Assembly: GCA_001600815.1 (NCBI GenBank) | Contig: BCKZ01000015.1 | Location: 186,001 to 250,000, forward strand | Reading direction: 5' to 3' | DNA from: Alloascoidea hylecoeti | Lineage: Eukaryota | DNA length: 64,000 bases | Part shown: positions 1 through 64,000 of the stretch, piece after piece | Layout of the letters: every line of letters begins with the position of its first letter | Position numbering within the stretch: the stretch's first letter is position 1 | Made by a program: the position numbers and the translations under genes | Notes under the pieces: generated by a model | Database searches by the model: none | The model's input: the letters and a program-made list of their open reading frames with translations, nothing else | What the model was told of the DNA's origin: nothing

Positions 1-401
1 TTCTTGAAAAATTCAGCTAGCTGCACGTTTGGGGACAACTCGGGCTCCCCGTGATTAAACCTGTCTGTGGATGTATGCAACAACGAAAGTTTTGAAGCTG
101 GCGTGGCCGGGGTTTTCACAGCATGACTCTTCTCGTGACTGCTCTCGCCATTGAAGTCATGGCCACCATCTGATAAACTCGGGTATAATGAACGGGATGG
201 AGAGGATCCGTTCTGTTTTGGCTGGTTCTGAAGTTGACTTTTTTCATCCGTCCCAGACTGTTTTTTCACAGGAGACAAGATGCTCTTAATCTTGGAAAAA
301 AGGCCACCAGAGAACGAACGGGCAGCAGGCTGTGGAGAATCATAAGGCGTGGTGGATCTGTCTGCGTACCGTGAAGTAGACGCGACTCTTCGAGAGCTCA
401 T
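1..401 (-). CDS. NUP60: Nucleoporin Nup60-like, 5' part (runs off window start)
   Basis: Not in ORF track. ATG at 401 opens MSSRRVASTSRY...TTPY...GGLFSKIKSILSP...ELSPNVQLAEFFK with no stop to position 1. The amphipathic LFSKIKSIL helix and the PNxxLxxFF motif resemble the Nup60 N-terminus. Confidence 0.6.
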   Translation of the reverse strand, partial: MSSRRVASTSRYADRSTTPYDSPQPAARSFSGGLFSKIKSILSPVKKQSGTDEKSQLQNQPKQNGSSPSRSLYPSLSDGGHDFNGESSHEKSHAVKTPATPASKLSLLHTSTDRFNHGEPELSPNVQLAEFFK

Positions 402-499
402 TTTCCTAAGATATCGATTTGCTTGGAGAAAGAGAAAAGAAGAGATTTCGAATGTTTTTGTTTACTGCTTAAAATGCTTTTTTTTATATCCACTACCCA

Positions 500-507
500 T
501 TACCCGG
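500..507 (+). promoter_or_regulatory. Reb1-type site TTACCCGG in the NUP60/TFC3 divergent promoter
   Basis: Exact match to the Reb1 consensus TTACCCG. The same motif recurs in promoters at 10549-10556, 51206-51213, 59327-59334 and 63348-63355. Confidence 0.6.
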
Positions 508-592
508 CAACTGGATGCCCTAAATCATCATCCATCAGGAATATATTCGCAAACAAAAGAGGTTCACTAAAAAAATTAAAAACTAACATAAA

Positions 593-3500
593 ATGAGCAG
601 TGATACTGTTATTCCAATAGACGAGCTTGTTGACTTTCTATTGGAAGCTGTGGCATTTACAGGATATGAGGGTATGCCAGTAACCATCGTGTAATTGTGT
701 GCTAGGCTGATGATACTAATTATTGACATTTAGGCTGTTCCTTGGAAAAACTATGGTCTTTTACTTCAGAAAAAGTGCCTGACCTAGATGATTGGCTCAA
801 AAGTGTAATATGGCGAGCACTCGTGTCTCAATATAGAGACGTGTTTGTCTTCAACGATGACAAAATGGTATGTTTTCCTTCTATCTTGTAAGTTTGTGGA
901 AACTAATACTAATTTCAATTATCTTAGATTGAAGATAAACAACTTATAAATGATGTGAATAATCTTATACTAAAATATGGCCAAAATATACGTGTTCTTA
1001 CAACAGAAGAAAAGCAATGGAAATCGTTAACATATATGCAAAAGGAAGGAAATCCAATCGGAACATATCCATTTCATTTATTATGTCATATAGCCAGTGC
1101 AGGCCCAAAAGGTATTAGCGGTATTAAGCTTGCTTCACAAAGTGGTCAAGATCCTCGATCTTTATTTAGTAGAATAAAACTTCTAATTGATTATGGTCTT
1201 GTTACAAAGCAACCGTTTGTTTATAAACAAGCTAATACTTTTATATATTATCATTCAACATTTGAAAAGGAAATAAAGTCAGCTGCTCCTGGTGGGAGCG
1301 AATACACAAGAAAGATTTACGAGGCTGTTAGATCTAGTGAAAATCAAATCATATTATTTTCCGATCTTAAAAGGCAGGTTGGTTTCGACCCATCAAATCC
1401 TACTAAATTTGGAAAATCAGTTAGAAGGTTAGAAGGATTGGGATTTTTTAAAAGAGTTAGAGCTAGAAAACCAAATGAAAACCGTCAGTATTATTGTGTT
1501 CAATTAATTCGTGATATAGAAGGGGAAGACGAATTAGAATCTGAAAGTGATTTTGATGATGATAATAATATTGAAGATGAAGAATTAATTAATGAAGAAC
1601 AAAATGCTGATGACAATGATAATGATGCCGGAGGAGAGACAACTCCATTAGGTAACTCTTTTACAATTGCACCAGAAATTGAAAATATAAATAAAAGTTC
1701 CCCACAATACTCAACTTCACTTCAGCTTTATAATCGTTTTTACCCTTTAGAGAATCAATTATATGAACTAGTAAAACAAGATAAACATGGTATATCAACA
1801 ATGAAAATAGTTCGTGCTTCTGTTGGAATTGGATTCTACAGAATTTTCCAAAAAGTGTTGGATGGGTTTTGTTTTACCGAACAACTCCAATCAAATCAAC
1901 CCCCTCATTTAGATCACTTGACTATTACAAGAAGTTATGATTTTAATTCAAAGGTCAAATTCTTTAGATATTTTTCAAACTCACAGATTAAAGAATTACA
2001 AGGCCAACCACCAAATCCAAACTGGGGTACATTTAAACCAATATCAAGATTGGGGATAGAAGAAAAAAGTTTATTTCAACTTAGCAAAGCCAATTATACG
2101 CCTATTGGTGGTGGCGCTTTAATATATCTAGATAAAGATGGTGTTGAAGATTTATTGTGGACGGTTAAACAAAATTTAACTGATAATCTTAAAGCAAATC
2201 ATTTTTATCACTTAAAAAGGATTTTGAGTCCAAAGATTGGTCGTCCAAGGAAAACTCCTTTAAATGAAAATAAACGAACTATATCTCAGCTTGATGAAAA
2301 TGACATTGCTGATGAAACACCGGTTAAGAAAAGTCGTGGTCGTCCAAAAAAGGTAAAGCCAGTAGAAACGCAAACCCCAACAATAAAAAAAGGTCGTGGT
2401 CGTTCAAAGAAAGTACAGTCTTCCAAGAAGGCTAGCAATAAGACTGGCAAGAATAAGGAAATCTCTGTTAATGATAATGATTCTTTGGATACCCATTCTT
2501 CAGATATACAAGAAGTTGAATCACTAATTCAGACAGAAACACCAGGTAGGAAATCAGGAGCCCATCGCTCCAAAAGTGCCCTACCAGCAGAAACTCCTCA
2601 ATCCTTAGTCATAAATTCTCATTCATCAACTCCTTCAACCTTAAAGAAACTTAGTCCATCAAAAATTATTGCACCAGCTAAGAGAAAATCTAGAAGGTTG
2701 ACCCAAACTGTCTTAAGTTTCGGTTCAAAAAAGAAGGAACCTAAACAAATAGTTGTGGAGACCTCTAATGATGTTGTAGTTCAACAGCCACAAGAAGTAC
2801 AAGAAGATATTATTGCGTCTACCCCAAATGAGAATGATGTAGATATGGAACCCAAAGAAGTAACTCCCGCTTTTCAGGTAATCAATTCAGCTAATATTGG
2901 ACAAAATCATGAAGAGGATGTGATTATGGAACCTAGTGAAATTACTAATACTCCATTGCTTGTTTCACCACACCCTCAAATAAACAATTCAACTATTGAT
3001 ACAAATGAGAAGGAAATTCCAACCGAGCCATCTCAAAAACAACATAAAGAAGGAGAAAATAAAAGAATTGGCCCAAGTATTTGGAGAAACCCACGAAACC
3101 GAAGTACTCAAACCCCTACTGGGGTACCATCACCTATCCATATTCCAATGAATTCAACGCCAACGAGGAGAAAGTCGAGAAGTATATCGACTCCAACTCC
3201 AACAGGAGCTGCCTATTCAATTAAAGCTATCAAAAGACAAGATGCATTATTAGAGACAGTTAAAAAAAATGGGGGAGTAACCGCTGGTGGTCAACCATTA
3301 ATTAAAGCAATTAATGATTTATTAACAGGTAACGAACCAAGTAAACTTGATAGAAAAACATTAGATCGAGATATAGATTCATTAATTTCAAAAGGAAAAA
3401 TAGAAAAACATAGGTTTACATTTTTTACTGAGTTGGGTACAGAAAAATCCCGTTATTTATTAATTGATAAACAAACTTATCCACCAGAAGAATTAATTTT

Positions 3501-5481
3501 TAAAAATATTGAAAAATTAAAAGCTTCTAAAAAAGCAATTCAAGTTCCTCCTAAGAAATTAGAAGTTATTGTTTCTGATTTTAAAATATTTGATACAAAT
3601 GCAAAGTATACAAAATATCGTGATCCTAATAAAGTTAAGACTGATTTAAAGAAGAAAGGACGAGTATTACCTTCATTTGAGAATGATAAAGGAACAAGTA
3701 CTCTTGATAAATTGAGACATGAAAGAGATGAAAAATTAGCAAAAAGGAAAGAAAAGGAGAAAAAAGAAATGGAATCAAAAGATAAACCTTCTACTCCAAA
3801 GCGTCTTTCCAGTTCTAGTATTAGTATCAATAACCCTCTTTCTAAAAAAGTTAAACAAACACCTGAAGAAAAACAGAGAGCTCGAACGGCAGTCTGGAGA
3901 AAATTAAAAAATAAAGTTTCTAATGATCCACTTTATGTTATAAGTAGGCATAGACCATTAAATAGTTATCAAAAAGAATTAATGGAAAATGGACAAGATG
4001 AAGATCAAGTTGTAAAGGAGAAATCAAAACGTGGAAAATTAAATTTTGATGAAATTCCAGAAGATATTTTCTTTAAAATTGTTTTAATTTCAAGATCAGT
4101 TAATAATTATCATGCAGATTGGGAATTAATTGGAAATTTTTTTAATAATAAGCATTCAAAAAGTGAATTTAAAAAATTATGGATACGAGTTATAAAAAAA
4201 TATGATGGTAGATTTGGAAGTTATAAAAATTCAAAACAATGGGAAGAAATTGTTTTAGCAGGAGTTCGTGATAAAACTTTTGATGTTACAAAATTAAAAG
4301 AAACAGATCTTCAATATTGTTTAGATTATTGGAATGAACATGATACATTTGAAACAATAAAAACTAGAAATAGTGATTTTGATGATATACCTTCAGATTC
4401 CAAAGATTTAGAAAAAGAATATGAATTTCTTCCAATTATTCATCGTGAAGAAAACTCAACAGTGGAGAATTATTTTGTTTCAAAATCAATGATTCAAAGA
4501 GATTTATTATCATGTCAATTGAGTTTTACCTATAAAGAATCAGATTTAAACGAATCAACAGATATTTTTAAACATCCTAAAAATGATAAAGGAGGTGAAG
4601 AAGAAACAAAAGTTGCTACTGCTATGAAGTCAATTATTGCTACTGAAACCATATCCTATGAACCAAAAATTGCTGCCAATATTTTAGCTCAATTTGATGA
4701 TCGGGTAGTTACTCCAGTTATTAATAAACTTGAAAAATATCATTTAATTTCGTTTTCAGGTAGAAATGTTAGACCACGAAATTTTAATTTCAGTAATGAT
4801 ATAAATATTAAATTACAAGCAGCTAATCCATCAGTAAATTCATCAAATGCTATACTAAAAAATAGTGTTGTCTACTTATCGAATGAATTTTATCATAAAT
4901 TGAACCCCATGTTTGATAGGAAAAAGGGAGTTTTAATATCTCGAGTCATACATGATAGTTCATTCATGTGTATATTTGATTTGATTGCAAGAAATCAGGT
5001 TGATTTGGTACTTGATAATCGAGTTCCGCAACATGTTTTGGAAAATGGTTATCATTCAAGGGGTTTTAAACCTGGAACCTATTTTGATGTTATAGTAAAG
5101 AAGAAAGGTTCAAATGATGATAAAGAAAGCAGTGAATTGATTGAACAAGATTTAAAAGAATTTATATCTGATATTCCAGGAGGAGAAAAATGTAGTAAAA
5201 TATGGATTGATATTAATGGGAATAAAAACATGACATTTTGGAGACTTTTAACTACATCGTTGTTATATTTAATATCTATCCACCCTGGAATTACAAAACC
5301 TTACATATACAATTATTATAAAGAACTTTTAACTTATGATGAGATTGAAGATATTATTGTTTGGTTAAAGAAGCGAAAAGCATTATTTGATGAAAAGTCT
5401 AAAAATGATGTTTATGGTGACAGTGATGGAATACAAGCGTATTGGGTTGATAAATTTTGGTATCATAGGTGGGAATGCTAA
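593..5481 (+). CDS. TFC3: RNA polymerase III transcription factor TFIIIC B-box-binding subunit (tau138); exons 593-671, 734-867, 928-5481
   Basis: Spliced N-terminus MSSDTVIPIDELVDFLLEAVAFTGYEGCSLEKLW. Introns 672-733 (GTATGC..TACTAAT..TAG) and 868-927 (GTATGT..TACTAAT..TAG) join in frame to the 1508-aa ORF. Motifs SGQDPRSL, YNRFYPLENQ, KLDRKT and KIWIDING..FW are typical of Tfc3. Confidence 0.85.
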
Positions 5482-5819
5482 ACATATTATGAATATACAA
5501 GTATAATGTTAATTGTGAAAGAGCTCAAGATTTATTTATAAACAAACTGGCTGCGAAAATACAAGATATCCATATACATATTCAGGAAAAAACCAAAAAG
5601 AAAATAATGAACAATGATAAGTGACGTTATTAACTTTAATTAAAGTCAATAATTAAGTATAAATTTAAAGATTATATATGAACTTGCAATATTTTGATAA
5701 ATAATTTCAAAAGCTAGTTACAGGTAACTAGCGTTAACATTGTGCATATAATATAAAACAGTACCAGCTATCCAGTGTTTCATCCAGCTGAAATCCAATT
5801 TATAATTATAAGTACACAC

Positions 5820-6578
5820 TCGGTCATTAAGGCACCAACTATCTACGTACAATACCATTCGAGGTCTTCTTTATAACTACTAAGAAACCGATATATGTCT
5901 AATCCCTTTGTTTTTTTGATATGATTCCTTTTCACAGAGCCATCTACCAAATTAATTTACAGATAATAGCCAGTAATGGCGTCCTTTGTTGGCGTTTTGG
6001 TGGTGGGTATTATGTTCCAATTATAAACAGCTTCACCCAACAACTAATCTACGAAACAATAAAGCATCTTTGTAAGCTGTCATCCCAACCTGTGCATAGT
6101 AAAGTACCAAGTTAGTTAGCCGACTCTTTTCAGTATCAGTAGAAGTTTAAAACACTTCCTTAGCTCTTGATGCAGATTACCCGCCATTGATAGATTATTG
6201 GATTATTGAAAGGGACAACCCGCCACTAACTAGAAATCTATTTATTCGACATGTTCTGCTCAAGGAAACTTCTTCCTATGTGTTTCAGTAGCCTAGCTTC
6301 CCTGTCTATTGGTGTAAGCTAAGTGCTTTGAAATCTTTTGTTTTATGCCATTGTAGCGGTGAAAAAGAAAACGGAGGCAGACAATTTCTTTGGGGCAGCC
6401 GGTTATAATGGGTTCAACCTTTAAATATATTGGGTATAACCTTAGAGGAGGTCAAGCTCAGCTTCTATCTGACTAAAATTAGAGTGACTATTTAACAAAA
6501 CACTCTATCGACCCATTTGGATACCTTTACTGAGATTCTGGCGCTTAGTAGAGAATCCTTACGTAGTCTACTTTCTCT
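5820..6578 (+). ncRNA. Candidate telomerase RNA (TER/TLC1-like); 5' end approximate
   Basis: No credible ORF. Nested long-range helices: 5843-49/6560-66, 5877-84/6544-51, 5954-70/6461-80, 5981-87/6210-16, 5997-6009/6178-90, 6027-33/6074-80. Template-like AACCCGCCACTAAC at 6217-6230, pseudoknot at 6318-6377, TATAAAA at 5752-58, and ATAAGT..TTAAC..CAG pseudo-intron at 6579-6640. Confidence 0.6.
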
Positions 6579-7379
6579 ATAAGTAAAGTAGCTAGTATTA
6601 ATATTTCAGAAATATAATTAACTCCTTGATTTCATTACAGGCCTAGGGTATTACGATGAGACATTTTAAGGTACAATTTTCTACAATTGCAAGTGTTAAT
6701 TATTTAAAGAAATTGAATTGAATAAAAATAAACAACTCACAAAAGAGATCTAGACGAAATAATGGAGTTAATTATACCATGAAAAGGTCCAATCATGAAC
6801 ATTAAAAGGCATTTGTTTAATATTATAATATTTCATCTAGTAACAGTTTAATTTCTATGAACCAAAAAATTAAGATAATCGATAATTTTCATGATGGATT
6901 GAAAATTGATCATGAAGATCGTGTATTTAAAAATAAAATGTCTTCTTGAATTTAAACAAATTGAGTTAGTTTAATTTTGCGAAGGAGTAATTAATTCGTT
7001 TAGAATTGTGTCGATTACTAGACTAACTACTTTAGTTGTTGTGGGGTGAATGCACATGACAGTGGAAAGATTCTTACTAATTAGCCCCAATACACTTTAC
7101 GAAACTTACCTCTTTTTGTAATTATAAAACAATATAACAAACGATTTATCAAGCACCATATTAAATTAAAGGTTCATCTCGGATCAAATTCACCACTTAA
7201 CTAAACAACTATTGTAATTTGTAGCACTATCAAACTTAAACTCAAAGGATAATAATCCCGGAAAGGAGTTTCAATTGATCTACTTGAGAGAAACTTGACG
7301 GACCTGGACCCTGGTACAATTTCTCCGAGTTTTAGGATATGGTTTTCGCGGCTGAATTTAATTTTAAATCCGTCATACA

Positions 7380-7387
7380 GTCACGTG
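7380..7387 (+). promoter_or_regulatory. Cbf1/bHLH-type E-box GTCACGTG upstream of PDR16
   Basis: RTCACGTG match. The same motif occurs at 28859-28866 (PCT1/ARO10-like divergent promoter) and 36800-36807 (PUT2 promoter). Confidence 0.4.
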
Positions 7388-7885
7388 GTAACACATAATT
7401 GCAAGATGGATATCCAGAATCTAGATCTGATGAAGGAATAGCTGGAGAATGCAATTGTTGTGATATTTCACTGAGCGGTGTCCAAATTCCAATTGCAGGA
7501 TAAAAGAAGTTTGGGGTGGTCTACAGGTGCGAAACTGCTATAATCTGTTCTGGGTCGTGGAGTGGTAAGGCCTGGGAAGAGCGGGCCTGGAAGAGCAGAA
7601 TTGCCCGTGCGAGCGATCTTAGAGCCAATTCTTGCCACCATATACTTGACACAATAGAGCGCAGGCAGTCGTAGAAGGGCGGATCCAAAGACTGTGCTTT
7701 GCTGGGGAAAATTGGGACATGCCGAAAGATCCGAAGGAGTTGTAGGCATAACAGCTCAACTGGCAGGTCCGGCAGCTGCTGAAAATACTTTCCGGCTGCC
7801 GGCTGACTGATCGAAGGCAACCGCATTTCATGTATTTAATTTTTATTTAATTCCATTTAATTTTTACTTCTGTCTGGCTTTATAA

Positions 7886-9091
<1,206 letters not shown>

Positions 9092-9550
9092 TTATGGGGA
9101 CCATTTTTCTTATATACCACAAGTCTCATCAATAAAAGGTAATAAAACTAAAAGACTTCAAAATCATCGATATATACTACCAACCCCCCCATAATTCTGC
9201 CTGTTTTTGCATTTCAATTTTTCATTCTTAAGGCATAAAGTTAAACATATATATTTTATTGATGTGGAAAAGCATTTTGCTACTTTTCTAAATGATATGA
9301 TCATCATCAAAACATCTATGTTTAATCAATATGCAACGTTCAATAAAAGGTGTTACTAATCACTATTTTTTTGATACACTTATTTCTTCCCGTTCGGATC
9401 TTGGTTTTTAACACTTTTTTTAAATTTTGAAAGTTTTTTCTTTTGTACTATATTATAACTAGTTTTAAATATGATTGATTTTAAAGATATATTATACTAT
9501 TAAAACATAATATCTTTGTAGATAATTGTAATAATACATTCCATAATTAT

Positions 9551-10495
9551 TTATTTATTAGTGAAGGGTTTTGCTACTTTTCTATTTTCAACAACCCCGG
9601 TTGTTCCACAAACCATACTTTTCCAATCAATTGGATAAAGTAATTCACCACAACTTCCTTTTCCACTTGAATTTCTTGTACTTGCTCTTGCAAAAACAAC
9701 TCCTAAATCATTCCTTGCTGTTGATAAGTAATAATTGGTTCCATCACCTAATGAAATAACTATTGCTCTTACAATATCACCTGGTTTAAAACTATCAGCA
9801 ATCTGGACTTGATCTCGATTTGTTGATCGAACATCTTGTGAACGAATTATACCTTTAAAACTTTCACCAATATCTGAAACGCCCAATAATCCAGAACTTG
9901 TACCGCCTGTATTATTATTATTACTAGATGTTGGAATTCCATTTGATGAATTACTACCTGTTACTCCAATACCAGAATCATATGAAACTGTACCTTGTCC
10001 TTCAATTATTAAGATTTCAACATGTGCTTTTTGTAATGTAATTTTTGTAACTTTAGCTAAAACTATATCTAAAACTTCTGGTAAAAGAGATGATTTGTGA
10101 AATTTTTTATTTTGTAACGAATTGGTTTTTAAATTTTTTTCATAAACAGATATATTATTATTATAAACATTTATTTGAAAAATTGGAATTTTAATTGGTG
10201 ATTTTTTCAAATTATTCAACTTTTTTAAATTTGTTTCTTTTTTAATAATACCAAGATCATTTTCATTTAATTTTGATTCTTCTTCAATCATTTCTTCTAA
10301 TATAACTTTCCCTAATATTGTTCCAACAATAACTGGAATTTCTCCATGTTCACCATCTTTAGTTTGTAATTTAACAATTTTACACCCATAACCTGGGATA
10401 AATTCTTTTATTATTTTCCCATTTAATTCATCTAGTTCATATAAAGGAGAAATTAATGATCCTGGTGTAATAATCTCTGGTATTTCTATTGTCAT
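9551..10495 (-). CDS. CSL4: RNA exosome cap subunit Csl4 (S1 domain)
   Basis: LPEVLDIVLAKVTKI, FKGIIRSQDVRST, SFKPGDIVRAIVISLGDGTNYYLSTARNDLGVVFA and ENRKVAKP. Confidence 0.92.
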   Translation of the reverse strand: MTIEIPEIITPGSLISPLYELDELNGKIIKEFIPGYGCKIVKLQTKDGEHGEIPVIVGTILGKVILEEMIEEESKLNENDLGIIKKETNLKKLNNLKKSPIKIPIFQINVYNNNISVYEKNLKTNSLQNKKFHKSSLLPEVLDIVLAKVTKITLQKAHVEILIIEGQGTVSYDSGIGVTGSNSSNGIPTSSNNNNTGGTSSGLLGVSDIGESFKGIIRSQDVRSTNRDQVQIADSFKPGDIVRAIVISLGDGTNYYLSTARNDLGVVFARASTRNSSGKGSCGELLYPIDWKSMVCGTTGVVENRKVAKPFTNK

Positions 10496-10548
10496 TATTT
10501 TAGTTATAAATTTAAACTAAAATAATTTTTAAAACGTAAAATCGATAT

Positions 10549-10556
10549 CCGGGTAA
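10549..10556 (-). promoter_or_regulatory. Reb1-type site (CCGGGTAA) abutting ATCGATATC in the CSL4/BRE1 divergent promoter
   Basis: Sequence ATCGATATCCGGGTAA at 10541-10556. Confidence 0.6.
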
Positions 10557-10861
10557 TAATTTGATTAGAAAAATAAAATGTACGGATGTTTTCTTTTTTT
10601 TTTATTTTTTCCCTCATTTGTGTTTAATCTGAGTAAATACTACCTTTTCCCTCATAATTCGTTGTTCTTCACCATCTTTCATTCTTAAAAAATCTAGAAT
10701 AATAACACTTACAATCCTGTAATTTTATCTGTTATTTATATTCCGTGGGTATATATATACACAGTGTTATTGCTTCCTGTATCTATTTTATTATTTTTCT
10801 TTAAATATATTTTGATTGTGTGGGTATAGATTTAGTTATCCTGGATAACGAACACTACATT

Positions 10862-13120
10862 ATGGAAGTGGCTATGGCATCAGAAGAAAGAAAACGATTT
10901 ATCACTGGTGATAATGAGAATGATGTAGGGAGATCTGTTAAAAAGGCAAGAGTTCCTTTGGATGAATTAAGCGATGAAGGACCTTTAACACAGGAAGATG
11001 TTATCGTAAGTAATAAATGATTAAGATTATAAATTTCTGTTTGAAATTATTATTGAATATATAATTATTTCTTTCATATTATGTTATTTTTTTATTTGTT
11101 TACTAATTTTTATTTTGATAATTAGTACTTTCAAAAAGAGGCTATATTCCGTCAAATGAAACAATATCGTCATGAAAAAGAACTTAATGATTCAAAACTT
11201 TCTAAACTTAAAACAAAGTTGAATTCAACAATTATAAGTTTTAATTTGTTAGATGAATGGTGGTCTAACGTTACGTCAAAATTAGCTCTTGCGTTGGAAG
11301 ATCATTATAATAAAGATGGGGATAGAATCAAACTTGATGATATTATTAATGTAAATATATCAGATTCTAATTTGGAGGAGAAATTAGAATCAAGAAAAGA
11401 AAAATATCTTTCTATATTTGGACCATTATTCTCACATATTTCAACAAATTTAAAAACATCAAATCCAGATGAAATTTTTTCAAAAATAAATAAAACAACA
11501 AATGAAATATCTGAATTAAAAATTGAAAATAAAACATTAAAATCAAAAAATGATAATTTAAATAATGATATTGAAATATTAAATCAAAAATTAAAAGATC
11601 TAATTAGAAGACAAGAAAGAGATAAATCAAAAACTTTACAAAGAATTAAAGAAGATTCAATGATAAATGGTAAATCAGATAATGAATTAACATCTGAAAA
11701 TAATAAATCACATTCTGAAACAAATAATAAATCATCGTCAAATTTAACAAATGAAGAAAAAGATGAATTAGAAAAAGAATTAAATCAACTACGTGGAACT
11801 AATAAGACTCAGAAACAACAATTAATGGAACAAGATGATATAGTAGCTCAATTGCGTAAGGATATGACAGAACTTTCCGTTAAAATTCGAAATCCTTCTA
11901 ATATAGATATGGAATCAACATCATTATTTAAGAACTTACAGTATAATCTAACGCTAGCAAATAGAGAAATTGATGATTTGAAAAACTTACGAGATTCATT
12001 AATGACAGAAAATGGGAATTTTGAGAGTCAAAGAGAAAGTTTTAAAACAGAATTAGATAAACAATTGAGAGCACAAAAGGAAGATTTAACAAAACAATTA
12101 GAAAGATCTGAAAATGATTTAAGTCGAATACGTAGTGCAAGAGATGAATTATTGGCTCAAATTAGTGTTTTAAAATCAACAAGTGACTCAAGAGTTAAAA
12201 GCTTCGAGGAGCTAAAAGCATTAAACCAAATATTAAACGATAAACTTTCTAGTATGGAAGAATTGAGGATAACACCTAGAAATAATAATAATGAAGGTGA
12301 GACCGAAACTCCATTGGATAGTTTAAGTTTAGAACAACTCAAAGAAAAAGTAGGAGGCTTAGAGCGACGTAACGAATCATTAGCAAAAGAGATTCCAGTT
12401 CTTGAAGAAGCTTTTAAACGAGCTAACCTCCAAGCACAACGCAAAATAGATGGAATAGTAGATAAAGAGGCTTATATTGTGAAATTGCAAACGGAAAAAA
12501 GTAAAGCCGATCAAAAATATTTTGCAGCGATGAGGTCTAAAGATGCTTTAACGAATGAAAATAAAGTATTAAAACAGCAGATTTCAAAAGGCGGCGAACT
12601 AATCCAGCAATTGAAGGAGAGTGAGAAATTAAAAAGTGATAAAGTAGCGATCCTTGAAGCGCAGATTTCAGAAATGAAGAGGGCACATATGGTTTATCAA
12701 AAAGAAGTACAAGATTCCCAAAGAAAACTTGTGGAACAACGTAACAATTTGAATGGAGTTACCAAAACCATTGAGATGTATCAAAATGAGATCAAGAAGC
12801 AGGAAGAACTATACAAAAATGAAGCAAGGTCACGACGAGAACAACAGGTTGAAATCGTGAAACTGGAGAAACAAGTAGATATCAAAAATATGACATCTTC
12901 GAAAAGAAATGGGTCAATTGATGGGGAACAATTGGATGCACTACGAGCAATAGCGCTGTGTTCAGTGTGTGGCAAAAACTGGAAAGACACAGCCTTGAAG
13001 GTGTGTGGACACGCTTTTTGTCTTGATTGTGCACAAGAGAGACTTACGAGCCGGCTCCGAAGATGCCCTGTGTGCAACTCGCAGTACTCGCAGAGCGATC
13101 TTCTGGCCATCCATTTATGA
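10862..13120 (+). CDS. BRE1: E3 ubiquitin ligase Bre1 (H2B monoubiquitination); exons 10862-11005, 11126-13120
   Basis: Intron 11006-11125 (GTAAGT..TACTAAT..TAG) gives PLTQEDVI-YFQKEAIFRQM, the conserved Bre1 N-terminus. Coiled coil, EKSKADQKYFAAMRSKD, and C-terminal C3HC4 RING. An alternative ATG is at 10874. Confidence 0.92.
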
Positions 13121-13729
13121 TGTAGAATAGATGAATAATAAATGTTTAACAACAACTTTTAAATTTAAATTTGCAAATTTTCAATTGCCCAAAGTTTTGT
13201 AAAGGCTCAGGCAAACAAAATTTTCACTCTGTTAGTATTTTCGGTTACCTCGGCAATTGCGTGTTAACAAGGACGCCTCTGACTCACTTCTTGCCCAAGT
13301 GGCCAATCAGAAGCGGCCACTCCACGATACTGGACGGCAAAATACGCGTGGCTGGCGTGACACAGGGGTAGATTAGAGCACGCCAATAGGTCATTGTGGT
13401 TTTTGGGAGCTATTCTCTTTCCTAAAGTCAGCAATCAGCAATGTTCTACAATTTTCGTTTCCTTCTCCAGAACCCCTAGTCGTCGAAAGCAAGCCCATGG
13501 TCTCCCAGGAATAGTCGGTGCCATCCACGAATAGAACCCCACAACCCAGCGGAAACCCCCAGCAGACCCTCAGTGGCATGGCGGTGGCGAGGAGGTGCAA
13601 GGCATGGGTATGTGGATTTGTGCGTAACTGTCAGCACGGTTGCCAGAAGCAGAGTACTTAAATCCCACCAACCGCCAGCTTTTCTTTTTCAAATTTCTTC
13701 CAGTTCTTACATTTTACCTCCTTCCACCC

Positions 13730-15916
13730 ATGAACGACTTCTTGCCGGGTAACCCGAAATTGGACCTGTCCACCCCTGTCCACACTCCTTCAACGGGAAA
13801 CGACAGTCAGGATCCGTTCACAAAAGATGAGGACCGTCGTGAAGTTGGCCTGGTTACTCTCAAGAACCAGCAGTCGATTGGAGAGACCCCCATCTCACCC
13901 CCAATCCCTTCTCCAAGAGCTTCAGATCCAGTCTCTGCACACGAGCTTTCTTCCCAGGATACTTCGGTCATTAATGCCCCTGTAGATGTCTTAAAACACG
14001 AAAGGGATTACGAAATCCACGAAGATGAATCGAAAAGAATGAAGCTAGATACCGATATTCTTGCTGATAATTTTTCCAGCTTGACTGACGATCCCGTTGT
14101 TGGTCTAGTTAGTAAGTCCCCTATCACTCAATTACAACCTTTTTCTTTCCCAAAACCTCAACCCCAGCCTCAACCCCAATCCCAATCCCAACCTCAACCT
14201 CAACCTCATCAAATGAAATCTCAACCAGCATACCAGTCGCATTCGAATTCTTTGATTCAATCAAGACCCCATTCATTATCATCTGTTTCTTCAATCAATG
14301 GGCCTTTGCCTAAACACCAACAACGTCATCTTCTGGCGTCTATCAGGTCTGTTAAACGCTTGAAAGATGCAGGCCCATTCATAATTCCTGTTGATGTCAC
14401 CCAGTATCCAAATTATCCAAATTTTGTTAAGCAGCCAATGGATTTAACTACGATTGAACAAAAGTTGCGTGATGATCGTTACAATTCAATAGAACAAATA
14501 GTTGCCGATTTTGAACTCATTGTTTCTAACTGCACTGCTTTTAATGGTTCCGCAGCTATCATTTCTCACATGGCAAGAAATATTCAAACTTCATTCCTTA
14601 GACATTTACAAAGTTTACCTCCATATGATGCTGTGCCACAGATATCTAAGAAGTCACGCAAATCAACTCCTTCCAAACCATCTTTTAAATCTCGGAAGCC
14701 TAGTGGAGCAAGTCATAATCGTAGTAATTCTCAGTCGTTTGCTTTACAACCTTCTGGTATTCCTACAATAAGGCGGGAATCTGCTAATGATTCAAGGCCT
14801 AAGCGAGAAATTCATCCCCCGAAGCCCAAGGATATTCCTTATACTGATATGAAACCACGAAGAAAGAAGTTTGCAGCAGAACTTAAATTTTGTGGTCTTA
14901 TGCTACGTGAATTACAAAATAAGAGACATGAAACTTATTCTTTCCCTTTTATTCAACCCGTTGATCCTGTTGCATTAGATTGTCCCACTTATTTTAAAGT
15001 TATCAAAGAACCAATGGATTTATCGACAATTGCAGGCAAATATCATTCAAACCAATATGAAAATGCTAAAGAATTTGAGGATGACATAAGACTCATGTTT
15101 AGAAACTGTTATAAATTTAATCCAGAGGGAACACCTGTTAATATGATGGGTCATAGATTAGAAGCTGTTTTTGACAAGAAATGGGTTGAGAAACCATTAC
15201 CTGCACTAAGCCCACCTCCAATTTTAGAAGATTCAGGTTCTGATGATGATTTTGATGGTTCTGATTTAGATTTTGATGAAACAACAGTTACAAATCCAGC
15301 AATTCAATTTCTAGAACGGCAGCTGGAGAGGATGAGAATGGATCTAATTAAGATGAAGAAGGAACAATTTGAGTTAATGAAAAAACAACGAATGAAGAAG
15401 AGAAAAGCTGCCAAACAAAATGATCGAAGAAAATCATCAATCTCTGCCATTGGAAAGCATAAGACCAATAAATCAGTTGCTCCAATTCATGTCACATATG
15501 AAATGAAGAAAGAATTGTCAGATAAAATTAGTGTCTTACCTGAAAAGAAATTAATGCATGTGGTCGATATAATTAACGAAAGCATGCCAGATTTAAAAAG
15601 CAATGGAGATGATGAGATTGAACTGGATATTGATCAATTAGATCCCTCAACTGTTCTCAGATTGTATCAATATGTTGTTCGAAAGATCGATAGAGCTCCA
15701 CAGCAAACTTCTCCGCAACATAATCCTAAGCCCAGAAACAAAAAGAAGGCAAAGCCATTATCTGAAGCTGAACAGAATAGTAAAATAGAACAAATACAGA
15801 AGCAGATAAAAGCGTTTGATAGAGTGCGCAATGGGGGTGAAGCAGATATTAATTCAAGTGATGATTCAAGCGATGATGGTGAATTAAGTGATGAATCAAG
15901 TTCAGAAGAAGAATAG
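13730..15916 (+). CDS. BDF1: BET-family double-bromodomain + ET-domain protein Bdf1
   Basis: Two bromodomains (PMDLTTIEQKL..NC..FNG and FIQPVDP..PMDLSTI..NCYKFN) plus ET domain (VTYEMKKELS..EIELDIDQL). First ATG is at 13730. Confidence 0.92.
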   Translation: MNDFLPGNPKLDLSTPVHTPSTGNDSQDPFTKDEDRREVGLVTLKNQQSIGETPISPPIPSPRASDPVSAHELSSQDTSVINAPVDVLKHERDYEIHEDESKRMKLDTDILADNFSSLTDDPVVGLVSKSPITQLQPFSFPKPQPQPQPQSQSQPQPQPHQMKSQPAYQSHSNSLIQSRPHSLSSVSSINGPLPKHQQRHLLASIRSVKRLKDAGPFIIPVDVTQYPNYPNFVKQPMDLTTIEQKLRDDRYNSIEQIVADFELIVSNCTAFNGSAAIISHMARNIQTSFLRHLQSLPPYDAVPQISKKSRKSTPSKPSFKSRKPSGASHNRSNSQSFALQPSGIPTIRRESANDSRPKREIHPPKPKDIPYTDMKPRRKKFAAELKFCGLMLRELQNKRHETYSFPFIQPVDPVALDCPTYFKVIKEPMDLSTIAGKYHSNQYENAKEFEDDIRLMFRNCYKFNPEGTPVNMMGHRLEAVFDKKWVEKPLPALSPPPILEDSGSDDDFDGSDLDFDETTVTNPAIQFLERQLERMRMDLIKMKKEQFELMKKQRMKKRKAAKQNDRRKSSISAIGKHKTNKSVAPIHVTYEMKKELSDKISVLPEKKLMHVVDIINESMPDLKSNGDDEIELDIDQLDPSTVLRLYQYVVRKIDRAPQQTSPQHNPKPRNKKKAKPLSEAEQNSKIEQIQKQIKAFDRVRNGGEADINSSDDSSDDGELSDESSSEEE

Positions 15917-17199
15917 ATAAATCGATCAATCAAAAGAAAAGAAATAATTAATAAAATAATGAAGATATATATGATGTATATGATTTCACACATGAAACTT
16001 GAATTGGTTTTGATATATTTATTTTACCATCTTATTGTTTTGTGTTTTTAGTTTTTTGGTTTGTGTGCTTTTTTGACTTTTTTCCTCATTTTTTTATTAT
16101 TCTTTTTTTCTATGCATCGCTTGTACCTACTAGTAATCGTATATGTAATATATTTTTATAGGCTAGTTAAGGGTTTTACCAGCTAAAATAATGCATTATA
16201 ATCATATATGGTTAGGCTTAATTCCATTCATAGTTGGCAATAATTAATTAGAATTTCTTAAACATAGGACCTATTGTAGCATATTCAAGTTTATGAATCA
16301 TATGAAACTTAATTGTTTAGATACAAACATATTTATCAACTTATATTGATATCATTTTGGTGATGATATTTTATTTTAGAGGGAGCTGGTGATATCACAT
16401 TAGTTCGGACTTGTAAGATTGATTTGTCCCATCATCAATACATTGTTTATATCAATAGTGATTATTCTGGGATGTGAAGAGTCGTAAGAGTGGTAATCCT
16501 TATTTATGGAAAATTGTGTTAATATATTAGAGGTCCAGTGAGAAATAGATCTACTTCGAAATAGAAGAGATTGAGTCGAAGTATTAGTGAATGATATAAC
16601 TTATATGCTCTTGATTCCGGAGTAGAAGCTTATGATTATGACGGCATGGAGAAGATAATATTATCACAGATACTTATCGGAAGTTGATTAGAAATTCAAA
16701 GGTGGAGGCTAGAAAGGGTTTGTAGTGCGTCACAGCAGTTGTGATGGGGCTATAATTATAATAAGCTCCTCTCACCTTCTCGCATGTTTTTTCGTATTAG
16801 GTTGATAAAAAAACGTCCATTTTGGCATGTTGTATTTAATGGAGTCGATGATCCAGAAGATCCAAAAGAAGCAGCATTTGTGGAATATTTATTATCAGAT
16901 CCCGTTGGTTCTAACATCTTTAAAGCTGTAATTGATTTTGAAGAAGTAAAATATATTAATCGACTTTATCATTTGTATATGGCTTCTAGAATAGAGAAAT
17001 TGGCTTAAAGTGAAGTAGGAAGTTATGCGTAAAACATTTATAATCTTTATTTTAGAATATCTTATCTATCGAACCTTTCATATATTTCGACCATTCGAAA
17101 TATAACTGACTCGTCTGATTTCAGAGGAAAAGTAGTATCGGGTTCATTTGATCGGATCAGGTCATACCCCCCTACGATAAAACTGGATTTGTAGTGATG

Positions 17200-17705
17200 A
17201 TGTAAAGTCAAAGTTATCTTCGAGAGATCGTAGGGGTCTCATAACAGAATCACACAAAAATGACCGAAAAAATGGCATAATATTCGTCTGTTGTGGAGAA
17301 GTTTCATGGAAGGACTATTTCAGATGTCAATATCAGAAAAGTATCTTACCGGTAGCAATATCTTCCATTGAAGCTTTTGAAGGCCATTTTTTTCTATGAG
17401 AAAATACTCCAATTTATAAATCAAAAAATAGAGGTGGAACACCAACTGAAACAACTACTTTGGTTTGTGAGCTCTCGAGACCTAAATCCCATTGAAAAAC
17501 ATGTGCCACATGCTCAAAATTGAAGTAGTAAAGCAGCACCTAAAATTGGCTACAATTGAAGGTGGTAATCAAGAATATCAAGAATCACATTCTAGAAATA
17601 TTACTAGAGTTATGGGGTAGTCTAGATCAATCCTATTTTGATATGCTGATCGCATGACGACTAAACCGAGTTTCAGAAGCAAAATGAGGGCATATAAACT
17701 ACTAA
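17200..17705 (+). mobile_element. Degenerate Tc1-like (IS630-Tc1-mariner) transposase remnant
   Basis: KLSSRDRRGL (about 17211-17240); FFL*ENTPIYKSK (17388-17426, cf. FQQDNAPIH); WFVSSRDLNPIE[+1]NMCHMLK (17461-17518, cf. WPxxSPDLNPIENxWxxLK); C-terminal EAK*GHINY* (cf. AKGGxTKY*), stop at 17703-17705. No TIRs identified. Confidence 0.8.
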
Positions 17706-18682
17706 AATCGTTTCCAGTAATATTCAGATAGGTTAGAAAACGTTTTATATATTTTATTTAGTAATATTTCATTTAGAAGTGATCTTTTGATCAAGTTCTA
17801 TGAAAAAAAATATACATTTTTTGGCGGTAGGCCTACATATCAAAAAAGTTTAATAGCATGTTTAAATCGCGGTTATCAGTCTTGAAATGGCGGTTCTGGG
17901 TGTATTTCCTTTTTGGTGCCTCAATTCAATTAAGAGTGAAGGAATTATCGGGAGGAGGAAGGGATTGAAAAAAAAACAGATTAAGTATTGGCCACGAAGA
18001 TAAAGTTTTCTACGAACTTTCTGTTAGGCCTTTGGAAAGTTTGGAGTAGCAAAGACGGTATTATCACTATCTTGCGGGATAAACAAAATCCTGCGTTGGC
18101 GTTAAAATGGAGTATAGTCGTCAAGTTGACATCCAATGGGTTTCTTCAAAGGATCACAAAAGCAGTTCCTCGAGTTCTTGTCGGAAAGTTTACTATTTGG
18201 ATCATAGGATTGAAGATGCCCAGTCCTCAACTGTGTCAGCATACCGATTGTCTTTCGTTTCTCTCCTTGTAATGATGTGAAATCTACTAGCTATGTTATT
18301 GTCAAGCAAAGTTTGCCATTGTGTCATAATTTTATCCAATATTAATTTCAAATCTTGGATTTTGAGTTCAGTGGAGTTTAGCCCCCCGTATTGTGAGGAG
18401 TGGATAGTGAGATATAGTTTCGTTCAATAATATTTCAGATGGACCAATAGGATTATTTTCCTCAAAGCTCATGTATTAACGCAAGAATCTAATGTCACTT
18501 TTGTCCAATCGTAGATTCATTGCTATTTCAGGTTGGAACTTTCATCGACTTGAAATAACGGCACCTAACATAATAATTAACCTTATATATAAAATATACA
18601 TATTACAGAATTATCTATTAATATTGGTGTCCACGCATATCTAATTTTTTTTCTTTCTTCAAATTTCATTCACGGATCTATA

Positions 18683-19516
18683 ATGGAACCATCCTTGGAA
18701 TCATTGGAGAATTCTATCGGTGCTGACTGGGATTATCGTGAACCCGAAGATGGTCGGAACAGTGCTTATTTTATTTCAATGAGAGATACTGATATGGAGC
18801 TTGGACCGAACAGTCCTACATGTGCAGTTTTTCAGCAGAATCCCTCCCCACAAATGTCGGAAAGTTCTTCCAGAAAAAATAATCTAAATGTAATAGATGA
18901 TATTTCAGTTTATAAAAGACATTCAAGATCTGAAAGTGCAACATTTAAAATCCAATTTAAAGACTTTTCAATTGGCACTCCAAGAAAATTTAAGAAAAAG
19001 GATAAATCTGGATTTTACAAATATACATCTCGTCCTAGTTTTCCTGAAAGAACAAAAAGTTCCATATCTTTAAGTGAAATTGCTCGCTTAAATCCGGATT
19101 ATTTATCTCTTCCCCCACAAGAATGGGTTTTTGTTGATTCATCTTCATCAATAAATAAGCATCATAGCACTGCTACACTGGTTCCGTCAAGGATTGCAAT
19201 TTCGTCAAGATCCACTCACCACGCAAAGTTAAAACGATATTCGACAGAAATGCTTTCTTTAAACTCAAATACATATTCAAAAGATTTTAAAAGCTCTATT
19301 AAAAGATTATCACGTTCTCGGTCATCGAATTTCTCCAATTATCCCAAATTGCGAATGGTGGTGTCAGATGAAGGACAGGCAATCATTCAAAGATGTACAA
19401 GCACATATGATCATACATTTAACTTGCAGAATAGAGAATTTGAGGAATTTCAAGGTTTCAGAGATTTATCAATAGCAAGAAATGAATCACTTTTTCCTTT
19501 TTCTTCATCTTTATTC

Positions 19517-19594
<78 letters not shown>

Positions 19595-20011
19595 GTGACA
19601 GCAATTGACTCTTCTTTACCATCACCACGAGGTTATAATTGTGATTTTACCAATATTGATCGAGATGATGAGACAAGAATCATAAATGAATCACAACATG
19701 CAATAATTCCAGAACGTGAAATTGCAATATCATCATTAAAAAGTAGTCCAAATAATCATATTTCATCCCTGACAATTCCTTTAATCGGATATGAACCACG
19801 GGTGGTTCAGGATAACATCGAATCTTCTTATAATATGATTCAATCAAATCCTTCCCCTACTGGTACAAATAATTTTCTTTCAACGGAAACTAAACAAGGT
19901 ACCACAATAATTTCAGAATTGAAACCGTTAGTTGATTATAATGATAACGTTGCTAATGTTGATAATGTCGATTCTTTTGATTTTGATTCTTTTGATTATG
20001 GCGCATGGTGA
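18683..20011 (+). CDS. Hypothetical Ser-rich, probably disordered protein (442 aa)
   Basis: Long ATG-initiated ORF with an upstream TATATAAAA; no recognisable domain. Confidence 0.65.
19517..19594 (+). repeat. Perfect (TCA)26 microsatellite encoding poly-Ser
   Basis: 78 nt of uninterrupted TCA, in frame within the 18683-20011 ORF. Confidence 0.95.
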
Positions 20012-21053
20012 TTTTATTGTATTGATCGCGTTGATCGCGTTAATTGTGTTTATTGTGTTTATTGTGTTGATCAAGACAGTCAGGATAACTGTTATGAACT
20101 TATGATAATTCAGTGAGTGATATTTTTTCTCAATGAATAATAATTGCCAGGTGCATTATTGATTTTGTTATTTTAGGGTTAGTGTATATAATAATGTATA
20201 TCTTTGGTTAGGTAGAGCTACTTAATTATGGTAAATCCATATCTGACATGTAGATTTTAATTTATAAATTTTATATGCATATGCATATGCAAATCGCGGC
20301 TGCTGTTTGTTGTAAGTTGTAAGCTTCCCCCGTCTAACCAATTACAAATTTTAAAGTTTTCCCTGACAATAATATAAATAACCAATTAGAATTGAAATAT
20401 CAGAACGACTACAATTAAATGAATTTGAACTGTTATTTAACACTAAAACTCACAGTTACAAAAATAGAACTCTCTTATAATAATATAAAGCTGCTATGCA
20501 TATGCATATACATAGGCTATACGAAAATATTACGGATCCCCAGCTACAGATAATAAATACAGAAGCTGATGCTATGGGCCTATTATATATATAATTAAAA
20601 TTCAGGAATAATCAGAGAAATGATGTAATTATACCGGCACAATATTAATAGCAAACTACCGAAATTTTTGTCGCCAGTCCGCTTGAACATTGTTTAGAAA
20701 TCCTTCGATAAGATTTTGGGACTTTAATGATAATTAATACTTAAAATGACGAAATATTGACAGCGATAATTGGTCTTCGCAGTGACGAAAGTGGTTAATT
20801 TTATATAAATATAAAAAAACTTATATATCTTAATGATGAATTTACTATGATAAACAGCAGCATGATAAGTTTCGCTAACAAAAAATAAAATGCAAAATAT
20901 AATATAGCATCTAATATAATAATAATGGGGGAAATCCAATTAATTGTAAATGAATCAATAATTAATCACTATGTAGCAATCAGCGAAGATAGTATTTCTC
21001 CCTTGGTTTTCCAACTTCCACTTCCTATGCCGTTTTCAGTTACGGAAAAGTCT

Positions 21054-24000
21054 TTAATTGCGGTTCAAGTTAAATGGTAAAGTACCATTTTCTAAGCGGG
21101 AATCAAAAAATGAAACTGCTGATTTTCTAGCTCTTTTAGGTTGCCGACTAGTTGGGTTGGTAGATGTAATTGCTACCATATCATCATCGTCATCTGATAA
21201 TGTATGAATTTGGGGGATTTTCTTTTTATTTGAACTCTTTCTATCTCTTTCTGAAGAATATGAACGGGTGTACATTTTTTCAAGAGGAATTATATTGGAT
21301 GTTCGAGATATAGGACGTTTTAAACGTGATTGAAGATTAACGTGGTCTTTAGAATTCGATTTTCTTGTAGATTTTTGTTCGGGACCTACAGATGATGGCC
21401 AGGATGATGTAGAATTAGAATTTATCCGCGAATTCAAATTTAAATGCGGCTTCTGTGGCATAGGAGAACTATAACTCATACCATTTTTAATGAATTGAAT
21501 TTCATCATCATCATCTTCGGCACCGTCATCATCTTCATTTTCATCTTCAGTATTTAGGGCATCTTTCCTTTCATAATCATATTCAGGCTGCACTCGTGGC
21601 TTTTCTATTCTGTTTAGAGATCCTCTATACGATATTTGTCTTGATATAGAATCGTTTAATGAATTTCTGTGTTGCGGCGATAAAGAACTTGTCTGATAAT
21701 TTTCTTTATCAGGTTTTCGTGAAGTCGTCAGGACTTCCGAACTTGAATCACTATCACTATCACTGATAGTTTGACTATCCTTCTCGACTTTCTGTAATTT
21801 ATTTTTATTAATTGTATGCCGTTTTTCATAACCATTTTCAACCTCAACGACGTCAGCTCCAGAATCAGTATCAGAATCAGTGATATTCAATCCAAACCTG
21901 ATTTGAGATGGGGATTCAAGTTGTTGTTTTTCTTCAGACAATTTCCCGTATTCAAATAAAATATCCTTATCATCTGAAAAATCGAAAGTTGAAGGTTCTG
22001 GATTTTTATCTCTGCTTGTGCTCACTTGTGGATTTTCGTTTCTACTATCAAGTGAAATAGGATTTTTATGTTTGTACTGTTTTAGTATCCTTGGTCGAGT
22101 AGATGGACCTGTAGTGTTCTCAATACCACTCATATCGGAATTGTTTTTATTTGGAGATGAGTGTCTTTTTGATATTGTTTCCTTACTATCTTTGAGATTA
22201 TAGTTTCTATCCCGATCGTGGGAATTTTCATCTCTTGAAAAAATATCTAAGGATCTCGATTTAATGATAGAAATTGTATCCGAAGGTTTTGACTTAAAGT
22301 AAGAGGAACGTATATCCTTTTCATCATATTCCAAAATCTGTTCATTATCCTTTTCATTTTTTTGTAATTGAGGATTTTTATACATATCTAAATCTCTTCC
22401 CCCTATATGGAAATCGTCAGTTGAGCTTCCTTTGGTTAACTTGGTTTTTAGCTGTGTTAGCGTAGGTTGCTGCATTTTTTCCTTTTCTTGAAATTCATCT
22501 TCTTTAATTGAATCATCTACCGTTTCTTCTGGCTGTATAATTTCAAGATCAGGTTCGTCGTCAACACTATCATTGGAATCAATTCCTTTGTCAGTTATTG
22601 TTGGTGCTCGAATCGTTGCGTTTGGATCTTTATATAATTCTAACAATGACCGTTGTAGAACTTCCCTCTTAGAAACTGGTGGCTCGAAAAGTATATTTAA
22701 TTTTTCCGAAATATCTTCACGATGATCAGATTCTGCCCATAATTTAGCTATTCTTTCCGGGTTCTTAAGAAAAGATTCAACAAAATGAATTAAATAAACA
22801 CCACAATCACAAAAATTTGGTTGTGTTGGAACGCTACAGAGCTTATATTTAATATCTCGTTTTTCAACATGTAAACCTCTTTTATCAAGTGCCTCTTTTG
22901 TAATATACGATCTGAGATTCTTTGCAACACCACCACGGCGAGTATTAAGAGAATCTAAAATGAAAATAACAGGTTCCTTTTCAGGATTAATTGGAGCAAT
23001 ATAATTATCAAGCGATGCACCAGCGTTTGAACTATCAACTTTAATGGGAGTTTCTTTTGTACCATCTTTGTCTTCATTGGATTCATTTTTATCATCTGAA
23101 TCGTGATCTAGTTTCCGCTCTAGAGCCGGTAAATTATAGATGATAGAAACAAACCAATGTGAATTTAAATGTATGGGTATGATAACATTTTTCATTTTAA
23201 ATAAATCGATTTTTGAAGTCCACCTTTTAACATTTTCATAATATTGTTGAAATTTTGCATTAGCAACAGAAGACTTTTCATTATATGTAGTGTTAGTGTT
23301 AAGGTCCCCTTGAGTTAGCTTCTCATAGAAAAAAGTATTAAAAATATATGTTGAATCACCAATTCTTGAGTCTCGTGTTTTTGCTTCATCTAAAATCCTC
23401 TTTAGGAAAAAATTTATTACGGTATCGTTTAAAAATTGATCTTTATTAAGTGTATTGAAATCAGAAATTGAAATCGGCATTTGTTTTGAATCTTTGAAAG
23501 TATAAATAACTGTTGGACCAAATTTGGGTGTTTGCTTCTTAGTTGGCTCTGACTGTTGTTTCAATGACTCCGGTCTTGGCATTATTAGTCGGTTAATCAG
23601 ATCCTTTTTCGAGGAAATTTTGATATCAGATAAACTTGAAGATGTTGTTGATTCTGATCCCAGAGATTGTCTCGTTTTTGATTTATAAACACGACGTAAT
23701 TCTGGAACAGCTACAGGATCTGGAGTAAAAGAAGTTTTTGACTTGGTTCTTGGGATTGGGATTGGAATAGATTCATTTTGTCGCTTTACCACGCTGTTGC
23801 GTTGCACTCTATCATCATGAGAGATATTTTCCCGTTCCTTGTATGAACTGTAAGAATTAGATGAAGTATCTAGCACTGGTATTGTTGATTTTGAAGAAGA
23901 AGTAAGATGTGGAATTTTATGTTGCTTCATTTCATCGTGCGGTATTGAAGCTATTAATTGTAGCATTTCTTGTCTATTTGTCTTATGCGTATTACCTTTC

Positions 24001-24705
24001 AAGTCCCCATCAACGGAATATATTAACTTTTTGACTAATTTGTCAAACATTTCCTGTTCTATATCAAGTTCATAGCATATAGTTTTAATAATAGTATTGT
24101 TATGATGCAGAAAAGCACTTAAACCAAAATATAAATGATGAGTTGCTCGACAGTACTTGAATTCTTTGGTGAGATAAGTTTGTAAAGTTAAATTAGGGAT
24201 TTTCCAATCATTCATCAAAAATTCAATATAATAATTATTGGGCCTTTTTTTGATATTTATTAAACAGTTTTCTTCTACTTTGAAATTATCTGAAATAAAC
24301 GATTTTAAAGGTATTTTAATATTTTTTGCTTCTAAATCTTTTAGGGGTGTATCTGTAGTTGGAACATGTGTGTCATATGGAAGGTTGTCTTCTGATGGAG
24401 TTGATCTTGATATTGTGCGTGGCTTTTGTATCGGATCGTTATCCTCTAATGTATTCATGGGTCTAAATCCAGAATATTTTCGTTTCCTATGGTCGAAAGT
24501 CATAAGATTAGAAGCTTGTTGTTTCATTTCATTTACCAAATTCACATACCTTTTAGAGAATCGACTGCTTTGTTTTACCGGCACATAAGTAGGCTAAAAA
24601 GTTAGTTATAATCGTGTACTTTTATGATTAAATGAAACCAAAATATGGACATACAATTAAAACAATATCCTCGTCCGATCCGGGGTCCTTCGAGTAAGCT
24701 GACAT
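21054..24705 (-). CDS. ULP2: SUMO protease Ulp2-like (peptidase C48); exons 24705-24655, 24593-21054
   Basis: FLNDTVINFFL, FNTFFYEKL, VKRWTSKIDLF, catalytic HWF, ILDSL and QPNFCDCGVY. A central catalytic domain with long flanking tails is Ulp2-like. Intron 24654-24594 (GTATGT..ACTAAC..TAG) joins exon 1 MSAYSKDPGSDEDIVLI in frame. Confidence 0.85.
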
Positions 24706-25572
24706 TTTTGTGTGATCATGGGGAGCTGAAGGTTTTGCCGTTTTATAATAAAACTATTATCTTCAAATTTGAAATTAGTTAACATTAGGTATGGTGTGTT
24801 CTTCCGGAAATAACGTACGAATAGTATCGGGATGTTTACAAGGATATTATATAAAGCATAGTGGAGTCCATAGCATTTAATAGCATTTTACCATTTTCTA
24901 GTATACCATTATTTTTCTTCAACTGATTCAAAAGAATTACTTGATATCACTCTCGCAGAATCTGCGATCCTTGACATTATATAGTTGAAGGGATACGTTT
25001 GGTATCACATTTTATTTTGCAATTGCATGTAGTCATGATTGCCACCAAAGGCAATTGCAATTTCTTGGTGATAGTAATTGAAAAGCTGACTTTATACAGT
25101 GAAGTCACTAAACCTCATTAGATATGGGTATAGCTGCAGAACAAAATCGTCATGCAATACTAATAACATTTCGTGCAATAAAAACTTGAGACGTTGGATA
25201 CACTTGAAATATTAATCATAAATATTTCGAAAGAGAAACAAGAATTTGATAAACTCAAATGGGAAGTTTTCTGCTATGAAAAAATCTTATGATGTCTGTG
25301 CGGGTAGAGAGGACTAGTTCCACTTCTATCTCAAGAAAGACTAGGGAATAGGGATATGTATATGGTACAAGTAATATTGTAGTGTAGAGTCTGTAGACTA
25401 GCTTCAAACATTTGTATTTTGAGTAGGGAGCTAAAGGCTTAAATAGAAAGTCGCAATTTTTGTGAAAATTTGGCATTTGTTAAATGTTTATGTGTATAGT
25501 TGGTAAGTATGAATAATTAATTAAGGGTAGCGATTATATTTTTATCTAACTATTATATGAAAATATTGATAA

Positions 25573-26622
25573 TCAAAATTGATCATGATCATGAGAAATA
25601 GCACTATAATCAATGGTGCTGCAGTAGTATTTCGCAAAGTTGCCAATTTTATCTATAGGACGAAATTTGGACATAGATTTCAAAGAAGCTACGAATTTAC
25701 AAAGAATTTTCGTATCCATTGAGAATAGTCGATCACATTCATCATCAGTTATTAAACTTTCAATGAGTAATGGACTTAAGTAAATTGCCATTTCTTCTTT
25801 CAATTCTAGGTTGAATTTATATTCTTCTTTCATCAAAATAACCGAATTATAATTGTAATTGTCCTCGTTATTATGAAGCGAGGGGGATAATATACCATTA
25901 GCGCTAGCATCTATCTGAGGAGTGGAACGTTCATCCACTTGTTGTCTTTTATTTTGATGATTGTAAGCATTTTTTTCATCATAATTATTAGAGGGGATAA
26001 CTAAAGTGTTATTGTTCTGATCTTTTGCTGATAATTGTAAAGATTCTTTATCTTTATATTTATAAATACCATCAAATATTTCATATGTTTTAACACAACT
26101 CCTTTTAAAAAATAAGTATTTCCTCTTGCTTCGTTGTTTTGACCAATGGTCCCAGGTTGTGTCAGAAATCTTTAAATACTTTTGGTCGGTCAACCCTCCA
26201 CATTCAGGTTGGTTTCTAATACAATGATATATTTTCCACCTTCTATAGGTCTAAAAGAAAAGGAAGTTAAAAATGCAATCCCAATTGGTCATAATGATGT
26301 ACACACATTATGGTATGCAAATGTATCGACTTACCTCAGTGTCTAAGTTCCTTACTCTCGTTAAGGTAACATCTGGATAAGTTTGTTGTAGATCATCAGT
26401 AATAAATTGAAATATAGCCTTTTTCTTTCTCTTTCCTTCTTTCCAATAACGCGAGTATAAGTCTGCGAAAGCGTCTTTCATCTCCTCAGTCCAAAGGAAC
26501 TTATCTTTATGCGAAGTTGAGAAAGGATAAGGAGAGGAAGGAGAAGGAGAGTATCCATCCAGATTCATTCCATTAGAATTATGGAAATCTACAGAAACAC
26601 CATTGAAGTTATCCATTGTCAT
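25573..26622 (-). CDS. Myb/SANT-like DNA-binding protein (Myb_DNA-bind_3 / Harbinger ORF1 type), about 321 aa; exons 26622-26335, 26250-25573
   Basis: Two ORF-track fragments join in frame via intron 26334-26251 (GTAAGT..TTAAC..TAG), giving FLWTEEMKDAF..YW..G....F..I...L...YPDVTLTRVRN....YRRWK.Y..I.....G......I....WD.W. Confidence 0.7.
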
Positions 26623-27399
26623 ATGTATGAGTAAACGAAAATAACGTTAACGTTTTGTTTAATCCTGTGGGTTTCCGTTTAAAATTTCGAATATTGGTAT
26701 GGGCAAGGATGACAGAAAGTTGTCGATTTTCGTTGGGAATAAAAGTGTTCATGCAAGAAATTTTACATGTGCATGACTTTAGAGTCACGAATATACTTCC
26801 ACCTGCACGAAAATCAATTTTAAACATCAAATTTATTACCGGTATTAACTTAATCTTTTGATCGATATCTTTTGTTATCTTTTGTTATCTTCGACAGATC
26901 AAATACACCATGTCAGGACTTAATAACCCCATGTACTCCGTACTACTGAGTCCGTAGCTAAAGTACATGCACCATACAAATAAAACGGATATTAATGCAA
27001 TTAAAAATTATAAGTTGGCTGATTTAAAAAAAGCAATAACAAGAACAGTTTAACGAAATATAAAACAAACAATGATATTTAATTTATACCAAAAATTTAA
27101 AATAAAACATATACCATCAAACCAACCGATGCAATTGCGATTGTATGAATATATATAAAACTATTAGCTATTAATAACTTTCATTTTCTTCGTTATATAT
27201 AAAGGGAACAACGCTTAAAAAAAGAAAGTTTCCTATTAAAACTTCAAATGTTGATCTTAAATTTTTGATCTTGAATTCAAATGGAATGAAACTAATACTT
27301 GATATGATTTAATCATATTTTTTTGCTATTGATGTATGCTTTTTAAACAAAAGAAAGAAGGGGTGGTGTGATCCACCAAAAAAAAAAAAAAAAAAAGCT

Positions 27400-28722
27400 T
27401 TAATTGAGTTGTTTACCATTGGATTGCTTAATGCTTGTTGGAATTTTTATTTTTCTAGCCATAGGAGGTTCTTCAGATTGTGGACTTTGAAATATCTCAT
27501 ATTCTTCTTCTTCGTTATCTTTTTCTGATTGCGATGGAGATTGAGAATCAGAGTTATTATTATCATTATCCCGATCATCATCATTATCATATATATCTAA
27601 AAATGGATTAAAAGGAACCGGTGAATATTCAGAGTCTTTATCTCTGACACGATTCACCCAAACTTTGGCCTTTTCTAAAAATGTGGAGCCATTCCTACCA
27701 TTTGTAGAATGTGATGGAGAACCAGTATAATTTTCTGCAAATTCGGAAGCAGGTGAAGTAAGACCATCTTTTAAAGAGAATAATGATGAAGTACTACCAT
27801 TACGGCTATTCCTAGAATTTTTCAACTTCAATCTTAATTGGTTATTATTAATAATAGTTTTTCTCAATAATTCACGAACTTCAGAATATAAATCTCTTGA
27901 CATATCATTCATATTATTTTTAGCCCAATAACCTCTAAAATCAGAAATATGTTTTTTGAAATCTAATTCATTTTTTTTCAACCATGATACATTTAATTCT
28001 TTTCTAGTTGCACCCCGTGCAAAATTCCTCATTAAATATTTGTCATAATCTCTAATGATTTTAGTTATAATATCTGAAGTTGATATACCATCAGTTCTTT
28101 GGGTTGTTAAAAACATTCCAGCTTTTTTAATAGGTTCATAAATATCACCAGAATCACCAGATGCATATGGTATATCATCATGGGCGACGTAATCGATATT
28201 GTGTTCCTTTAAGAATTCGGGGGTAACACACCAGGGGGCATTTGGTATGACTTCATCAACCCATTTACAATGATTTAAAGTTTCACATCGCTGAACATCA
28301 GTTAAGACGGTGAGACCTTTTTTGGAATGAGTATCTTCATCACTTGGGATACCACATACCAAAGTAACATTAGGTAAAGCTTTTTTTGATTGTTCTAATT
28401 GACGCATATGACCCAGATGAAACAAGTCAAAAACACCATCAGCATAAATTCTTATTGCCCTATCAGTTGGAGGGTTATTAAAAGGGAACCCACGGGGTCT
28501 ATATTTTCTATATTCTGGTAAAACATGTGAGTCTAGTTCATCTTCCAATTCTCTAAATTCGATTTGATCGTCGCTCAGCTTAGTCTGTTGCTTCTTATGC
28601 GGGAGTTCATTCTCATTCTCAACATCATTTTCTAGAGAGCCATTTGAAGTATCTTCCTTGTCATAGACATTATCTGACACGTCCGAGTCTTCAGAATGAA
28701 GACGTTTTCTTGACGGGGACAT
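27400..28722 (-). CDS. PCT1: Choline-phosphate cytidylyltransferase
   Basis: RIYADGVFDLFHLGHMRQLEQ (HxGH), CKWVDEVIPNAPW, IDYVAHDDIPY and RTDGISTSDIITKIIRDYD. Confidence 0.95.
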   Translation of the reverse strand: MSPSRKRLHSEDSDVSDNVYDKEDTSNGSLENDVENENELPHKKQQTKLSDDQIEFRELEDELDSHVLPEYRKYRPRGFPFNNPPTDRAIRIYADGVFDLFHLGHMRQLEQSKKALPNVTLVCGIPSDEDTHSKKGLTVLTDVQRCETLNHCKWVDEVIPNAPWCVTPEFLKEHNIDYVAHDDIPYASGDSGDIYEPIKKAGMFLTTQRTDGISTSDIITKIIRDYDKYLMRNFARGATRKELNVSWLKKNELDFKKHISDFRGYWAKNNMNDMSRDLYSEVRELLRKTIINNNQLRLKLKNSRNSRNGSTSSLFSLKDGLTSPASEFAENYTGSPSHSTNGRNGSTFLEKAKVWVNRVRDKDSEYSPVPFNPFLDIYDNDDDRDNDNNNSDSQSPSQSEKDNEEEEYEIFQSPQSEEPPMARKIKIPTSIKQSNGKQLN

Positions 28723-28956
28723 AATTAGTATGAATGGTGGAAATGTATACGTAGAGGTTGATTATTCAAACTAAATGAAGGCAGGGTAGCTCATATAATT
28801 TAAAAACGGAAATAACAATAAATGGAAGCTTAACTTAAAATACTCAATTAACCACATCATCACGTGATGCGGACATGCCAAAGTTTCAAGAATTGTGATC
28901 GATCAGTTAATCAAAATTAGATTTCATCTCCAACCTTCAACTGCAATTTCAAGTCG

Positions 28957-30717
28957 ATGGAATCGCAGGTCGATCTAGGAGAGTATATTTTCACACGCCT
29001 GAAGCAAATTGGGGTCCGCTCGGCGTTTGGCGTACCAGGAGAATCGAACCTACGATTGTTGGATTATCTTTATGGGAACAGAGGCCTAGGCATTAGTTGG
29101 ATTGGCTGTTGTAACGAACTAAATGCGGCATATGCAGCCGATGGATATGGTCGAGTAAGAGGGATCCCTGGGATCTTGATCACAACCTATGGTGTTGGTG
29201 AATTATCTGCTCTAAATGGAATATCCGGTGCCTTTGCCGAGCATTCGCCTATTTTACATATTGTTGGGACGCCAGCTTCAGCAGCAACAGCGGCTTCCAA
29301 TCTACACGGCCTGCCCGGACGAGGGAGAGAACGACCCAGTATCGATGCCTATTTTGCGATGTCCGCTCCGGTTCGCTGTGCTTGTGCTGTGTTGAACTAC
29401 ACGACTCTATCAAGTGCACCGGATCTGATCGACTCCACCATTTTGGAGTGTTGGAAAAGATCACAACCGGCCTACTTATATGTTCCTTCGGACCTTCCTG
29501 CTTTAAAAGTATCCGGTAAAAACTTACAATCCCCACTCCAATTGACGATTAATAACGACAAACCTGGGCTAGATGCCCAGATCTTAGATGAAATACTAAA
29601 ACTTATTTATTCTTCTACAACTCCAATATTCATAGTGGATACCCTGGCTGAAAGGCACAGAGCGACTTCCCTGGTTCGAAAGTTGGTCAACAAAACAAGA
29701 TTCAATGCTTTCACTACTCTACTGGGTAAAGGTATCATTGATGAAACCAATCCATCTTTCGTAGGAGTTTATAATGGCTCTTTGTCTCTACCTGGTATTA
29801 AAGAAACTGTATTGTCTTCAGATTTAATCATTAACATTGGCCCTTTATTATCCCCTGAGACTATTACTAATACTAGTACGGATAACACGATTGCTGCTAC
29901 CGTCACCTTACATCCTGATTATATATCCATCAATTCTACACATTATGATAATGTTCATTTCATCCCCATCTTATCCGCTCTATTAAGTGATATAGATATC
30001 TCCCGTTTACCCCGTCATACTTTAAAACCTTCAATTGCTCCACCCCCCGCAATCCCTTCGAAAGCTGACATATCCCAATCTTATTTTGTCGAGGCAATTT
30101 CAAACTTCTTAATGCCAAATGATATATTTGTCGTTGAGACAGGTACTTTCCAATACTCCTTACCTGATGTTAAATTTAAGAAGAATACAAAATCAATCAC
30201 TCAATTTTTCTTCTCTTCAATTGGATTTGCATTACCTGCCACTTTAGGTGTATCCATTGCAAATCATGAAACAAACGGGAAAGGTAGAGTGATATTAGTC
30301 GAAGGTGATGGTTCTGCACAAATGACCATTCAAGAATTAGGTACAATGATAAAATTAGGGTTAACTCCTACTATTTTTTTAATCAATAACGATGGATATA
30401 GTATGGAAAGAGCACATTCTCATTGGGATCCTGAAATGCCTTATAATAATATATGTCCAAAATGGAAATGGACCGAGTTATTAAGTGCTTTTGGAGGCGA
30501 TGATGGTATTAATATTTTTTCAGTCACTATAAAAACTAAAAATGAATTAGATTCACTATTATCTAATGATAATGAATTTTTAAAATCAAATAAAATTCAA
30601 TTAATTGAAATAGTTATGGATGTTTTGGATATACCTTGGAGATTATCTGAAGAAGTTAAATTGCAAGCTGATAAGGATACTCAATTATATAAAGAATTTA
30701 TAAATAGTGTCAAGTAA
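28957..30717 (+). CDS. ThDP-dependent 2-oxo-acid decarboxylase family protein, Aro10/Pdc-like, with altered active-site residues
   Basis: CNELNAAYAADGY, ITTYGVGELSALNG and the ThDP motif GDGSAQMTIQE..INNDGY. N-terminal features are closest to Aro10. Confidence 0.9.
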   Translation: MESQVDLGEYIFTRLKQIGVRSAFGVPGESNLRLLDYLYGNRGLGISWIGCCNELNAAYAADGYGRVRGIPGILITTYGVGELSALNGISGAFAEHSPILHIVGTPASAATAASNLHGLPGRGRERPSIDAYFAMSAPVRCACAVLNYTTLSSAPDLIDSTILECWKRSQPAYLYVPSDLPALKVSGKNLQSPLQLTINNDKPGLDAQILDEILKLIYSSTTPIFIVDTLAERHRATSLVRKLVNKTRFNAFTTLLGKGIIDETNPSFVGVYNGSLSLPGIKETVLSSDLIINIGPLLSPETITNTSTDNTIAATVTLHPDYISINSTHYDNVHFIPILSALLSDIDISRLPRHTLKPSIAPPPAIPSKADISQSYFVEAISNFLMPNDIFVVETGTFQYSLPDVKFKKNTKSITQFFFSSIGFALPATLGVSIANHETNGKGRVILVEGDGSAQMTIQELGTMIKLGLTPTIFLINNDGYSMERAHSHWDPEMPYNNICPKWKWTELLSAFGGDDGINIFSVTIKTKNELDSLLSNDNEFLKSNKIQLIEIVMDVLDIPWRLSEEVKLQADKDTQLYKEFINSVK

Positions 30718-30872
30718 TATGACTGTCTATAATTAGTTAATATGTCAATATCAAATTTAAATATGGGCATTTGCTAAGAAGTACCATGCTCAAACTTAAA
30801 CTCCCAACACCTTTGTTATTTTGTTCAGTTTTCAGATTAAGTTTCTAAGATTTCATAAGTTAATATAATAAA

Positions 30873-33800
30873 ATGGATTCTGCTTTCAGTGCTCTTAAAT
30901 CAGGCTCAAAGAGCTTAGCTAAGAAAGGGAAGGAAATGAAGCAAAATGGAAGTTATAAACCTTCTTCATTTTCAATGGGTGGTGATGGGAATAATGGTTA
31001 GTACACTATATTAAGAATTTCAAATTTGATACTTGTCATCTAAAAGTTATTGTTAACACATATTTATTTAGATGAGACCTCCGCATCCATACAGGCTAGG
31101 CCTTTATCTGCATTAACCGACCCAAAAGCATTCCCTGCCCCTCCTAGGCACGGTGGTGGTGGGAGTGTTTCTGGGTTTAGTCCCGCAGTTCAACCACAAC
31201 CATCTGCTCCCGAGTATCAATATCAATATCAGCAGCAAGCTCAAGCTCCCCCACCAGCTCAACCAATCCAGCCAAGTCTTCCAGCTAGGAATTATAAACA
31301 ACAGCCTCAACCTCCATCTCAACCTCAACCTCAATATGAATATCAACAAACTCAACCCCAGCCTACTACTTATCAGCAGCCACCCGTGTACGGACAACCC
31401 GCTCAATCACAACCGGCTATGTATCAACAACCCGTAGTATATGAACAGCCCAATTTTCAAAATCCTCCTCCTCCACCTCCAAGGGCAACTGAGGCTCAAT
31501 CTTATAATCCTCCGGCAGCTCAAGTTCCACAACCGGGTGAACAACTCGGATATTCGAATCCGTATTATTCAGCTCCTCCTCAGCAGCAAGAAGTCAACCC
31601 TCAATTGGGGCAACAACCCCCGGCAAATCAATCCATCGAAGATAGAGCAGTTAATCGTCTGCAACCTGCTATTCACAATACTGTACAGAATGCTACCCAG
31701 GCTGCCGTGACACAAAGTATATCCTCGGTGTTTAACCGCAATCCACAGCAGCAACAATTGGCTCAGCCTATTCAACAACCTATTCAGCAGTCTCAAATTC
31801 AGACTATGGGACAACCTGTTGCTAATCAATCATTTGAAACTAGACTTGCCAATAGATTGCAACCCACAATGCAAAATGCAGTTCAAGCTGGTGCACAGGC
31901 AGCTGTGAAACAGGGCATTTCATCAGCATTTAACAGAAACCCACCGCAAAATGCTGCTCAAATAACTAGTACTCCTGTTGTAGAACAAACTATCGGCGCC
32001 TCTCCAAGCATTCCGGCAAGAAATTATTATGCTACTAGTCAAGTAAATGGATATGAACCCCCAACTACATCTTTGTATCAACCTCCTATCACATCGGCTT
32101 CTCCAGCATTTCAGCAGACTGGCTATCAATCTCCAGTTGCTCCTAACCCGAATCTTCAAGCTCCTTCTTCGTTTGCCCCACCTCCAGTATATCCAGAGCC
32201 AGTAAGTTCACAATTGAGCGGATATTCTACAAATTACACAACTGCTCAATCTACAACTCCAAGTTTTTCTGCTCCAGTATCTGTTGGACCACCAACTTTA
32301 CCTAATAGGGTAGGTTCGTCTGAGGCACCAATCTCCGAAAAGCCAAAACCAAGTCTTCCGGATCCCTCAACATTTGCTCCTCCTCCTATTTATCGTGGAC
32401 CGGCTAGGATATCTCAAATTGAAACCCCTAAATCCAACCGTGATTCTGTTTCTCATTCAAAATATGGCTCCCCATCTCCCAATCCATCACCGTCACCACC
32501 ACCTGCAGCTGGACCAGTTAGAGTCCCACATTTGCCCCAAAGAAAAACAGGAAATGCTCTAAATACTACAAAATTTGATCCCGATGCATTTGCGCCTCCT
32601 CCTGGAATGCCCGATTATCGTAAGAAAGAAAAAGCACAAAATAATCCAGAAAATACTGCTCCGCCGTCTTATTCACCATCTTTGAATTCATCACATGCTG
32701 CATCTCCAGCTAGGGCCTCAATTGATAGCTTTGCACCACCACCAAGGAGAATACCAATTCCTAAGAAGCATGATGTTGGAAGACCCATATATCATGAAAC
32801 GACTACTGATGACTCGGCTGGTGATGATACTTCATACCCAACACTTACGTTACAATCATTAGATGACGAAGAAATGGCACCACCACCAATGCCCACAAGG
32901 CCAATGCCGGGAAATCTCAACAATGTTAGTGCTACTGTTAATGTTCCACCATCCAATATATCTAACATTGATAATGGTGCAACCCCTCCTCCTATGCCTG
33001 TTCGTCCAAATGTATGTGACGATGTGACTAACAAACGTATATCTAAAAGTTACATTTCTAATGAAGGGACAAAACCTATTGTGAAACCCAAACCTAAACC
33101 ACCAGCTTTAAAACCTAAGCCTTCTATAAAACGCAAATCAAATATAGGTACTGGTTCCAATTTTAATGATTCTGATGAAATGACTTCTGAGCTTAATACA
33201 AAACTAAGAAAAGCTAGAATGTTCGAAGATCAAGATCAAGATCAAAGTCAAAATCAAAATCAAAATGTATTAAACCGTCACCAGGATTTTGATAACATTT
33301 CAAGTGGTATGAGCTCAGAACTAGAGGCCAAACTACAAAAGGCAAGAGCAAGAGAGACCGGAAATGAAAATGCACCGAAAAAAGAGAACCATCACCATAC
33401 AACATCGTATATACCAAACAATGAGTCTAATGATATCGGGTTAGAGCTGGCAGCAAAATTGAAAAAAGCTAGAGCCTTTGAAACTAAAACCAAACCCGAA
33501 ACTGAATTTAAGTCAATACCAGTGAAATCAAATTTAAATCATTTCTCATCATATTCGGAAAGTTACGTTACACCACCCACATTAATAAAATCGAAGCCAA
33601 AGCCAAAACCAAAACCACGCATTTATGATTCCTCTATAATTTCTAAGGTACATCCTGATATAAATAGTACCAGTTCTCCAGCCGATAATGGAGTGAGTTC
33701 AGAATTAGCTTCAGCCTTTTCAAGGTTAAAAACTGCCGAAAATTTCGAGACAGATGCTCCATCTTTTGGTTCACCACATAGAAATAATTCAGTTAAACCC

Positions 33801-34925
33801 AACCGTTATTCTCAAGGATACTCGCCTTCCCCTGGACAGAAACCAAAACCTCCCGTCCCTAAAAGGAACAATCATGCTGTGCCGATATCTAATAATGATC
33901 AGTCATATTCATCTAAGACAAAGTCGTCACCTCTTCCCCCGCCAACCAAGCAACAAAGTTCTGGAGCCATACCTCCTCCACCCCCACCAAGACATTCAAA
34001 TATTTATTCACACGATGCAGATACTACTTCAACTTTAAATTCAGCTGGACCACCTCCACCCATAAACAAGAGTACAAAACCAGTTTCTAATAAAGGTGCT
34101 AAACCCCAACCTCCACCATCAAGAGCAGCAAAGTGGCGTCCAATGGAGCTTGATCTAGACTTAGGAAGTGGCTGGTTTGCGGTAGAAGGCAATTCATGCG
34201 CCTTGCCATCGTCATTACAAGAAGTAACCTCAAAATATCTCTTGTCGTATGGTTACAAAAATGAGGAAGCCTTCCTTATTTTAGCATTACAAATCAAAGA
34301 TTTATCACAAGCTAAACTAATCCTAAGATGGACACGTGGTGATCCGAGCAGTGTTACAGTTGAAAGGCATGACAATCCGCCACCTGAATCACCAAATACA
34401 GAAGAGTTAAATAATTCGTGGAATGAATTTGGTAATTATATTGCTAGTTGGGCTGAAAAGAAATTAGGCCGACAAGTTGGTGATGGAGAATGTTGGACAT
34501 TAGCAGCTGACGCCATCGATAAGGGATGTGGGCATTATGCAATGAGACCTGTGGGATATAAACATGGAGCTTTAATTTATCAGGTTCGTTCTGAAAATGG
34601 CCGAATATTAGTTGATGTACCTTTAAAAGTTGAAGTTAAACGTGGAGATATAATCCAATTTACATCAGCAATTTTTAAAGATGGGAACATGACTATAACA
34701 ATGGGTTCACCGAATCATACGAGTATAGTTACCTCTTTAAACAATCAACAATCAGTTTCTGGGGATCCATGGCGTGATACCATTGAGGTTGTAGAGCAGA
34801 ACGTAGGTGGAATAAAAGTTGTGAAGAGAGGTCAGGTTAACATTAAATGTTTAACTGCTGGAAAAATTGAAATATTTAGGGCAATGCCGAAAAGTTGGAT
34901 ACATGAACTTGACACAAATATTTAA
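30873..34925 (+). CDS. Pro/Gln-rich actin-patch protein with C-terminal Aim3/Bbc1 cysteine-proteinase-fold domain; exons 30873-30996, 31072-34925
   Basis: Exon 1 MDSAFSALKSG joins via intron 30997-31071 (GTTAGT..GTTAAC..TAG). Repeated DPxxFxPPP motifs (Aim3-like) and C-terminal QVGDGECWTLA..GDIIQF..NHTSIV..EQN. Confidence 0.75.
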
Positions 34926-36934
34926 TTAAATTTGATGGTTTGATAAGTAAGATATCCTGCTGATAAAAAACTGTTACAGTATTATAATTATTGTGGTATA
35001 GATAATAATTTTTAGTAATCATCATGTGTAAACTTAGTAAACTATACATATCAAGTTTATTTATTATTATAACTAGATTGGTAAACCTCATAAATTCTAT
35101 ATCTTCTGAGTTATGTCTCCAATGAGACCTCGATGTTGAAGTGAATTAAATTGATCTACACATATAGAATTATGTTGATCGATGTTGAAAGTGATTAATG
35201 AAGATGCTCAAACAATGTAACACAATATTAATATTGCCGGAGATCGTGTCTGTCGAGTAGAAGCAAAGGATAAGCCTGGCTTTCATATTTAAATGGATAA
35301 GTATATCTTTGCGCTTAGTCAAGGCCTAGGACCATCGTACAATTATACACGTGCCATGAACAGCCTTATGCTTCATCAAGCATTTCTCTATTCCGAATTC
35401 CAATAGAACATAAATTGTTAACTATAAAATAATTTTTATTTATCAATCCCTTGGTTCCTTCCCATCCATTTTAAATAAGTTAATAGTAGTGCATTCACCA
35501 AAAAAAGTTTATTGCCACCTTTTCCATGTTGCCATAAACGTCATCGGCATGTGTCACCTTTTTGCTTTCTTATTAGAGTATATCAAATGGACGACGTATC
35601 CTAATCTTGACAAATGAACCTATTTTGTTGACCCTGGATTTTTTTGTAGACTTTCTTTATTTCATCCCACCTTAATTTCTCGTCTTCTTATTTCTCTAAG
35701 TATTCTTCAATCCAGCGCTTAACAATTAGCTTTGGTATCAATCTCTCCTTTTATGAATTGGTCCATTTCAGCCTTCTTCAAGAGTTCCTACATCTTTTTA
35801 GTATGATTCATTGATCATGATATCGAGACCTTTCTTTGAGCATATTAATATCGGGTTGTTCTTTCTGTATCTTGATCTTGGAACTTGTGTTGATTCTAAA
35901 TTTAGATCTAGTTCTTATTGAGTCAACCCCTAAAATATTTGCCCAAAGAAATTTCATCGGATCATATTCATCATCTAGATCAGTGATTTGGCGATTGTAA
36001 ATTTGTATTCTCAAGAAACTCGAGTATCGCATAAACCTTATATTTTTCTTCCTGTTAACATTCAACTTGCTTGTTCCCCTAATATTAATGGATCACATAA
36101 TCATAATTTACCCAGGAGCACCGATCTACAAATAAGATTTCATCAATTTTGTCTTATAACTCAGGAATTATTAATGTTTGTTAATTTAGAAATTATTGGT
36201 CTGAACACGAAGAATGATTTCTCAGCTTCAACAAATGAGCGGTGTACAAATAGAAGATCTGTAAGCAGTTTATATGTTAAGAATACTTAAATACAAATTC
36301 ATTTATCGATTATATGTTTTTAATTTTTGATGAAGAAATTATAGGAAGCAAATGAATCAAATTATTTTAGTTCCGAATGCTTCTTCAATCTCCATCGCGA
36401 TCGCGCTTCTCCTTACCAGTAATACACATCGCTCAATGCACATTCCTAACTCAAATATCTGGCATCAATTATATATCTGCCTACTCTATCAAACATAACC
36501 TCTATTTACCCATTAGAAGATCTCGTCTTCAAGTCATTCAATATTTTACAAATTTGTCATTGTATCCTATAAGTTATATGCATGCGCGCATAGACAATAG
36601 AAGTTAATTATAAGCTTCATACTTGCATTTATTAATCGTCCTTCAATGGCAGTAAATACCTAATTATACTAGATTCAATGCAATATCTGTAAAACTTTTT
36701 GCACTATTTTCCATTTCTAATCTGGGGGAAAGTGTGAGGAACTATGAGGAATTGTGAGGAATTAGTAAAATAAATATTAACTAGCTTTTTATGCTACATA
36801 TCACGTGCAGGGTATATCTCGGCCGAGACCATATAGAACTCAACAATAAAAGTTTACAGATTCCCCACTTTTCACTTATATTCTAGTTTTTAGTTAATTC
36901 TCAATTGATTAAAATTTTCCTAACCTTTTTTTCA

Positions 36935-38635
36935 ATGTCAACTATTGCAAGATACGCTGGAAGTAAATTATTTGCAAGAGGACTTAGTTCCGTTGCTCAA
37001 TTATCAGCTATTAAAGTCCCACCAGTTACCAATGCTCCAATCAAAGATTTTGTCGCCGGTTCTAAAGATCGAGAGTTATTAGCAAGTTCAATTGAAAGGT
37101 TATCTAATAAAGATCTCAATATTCCTTTGATTATCAATGGTAATAGAATCTTTTCTGATAAGAATACCATAAATCAGGTAAATCCTGCAAATCATGACCA
37201 GGTGCTTGCAAAAGTTTCACAAGCTTCAGAACAAGATGTCAAAGAAGCAATTCAAGCCTCTATTGATGCTAAGTATGAATGGAGTAGAGCCCCATGGACG
37301 GACAGAGCTGCTGTGTTCTTAAAAGCTGCAGAATTACTTACAGGTAAATATCGATACGATATGCTAGCTGCTACAATGCTCGGTCAAGGTAAAAACATTT
37401 ACCAAGCTGAAATTGATTGTATTACAGAATTGGCTGATTTTTTTAGATTTGGAGTTAAATATGCTGAAGAATTATACAATACTCAGCCAGCCGAATCTTC
37501 TCCTGGTATCTGGAACAGGGCCGAATATAGACCCTTGGAAGGTTTTGTATATGCAGTTACACCTTTCAATTTCACAGCTATTTCAGGAAATTTGATAGGT
37601 GCGCCAGCTTTAATGGGTAACACTGTTGTTTGGAAACCATCCCAATCTGCTGTTTTATCAAACTATATCTTGTACAAGATTTTAGAAGAATCAGGATTAC
37701 CAAATGGTGTTATTAACTTTCTCCCTGGAGACCCCATCCAAGTTACAAAACCTGTTATTCAAGACCCTAGATTTAGTGCATTGCATTATACTGGATCAAC
37801 AGGGGTTTTTGTTGACTTGTATAAGAAAATTGCCAATAATATTGAAAACTACGCTGAATATCCTCGAATTGTTGGTGAAACTGGTGGTAAGAATTTCCAC
37901 GTTATTCATGAGTCAGCAGCAGTTGATCATGCTGCTATATCAACTTTAAGAGGAGCATTTGAATATCAAGGACAGAAATGCTCAGCAACATCAAGAGTTT
38001 ATATTTCCAAGTCCATCTGGCCAGAATTCAAAGAGAAATTGATTGATTTAGTGGAAGATATTTCAATTGGTAATACAACAAGTCCTCATGGGTTAGGATA
38101 TTTCATGGGTCCAGTTATTCATGAAGGTTCTTTTGATAAGCTTGCAAGTGCAATTGAAAAAGGTAAACAAGATCCAAAATTGGAACTTATAACTGGAGGT
38201 GATTATGATAAATCTAAAGGTTACTTTGTGAATCCTACTATATTTGTATCAAAGGATATTAACCATGAATTTTTCAAACAAGAATTTTTTGGACCATTAT
38301 TAACGATTTATGTATATGAAGATTCAGAATACGAAAATATATTAACTGCGGTTGATTCTGCCAATAAATACGGCCTGACAGGTTCTATTTTTGCCCAAGA
38401 TCGGGAAGCAGTTCGACTTGCTAGTGATAAATTATTGTACTCTGCAGGTAACTTTTATATAAATGATAAATCTACTGGAGCTGTTGTTGGACAACAATGG
38501 TTTGGTGGTTCTAGACAATCCGGCACTAATGATAAGAGTGGATCAGGTAACATTTTGAGTAGATTTGTTACTATTAGAAGCATAAAGGAGAACTTTGTAG
38601 AGGCTACCAATTACAAATACCCACATAACGATTGA
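36935..38635 (+). CDS. PUT2: Mitochondrial delta-1-pyrroline-5-carboxylate dehydrogenase
   Basis: Presequence-like N-terminus from ATG 36935. ATMLGQGKNIYQAEID, PFNFTAI, GETGGKNFH, FEYQGQKCSA and FGGSRQSGTNDK. Confidence 0.95.
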   Translation: MSTIARYAGSKLFARGLSSVAQLSAIKVPPVTNAPIKDFVAGSKDRELLASSIERLSNKDLNIPLIINGNRIFSDKNTINQVNPANHDQVLAKVSQASEQDVKEAIQASIDAKYEWSRAPWTDRAAVFLKAAELLTGKYRYDMLAATMLGQGKNIYQAEIDCITELADFFRFGVKYAEELYNTQPAESSPGIWNRAEYRPLEGFVYAVTPFNFTAISGNLIGAPALMGNTVVWKPSQSAVLSNYILYKILEESGLPNGVINFLPGDPIQVTKPVIQDPRFSALHYTGSTGVFVDLYKKIANNIENYAEYPRIVGETGGKNFHVIHESAAVDHAAISTLRGAFEYQGQKCSATSRVYISKSIWPEFKEKLIDLVEDISIGNTTSPHGLGYFMGPVIHEGSFDKLASAIEKGKQDPKLELITGGDYDKSKGYFVNPTIFVSKDINHEFFKQEFFGPLLTIYVYEDSEYENILTAVDSANKYGLTGSIFAQDREAVRLASDKLLYSAGNFYINDKSTGAVVGQQWFGGSRQSGTNDKSGSGNILSRFVTIRSIKENFVEATNYKYPHND

Positions 38636-38970
38636 TCTATAAGTTATATAATTTTAATATTTTGAAATAATTGCATGTATAATTTTGATTTTACTCTTTG
38701 TGTGAAGAAGTTCGTAACAGAAGCTGATCGCGAGACCAGAAAAGACTCGTTGAGACCAATGAGGGCAATTGATCATGAGGAGCCAAAAATAGATGTAAAA
38801 TTTAAATGTTGAGATTGTAGGTGGTCTCAGAAGTGAAGGTTGTAGCAATTGGATCAAATTATTTAGTGCTGATCCACTTTAAATTGCTGAATCCGCCTGT
38901 CACAGCTGCAAACCTTTTCTGATTTATACTTTTTGTTGCACTCTTTCTCTACGAAACAAGCACTCTTTCT

Positions 38971-39006
38971 CAGGTCCCATCACAGGTCCCATCACAGGTT
39001 CATCCA
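38971..39006 (+). repeat. 12-bp tandem repeat CAGGTCCCATCA x about 3 upstream of SSD1
   Basis: caggtcccatca caggtcccatca caggttcatcca. Confidence 0.8.
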
Positions 39007-39124
39007 CAGACAGACCCAACCTCCATTCCATCTTTTTTTTCTAGTTTCATTTCTCCGTTTCGCTGTTTCTTTCAACACCTTGGTCCTTAACGATTTGACT
39101 CTTTACCGTTTGCTATAAAGTTTT

Positions 39125-42100
39125 ATGTCCTCAAATCATCAAGACCAGTCCAGTAGCTCACAGGGCCCAACCTCAGGAAGCTCGGGAGGGCCTTCAGCAA
39201 CAAATTCCAACCAATCTCAGGCTTCTTCTAATCTGGCCATTCCAGGCCAGCAGCACAGGGGTTCCAGAAATCTTCACATTGCTCATCGTCGATCTCCTTC
39301 TGAATTGACCACTCTGATGAGTAGGTACTTCTATTTAGCTGCTAGTTTTATAAAACATGATAAATTACTAACCTTTGCTCTTTTCCCCCTTTTTAGTTGA
39401 ACAATTCAATCTTCAACGTCAGTTGGAGATGGTTCAAGCCCAGCACCAACAACTTCTAGCTCAGCAACAACAGTTGAGCCAGGGTGGCTTCATCCCCCAG
39501 CAGCCCTCAATGATGAACGTTCCAGGAACAAATGCTCCTCAAAGCTATATGTCAAATTCAGGCACGTTTGGTCAATTCTCCTCTGCTGCTCCTACGCCAC
39601 CACCTGGGTTTGGACCCACCGGCCATCGCAGAATTCAGTCATCAATTCCCGGAACATTAGGTCCTCCTCAAAATATGTTTGATAGGAGAAATAACAATAG
39701 TAATGATCAAAACCAAGCTCATGGAATGGGTCATAGCAGAAGACACTCCCTGGGAATTTCAGAGGCCAAAAAAGCTGCTGCTTTGGTTCAGTCACAACGT
39801 TCTTCAGGTACTGATTCCTCTTCTTCTGCTTCGGTTCCAGTTCCAGTTCCAGTTCCTATCCAGATTTCTGCTCCTACTTCAAATGCAACTTCTGCTCCAT
39901 CTTTCAAATTCCCTCCAACTCCTATCCAGGAAGTTGACACTCCTGTTTCACCAAACCCTCCGCCAAATGCTCATTCCAGATCTCAATCCCTGGCTTATGG
40001 CCAAAACCAGAGATCATCCTATCAAAGACCATCCTACCAGTTCCCACCCATGAAAGAAACCACACCTACTATTGGCCCTATTCCATCCCATGTGAGAGGT
40101 GGCTCAAATCAGTATGGTCATGGCCGTTCAAGCTCAAGTAATAACTGGCGACAATCCCAGAATCTTCAATCTAAAGATTATCTTACTGCTTCTGCATTTA
40201 CTCCTAGTCATGCGGGACGTGGATCGGTTTCATCTTCATCAGGTTTCCAAGGAGGATACGGTAATCAACGTAAAAGTTTGTTTGCCCCTTACTTGCCCCA
40301 ATCATCATTACCTGGGTTAATAGCTGAAGGTAAATTGGTTACTGGTATCCTACGTGTAAATAAGAAAAACAGATCTGATGCTTATGTTGCTACCGATGGT
40401 TTATTAGATGCTGATATTTTCATTTGTGGTTCTAAAGATAGAAATAGAGCCTTGGAAGGTGATTTAGTTGCTATAGAGTTATTAGTTGTTGATGAAGTAT
40501 GGGAGTCAAAGAAGACCAAAGAGGAGAAGAAAAGAAGAAAAGATGCGGCTTCTTCCTCTTCAAACGTTGATATTAGAAATGATGCCAGTACTCTAACCAA
40601 TACTAATTCAAACTCTTCTGGTAATAATGGTTCTACAGGTTTACAAAGAAAAGGTAGTTTAAAACAACGTCCAACACAAAAGAAAAATGACGATGTTGAG
40701 GTTGAAGGTCAAAGTTTGCTCCTCGTTGAAGAAGAAGAAATCAGTGATGATTATAAACCTTTATACACTGGTCATGTTGTTGCTGTTGTTGATAGAATCC
40801 CAGGTCAGTTATTTAGTGGTACTTTAGGATTACTCCGTCCATCTCAAGCTAGTAAGAGAAATGATGATAATAAGAAAAATGATAAGCCAAAGATTGTTTG
40901 GTTCAAACCAACTGATAAAAAAGTCCCATTAATTGCTATTCCAACAGAACAAGCTCCTGCAGATTTTGTTGAAAATCATCAAAAGTATGCTGATAAGTTA
41001 TTTGTTGCCTCAATTAAAAGATGGCCCATTACTTCTTTACATCCATTTGGTAATTTGGTTGGTGAAATTGGTACAATTGATAATCGCGAAACGGAAGTTG
41101 TTTCAATTATGCGTGATAATAACTTCATGTGTGATGAATATCCTAATGAATTGGATACAAATTATGTACCTGAAGGTGAAGAGCCAAAGGTAGTTCGTCC
41201 AGAAGATTTGGAATATTTAGAAACGATACCTGATCCAGAAACTTATGTAATCCCAAAAGATATTTCTGAAAAGAGAAGAGATTTTAGCGATGAATATGTT
41301 TTAGCTTTCAGCGCTGATGGATTATTATCCGATCAAGCATTTCACATTAAAAAAATATCTGAAGAAAGAATTGAATTGGCTATTCATATTTCAGATGTTA
41401 CAAGTTTCATTGATAACAAATCAGTTCTAGATAAAAAGGCTAAGAAAAGATCAACCACTGTATTTTTAGCTCAAAAAGCTGCTCATATGTTGCCTTCCAA
41501 ATTGAACAAATTGGTTTCATTTGCTGAATCTAAAGCATCATTAGCTATTACTATATCTTTTGAAATTGATACGGAATCTTTTGAAGTTAAAGATGTCTGG
41601 ATTGGAGAAAGTGTGATTAAACCAAAAAAATTGTTAAGTTATAATCTTCTCGATAAAGTTATATTAAATGAAGCAATCTCGAAGGGTGATGTGCCTTCAA
41701 AAGATAAATTAAATTCTGCTTCTATTGACTATATCAAGACTTTGGCGCTTGTATCACGAGAATTCAAACGTCAAAGATTACACAATCAAGAGTTGGATGA
41801 TTCTCATACTTTGTCATTACTTGATCAATTAGATGATGAACCAGTTTCTTTAAGCTTGAATATTTATGAAACTAAACCATCGACAAGAGTAATTAATGAA
41901 ATACTTATTAAAGTTAATACCGCAGTTGCAGAGAAATTATTTGCAAAATTGGGAAATAAAGCATTCTTGCGTCGCCAACCATTACCAACTTTACAAGCTG
42001 CTCAATCATTCATTAAGAAAGCCAAAGCATTGGGATATAATCTGAATACAGCATCTAGTTCCACTTTACAAAATGGAATCTTTAAAGTTAAAGATGTTAC

Positions 42101-43148
42101 TATCAGAAATGCTTTGCAGACATTATTGATTAAATGTATGTCTCGTGGTAAATATTTTGTTCCAGGTAAATGTGATGCTGAGAACACCAATCATTATATC
42201 TTTGATCTGGCTGTTTATACACATTTTACAAGTCCTCTACGTAGATATGCGGATCACATTGTTCATAGACAATTAAAGGCTATTCTTTTGAACACCGTGG
42301 AGGATTACGAGGAAACTGAAGATTCATTAAAAATGGCTGCTGATTATTGCAATTTTAAGAAAGATTGTGCTAAATCTGCTCAGGATCAATCGATTCATTT
42401 AATTCTGTCTCACACAATAAATGACATGTCAAAAACAACTGGACAATTAATTTGTATGGGTACTATCATTCAAGTTTATGAATCTGCCTTTGATGTATAT
42501 ATTCCAGATTTTGGTATTGAAAAAAGAGTTCATGGTGATCAATTACCATTGAAAAAGGCAGAGTTTGATAAGTCCTCTCGTGTTTTAGAATTGTATTGGG
42601 AGAAAGATGTTGATTCTGCCACTTTTATTCCTGAAGATGAAAGAGTTCCATTTGCTTATCATAAATCTATTAAGAATAGATATCGGGCATCGAGCATTGC
42701 ATCGGCGGCTGCTCAAGGTCGTGCTAGTATCGAGGGTAAGTTGGGTTTAAATGAAGATGCTACAAAGAATCTTGATATCGGAAATCTATCTTTGAATTCT
42801 AAATCTACTTCTGGATCTCCAGATGATTCTGGAAACGATAACCACTCGAAGAGCATGCCCTCTTCCCCTGCGCATGGTGCTACTCCTCAGGTTGATATTT
42901 TACAATCGCCTATTGATGCACCACAGCGAACTTCCTCATTGACTCTAAAGTCAGGTCTTTCAATACCAGGTTCACTATCCAACCCATTGAGTTCTTATCT
43001 TGAATCAACATTAACAAGAGTTGAAAATGAAGATTATATCCAAGAGATTAGGGAATTGAAGCAAGTTCCTGTTTTACTTCGTGCTGAAATTGGCATGGCC
43101 TTACCTTGTTTGACTGTTAGGGCAATTAATCCCTTTTTCAAGGGATAA
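39125..43148 (+). CDS. SSD1: Ssd1 RNB/Dis3L2-family mRNA-binding pseudonuclease; exons 39125-39320, 39397-43148
   Basis: Intron 39321-39396 (GTAGGT..TACTAAC..TAG) gives LHIAHRRSPSELTTLMIEQFNLQ. Also RKSLFAPYLPQ, YTHFTSPLRRYAD and HxRxxS Cbk1-type sites. The RNB catalytic Asp cluster is degenerate (FSADGLLSDQAF), as expected for Ssd1. Confidence 0.95.
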
Positions 43149-43587
43149 TTAAAACTTTATCATTTGCATTTTTAATCATTTAAGGAGTATTCAAATATAT
43201 TACTTTTGTAGTTTGCATTTATTTTATCCTTATTTGTGTTTGATGATTGCATGTTTTCCTTTAAGTTTGTTTGGAGTGAATATATATAAAAAAGCTAAAA
43301 AAAAAAGAGAATTAAAATTTTTATGAAAGTTATTAGAAAAAAGAGCCTATATTTTGCTTAAGCCTAAGTCTATAAAAATAATATGCATATGACTATAGCT
43401 ATGTATATTATAAGTAACCCTATACCTTAGGGTTACAAGCGTATTCAAAGTAAGAAATGCTATAATTTCCGTTTCACAAGAACTGATCTGTATCTTTCTC
43501 TATATCTTTACATATTATCGATCCTTAAACATCTTCATCCTTAAACATTTTCCAGATAACGTCATACAATCGCGAATAGTAAGCTAA

Positions 43588-46500
43588 CTAACTCATGAAT
43601 CCATCAATATCAAGGTGATCCAACACTCCAACGGAATAGCTTTTAGAATAAATATTACAATCTTCTACCGAGACCTTGGGTGTGTAAACATCCGGTATTG
43701 TAAAACTTGCAAGTGTATCATTGCTACTAGAATCTCTGACCGTCTTTGTGGAAGAAGTGCTATTCAATGTTTTAGAATTAGGCCGCGTTTTCCTATTATT
43801 AGCTTTAAACCATGATGGGGTTGTCAGGCTATGATAAAGCTGGTAGTCAGAACTATTGATGGGATCATTGGAGATCTTGGATGCTTTTCCGTAAATCTCG
43901 GCATCGCTTGAGTCTACTTCCAAAGAGGTTAACTTATTCACTAAGTTCTCAATATTTTCGCTATTGTACTTGAGAGTAAGAGAAACGTAATCTTCATTAC
44001 TAACCATTGGAAATTCACTTTCCATAGGAGGCTTCTCTGTAGTCAGTGATATATTTTTACGGCCTTTTTGTTCTGTTGTATTAGAGTGGGAGCGAGTTCT
44101 GGAATGTAATAACCACTGTATTGTTTCTTTGCTTTGCAAATATCTAGAAGGTGAGGATCCTCGAGATGAAGAATTAGAGCTATTGACAGTGGAGATAGAA
44201 CCCCAATCGGATTTATTATTGGTCGAAACGACCGGACTTGCTTTAAAGGCACTTGGAAATCTAATACCATCAAGAGGATGCAAATTTCCTTCTTCGGCAA
44301 TACTAATATTGCTGCTCCTGTCCGGTGAGATACTAGCACTATCACTATCTTGATAATTCAATGGCTCAGAGCTCAGGTTTGTTTTATCTTTGTCCCTATC
44401 ATGATGCTTTCTTTTTTCGTTCCATTTGGGCTTTCTTGATATAAAAGGCCCAACAAGTGATTTTTGAGACAAGTCATCATCAGCGCTTGTAATTGGCTGA
44501 ATGTATCGACTTGTAGAATTCATGTTATATTCAAAATTTGTTTCCAATGAAGTTAATAATCTTGGACGATAATACTCGTTCCAATAATTATCCCCAATTC
44601 CAGGGAAAGGCTCGAGTTTTCTTTTGAATAACTGGCCTGCCTGCTTTTCAAATATATCAAGCGACTCAAAGTCCTGAGCACCGTTATGTAAATTTCCATT
44701 TGTCCACCAATGTTGATAACTTATTTTATATTTATTTCGAGCAAAAAAGTCATTATGCAGATAATAGTCAGTATAAAGATCCCACAGCATAGGTTGGCCC
44801 TTTTCCCATACGTAATTTCCAAGGAATAAGTTGATTGCTTCTTGTCTCTGTTGATCTACAAATGAGTTTGAATAAAATCTTCTTATACTTTCAACCATAT
44901 CTCTTGAATGGCTGCTCCATTGGTTAATCTTACGATATGTCTCCATTGTATTCACTAAATGTGAGCCTCCATACTGTAATGCTATTGTATCACCATGATC
45001 GTGAAACATTTCAGTTAGTAGATTTACAGCGTCTGAGTCATACTCTAGTTCTATTGTTTCTATTATTCCCAATGATTTCAATTGATATCCTAATGCTTTT
45101 TTCCCAATAACAAATTGTGCAGCATTAGTTCTATCAAGACAATCGATACAATTTGTCCTACATACCCCCTTTTGAAATGACATACCCGATAAATTATAGC
45201 CATTGTGAAAAAATCCTGTTGTCTGCAGAGTTTTATCAGCGTAGTTTTCAAGATACTCAATAACATCCTGACCTCTTGATTTTGAAGCCCGACTCATATC
45301 CCAAGCTGTATAAAGGATTTTGTGATGTTTAGGAAGAAATGTATTAAGTTGCTTGATACACTGATCAAATTCCTTTAGAAGTTTTGACTCTCTTGGGGTT
45401 TTTTCTTTTGCTTTAATGAGATTTAAAACGAGTAGCGGCGTTCCATACCTTCGAAACATATCGTCAAAATGTAATGCAGCAGCACTAAAATAGGGATCAA
45501 CTATGTTTATTTCTATTGGAGGCTTTGGAGTCATATTGGAAACTTCCTGAGACCAATATAAAGGTATGCTTCCCCGATGCTGAACATAAGAAGTGTATCT
45601 TGAGGAATTATAATACCCAGTTGATGGATCATGAAAGGAAGTAGTTAGCATGTCACTAACAATCTGCTCAGATTCTACCTCATTTGCCACGTTACCTTGG
45701 TCGTTAACACCACGTTTTAAATATCTTGCACCTGCAAAATGGTGAGAGCGTCTTGCAATCAGCGTGATATAAACCCGTCTATCATACACCGATATATTCG
45801 ATTGATCAATAAACCCATGAATAATGGGTTGAAACCAGTCATAAACACGATCATATATCTCAAGAACCGGTCCTAATAGGGAATTATTCCAAACAAACAT
45901 TTCATTGTGTTCAAACACTGTTCCCTTTGGAACAAGTCCCAACGCTTTTTGTTTCTCCCTTGTAATGTTTGTTTGTAGTGTATTCGTAAGATCATAGGTG
46001 TAACTGAAGTAGAAAGTTTTGCTTATATCAAGATTTTGGAATGTTGAAAGAAATCTTGCTTCTTCCGAGTTTCGTGCTGGTTTTTTGTAGGTGCTTGAAC
46101 AGGCTACGGGTATTAATTCTGTAGCATCGATATGATAAATATAGTGCCCTCCCAAAATAGCAACCGTGCTCCTTTTTGTGATTATACTCAGATAGTAGCA
46201 TTCGGTAAATCTGATGAATCCCAAAAGACCCCATCCCGTCAGTCTATTCTTCAACCCACCTTCGGCTTCGGCTTCTTCTTTCAAGCCCTGGAGGACTTGT
46301 AAGATCTCGTGCCGCGTATAGAAAACGTTATCCTCAATAACACTAAGCTTTTGTTTAGGGACAGTCAGGTCGATCTCCAGTACACGATACATCGATTCTC
46401 TGGCATTAGAGCCAACGATGTACATTCTAGTTCTTGTCTCATATAGTGTATACTTCTGTAATTTGGGCTTGCGATGGTTGGAATCATCAAATAATTTATC

Positions 46501-46653
46501 AGGCTGTTCGGACTGCTCTTCCAATTGACGTATCGGCAAGCTCCTTGAACTTTCTCCAGCATCACTCTCTGAAAGATCTGGAAATTGAGGAACTGATCCA
46601 TCCAATGATCCCATGGGCTCGCCTAGCTCGCTGTTGTAATTGAAGTTGTCCAT
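43588..46653 (-). CDS. FIG4: Sac-domain PI(3,5)P2 5-phosphatase Fig4
   Basis: [17 protein letters not shown], catalytic [12 protein letters not shown], and [21 protein letters not shown]. Confidence 0.93.
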
Positions 46654-46812
46654 GGTCGTAAGGCTTTTTTTTCCCGATCACCATGCATTAATATTTGGCA
46701 CGTTGTTTTATTTATAGGGAACACCCATATGAAAAATTAAAAGCATTTCCATAAAATTTTAATTTGACACTGATAATCAAAGCTTGAAAGGACACACAAA
46801 ACAGCAAACACA

Positions 46813-49800
46813 ATGCCGGTATTATCTTCAGCTGTGAAGGAACAAACACCCACGTCTTCAAAAGAGAAAAGGCACATTGAGTACCTGGATCAGCTTGTTC
46901 AAGGAACAAATAATTCATCAATAGTCTCAAAGAGATCAGTGGAAAGGATATACACAAATGTGTTAAATAAAGAAAAAAACGGTGGTAAACCAATAGAGTT
47001 CTTCAGGCATTTTGTTAAAAAACCACAAAGGAGATCTCCTGTCATTAATCGTGGGTACTGGATAAGAATGGAAGCAATAAGTAGATCAATTGAAAAGGTA
47101 GGAAAGTTGCATTTTAAATTTTATTTGACCTTCACACTAACAAGAAAGTCATATAGATTATTGACGATTCTCATTCAAAACAAGTATTCATAGTCAATCT
47201 TGGATGCGGATTGTAAGTAATGTTTTCGGATAATTTATGAAAAGTGATAATTACAAGTCTAACGTTTTCATATTCGTATATATGAAGTGATCCTCTTCCA
47301 TTTCAATTACTTGATAAACACAAGTTTTCAAAGAACATTACATTTATTGATGTTGATTATCCCGATTTAATTGAACAAAAAGCGAAGATGATAAACTCAT
47401 CTTCGGAGCTTCTGAATATCATTGGTGAAACCTCTGCTAATAGCCCGTCATCAGGTGTTATATTTAAATCCACAAATTACGTTGCTTTAGGTTGTAATCT
47501 GAGAGAGCTGGACTTGTTTACATCTTCCTTAGAATCTCTTGGATTAAGTAAAACCACCACTAATGTATTTATAGCAGAAGTATCACTGACTTATATGCAG
47601 CCAACAGATGCAGATTCAGTTATACAACAAGTAGCTACCAAATTCCCAAGATCTGTGACGCATTTTATCTTAGAAGAGCAAATTTTACCTGCTGGGAGTT
47701 ATCATCCTTTTGCAAGAACAATGTTGTCCCATTTCAGTAAGTTGAATACTCCTTTGAATTGTATTTCAACCTATCCGTCTATGAAAGACCAAATAAACCG
47801 ATTCAAACATTTAGGTTATAGAAATGTCGAGGCTGTGGATCTTGGACAGATTTGGGATAACGAAATTTCAGATGACGTTAAGCAAAAAGTTGAGAATCTT
47901 GAGGAATTTGATGAATGGGAAGAATTCTATCTATTTTGTCAACATTATATTGTTTTGCATGCTTCAACTGATGAAATATTCCATAAAATCTTTAATTATG
48001 GTAGACATCGAGTTAGTGAATATAAACCTGATGAAACTATTGGATCCCCAAACTGGGAATTCTCATTGAAGAAAACTGATAAATTAGAAAGGAAGTTTGC
48101 AGCAGCTGATACTATTTTAGATTCTTCCATTTTGGTTACTGGAGGTTTTAGTTCTACTAGATTACATGATAGTGTACTTATCACGGCTCCTCTTTCTAGA
48201 AATTTAAATGAGAAACCAGAGGCTAATGATAAATTCCAAGTTGCACATCATTCACTTACTCCAAGACTGTGTCACACTATTACATCAATTTCCAAACATG
48301 AGGCTTTACTTGTTGGCGGAAGAACAAAACCTTCTAAATCACTTTCAGATTGTTCATTATGGAAGCACAATGCTTCCACTGGAATACACGAATGGATCAC
48401 CGTAGGATCTCTTCCATCGCCCCGAAGCCGGCATGCTTCTGTCTCAATCGGTCAAGGGAAAGTTCTTGTTTTTGGTGGTTTAAACTCAAGACATACGGAT
48501 GAGTCGCCATTTTTACTTTGGGATAGTAAACATCCAGAACTTTGGACTCAATTATCATTTGAATATAATGGTAAGAGACCATTAAGATCTAAAAAATCAA
48601 GCGCATTCACTTGGAATGAAGAATTAGGTATGGGTGTTCTTATTGGTGGTATGAACCTTGATCATCAAATTGAGTCAAGAGTATATATTGTGAAATTTGT
48701 ATCTGAATCAAAATTAAAAATAAACCTTTTACCATCTCTAGGAGCCCCACTTACATGGCTAGGGAGATTTGGATGTCAAACAAAATTTATAGATAACGAA
48801 AATCTCTTAGTTTCTGGTGGTGTATCCAGTGAAGGTCTTTTCAATCGATACAACACATTAATTACACTTAATACTACTACGGGAAGTGTTTCGCCAATCC
48901 CTATTTCCGAAAAGGTTTGGAATAAAATGCCATTGTTGGTTGGATTTAATCTTGTTCAATTACAAAAAGCGGCTAGTGATCAATATAACATTCTCTCTTG
49001 CATTGGTGGTGGGGCTGTATGCTTTTCATTTGGATCTTGTTGGAATAATATTCTGTTTTTATCTCAGAAACAATTGAACAAACCAAAAGGGGTGACGCAG
49101 TTACTAGGGAAAATTAATTATGGACTGAAGATTGAGAATGAAACACGGGTAGTAAAAAGAAGCATTAATCCCGTTATAGACTCCTCAAATGCTTTAGGTG
49201 TTTCTTCCTTTGAAAAAGTAATTCCGATTGAATCAATTGATTTCAAAGATTTAACTGAGTCACTATGGTCATTGATACAATCCCGTAAACAACCTATTGT
49301 ATTCAAAAACTGTGATTTGGGCTCTTGTTTAACCGACTGGTCAGCTGAATATCTTAAGAATAAAGTAGGATCGGAGAGACAAGTTGTTGTTCATAAGGCT
49401 TCCTGTAAAGAATCTACTTTAAGTTTTCAAAAAAAGAATTTCAAATACGAAACGGTTTCTTTTGAAGAAGTTATTGATTCGATTTTCTCTAAAAAGAGTT
49501 CATGGAAATACTATTTACGATCATTATCTGCTGATGCTCCTAGGGATAAACCAGCATCGTTGTCTTTAGATTTTCCTAAACTGAGTCCTGATTTCAAACT
49601 TCCAGGTGTTTTATCATATTTACTGGACGAACAGTTCTCTACTCCACTAAGAATATCAAGTGCTAATACTTCTGTTTGGCTACATTATGATGTCACATCT
49701 AATGTTCTCTGTCAAGTAAAAGGACAAAAAAAAGTTAGACTATACCCTCCTACAGATATCAAATATTTGAAGTTCCCATCTGGATCAACAACATCTACTA

Positions 49801-50141
49801 TTGAAAATGTGTTTGAAGATGACGAATTAACTCCACCATTCAAATCACTATTATCCCCATGTGAATATGATTTAAAACCTGGAGACGTTTTGTTCCTACC
49901 ACCACTCTGGTTGCATGCCACAGATCCGATCGAGGCCTCGATCTCAATTAATTTATTTTGGAAAGACTTGCCTAGTGATTTGTATGCTGTTGGTAAGGAT
50001 ATTTACGCTAATAGAGATATTGCGGCATATGAACATAGTAGAACGATGATCGGAAATATTAAGAAGTTATTTAGAGATATTCCCATGGAGATGAGAGAAT
50101 TTTATCTTACTAGATTGGCTCAAGAATTGGAAGAATCATAA
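46813..50141 (+). CDS. PPM2: tRNA wybutosine-synthesizing protein 4 (LCM methyltransferase + kelch) fused to a C-terminal JmjC/cupin domain; exons 46813-47097, 47157-47212, 47288-50141
   Basis: [16 protein letters not shown] and [11 protein letters not shown]. Introns 47098-47156 and 47213-47287 restore VNLGCGFDPLPF. Also [15 protein letters not shown], kelch GG repeats and JmjC WLHYD..WLH. Confidence 0.9.
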
Positions 50142-50213
50142 CAAAGAAATCAATTGTATATACTTTATTCTTATAAACGCGTATAAATAACGATAATAGA
50201 ACAAAACATTACA

Positions 50214-51134
50214 CTATTCAGACCATTTTTTATCTGTAAGCGTTTCATAAGCTTCAACATATTTGGCTTTGGTTTTGGAAATAATCTCTTCAGGAAGAGA
50301 AACCCCATTCTTACCAGCTAAACCTTCAGATGTCAGCCAATCTCTCATAAACTGTTTATCATATGAATTTTGACTTTGACCGAGTTTGTAAGAATCGGCT
50401 CTCCAAAACCTTGAAGAATCTGGTGTTAAAACTTCATCAACCAGAACAATGTTACCTTCTTCGTCAAGACCAAACTCGAATTTTGTATCGGCAATAATAA
50501 TACCTTTAGATTTTGCATAATCTCTAGCAACCACATAAAGTTTGATTGCCAATTGCTCAATTTTGGCAGCTAAGTCTTTTCCTACAATTTCAGCCGCTTT
50601 TTCAGGTGAAATATTTTCATCATGCTCACCTTGGTCTGCTTTCGTAGATGGTGTGTAGATAGGTGTATCAAATTCTTCAGATTCGTGTAGACCCTCTTTA
50701 ACTTTAATACCATGGACAGTGCCAGATTTTTTGTATTCTTTCCAAGCAGATCCAGTGATATAACCTCTGACAATTACTTCAAGCGGGATCAACTTAAACT
50801 TCTGAACCAAAAGTGTACGATCTTCCAATTGAGTTTTGTACTTTTCGTTGGACAATTCTTTTGGAAGATGAGAAAATAACTCTTCATTGGTTGTCACACC
50901 ATGATACAAGTGATGTTTTGTGTATGGAGCTAATAAATTGAACCAAAAAATAGATAATTGAGTTAAAATTTTCCCTTTCGCTGGGATACCATTATTCATG
51001 ATAACATCATATGCAGATATTCTATCGGTTGCAACAAAAAGCAGTAAACTATCAGAGACAGTATATATATCTCTGACTTTTCCTTGAGCAAGAAGAGGAA
51101 GATTTCCGTCAAGATTAGTTGTTGTGAGGGACAT
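50214..51134 (-). CDS. ADE1: SAICAR synthetase
   Basis: GKVRDIY, ATDRISAYDV, PLEVIVRGYITGSAWKEY, ADTKFEFG and DEVLTPDSSRFW. Confidence 0.97.
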   Translation of the reverse strand: MSLTTTNLDGNLPLLAQGKVRDIYTVSDSLLLFVATDRISAYDVIMNNGIPAKGKILTQLSIFWFNLLAPYTKHHLYHGVTTNEELFSHLPKELSNEKYKTQLEDRTLLVQKFKLIPLEVIVRGYITGSAWKEYKKSGTVHGIKVKEGLHESEEFDTPIYTPSTKADQGEHDENISPEKAAEIVGKDLAAKIEQLAIKLYVVARDYAKSKGIIIADTKFEFGLDEEGNIVLVDEVLTPDSSRFWRADSYKLGQSQNSYDKQFMRDWLTSEGLAGKNGVSLPEEIISKTKAKYVEAYETLTDKKWSE

Positions 51135-51193
51135 TTTATGAATTGCTGAAATAAAAAAAAGATTTACACAGGCTTAAAATACCATGCTTTGAC

Positions 51194-51213
51194 TGACTCA
51201 TTTGTCCGGGTAA
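51194..51213. promoter_or_regulatory. Gcn4/Bas1-type TGACTCA plus Reb1-type CCGGGTAA in the ADE1 promoter
   Basis: TGACTCA at 51194-51200 and CCGGGTAA at 51206-51213, 60-80 bp upstream of the ADE1 ATG. TGACTC is the known purine-regulon element in yeasts. Confidence 0.7.
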
Positions 51214-53568
51214 AAATAAAAATATGGTACAGTCTCTAACGGCTAAATAAAATTATAATGTTTTTAAATACATAATTACAATGATTACCAAACATTTATA
51301 AACTGAAGCATAAGAAAAAGTTACCAAAGCTTCAATATTTTTCATGAAAACACGAAATCCACCCTTAAATAATAAAGCAAATTCCTGAAATGCAACTAGA
51401 TAATGAACCTACCGGTATATCATAGATCCTCCTTTTTATAACCTTGTACATTGAATTAGCCATATTGGAAAGAATACTTCGTCATCGTAATGCATACATT
51501 AACAGTTTTTGAAAATTATATATTAGTTACACGAGTGGCAACCTGTTTCATCATCTGTTTGGGTACATTTTATAATTCTGATAATATATGTTCGATATCT
51601 TAGCTTGTAAATCTTGTTATGGTGTGAGCGCGTTCTTGTAGTTTATTCACCTCACCTATTTCCAAACTTCCAACACACATCTCTATTTGTTATCTCGGAA
51701 TGTGTGATTAGTGCCATCTCCTCTTAGAAGTCTGAATTCCACTTTGAATACTTTTTAAGGGTTCTTCGAGCATTGTAGTGAAGACATGAGATCTTGGTGC
51801 TGGCTTAGTGTTTTTGCCAAATGAATGTCTTTCTTAACACAATATCCAACAAAAAGTGTTCAACTCCAGTGGCCGGTTTAGTGTGTTGGATGACTGTCCT
51901 ATATAAGTGTACGTGACAGCAGATGTATCGATATCGGTGAAAAAAACGGGACTCTTAATCTATGATGAATTTAATGAATATATTGTAAAACATGTAAGTT
52001 AGTAATGTAACCATTTAGAAGAGATCTAAAGGAGAACATTTTGCAATTTTTTTTTTTTTTTTGATTGAAAGTATTTTTTTTTTTAACTTTTTTACAACTC
52101 GAAATAAAACTTACATATCTTTCCTTAGTATTTCATACCTTAAGATCTTAACTTTAGGATTTATACTGGAACAACAGGTATCGCTACTACTTTCACTAGT
52201 TTTCTTTCAGGTAATTTCAAATTTCAGCCATGAGATTATTGAGATATAATAATACTACGAAATATCTAGAGACATTGGTATTAAAACCGAATGAATGAAG
52301 TTGTAGATTTTGTTAAATAGCAATTTACTTGGATGATCGCATTGTAATAAGGTACACTGGCACATTAAAAATTTGAGTAATACTACCATATTAGCTTACG
52401 GTAATACTATAACTTAATTATGCTTTAATTTTATATATCTATTTAACGTTTAGCTAGGTCGATGTTTTTCTTTCTACTTCGATTTCAGACAAATATTCAA
52501 AACTTTATAAATTCAAACAAAATCGTAAAATTCATAGAGCCAACATTATATTTATATTGGCAACACATGTTAGATTGTATTTCCAATCTTCCATATGTTT
52601 GGTTTTTTAGGCTTAAATTTTGTTTGAATTTAGAATTGCAACTGGTTGTAATAAGGACGAAGACGGCGGTGTTCGTACTCAAAAGTACCGTTCCTAGGTT
52701 TTCACATAATTTTTAACAATTAAAATCAATAATATTCAGTATTAGTATTAATATTGTTCATCCTAATTGACACAATTACAATCATTTTTACTTATAAGAT
52801 CACAGCTACCTCAGTTATAGCAACACGTTTGATAACTTGATATGCGTATAGCTATAAAGAATGTGTACACTTTAAAATGTTTTTAAAGCACCGTGAAATA
52901 TTGTAAGGAGAATGAATCAGAGAGTGTGGTTCTAGAGATAAGACAAATTAATCGCAATTATATGCTTGAGTTGTCTAGAACTAAACATGATTATATATGA
53001 AGACATTGAAGAGATGACAAAGAACCCAAAGATCAACAATCTACCATGAGTCTATGACAAATATCCGTCCTTAACAACGGAACAGTTCCAGCGTTAATAA
53101 AAAGACACGATTCCAATGTTAAATAAAATTGGAACATTAAAGGCTCTGGGATCTATTAGGGAAAAACTTCATATCTTCAAGTGTGTATTCGTTGCCATCG
53201 ACATAGGCATAGCCTAGCTATATCCACTTATATCTTTATAATAATAGAGCCCACCAGGTAAAATTTAGCTTTTAACATTATATACATAATTACAGCTATA
53301 TAGCTATACACATAAGCGTATTTAGATTATTTCTCTATATTTTGGCTATTTTTCATGCGTGTAAAGAAATAGTTAATATATGCGCGTTCTCTATAGAGGC
53401 CTCAAGCAATCATTTCATGCAGAAATGTTTGCATTTTTCCTTTTTAAGGTAATACAAATCACGCATGCGGCTGAAGCCGGCTTAACCAACTGAGTATTTC
53501 TTATTTATATTTCTTTCTTTATCTTTTTTACCTCCTTTGTTTTTTCCCAGACATATTCCTTCGTTATA

Positions 53569-55099
53569 ATGTTGCCAAACTACGCCCTCATTGCAGCTTT
53601 CATTACTGCCAGTAAGTTATTTATTTTCAATCTACGCTGCTCAGCAATGCTTTGAATCTCGGCTGATCGAAGAATGAAAACAATTTGAGGCTCGAAATTG
53701 AAAAAAAAAAATTAAAACTCGTCGAATGAAACTTGAGGAGCAGACATACTGGCAAATTATCTACTGGTTGTCTTTGGAATACTCACCTTCCCGAGTAAAA
53801 TTATATCAAAGAGCAAGATTATACGAGCTGATCTCGTAAATTTCAAAACTAGCACACGCAATATAAAGTTTTTTCATACTAACCATAACCATTTTCATAG
53901 TTTCCGCCGCTTCCAACAGTGAATCATCCACCAAATCCTTGTCTGTTGCATCAGGCTGCTCTTTCTCCGCAACTGTAACTGCTACTGCACAGGCTGATCT
54001 GGACAAACTTAGCAGCTGTGCTGCCATCAGTGGTGATGTTCTTGTCACAGGTGACGATTTACAAAATGCTAATCTCGACGGCGTTCAAGAAATTAAGGGT
54101 TCCTTGCTTATTAGTGATGCTACAAATTTGAACTCATTCTCAGCTGGTTCCTTGACTTCTGTCGACAACACTTTGAACCTCACCCGTTTGACTGTAGCAA
54201 CCTCTTTAACCTTCCCAGTCTTAACAAAGGTTGGATCTATCCAGATCGTTACCTTACCAGCTCTAAGAGAGTTTGGATTCACAGATGGTATCTCACAGGT
54301 TGAAACTGTTCAAATCTCTGACACTGCTGTAACCACCTTGACAGGTATTAATCCAGTTAATGTTGACACTTTCAATTTAAACAACAACAATTATTTACAA
54401 TCTGTTGTTTCACCTTTACAAACAGTCTCAAATGCTTTGATTGTTACTGATAATGGACGCAATTTAGCCGCTTCTTTTGACTCTTTGATCTGGGTTAACA
54501 ACGTCACTATTTCAAAAACTTCAAACCTTTCTTTTGCTTCCTTACAAGCTGTTAATGGTTCTTTCGGTGTCAACAATAATTCATTCACCACTTTGAACTT
54601 GTCATCTGTAGAAAAGGTAGGCCAAACTATTGCAGTTTTCAATAACAATGAGTTGACTTCTCTTGATTTTAGCAATGTCACCACTTTAGCTGGTGATTTG
54701 ACTGTTGCAAATAACACTGCTTTAGAAGCAATTGATGGTTTTAAGGAATTAGAAGTTGTTAGAGGATCCATCACTTTGACAGGTGATTTAGCTAATGTTA
54801 CTCTCCCAGCTTTAGACTCTGTCACTGGTAGTTTCAAGGTTGATAGCGGAAATAAGGATTTTGACTGTGATAATATCAAAGAAATTAAGTCATTTGTCCA
54901 AGGTGCTTATCTTTGTAAAGCTGTTTCAAAATCTGACAGTCAAGCTTCTGGTTCTGGCTCTGGCTCAGGATCCTCTAAAGCATCCGGCTCCGCCTCCACC
55001 TCCAAAGCTAAATCATCTGGTGCTGCAGCTGGTATTTCTGGTTACCAGTCATCCACACTCCTTGGTGCTGTTGCCGCTCTTGTTATCTCTTTCTTATAA
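53569..55099 (+). CDS. ECM33: GPI-anchored cell-wall protein Ecm33/Pst1 (receptor L-domain); exons 53569-53611, 53901-55099
   Basis: Signal-peptide exon MLPNYALIAAFITA joins via a 289-nt intron (GTAAGT..TACTAAC..TAG). TATAQADLDKLSSC, ISDT..L.GI, FNLNNNNYL, Ser/Gly-rich stalk and hydrophobic GPI signal. Confidence 0.9.
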
Positions 55100-58000
55100 A
55101 TAACATAACCATATTAATAGTGTTTAAATTTCAGAACCTTTAAAACCCTTTTTCTCTACTAATAACAATATTCTGAAAAAAAGATTGTATAGCTGTTTTG
55201 ATCTTGACTGACATCTTTAGTCTTTTTGAAAATTCCTTTAAAGTTTCGATAAATGTGATTTTTTTGACTAGCTGTAACTATAATTTACTGAATGCTCTTT
55301 TCTCTGCTTAATCTTACTTGATTTTACATTTATTAGCACTCAACGAACGTAGTTAAAAAGCTTAGTGTATCTTTTTAGGTTTTGTGCGTAATATGTGTAT
55401 ATACGTGGCTCTAGGATCATTTAGAATTCAGAATAAATTATTCAACGTTAAATGCAAGCCACAACAATAGAAATGTAGATACTTTTCAACCTAGGTAAGC
55501 CCCACGAAAAAAAAAAAACTGTTAGAAACATCAATAAATTTTCGACACCCCTTGTGAAAAATGTGATCATAACACCAAAATCACATCATTTATATATTAA
55601 AGACTACAGAAGGTCGATAAATGTCAAATGTAAGTGATATCATTTCAAATTAAATTTTACACTACTGTCAAATTATTTGTTCCTATTTCTTAACTATGCA
55701 TAACAACAAATCTTACTTTATGGATGAGTGCATAGATATGTATGAGATATTTCCTTATACCGTATTACGTAGTAATTCATACTAGATGTATCATTTTGAG
55801 TGGGTTGCACAATAGTTATTCTTAATCAATTTCATGGAAAAACGTTGCACAAACAGAAAAAGTAATTTGCCTATCTAGATCTGCGGCCGCTTCAAACTGA
55901 GACTATAGCTAGCCATCAGATCTAAAGTAGATTCATAAGAGCAGATCGATCAAGAACTATATATATACCTATATATACATCATTAAAGATGCAAACACGA
56001 GCTCTTCAAAATTATTTTATACGGTAGTGGTATAATAGGAATAAGGTACTCTCCATGTAGATTGGAAATTTTTGGAAATTTTCGACTCTTTGAATATTGG
56101 TTTTGTTTCTTTCTTACATACAAGCATATAATAGAATAACTGTTGTATCGTCTTTAAGCAACCAATCGGTTTATTAACCTAATATATTCTTTCATAATCT
56201 GGTTATTATACTACATGTTCTTCGTTCGTTTGTATAGCTTATTTCTATATTTTACTCTTTCTAATATAACTATACTCTTGTGTGTACAATTCAGAACACG
56301 GACGTCTAAAGCATCAATGAATATAAGAAATTGTATGCTCTTAACTCTAGATCTCTGTTTCTGTAATATTAGTGTTCTTGATATCATATATGTGCATATG
56401 GGAAGGAAAAAGTAAAAATTACACAACTTATTCAAGAATATAATGTTAGATATAACTTCAATAAATAGACACCCGAAAAGCTGTTATTATTTTTTCTCTA
56501 TGCCAATATTGATTATAATGATCTGTGTGATCATATCAGGAAGTAAAAAATGCAATAATTTCTGATATAAGTAAATTATATTCCGAGATTTAAAACTGGA
56601 TATACGAGAAGCTTAGTACATTTAATTATTAAGTATTCTGAGTATTTAATGAACACGGCAGTAGTTGATAAACAGATCTGGATAAGCTACTAATAATAAC
56701 TATAATAAGCTGAGAGAGTGAACAATAAACAAATGAAGCGATAAAAGAAAAATACAATTGGATACTGGGAACACTGAGAAAATGAATTATAAATGTACTT
56801 AAAATATAATTATAAGAGTAGTACTAATCTGCAAAAAAATGGACTAAGGTAGTTAATACAGGTAGACCAATTTGTTGTGGATACTATTGATATTGGAGAT
56901 TGTATCTATTTATTTAGTCTTCTTATTGATCCTATTGTTTGGTCTTCATATCCAATCTTATATTTTGTCTTCGAACTTCAAATTAAACTAATTGGTTTTT
57001 GTTCATATTGTTCCAATTATTTCGCGCTTAAATCGGTCCATAGAGTGCTAACCGCGCGTTAATCGATTGATTTTCTATTGCGGCTTATCTTTACAATCTA
57101 CACTCATAATTAATAATATGAAGGTGTTATTGATCCTATTTTGTACGACAGATCAAGGAGATCGCATTATCTACCTACATCAAAATTCATACAATAGAAT
57201 TTTAAGCTTGGGATATCGGCAAGTATGGTATCTACTATCTACAACTCCATTAATATTGAGTAAGAGATCGGCGGAAAACGAATAAATCTTTAGCAGATAT
57301 AATTTTCGTTTCTATAACGAATATTTAGTGGAATATTCAAATTTCACACGGTATTTAACGTCATATTCATGCGCCGGTCATTGTTCATTAATGTACCGAT
57401 CGAAAGTTATGGCTTTATTTGACAGAATTGAAACAGCCGATGATGAAAATTTAAATTATTAAAATATAACGCGACTAAAGAAAACATACAATGTATCTTA
57501 CGACCAGCTCTCTTTATAGAGCCAGGAAACTAATTATGGACCTTGGTGTGGAGTAAACAAATAGATTGCGATGAATCTAAAACCACAAAAAAACAAATTG
57601 GTATTGCCAACGCAAAACAGTTAGTTCAAGTTTAACTTTAATATAAATATATAGTTAGTGTGGAGTAAAAAAATACACTACTTATGAATAGTTATTTAAA
57701 ATTGATAATTTAACAACTCTCGACATCTTTCTATATTCCCATAATTTAACTATAGACTCCACTATAGGAAAATATTTATTATGAAAGTGGGTTAAAAGAC
57801 CTATGTATCTTCAATGAAAATGAAAGAGCAAAAGAATTCGGCAATTGATCCTGAAGAAGTATATTTCCTAAGAAAACACATCTTTATCAAGTTTAATGGT
57901 AATATAAAATACATGTATTCCCATTTATGAAACATGGAGTAATTAAGTTCTAATTCACCACCAAATAATTTATAATCAAGAGCCAATTATTTCGCACTGG

Positions 58001-58508
58001 CAGGATGCTAACAGTTTCATGCTCACTCTGTTTTAACTGTTATATGTCCAATGCAGTTTATTTCTTTGCTATTCGCCACGGTCCATCATTAGTGTAAAAT
58101 GGCAATGAGATATTTATAAATTGCTGGGTGTTTGAGCCATTTACAAATATTAATCAATATTATAACATCTAAATCTTATAATATTATAACCCCAGTTTTA
58201 ATAAAAAATCTAGACAATTTGAGTAACAAACGTTAACAGCTATAGAATTTTATCATGATACAATATAACTAGATCTCGATTCTAAATAGCATTGCAATTG
58301 ATTCAACCCAAATTAATAGTTTATAATTAGATGTTTAAATATATGTATGCATAGAAAAAAGAATGAATTAAAACATCGATATGTTAATTAAAAGAATGCC
58401 ACGTAATTCATTTAACTGAATCACTTAATAATTTAAAGTTAAGACTATATTTCTTCATATTTTATTCTCATTTTTATATAAAAGCATAATTAATCATAAA
58501 TTTATAAT

Positions 58509-59179
58509 TTATAAACCTTTTCCATAATTCCCAGATTCAAAGAAAGCCAAAATAATAGAAACAACATTTTCCAAAGCAACTAGCCATTCAAGTAGTTGAG
58601 CTTTAACTTTATCAGCATCAGATCCTAGTTTAGCATAAAACTCTGCTCTATATGGACATGCTTTCATTGCTAATGAAAAAACAGGTCTAACAAACATACT
58701 ATGATATTTTTGTAAAGTAACTTTATAAGCTTCTTGGAATGAAATGGTTAATTCTTCAGTTGAATCGACATTTTTTCTAAGTGCTGTTGCAGTGAAGTGA
58801 AGACCTCTAAGAAAAAGTTAGTATAACATAGCCCGATTATGAAAAGAATGGAGTAATAACAAATGACATACCTGTTTAGCCATAATAAACCTTGGGTGGC
58901 AGTTCTCTTCTTATCAATTGATTTCTCATTCAACACTAAATCTTGTAAAGTTTCAGATTTATCTGGGTTTGCCAACAAACGAGCACGAATTTTCTCGATA
59001 TTACCAGACATATCTTTTTGAACAACAGAAAAAGCCGTAGAACCTAATAAATCAAATAATTTAACAAGTGACTCACTAGCTTCCAAGAATTCAGTAGTAT
59101 TGATATATTTAGTATCAGGAGTGATTGAAACGTCTACGAAAGATCGTTTCATTTGTTCAAAGAAGGTGGCATCTGACAT
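58509..59179 (-). CDS. Glycolipid transfer protein (GLTP/HET-C2-like); exons 59179-58872, 58806-58509
   Basis: FLEASESLVKLFDLLGS.AFSVVQKDMSGNI. Intron 58871-58807 (GTATGT..TACTAAC..TAG) restores GLLWLNRGLHFT. Also YH...RPVFSLAMKACPYR. Confidence 0.9.
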
Positions 59180-59508
59180 TTTATAGAAATTGATTAGATA
59201 GAATAAACAGACTAGCAAACTCGAGATTACTGAGTAAAAGAGGTTTGGGTTAAAGCGATTGGGAAGGCTTAGGAAGGCTTAGGAAGTGTTATAATTAGAC
59301 ACGAAACACGTAGGAAGACAATGAAGCCGGGTAACAATGTTCTGGACATTTCCATTGATATCGATATCATACAGATTCATACCGACAATTAGATTTGATC
59401 TACAAAAACAAAGGAAATCTCAATTATAAAAGAAGGTTGCATATGTTATATTTCGTAGGGGCTATATATTTCATTTGTATCCGAGTGTATTCATAAATCA
59501 TCACTTTT

Positions 59509-59784
59509 TTAGTGTTTGGTGACATTTGCAGGAGAAATAGTGTTGACCGAGTCGCCATAAGAAGAAATGACAGGCTCGAAAACACCTTTGTCTTCAGTAA
59601 TGTTACTATCTGGTCTGCTGGGAGGTTCAGAAACGGGAGCAGTGACGTTGACCTCTGAATGGGTTTTTATGTTTTGATAAGTGCCGTTACTGGTGTTAAC
59701 GGTGGGGGTCGAACTCGAACCTTTAGATTTGTTGAAATTAATAGCAGCAGTAGTGAAATTCCTTTTTATTACAGAGCGAATCAT
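59509..59784 (-). CDS. Small hypothetical protein (91 aa) with mitochondrial presequence-like N-terminus
   Basis: ATG 59784 gives MIRSVIKRNFTTAAINFNK (Arg/Lys/Ser/Thr-rich, no acidic residues). Divergent from ECM4. Confidence 0.55.
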   Translation of the reverse strand: MIRSVIKRNFTTAAINFNKSKGSSSTPTVNTSNGTYQNIKTHSEVNVTAPVSEPPSRPDSNITEDKGVFEPVISSYGDSVNTISPANVTKH

Positions 59785-59992
59785 TTCCGGCCAATCAGTT
59801 GAAATTGAAGAAGAGGAGGAAATGGGGATTTTGTTTCTTTTATATTCCATTCATGAATCCATTGTATGTAAACGTCAGAATGCGTTCAATCAATCAACTG
59901 AAAATGTGGAGTAAGCTGACATCGCTAGACACATCTTCATTACTAAGCAAAACCAAATATAAAATGTCCCATTTTCTGATGTGAAATTGTCC

Positions 59993-61181
59993 ATGATCTT
60001 AAACATCAAAAACATTTTTTCTATTTCTAGATCAATTGTTCCAAAGTTAAACACTTTAAATCCTCTTTCACTTAACCTCACAAGACAATCAATTGCAATG
60101 TCCCACTCACAAGGCTTTAAAATAACTGATTGGGCTAGTAAATCTGGAAAATTCGAGCGGAAGCCGGTAAATACCATTTCTTATGATTATATCAATTGTG
60201 AATCAATCACTAACCAATTACACTAGTCTGTGTTTAGAAACTCTATTTCAAGAGAAGAAGGAGCGCAATATCCACCAGAAGCGAATAGATATCATTTATA
60301 TGTATCCCTTGCTTGCCCATGGTAAGTTATAATCTAATCAGTTATAATTATCAAAATACTAATCTTGATTCTTGTTCTACAGGGCTCATCGTACTTTAAT
60401 TACCAGACATCTTAAAGGGTTGACTTCGATCATTGGAGTTAGTGTTGTTGATTGGCATTTAGATGCAAAAGGTTGGAGATTTTCTGATTTGGATACTATT
60501 GAAGGACCAGCAAAGGATAAAATTAATGGATATTCAAGATTAAGTGAGATATATTTTAGTGTTAACCCTGAATATGCTGGCCGTTTTACTGTTCCTGTAC
60601 TTTGGGATACTAAAACAAATTCAATTGTTAATAATGAATCAAGTGAAATTATTAGAATGTTTTATACTGAATTTGATGATTTAATCGATGAAAAATATAA
60701 AGGTTTAACTTTTTATCCAAAGGAATATCAATCTAAAATTGATGAACTTAATGATTGGATTTATGATAATATTAATAATGGTGTTTATAAAGCTGGTTTT
60801 GCGACTAAACAAGAAGCTTATGATGAAGCAGTTACAAATGTTTTCAGTCATTTAGATAAAGTGGAGAAAATATTATCAAATGGTGGACCATACCTTTTAG
60901 GTAAAACGTTTACAGAGGCAGATTTAAGATTATATCCAACAATTGCTCGTTTTGATGCTATTTATGTTCAACATTTTAAATGTAATATTGGTACAATCCG
61001 TTCAAACTATCCTTTTATTCATAAATGGTTAAGACATTTATATTGGGAAGTGCCTGGTTTTAAAGAAACTACTGATTTTGTTCATATTAAAAATCATTAT
61101 GCTAAAAGTCATACACAAATTAATCCATATTCTATTACACCTTTGGGTCCAATTCCAAATATTTTACCATTAGATGCTTAG
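59993..61181 (+). CDS. ECM4: Glutathionyl-hydroquinone reductase / omega-like glutathione transferase; exons 59993-60166, 60227-60321, 60383-61181
   Basis: Introns 60167-60226 and 60322-60382 restore GKFERKPSVFRNSI and RYHLYVSLACPWAHR. Also RFTVPVLWD, IVNNESSEIIR and INNGVYKAGFA. Confidence 0.92.
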
Positions 61182-61410
61182 TTTTAGATTAGGAATATAC
61201 CATTATGACATTAATTATCGTGCAACACTATCTTTACAATTAGTATTTTATAATTTTTATAATTTTTATATAATTTAAATATTTAAATATTTAAATATTT
61301 AAACACGTGCATCTCTAAACATCGATATCAAATTTTCAGTTAAGATTTTATATTAATATTGTAATTAAACAAAGATCAAAGTATCGTGTAACCAGTTGCA
61401 ATTCAATTAA

Positions 61411-62212
61411 ATGCTTCGACAACTCTCTGTGATTGGAAGTTCTACTCCTTTAAAATTGGCTGTGAAGTTGGGTTTCGAGAACTCAAAAATTCCGAAGTTC
61501 TTATGTGGCCAATCAATATCACCTCCACGGGTAGATATATGGACACGATCATATTCAGTTACCAATGATATTAAAAGTAAGTGTATTTTATTTTAAAGAT
61601 TGTAAAAACTTGTAACTTATAACATTTCTAATATTAATGATAAATTAAAAAAAAGAGACCAGTAATCCATCAGTACTGGATTTACAAGTAGGTTATATTT
61701 CAAATGTTGAAAGACACCCCAATGCGGATAAGCTGTATGTTTTAAAAGTTATAATCAACGACAATGAAGATGAAATTCTTAATGGATTGAGTGTTTGTAG
61801 TGGGCTAGTTAACTTAATTCCTATTGAGCAGCTACAAGGACGCCGAATTGTTCTATTACGAAATTTGAAAAAAAGTAAAATGAGAGGAATAGTTTCAGAA
61901 GCAATGCTATTAGCAGCTTCTTCTAATTCTTCAGATGGAATAAATGAAATTGTTGAATTAGTTAATCCACCAGAAACATCGAAAATAGGAGATAAATTAT
62001 TCTTTGAAGGTTATCAACCAAAACCCGATACTGTTTTTAAAAAATTGACACCTAAACATGCTGCTTGGAGTGTATTTGATAATATTAAAACAGAAGAAAA
62101 TCTTAATGTTGTTTATTTAACAAATCCAGAAGAAGAAATTAAGAGTCGTTTGGTTTCGGAGAATGGATCGGTTGCTACTGTGAATAGTTTGAAAAATGCT
62201 TCAGTCCGATAA
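61411..62212 (+). CDS. Stand-alone tRNA-binding OB-fold protein (Arc1-C/EMAPII/Trbp111-like) with presequence-like leader; exons 61411-61576, 61656-62212
   Basis: PSVLDLQVGYI..VERHPNADKLYV, VCSGLV, NLKKSKMRGIVSEAMLLAA and VELVNPP...IGD. Donor GTAAGT at 61577; the only in-frame acceptor is AAG ending at 61655. Confidence 0.75.
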
Positions 62213-62384
62213 ACCCATACAATATAGAAATAACTAAGATAAAAATGTTATGGGGGTATAAATTATAGTGCGTATGTTCTTTCCTTGTTTAAATTTAATT
62301 TTTACCTCCAATACAACTTGGAAGATCTCACAATCGATATCACGTAACCTAATATCATAACCACCAACAGCCAATACAATTTCA

Positions 62385-63275
62385 ATGTCATTTGTTGCGA
62401 CCTGGGTGCCTCCTTTTAAATCGGCTATCTCCAATGAAGGAGCAAATTTTATTCCTTTTTCTTTAGCTACAATCTCCAAAGATGGATTACCAAAAGTACG
62501 AACGTGCGTCTTTCGTGGGTTTCTATTTGATGACGAATCAACAAATATTCTTACGTTTTGTACGGATAAAAGAATGGCAAAATTAGATGAATTGAAATCA
62601 AATAATAAATATGAAGCATGTTTTTATTTCGGTAAAAGTAATAAACAATATAGATTTTCAGGTTTTACTAAAATTATCGACTTGGATTTTTTAAAAACAA
62701 AGGAAGATATTAATATGATTCAAACTAGAAGTTCAACTGATTTAAAACTAGGATTTACTGCTAACAGTGAAAACACTTCAAAAAATGTGGTTGATAGACT
62801 ACGTGGGACGGAGAGTTCAAAAGTCGATTTTCAGAATAGTCCAGAAACAGATTTTAGTTTGTATAATGAAGGTCATGATTCATATAGGGTCTTTTCGCCA
62901 TCCACCACCTCAGCAGATGCATATTTGAGTAGCATTTCCTTTGACGTTGATTCCATCCCACCACCCACCAAGGAAGAATGGCTCGCAGAAATCCACAGAA
63001 GTTGGAATAATTTAAGCAGTGGAATGAAAGCCAGTTTCCGGAAACCAGCACCCGGCAGTGCGTTAACCAACGAAAAACGGTTACAATTGGATGCGATTTC
63101 CAGGGGAGTTGATGGGGAGAGCGATGATCATGGACTTAATAATTTTGGGGTAGTTTTGCTGTTTGTGGACAATGTGGATATTGTCGATTTGGACGGTGCG
63201 AATGGAGCCGGACGGCGGGTTTTGTTTGAGCGAGTGGAGCGGGATCAATGGAACTCCAATGAGGTTTGTCCATAA
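62385..63275 (+). CDS. Pyridoxamine 5'-phosphate oxidase-like FMN-binding protein (YGR017W-like)
   Basis: FSLATI..G.PKVRTCVFRGFLF, TDKRMAK, EACFYF....QYRFSG, SFRKPAPG and W....VCP terminus. Confidence 0.85.
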   Translation: MSFVATWVPPFKSAISNEGANFIPFSLATISKDGLPKVRTCVFRGFLFDDESTNILTFCTDKRMAKLDELKSNNKYEACFYFGKSNKQYRFSGFTKIIDLDFLKTKEDINMIQTRSSTDLKLGFTANSENTSKNVVDRLRGTESSKVDFQNSPETDFSLYNEGHDSYRVFSPSTTSADAYLSSISFDVDSIPPPTKEEWLAEIHRSWNNLSSGMKASFRKPAPGSALTNEKRLQLDAISRGVDGESDDHGLNNFGVVLLFVDNVDIVDLDGANGAGRRVLFERVERDQWNSNEVCP

Positions 63276-63459
63276 TTAATAGTTAATATTTATGTGTATT
63301 TGTTTGGTAATTAGCCGAGTCGTTATTTATCTGTTTACAGTTGTTCGGCGGGTAAAATCGGATCTGAAATAGCCGCTTCCCCGCCGTTGAAAAAAAGTAA
63401 TATAAAACGGTCTTGATCTGCCCAAAAATATCAATCCGTTTATTTATCATCTAATTCCA

Positions 63460-64000
63460 ATGTCTAAATACATTTCTCAAGTTTACTATCCAAACGAACC
63501 TTCCCAGCCCACCATCGTCACAAAAGGTCTTGGCGAAAAGGGAAAAAAGGAACTCGAAAAACTAGCAAAAGTCTTTGATGCCCGTCCTGCTTATTTCGTT
63601 GCTGATTACTACAACTCCACCGGTAACTTCATCAAAGATGTTGATGGAAATGTCTACTTAGATATGTACTCACAAATTGCTTCTATTGCTCTTGGTTATA
63701 ACAATCCTGCTCTAATTGATGCTGCTAAATCTCCAGAAATGATTAATGCTTTGATACAAAGACCAGCTACTGGTAACTTCCCAAGCAACGATTACGCTGA
63801 TATTTTAAGTCAAGGTCTTTTAGCTGCTGCTCCAAAAGGTATGGATCACGTCTGGTGTGGTTTGTCAGGTGCTGATGCTAATGAATTGGCTTTCAAAGCT
63901 GCTTTCATCTATCAACAATCCAAAAAGAGAGGCTTCGATAAGCCTTTTTCAACCGAAGAAGAAGAATCTTGTATGAATAATGTTGCTCCAGGTTGTCCTG
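63460..64000 (+). CDS. UGA1: 4-aminobutyrate aminotransferase, 5' part (runs off window end)
   Basis: Not in ORF track. ATG 63460 gives MSKYISQVYYPNEP..GNFIKDVDGNVYLDMYSQIASIALGYNNP..RPATGNFP..GLSGADANELAFKAAF. Confidence 0.93.
   Translation, partial: MSKYISQVYYPNEPSQPTIVTKGLGEKGKKELEKLAKVFDARPAYFVADYYNSTGNFIKDVDGNVYLDMYSQIASIALGYNNPALIDAAKSPEMINALIQRPATGNFPSNDYADILSQGLLAAAPKGMDHVWCGLSGADANELAFKAAFIYQQSKKRGFDKPFSTEEEESCMNNVAPGCP

Follow-up and report, generated by a model that had tools for sequence, protein, structure and literature searches.

Telomere repeats built as TTAG-spacer-GGG are on record in early-branching yeasts (PMC7857110). The nearest recorded motifs are the 11-nt unit TTAGCGAGGTG, putatively assigned to Trigonopsis vinaria, TTAGTCAGGG in Yarrowia, and TGGCG3-4 or GGGTGGCG in Ogataea (PMC7857110). 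The Yarrowia unit stands in the table of that paper exactly as it had been quoted in the first-pass annotation of the locus described here. The telomerase RNA of Hansenula (Ogataea) polymorpha, HpTER, is described as ~680 nt long and without a canonical Sm site, its template lying ~170 nt in from the 5' end (Smekalova et al., 2013, PMC3851723). Curated models and homology searches are known to miss yeast telomerase RNAs, and most lineages outside the well-studied orders of budding yeasts still have no annotated one (PMC6115765). A different kind of element, TTACCCG, is the motif of Reb1 in Saccharomyces cerevisiae in the accessible parts of two papers (PMC5052057, PMC12305957).

The locus compared with these systems lies in a stretch of 64,000 nt, hereafter the window, from Alloascoidea hylecoeti (GCA_001600815.1, BCKZ01000015.1, positions 186,001-250,000 of the forward strand); coordinates below are those of the window. 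The window is AT-rich budding yeast DNA (34% GC), and the candidate template sits in a 2449-bp gap devoid of long ORFs between a TFC3-like gene (1036-5481, + strand) and a SEC14-like gene (7931-9091, + strand), the latter followed by CSL4 and BRE1 homologues. DNA reads covered the stretch completely and with zero differences, with four matching DNA runs from three studies; two metatranscriptome runs yielded no reads over it, which speaks neither for nor against expression. Long intergenic gaps were common across the window, and the GC content of 6001-6600 (0.377-0.397) was only ~1 SD over the intergenic mean of 0.332; neither the size nor the composition of the gap marks a gene. Elsewhere, 51135-60656 formed a 9.5-kb stretch without any ATG-initiated ORF of at least 150 codons, with GC-richer patches at 53400-55200 and 59100-60000, and a perfect (TCA)26 microsatellite was located at 19517-19594 within an ORF (18683-20011) that had no Pfam family.

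The CTG codons of ADE1 aligned with an invariant leucine in three of three cases, so the nuclear code is read as standard. The identity of ADE1 to any protein found was at most 73%. A single-gene ADE1 tree placed the window outside a supported clade (97/97) of 23 entries from Serinales, Pichiales, and Phaffomycetales, and also apart from the Myxozyma, Sugiyamaella, and Nadsonia entries. The organism appears to represent an isolated and fairly deep lineage, a coarse placement drawn from a tree of one gene.

The first-pass annotation had read a telomerase RNA template from the + strand letters at 6217-6230. The 14-mer AACCCGCCACTAAC was found at exactly this position and consists of an 11-nt unit plus a repeated AAC. 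Its copying would, as had been proposed, yield (TTAGTGGCGGG)n, with the DNA end aligning on AAC and 11 nt being added per round. In a scan made for the present analysis, it was the sole template-like match on the + strand of the gap. The pattern AACCC-N(1-8)-CTAAC had one match in the window vs. 0.54 expected, and at least one match was obtained in 42 of 100 shuffles. A telomerase RNA gene is a single locus per genome, and chance alone produces a pattern of this kind in roughly four windows out of ten; a template reading thus needs strong and specific support. The 11-mer formed no array in the window and was present once in 64 kb. When the sequence was folded without constraint, the 14-mer was buried in a local hairpin (6189-6242), from which it could be freed at a cost of 10.5 kcal/mol. 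The evidence for the 14-mer as a telomerase template is weak, and the finding is a lead, not a result.

The predicted repeat was also sought in published collections. The 11-mer was absent from the 250-row Saccharomycotina table in the supplement of Cervenak 2021 (PMC7857110), and no fragments of the repeat were found in the main texts of either PMC7857110 or PMC12449055, the supplement of the latter being one that may list more. It was likewise absent from the TelFinder supplement, in which the only related entry was GGTGGCGG of Ogataea parapolymorpha. A full-text literature search with all 22 rotations gave no yeast-telomere paper among the matches listed. Among metagenome contigs, a query with the 11-mer dimer retrieved three loci (L001, 560-581; L002, 1650-1700, at the 3' end of an ORF of 458 codons; L003, 1885-1906), each with 2 to 3.5 internal tandem copies. 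These loci look prokaryotic, two having GC-rich flanks and one lying on a contig dense in long ORFs, and have no bearing on the yeast.

The robust new fact at this locus is a cluster of three mutually complementary copies of one box at a single spot, a feature that is not specific to telomerase. The 12-nt box ACCCRCCAYYRA had three matches in the window, all within 5997-6229 (233 bp), vs. 0.08 expected; a count of three was reached in 0 of 100 shuffles, a post hoc figure, as the pattern was drawn from the three copies themselves. In + strand coordinates, E1 (TTGGTGGTGGGTA, 5997-6009) is an inverted copy whose box part, UUGGUGGUGGGU, covers 5997-6008; E2 (TTACCCGCCATTGA, 6177-6190) is a direct copy (6179-6190) that includes a TTACCCG core at 6177-6183; and E3 (ACCCGCCACTAA, 6218-6229) is a direct copy inside the 14-mer. 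The two direct copies are 39 nt apart, and the inverted copy lies about 170-210 nt upstream of them. The only occurrences of ACCCGCCA in the 64 kb were at 6179 and 6218, and no further copies of the locus were found within the window.

As RNA, E1 can form 12 bp with E3 (-19.2 kcal/mol) or 13 bp with E2 (-17.2 kcal/mol), which rank second and third in strength among the uninterrupted stems of the gap; stems of -19 kcal/mol or better numbered seven on the + strand of the whole window. The first-pass annotation had cautioned that an upstream TGGC might pair with part of the template. Upstream pairing is indeed available, but the caution was understated, because 12 of the 14 bases can pair with 5997-6008. 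E1 and the 14-mer together reached -20.9 kcal/mol, a value equalled in 0 of 1000 shuffles of the 496 nt upstream and in 0 of 250 other real stretches. The four positions that differ among the box copies are all transitions, which give G-U pairs on the + strand and A-C mismatches on the - strand. In our own reading, such G-U-retaining transitions are more in keeping with an RNA helix than with a DNA site.

A helix between GTCCTTT (5981-5987) and AAGGGAC (6210-6216), both on the + strand, had been put forward as the boundary of the template. The letters of the two strands were confirmed, and they can form seven pairs (six Watson-Crick and the wobble U5985-G6212; -6.9 kcal/mol) that end one base before the 14-mer, but the helix was not favoured in folds; each of its pairs had a probability of 0.000-0.002 in four folding contexts, with the template forced single-stranded or not. 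A helix of at least 7 bp ending at a given base, with its partner no more than 400 nt upstream, could be drawn at 3162 of 9069 sampled positions (35%), whereas one as strong as -6.9 kcal/mol was available at 190 of the 9069 (2.1%), or at 5.3% when an offset of 0-2 nt was allowed. Rival upstream partners of AAAGGGA were UCCCUUU at 5903-5909 and the 9-bp UCCUUUUCA at 5926-5934.

The 38 nt located 5' of the 14-mer formed a duplex of -30.6 kcal/mol with upstream sequence, which was equalled at 40 of 5522 positions. In the best duplex, the upstream strand (5963-5977, +) pairs with 6194-6206, within a 5'-flank part at 6194-6208 (+), and its significance depended on the parameters. Flanks of 20 and 30 nt gave ranks of 206 and 366 of 1786, respectively, and an upstream sequence of 200 nt gave 143 of 1786; the rank of 40 in 5522 holds only if the chosen lengths include E2 and E1. 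When the template was held free in the fold, the E1:E2 helix had a probability of ~0.9.

Features expected of a telomerase RNA were taken from the available parts of Smekalova 2013, Qi 2013, Brown 2007, Cervenak 2019, and Kannan 2015. The search against Rfam yielded no match at the gathering score, and the six weak matches obtained at E up to 10 included no telomerase family. No strict Sm-like site was present on the + strand of 5454-9422, although the window as a whole contained 58 such sites, and no Sm-like site anywhere in the window had a 5' splice site plus branch point after it. Neither GTA[TA]GT nor GTGAGT occurred on the + strand of the gap; the nearest splice-like signals on this strand were ATAAGT (6579) and GACTAAC (7021), 440 nt apart. 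No CS2 motif was detected from the template to 7000. The fungal three-way junction is described with L1=0, L2=A, and L3=GU in the accessible part of Brown et al. (2007), and this topology was not above background, with 2 matches in 6231-7000 vs. 1.73 expected per 770 nt. Folds of 5900-6660 were no stabler than shuffles on either strand (z = -0.43 and -0.11). A U-rich/A-rich hairpin, UUUUGUUUUAUGCC...GGUGAAAAAGAAAA (6336-6371, + strand), was present in every fold at 106-141 nt after the 14-mer and was the sole pseudoknot-like material found. The + strand segment TTTTTTTGATATGA (5911-5924), a U-run with AUGA after it, resembles CS3, one of the motifs of fungal telomerase RNAs; at ~300 nt upstream, it is on the wrong side of the candidate template for a pseudoknot. 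The missing marks weaken the template reading but do not refute it, since a canonical Sm site is missing from HpTER too and yeast telomerase RNAs evade homology searches.

Other parts of the gap were inspected as well. An Sm-like site on the - strand (6871-6862) was rejected as a signal, given the 58 such sites in the window. The GC-rich segment 7350-7930 was rejected as a rival RNA because its folds were no better than those of shuffles. This segment, with GC up to 0.52, lies directly upstream of the ATG of the SEC14-like gene and contains three overlapping - strand open frames, a 14-nt tandem duplication (7569-7596), and a strong hairpin (7769-7802). Other genes are likewise preceded by GC-rich stretches (13200-13650, 31050-31350, and 39000-39450); owing to this recurrence and to its shuffle-like folds, 7350-7930 is read as promoter-like. 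A possible small spliced ORF of ~49 codons, recognized by eye and belonging to no known family, spans 7155-6850 on the - strand, with an ATG at 7155, GTAAGT at 7109-7104, AACTAAC at 6971-6965, and a stop near 6850.

TTACCCG(G/C) occurred at seven sites in the window (500, 6177, 10556, 13752, 51213, 59334, and 63355). In three cases, TTACCCG preceded the first ATG of CSL4, ADE1, and the ORF at 63460 by 61, 79, and 105 nt, respectively, and these distances suggest that it acts as a promoter element in this species. Two other sites were located 22 nt into the ORF 13730-15916 and 536 nt upstream of the TFC3 ATG, and the site at 59334 had no adjoining ORF. The Reb1-type core in E2 (6177-6183, + strand) lies 32-40 nt upstream of the 14-mer. 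The frame nearest to it has only 23 codons (6251-6322, + strand), begins 74 nt downstream, and contains GTAAGC at 6314. Neither a downstream exon nor a multi-exon gene was found after the ATG at 6251, and no long + strand frame follows.

The most likely reading, with a probability of roughly 0.4, is that the 14-mer is not a telomerase template and that the boxes are candidate protein-binding sites in intergenic regulatory DNA. The confinement of the box cluster to one spot, the occurrence of TTACCCG near promoters, the missing telomerase RNA marks, and the chance-level frequency of the template pattern all argue for this reading. A Reb1-like general regulatory factor may bind the core in E2 and keep the spot nucleosome-free, and the bound factor might then start or block transcription nearby. 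The AAC..AAC repeat would then be a coincidence, as would the TTAG-like end of E3, and telomerase would presumably not copy the 14-mer. However, CCAYYRA, which is common to the three copies, extends past the Reb1 core and was seen at none of the other six TTACCCG sites, so that the protein presumed to bind here would have to be a factor different from Reb1. Furthermore, the TTA of the core is missing from the copies at 5997 and 6218, the next ATG is 1.7 kb downstream of the cluster, the TFC3 stop precedes it by 0.5-0.75 kb, the 23-codon frame is the only one beside the cluster, and the differences among the copies keep G-U pairing.

It is unlikely, though the best placed of the other explanations, that the locus is another structured RNA of the + strand, in which the G-rich E1 would form a structural or switching helix with either E2 or E3 and the likeness to a template would be coincidental. 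The rank of the two stems within the gap, the scarcity of stems of -19 kcal/mol or better on the + strand of the window, the failure of 1000 shuffles and 250 real stretches to supply the 14-mer with an equal partner, and the fact that every non-Watson-Crick position is G-U on the + strand and an A-C mismatch on the - strand are consistent with such an RNA. Against this, no Rfam family matched, the C/D box pattern of C/D snoRNAs was not found, the folds were no stabler than shuffles, and one strand with two alternative partners is unusual. The boxes might instead be functionless, left behind in neutral intergenic DNA by an inversion and small duplications of local sequence. Only one copy of the locus is present in the window, its GC content is unexceptional, and the canonical signal of any gene class was not found; however, three transition-only, mutually complementary copies are improbable without constraint, and TTACCCG is promoter-proximal elsewhere in the window, so the odds are well against neutral remnants.

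The reading of the first-pass annotation, a + strand telomerase RNA starting near 5880-5900 with its template at 6217-6230 and telomeres of (TTAGTGGCGGG)n, has about the same low odds as neutral remnants. Its boundary would be set by a long arm (5926-6009 with 6179-6215) and not by a single 7-bp helix. The split AACCC..CUAAC with its 3-nt repeat is exact and has the form that a TTAG..GGG repeat requires, there is no second template-like match on the + strand of the gap, and the flank duplex of -30.6 kcal/mol beats those of rival gap templates (-17.5 to -27.2 kcal/mol), but this flank signal varies with the chosen lengths and the prior odds are low for a pattern expected 0.54 times per window. 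Early-branching yeasts do have TTAG-spacer-GGG repeats, 11-nt units exist among them, and the ADE1 tree places the organism outside the large Serinales/Pichiales/Phaffomycetales group. Holding the template free brings the E1:E2 helix to its high probability, whereas the 7-bp boundary helix has a probability near zero and two competing partners, and the template itself is a partner in the second strongest stem of the gap. The Sm site, the 5' splice site, the branch point, the junction consensus, and CS2 (from the template to 7000) were not found, the first of which is also missing, in its canonical form, from H. polymorpha telomerase RNA as far as the available description goes. A promoter-type TTACCCG box would, moreover, lie inside the supposed RNA, and no array was seen in the window. 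If this reading were true, a budding-yeast lineage outside the well-studied orders would have its first telomerase RNA and telomere repeat, and a TTAG-spacer-GGG form would join the series used in explaining the drift of yeast telomeres from TTAGGG. A more elaborate version, which has only a slim chance of being correct, combines a deep-branching-yeast telomerase RNA and the new 11-nt repeat TTAGTGGCGGG with a built-in template guard, in which E1 would pair with E3 (off) or with E2 as a decoy (on). The decoy would lie 39 nt 5' of the template, the on state would also build the boundary arm, and the telomere repeat would be one base from TTACCCG, which is the site for a Myb-type general regulatory factor. 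Least probable by far is a telomerase RNA on the - strand with the template ACCCACCACC (6008-5999) and TG-rich repeats of the GGTGGGT type. This segment has a template-like form with an ACC repeat and is abutted by an 8-bp helix (6094-6101/6008-6015), but its 5' flank pairs at only -22.6 kcal/mol, the wobble positions turn into mismatches, and ~500 nt are left before the TFC3 stop; the strict Sm-like site at 6871-6862 lies upstream of this template and is one of many in the window.

The comparison with Ogataea is mixed. The repeat of H. polymorpha is GGGTGGCG (PMC3851723), and GTGGCGGG, which is a rotated form of the Ogataea unit, lies within the predicted repeat, although the ADE1 tree indicates that the organism is no relative of Ogataea. 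In the available part of its description, HpTER has a GUGAGU 5' splice site, a UACUAAC branch point, and CS2/CS2a, none of which was found on the + strand here, and its boundary helix was proven by mutation (PMC3851723). As in the template boundary helices of budding yeasts, within the accessible parts of their descriptions (PMC6746865, PMC3851723, PMC3592445), a helix ending before the candidate template can also be drawn here; in contrast to them, it is not favoured by folding and has two competing partners.

The Yarrowia-clade telomerase RNAs, as far as the available parts of the reports describe them (Cervenak et al., 2019, PMC6746865; PMC7857110), share the TTAG-spacer-GGG layout with the predicted repeat, and the halves of TAACCC stand at the two ends of both their template and the candidate. 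The spacer is TGGC in the predicted repeat, which is longer than the TCA of Yarrowia. For the Yarrowia RNAs, these reports give a consensus Sm site, candidate splice signals, support from RNA-seq, and tests by deletion, whereas the + strand of the gap yielded neither a strict Sm-like site nor a 5' splice site with a branch point. For the preferred reading of the boxes as protein-binding sites in regulatory DNA, the closest counterpart is provided by the Reb1 sites of S. cerevisiae. Their known motif does not include the CCAYYRA that the boxes share at the 3' part, and no gene was seen beside the cluster; the TTACCCG core is the same, being complete in one of the three boxes here.

Follow-up and report, generated by a model that had tools for sequence, protein, structure and literature searches.

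The window analyzed here, a 64,000-nt stretch of a contig of Alloascoidea hylecoeti, is AT-rich budding-yeast DNA (overall GC 34%) with long ORFs and short introns, and the feature discussed below lies in a 2.45-kb spacer between a TFC3-like gene (1036–5481, + strand) and a SEC14-like gene (7931–9091, + strand). Across the whole 64 kb, ARAGORN reported no tRNA gene and no Rfam family was detected at gathering level, and we found no link in the literature between TFC3 synteny and telomerase RNA (TER). As regards the host, the regions 50214–51134 and 39429–43148 hold ADE1 and SSD1, whose best non-self protein identities amount to 73% and 57%, respectively, and whose relatives are scattered across many yeast families; judging from these comparisons, A. 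hylecoeti is an orphan lineage. The three CTG codons of ADE1 all fall at invariant leucine columns (3/3), which indicates that CTG is read as leucine under the standard code and therefore places the organism outside the CTG-Ser and CTG-Ala clades.

Within the spacer, positions 5713–6577 form a GC-elevated, ORF-free island of 865 nt, which we regard as the putative body of a ~0.85-kb noncoding RNA, tentatively assigned to the + strand and a candidate for the TER of this yeast. The edges were obtained by a three-segment maximum-likelihood fit of the GC content over 5482–7200, which yields a GC of 37.6% for the island versus 21.2% for the left flank and 27.0% for the right flank; the island has no ORF of at least 80 aa and displays many stops in all frames. 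The best-fit right edge (6577) is located 2 nt before an ATAAGT hexamer. Because this edge is soft, and because an AT-rich cassette always falls outside a GC island, we used the 2-lnL support ranges of the edges (5701–5817 on the left, 6473–6697 on the right) instead of the point estimate. The best-fit left edge coincides exactly with a perfect 8–9-bp hairpin (5713–5733; GCUAGUUAC / GUAACUAGC), which is strand-symmetric and therefore uninformative on strand.

Immediately past the right edge, the + strand can be read as an intron-like cassette. AUAAGU (6579–6584) resembles a 5′ splice site with an A at +1, the heptamer AAUUAAC (6616–6622; AATTAAC in DNA, holding TTAAC at 6618–6622) resembles a branch site, and CAG (6638–6640), 19 nt past the branch A, resembles a 3′ splice site, for a total span of 62 nt. 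The positions of these three motifs and the 62-nt span agree with those given by the first-pass annotation, and so does the absence of a canonical Sm site, since no AU5-6GR is found upstream of ATAAGT and the stretch 6570–6578 reads ACTTTCTCT instead. When compared with what defines an A-first cassette (i.e., one with a +1 A), the locus displays the hexamer (AUAAGU/AUACGU, here at 6579–6584) and a YAG at an intron-like distance (CAG, 6638–6640), but lacks a consensus branch (GCUAACU in Aspergilli, CTAAY locally), AAUUAAC at 6616–6622 being the best candidate; pairing of this heptamer with the U2 snRNA by a U–G wobble is conceivable. Two further features, both spotted after the fact, are that the 62-nt cassette is strikingly unstructured (z +1.90; 197/200 shuffles fold at least as well) and that it is preceded by a pyrimidine-rich tail, ACUUUCUCU (6570–6578, + strand; 8/9 pyrimidines), such an upstream tract being present at 1 of the 57 ATAAGT sites of the window. 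This tail, which contains neither AU5-6GR nor a long U run, is predicted to be largely single-stranded in the ensemble of 5740–6578 (mean P(unpaired) 0.92) and may represent an Sm/Lsm-like site ending at the proposed mature 3′ end, 6578. Farther downstream, 81–92 nt past CAG, two adjoining AATAAA hexamers (6721–6732, + strand) might act as poly(A) signals in a precursor transcript, but this is weak evidence because hexamers of this kind turn up often in AT-rich spacer.

The last stable hairpin before the cassette (6519–6558, + strand) comprises a 10-bp stem with two G–U pairs (6525–6534/6544–6553), extended by 4 bp (6519–6522/6555–6558), and its pairs have probabilities of at least 0.79–0.87 in the 5740–6578 ensemble. 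A terminal helix thus does precede ATAAGT as previously annotated, but at a distance of 20 nt when counted from this stable hairpin, or of 10 nt when counted from the end, at 6568, of a weak 3-bp extension, and not of 12 nt. The local fold of 6500–6578 has a z of −1.41, with 18/200 shuffles folding as well. At larger scale, the full-length fold (879 nt) is no better than that of shuffled sequences on either strand (z −0.70 on +, −0.38 on −), and 150-nt sliding windows (n = 46, on two strands) return no significant fold, with a lowest z of −2.30, and of −2.13 within the island. The 3′ domain nonetheless leans toward the + strand (6432–6581: z −1.88 on + vs. +0.93 on −; 6482–6631: −1.55 vs. +0.27), and its helices contain G–U pairs, which turn into A–C on the minus strand. 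At the other end, the region 5700–5830 is a strong 5′ hairpin region (z −2.79; 0/200 shuffles fold as well).

To situate the cassette among the introns of this yeast, we looked at the canonical cassettes of the form GTA[AT]GT...CTAAY...YAG, of which the window contains five, with lengths of 60, 61, 61, 63, and 65 nt. All five (5/5) have CTAAC or CTAAT as their branch, when the cassette under study has TTAAC, that is, U for C. One of them is certainly a real intron: in the TFC3-like gene, the ATG (865–867) is directly followed by a 60-nt intron (868–927; GTATGT...TACTAAT...TAG) whose removal restores a long reading frame; since this intron abuts the start codon, exon 1 consists of the ATG alone. 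The match in intron length that had been put forward earlier is hence retained in substance, 62 nt being within the local range of 60–65 nt, although the exact list of six lengths that accompanied it was not reproduced. Overall, the 62-nt length and the 19-nt branch–acceptor distance fit the local introns, and the branch does not.

The motif set by itself is not above chance frequency. With both strands counted, the window contains 57 copies of ATAAGT versus 59.2±7.8 in dinucleotide shuffles, and the composite pattern ATAAGT-N25-45-YTAAY-N5-28-YAG occurs 2 times versus 4.31±2.70 in shuffles, 83/100 of which contain at least 2 instances. A rule-based scan of both strands of the window, with cassettes restricted to 55–68 nt and the branch to 6–30 nt before the first YAG, identified three A-first cassettes including the present one, and the other two sit at unrelated places (27947–28007, + strand; 36742–36801, minus strand). 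The latter, a 60-nt ATATGT...TACTAAT...TAG cassette with a better branch than the one at 6616–6622, shares bases with a 10-nt tandem repeat located upstream of an aldehyde dehydrogenase gene and was treated as a chance control. What is unusual is only the position of the cassette. In a 3-Mb simulation based on the dinucleotide composition of the spacer itself, A-first cassettes arise at a rate of 9.6e-5 per nt, which amounts to an expectation of 0.022 for the right-edge interval (225 nt) on the + strand and of 0.033 when the left edge on the other strand is allowed as well. The coincidence of the cassette with the edge of the island is therefore suggestive (p about 0.02–0.03). As the motifs occur at chance frequency and only their position stands out at this level, the cassette lends modest support to the presence of a TER, and the first-pass annotation went too far in treating it as independent support for the TER call.

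The identity of the upstream RNA as a TER is unproven. Among the RNA datasets listed, none covers 4500–9100, and no contig (0) from three metatranscriptome runs could be placed on 5400–8000. No telomerase family of Rfam is found around the locus at E up to 10, where only noise is returned; this blank comes as no surprise, since, beyond a few modeled genera, yeast TERs are described as escaping covariance-model searches (PMC6115765). As no Rfam family explains the island, TER is left as the main large type of yeast RNA that Rfam would miss. With regard to the template, five or six direct-repeat candidates can be listed, spread over both strands, and none is statistically compelling. On the + strand, CCAGCT is repeated with a 20-nt spacing and ATCCAG with a 12-nt spacing at 5764–5789 (candidates D and D′, unsupported), in a region whose positions 5770–5787 have a mean P(unpaired) of 0.74; GTACA is repeated 35 nt apart at 5812–5851; and ACCCGCCA occurs twice, 39 nt apart (6179–6186 and 6218–6225; candidate A, also unsupported), forming the longest GC-rich direct repeat of the spacer. 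ACCCGCCA is the complement of TGGCGGGT, one TGGCG3-4 telomere-repeat unit listed for Ogataea polymorpha (PMC7857110), and its G/U-rich partners are found at 5977–6008 (UGGCGU twice, UGGUGGUGGGU). On the minus strand, the complement of 5977–6008 is a 32-nt U-free, C/A-rich tract in which ACGCCA is repeated 13 nt apart. Telomere repeat units are listed as reaching up to 43 nt in yeasts (PMC7857110). Tandem arrays of four of these candidate units (39, 20, and 12 nt on the + strand, 13 nt on the minus strand; the 35-nt unit of 5812–5851 and a 14-nt unit at 7575–7596 were left out of the scan) gave 0 matches in JGI metagenome contigs, a blank that decides nothing because the JGI collection may not hold the chromosome ends of this organism. 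As to conserved elements of TERs, AUGA is described as a conserved CS3 motif (PMC3851723). A U7 tract, GAUAUGAUU, and CCUUUUCAC at 5909–5936 (+ strand) together form a speculative, pseudoknot-like U-rich element, whose pairing with GUGAAAA at 6359–6365 is equally speculative and does not appear in the energy-model prediction. It is possible to draw U and A tracts as well as a 3′ domain with several helices, yet no fold beats shuffled sequences.

The remainder of the spacer also contains features that have to be considered. On the minus strand, a perfect Sm-type site, AAUUUUUUGG (AAU6GG), lies at 6862–6853, ~275 nt from the cassette, when about 0.08 such sites are expected in the spacer by our estimate; an Sm-like CUUUUUGG is found near 5600–5590; and a canonical GUAAGU (7109–7104) precedes GGCUAAU and UAG in a stretch of 33 nt (7077–7109), a set of signals that is too short for a local intron and lies downstream, on that strand, of a second GC-rich block of the same spacer. 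This block (7240–7830) has a GC of 42–53%, higher than that of the island. All three minus-strand frames are open in it for about 100 codons, and one of them comprises stretches of 101, 62, and 29 codons split by single stops and starts with an F-box-like LPDLPVELL. The block has no match in Pfam at E up to 10, and of 1.84 billion representatives one matches its 101-aa ORF, weakly (E 6.9e-4). On both strands the block folds less well than shuffles (z −1.32 to +1.94), with z above zero for 11 of the 12 values obtained from the six windows starting at 7432–7682. The block may be an orphan gene, a decaying gene, or something else. The minus-strand Sm site and the GUAAGU look as convincing as the signals of the + strand cassette. 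Taken together, the minus-strand Sm site, the GUAAGU, and the GC-rich block indicate that motifs resembling RNA-processing signals arise easily in this spacer.

A signal of the AUAAGU type is said to have been described by Qi in 2015 in Neurospora and in early Taphrinomycotina. According to the following reports, 5′ splice sites of the AUA(A/C)GU form prevent step 2 of splicing and give the Aspergillus TER its 3′ end (PMC4299874; PMC3603654), a G-to-A change at +1 allows step 1 and blocks step 2 in budding-yeast and human introns (PMC4299874), and, in the A. niger cassette, the +1 A makes the mature TER, an A-to-G change leading to full splicing and loss of function (PMC4299874). In Aspergilli, AUAAGU is found beside a pyrimidine-rich site and with a conserved GCUAACU branch (PMC3603654). 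The background invoked in the first-pass annotation is borne out by these sources for Aspergillus and for Schizosaccharomyces pombe TER1 (PMC4299874; PMC3603654). The cassette of A. hylecoeti resembles the Aspergillus/Neurospora type by its AUAAGU with a +1 A, its upstream pyrimidine tract, its branch-like site and YAG, its short intron-sized span, and the cleavage without exon ligation that is predicted from it (PMC4299874; PMC3603654). However, the host is here a budding yeast and not a member of the Pezizomycotina, the branch reads AAUUAAC instead of GCUAACU (PMC3603654), and the tract has only a 3-U run instead of the C3-5U7-12 reported in Aspergilli.

In budding yeasts, spliceosomal processing of TERs has been reported in Candida and Ogataea, with G-first cassettes (PMC6115765; PMC3851723; PMC4993307), the known TERs outside Saccharomycetaceae are described as carrying splice signals (PMC6115765), and candidate motifs are mentioned for Yarrowia (PMC6746865). 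Among the literature matches listed, and within the portions of text available, no A-first signal is described in Saccharomycotina, AUAAGU appearing only in two reports on filamentous fungi. The closest counterpart by host is the TER of Hansenula (Ogataea) polymorpha, a short budding-yeast TER (689 nt vs. ~0.85 kb for our candidate) reported to have no canonical Sm site, a pyrimidine-rich AUUUCCUG just before its 5′ splice site GUGAGU, and an intron-like cassette of about 50–60 nt (PMC3851723). That cassette is nonetheless G-first (GUGAGU) with a perfect UACUAAC, in contrast to the A-first cassette and weak branch found here, and it has been studied by RACE mapping of the RNA ends and by mutation of its signals (PMC3851723). 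In S. pombe, the mature 3′ end of TER1 results from the first step of the spliceosome, as would that of the present RNA, and the second exon reached by the precursor is short (PMC4299874). What keeps step 2 from occurring there is described as a strong branch combined with a long distance from the branch to the 3′ splice site, both absent here, and the G-first donor and AU6GG Sm site of TER1 do not apply to the present locus. As for Saccharomyces cerevisiae TLC1, the likeness lies in a TER end located in an AU-rich region, and in the GUAA/GUAG and CUUG-like motifs found here at 6582–6628, which could act as terminator motifs of the Nrd1/Nab3 type. TLC1, whose termination uses Nrd1/Nab3 (PMC3384322), differs by its canonical Sm site AAU5GG and its reported lack of splice signals (PMC6115765; PMC3603654).

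On this basis, if an RNA of ~0.85 kb, most plausibly the TER of this orphan budding yeast, were made from the + strand of the island 5713–6577, its transcript would continue into the AT-rich spacer past the island, where the spliceosome could recognize AUAAGU (6579), the weak branch AAUUAAC (6616–6622), and CAG (6640), and carry out the first transesterification. The +1 A of the intron would then cause the second splicing step to fail, so that exon 1 would be freed with its 3′ end at 6578, and its single-stranded tail ACUUUCUCU could hold Sm/Lsm proteins. We give this tentative reading, namely a functional A-first cassette undergoing first-step-only spliceosomal cleavage at 6579, a probability of roughly 0.3. 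This value is in line with a rough weighing in which a + strand TER with an A-first cassette is assigned a prior of about 0.03, the position counts about 20-fold for, the pyrimidine tail about 2-fold for, and the off-consensus branch about 2.5-fold against. In favor of A-first cleavage, we counted the position at the island edge, the unpaired pyrimidine tract, the unstructured 62-nt cassette, the + lean of the 3′ domain, and the precedent for the mechanism; against it, the chance-level motifs, the off-consensus branch, the lack of an Sm consensus, of a fold signal, and of a validated template, the presence on the minus strand of a template-like tract (complement of 5977–6008) and of the Sm-type AAUUUUUUGG, and the fact that the bases AUAAGUAAAGUAG...CUUG could double as terminator motifs of the Nrd1/Nab3 type.

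The motifs could also be fortuitous, ATAAGT, TTAAC, and CAG being mere AT-rich spacer sequence, and a + strand RNA (a TER or another lncRNA) could end by ordinary budding-yeast routes, that is, by Nrd1–Nab3–Sen1 termination and exosome trimming or by cleavage and polyadenylation. This explanation, which we consider doubtful though quite tenable, would account for the frequency of the cassette pattern (2 vs. 4.31±2.70 expected) and of ATAAGT (57 vs. 59.2), for the two further A-first cassettes at unrelated places, one of them with the better branch TACTAAT, for the departure of the present branch from the local consensus, and for the GUAA, GUAG, and CUUG motifs and two AATAAA within 6582–6732, and it has a precedent in the Nrd1/Nab3-dependent termination of S. 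cerevisiae TLC1 (PMC3384322). It would, however, leave to coincidence both the location at the island edge (p about 0.02–0.03) and the pyrimidine-rich, unpaired nature of the upstream tract, and it sits less well with the splice signals described in known budding-yeast TERs outside Saccharomycetaceae (PMC6115765). In an unlikely scenario, transcription of the island proceeds from the minus strand and yields a TER or another RNA, in which case the cassette would lie upstream of the gene, on the wrong strand, and be irrelevant. The 32-nt U-free C/A-rich tract with its ACGCCA repeat has the composition expected of a template, the T/G-rich repeat that it implies is similar to T-rich repeats of the TTGG type given for some Trichomonascaceae (PMC7857110), the Sm-like CUUUUUGG near 5600–5590 lies on that same strand, and folding over the whole length favors neither strand. 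Yet the 3′ domain (6432–6631) folds better on the + strand, its G–U pairs becoming A–C on the minus strand, the order U-tract, U-tract, A-tract expected of a post-template pseudoknot is found only on the + strand, and A-free runs as long as that of 5977–6008 are not unique in the window, one of 35 nt being present at 29360.

Two other explanations do away with the island as a TER gene. The island might be no RNA gene at all but the relic of a decayed gene, or a regulatory sequence, into which RNA features have been read, an option that we deem improbable: the lack of significant structure in the 46 windows on two strands (lowest z −2.30; −2.13 in the island), the lack of an Rfam match, and the adjoining, equally unexplained and even GC-richer block at 7240–7830 would all fit, but the sharp rise in GC of an 865-nt block above both of its flanks, its lack of ORF with many stops in all frames, and the strong 5′ hairpin region at 5700–5830 (z −2.79, equaled by 0/200 shuffles) are less readily explained in this manner. 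Finally, the TER of the spacer could be encoded by the other block, on the minus strand from ~7830 down to 6853, and end at AAUUUUUUGG. The high GC of 7240–7830 (42–53%), an 8-nt direct repeat with a 14-nt spacing at 7575–7596, C-rich on the minus strand, the perfect AAU6GG at 6862–6853 (about 0.08 expected in the spacer), and the near absence of protein relatives (nothing in Pfam at E up to 10; one match of the 101-aa ORF at E 6.9e-4 among 1.84 billion) speak for this proposal. It is made very improbable by a local folding worse than that of shuffles on both strands, more reminiscent of coding or random sequence, and by the minus-strand frame of 101, 62, and 29 codons split by single stops and starting with the F-box-like LPDLPVELL, which suggests a decaying or orphan protein gene instead.

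To our knowledge, the AUAAGU signal has otherwise been described only in Pezizomycotina and early Taphrinomycotina. With regard to A-first cleavage of a + strand TER at 6579, the cassette is a testable lead and not a result, and the broader proposition that a deep orphan lineage of budding yeasts retains an A-first AUAAGU as a first-step-only signal for TER 3′-end formation is, in our view, somewhat speculative. If it were true, the A-first type would go back to the ancestor shared by all three ascomycete subphyla, and would later have been replaced by G-first cassettes, as in Candida and Ogataea, or lost, as in Saccharomycetaceae. If the cassette is real, Saccharomycotina would have their first example of an A-first spliceosomal-cleavage signal, which would speak for an ancestral origin of this mechanism in Ascomycota; the cassette would also provide a handle for finding telomerase RNAs in those budding-yeast clades in which they are, according to the cited source, still unannotated (PMC6115765).
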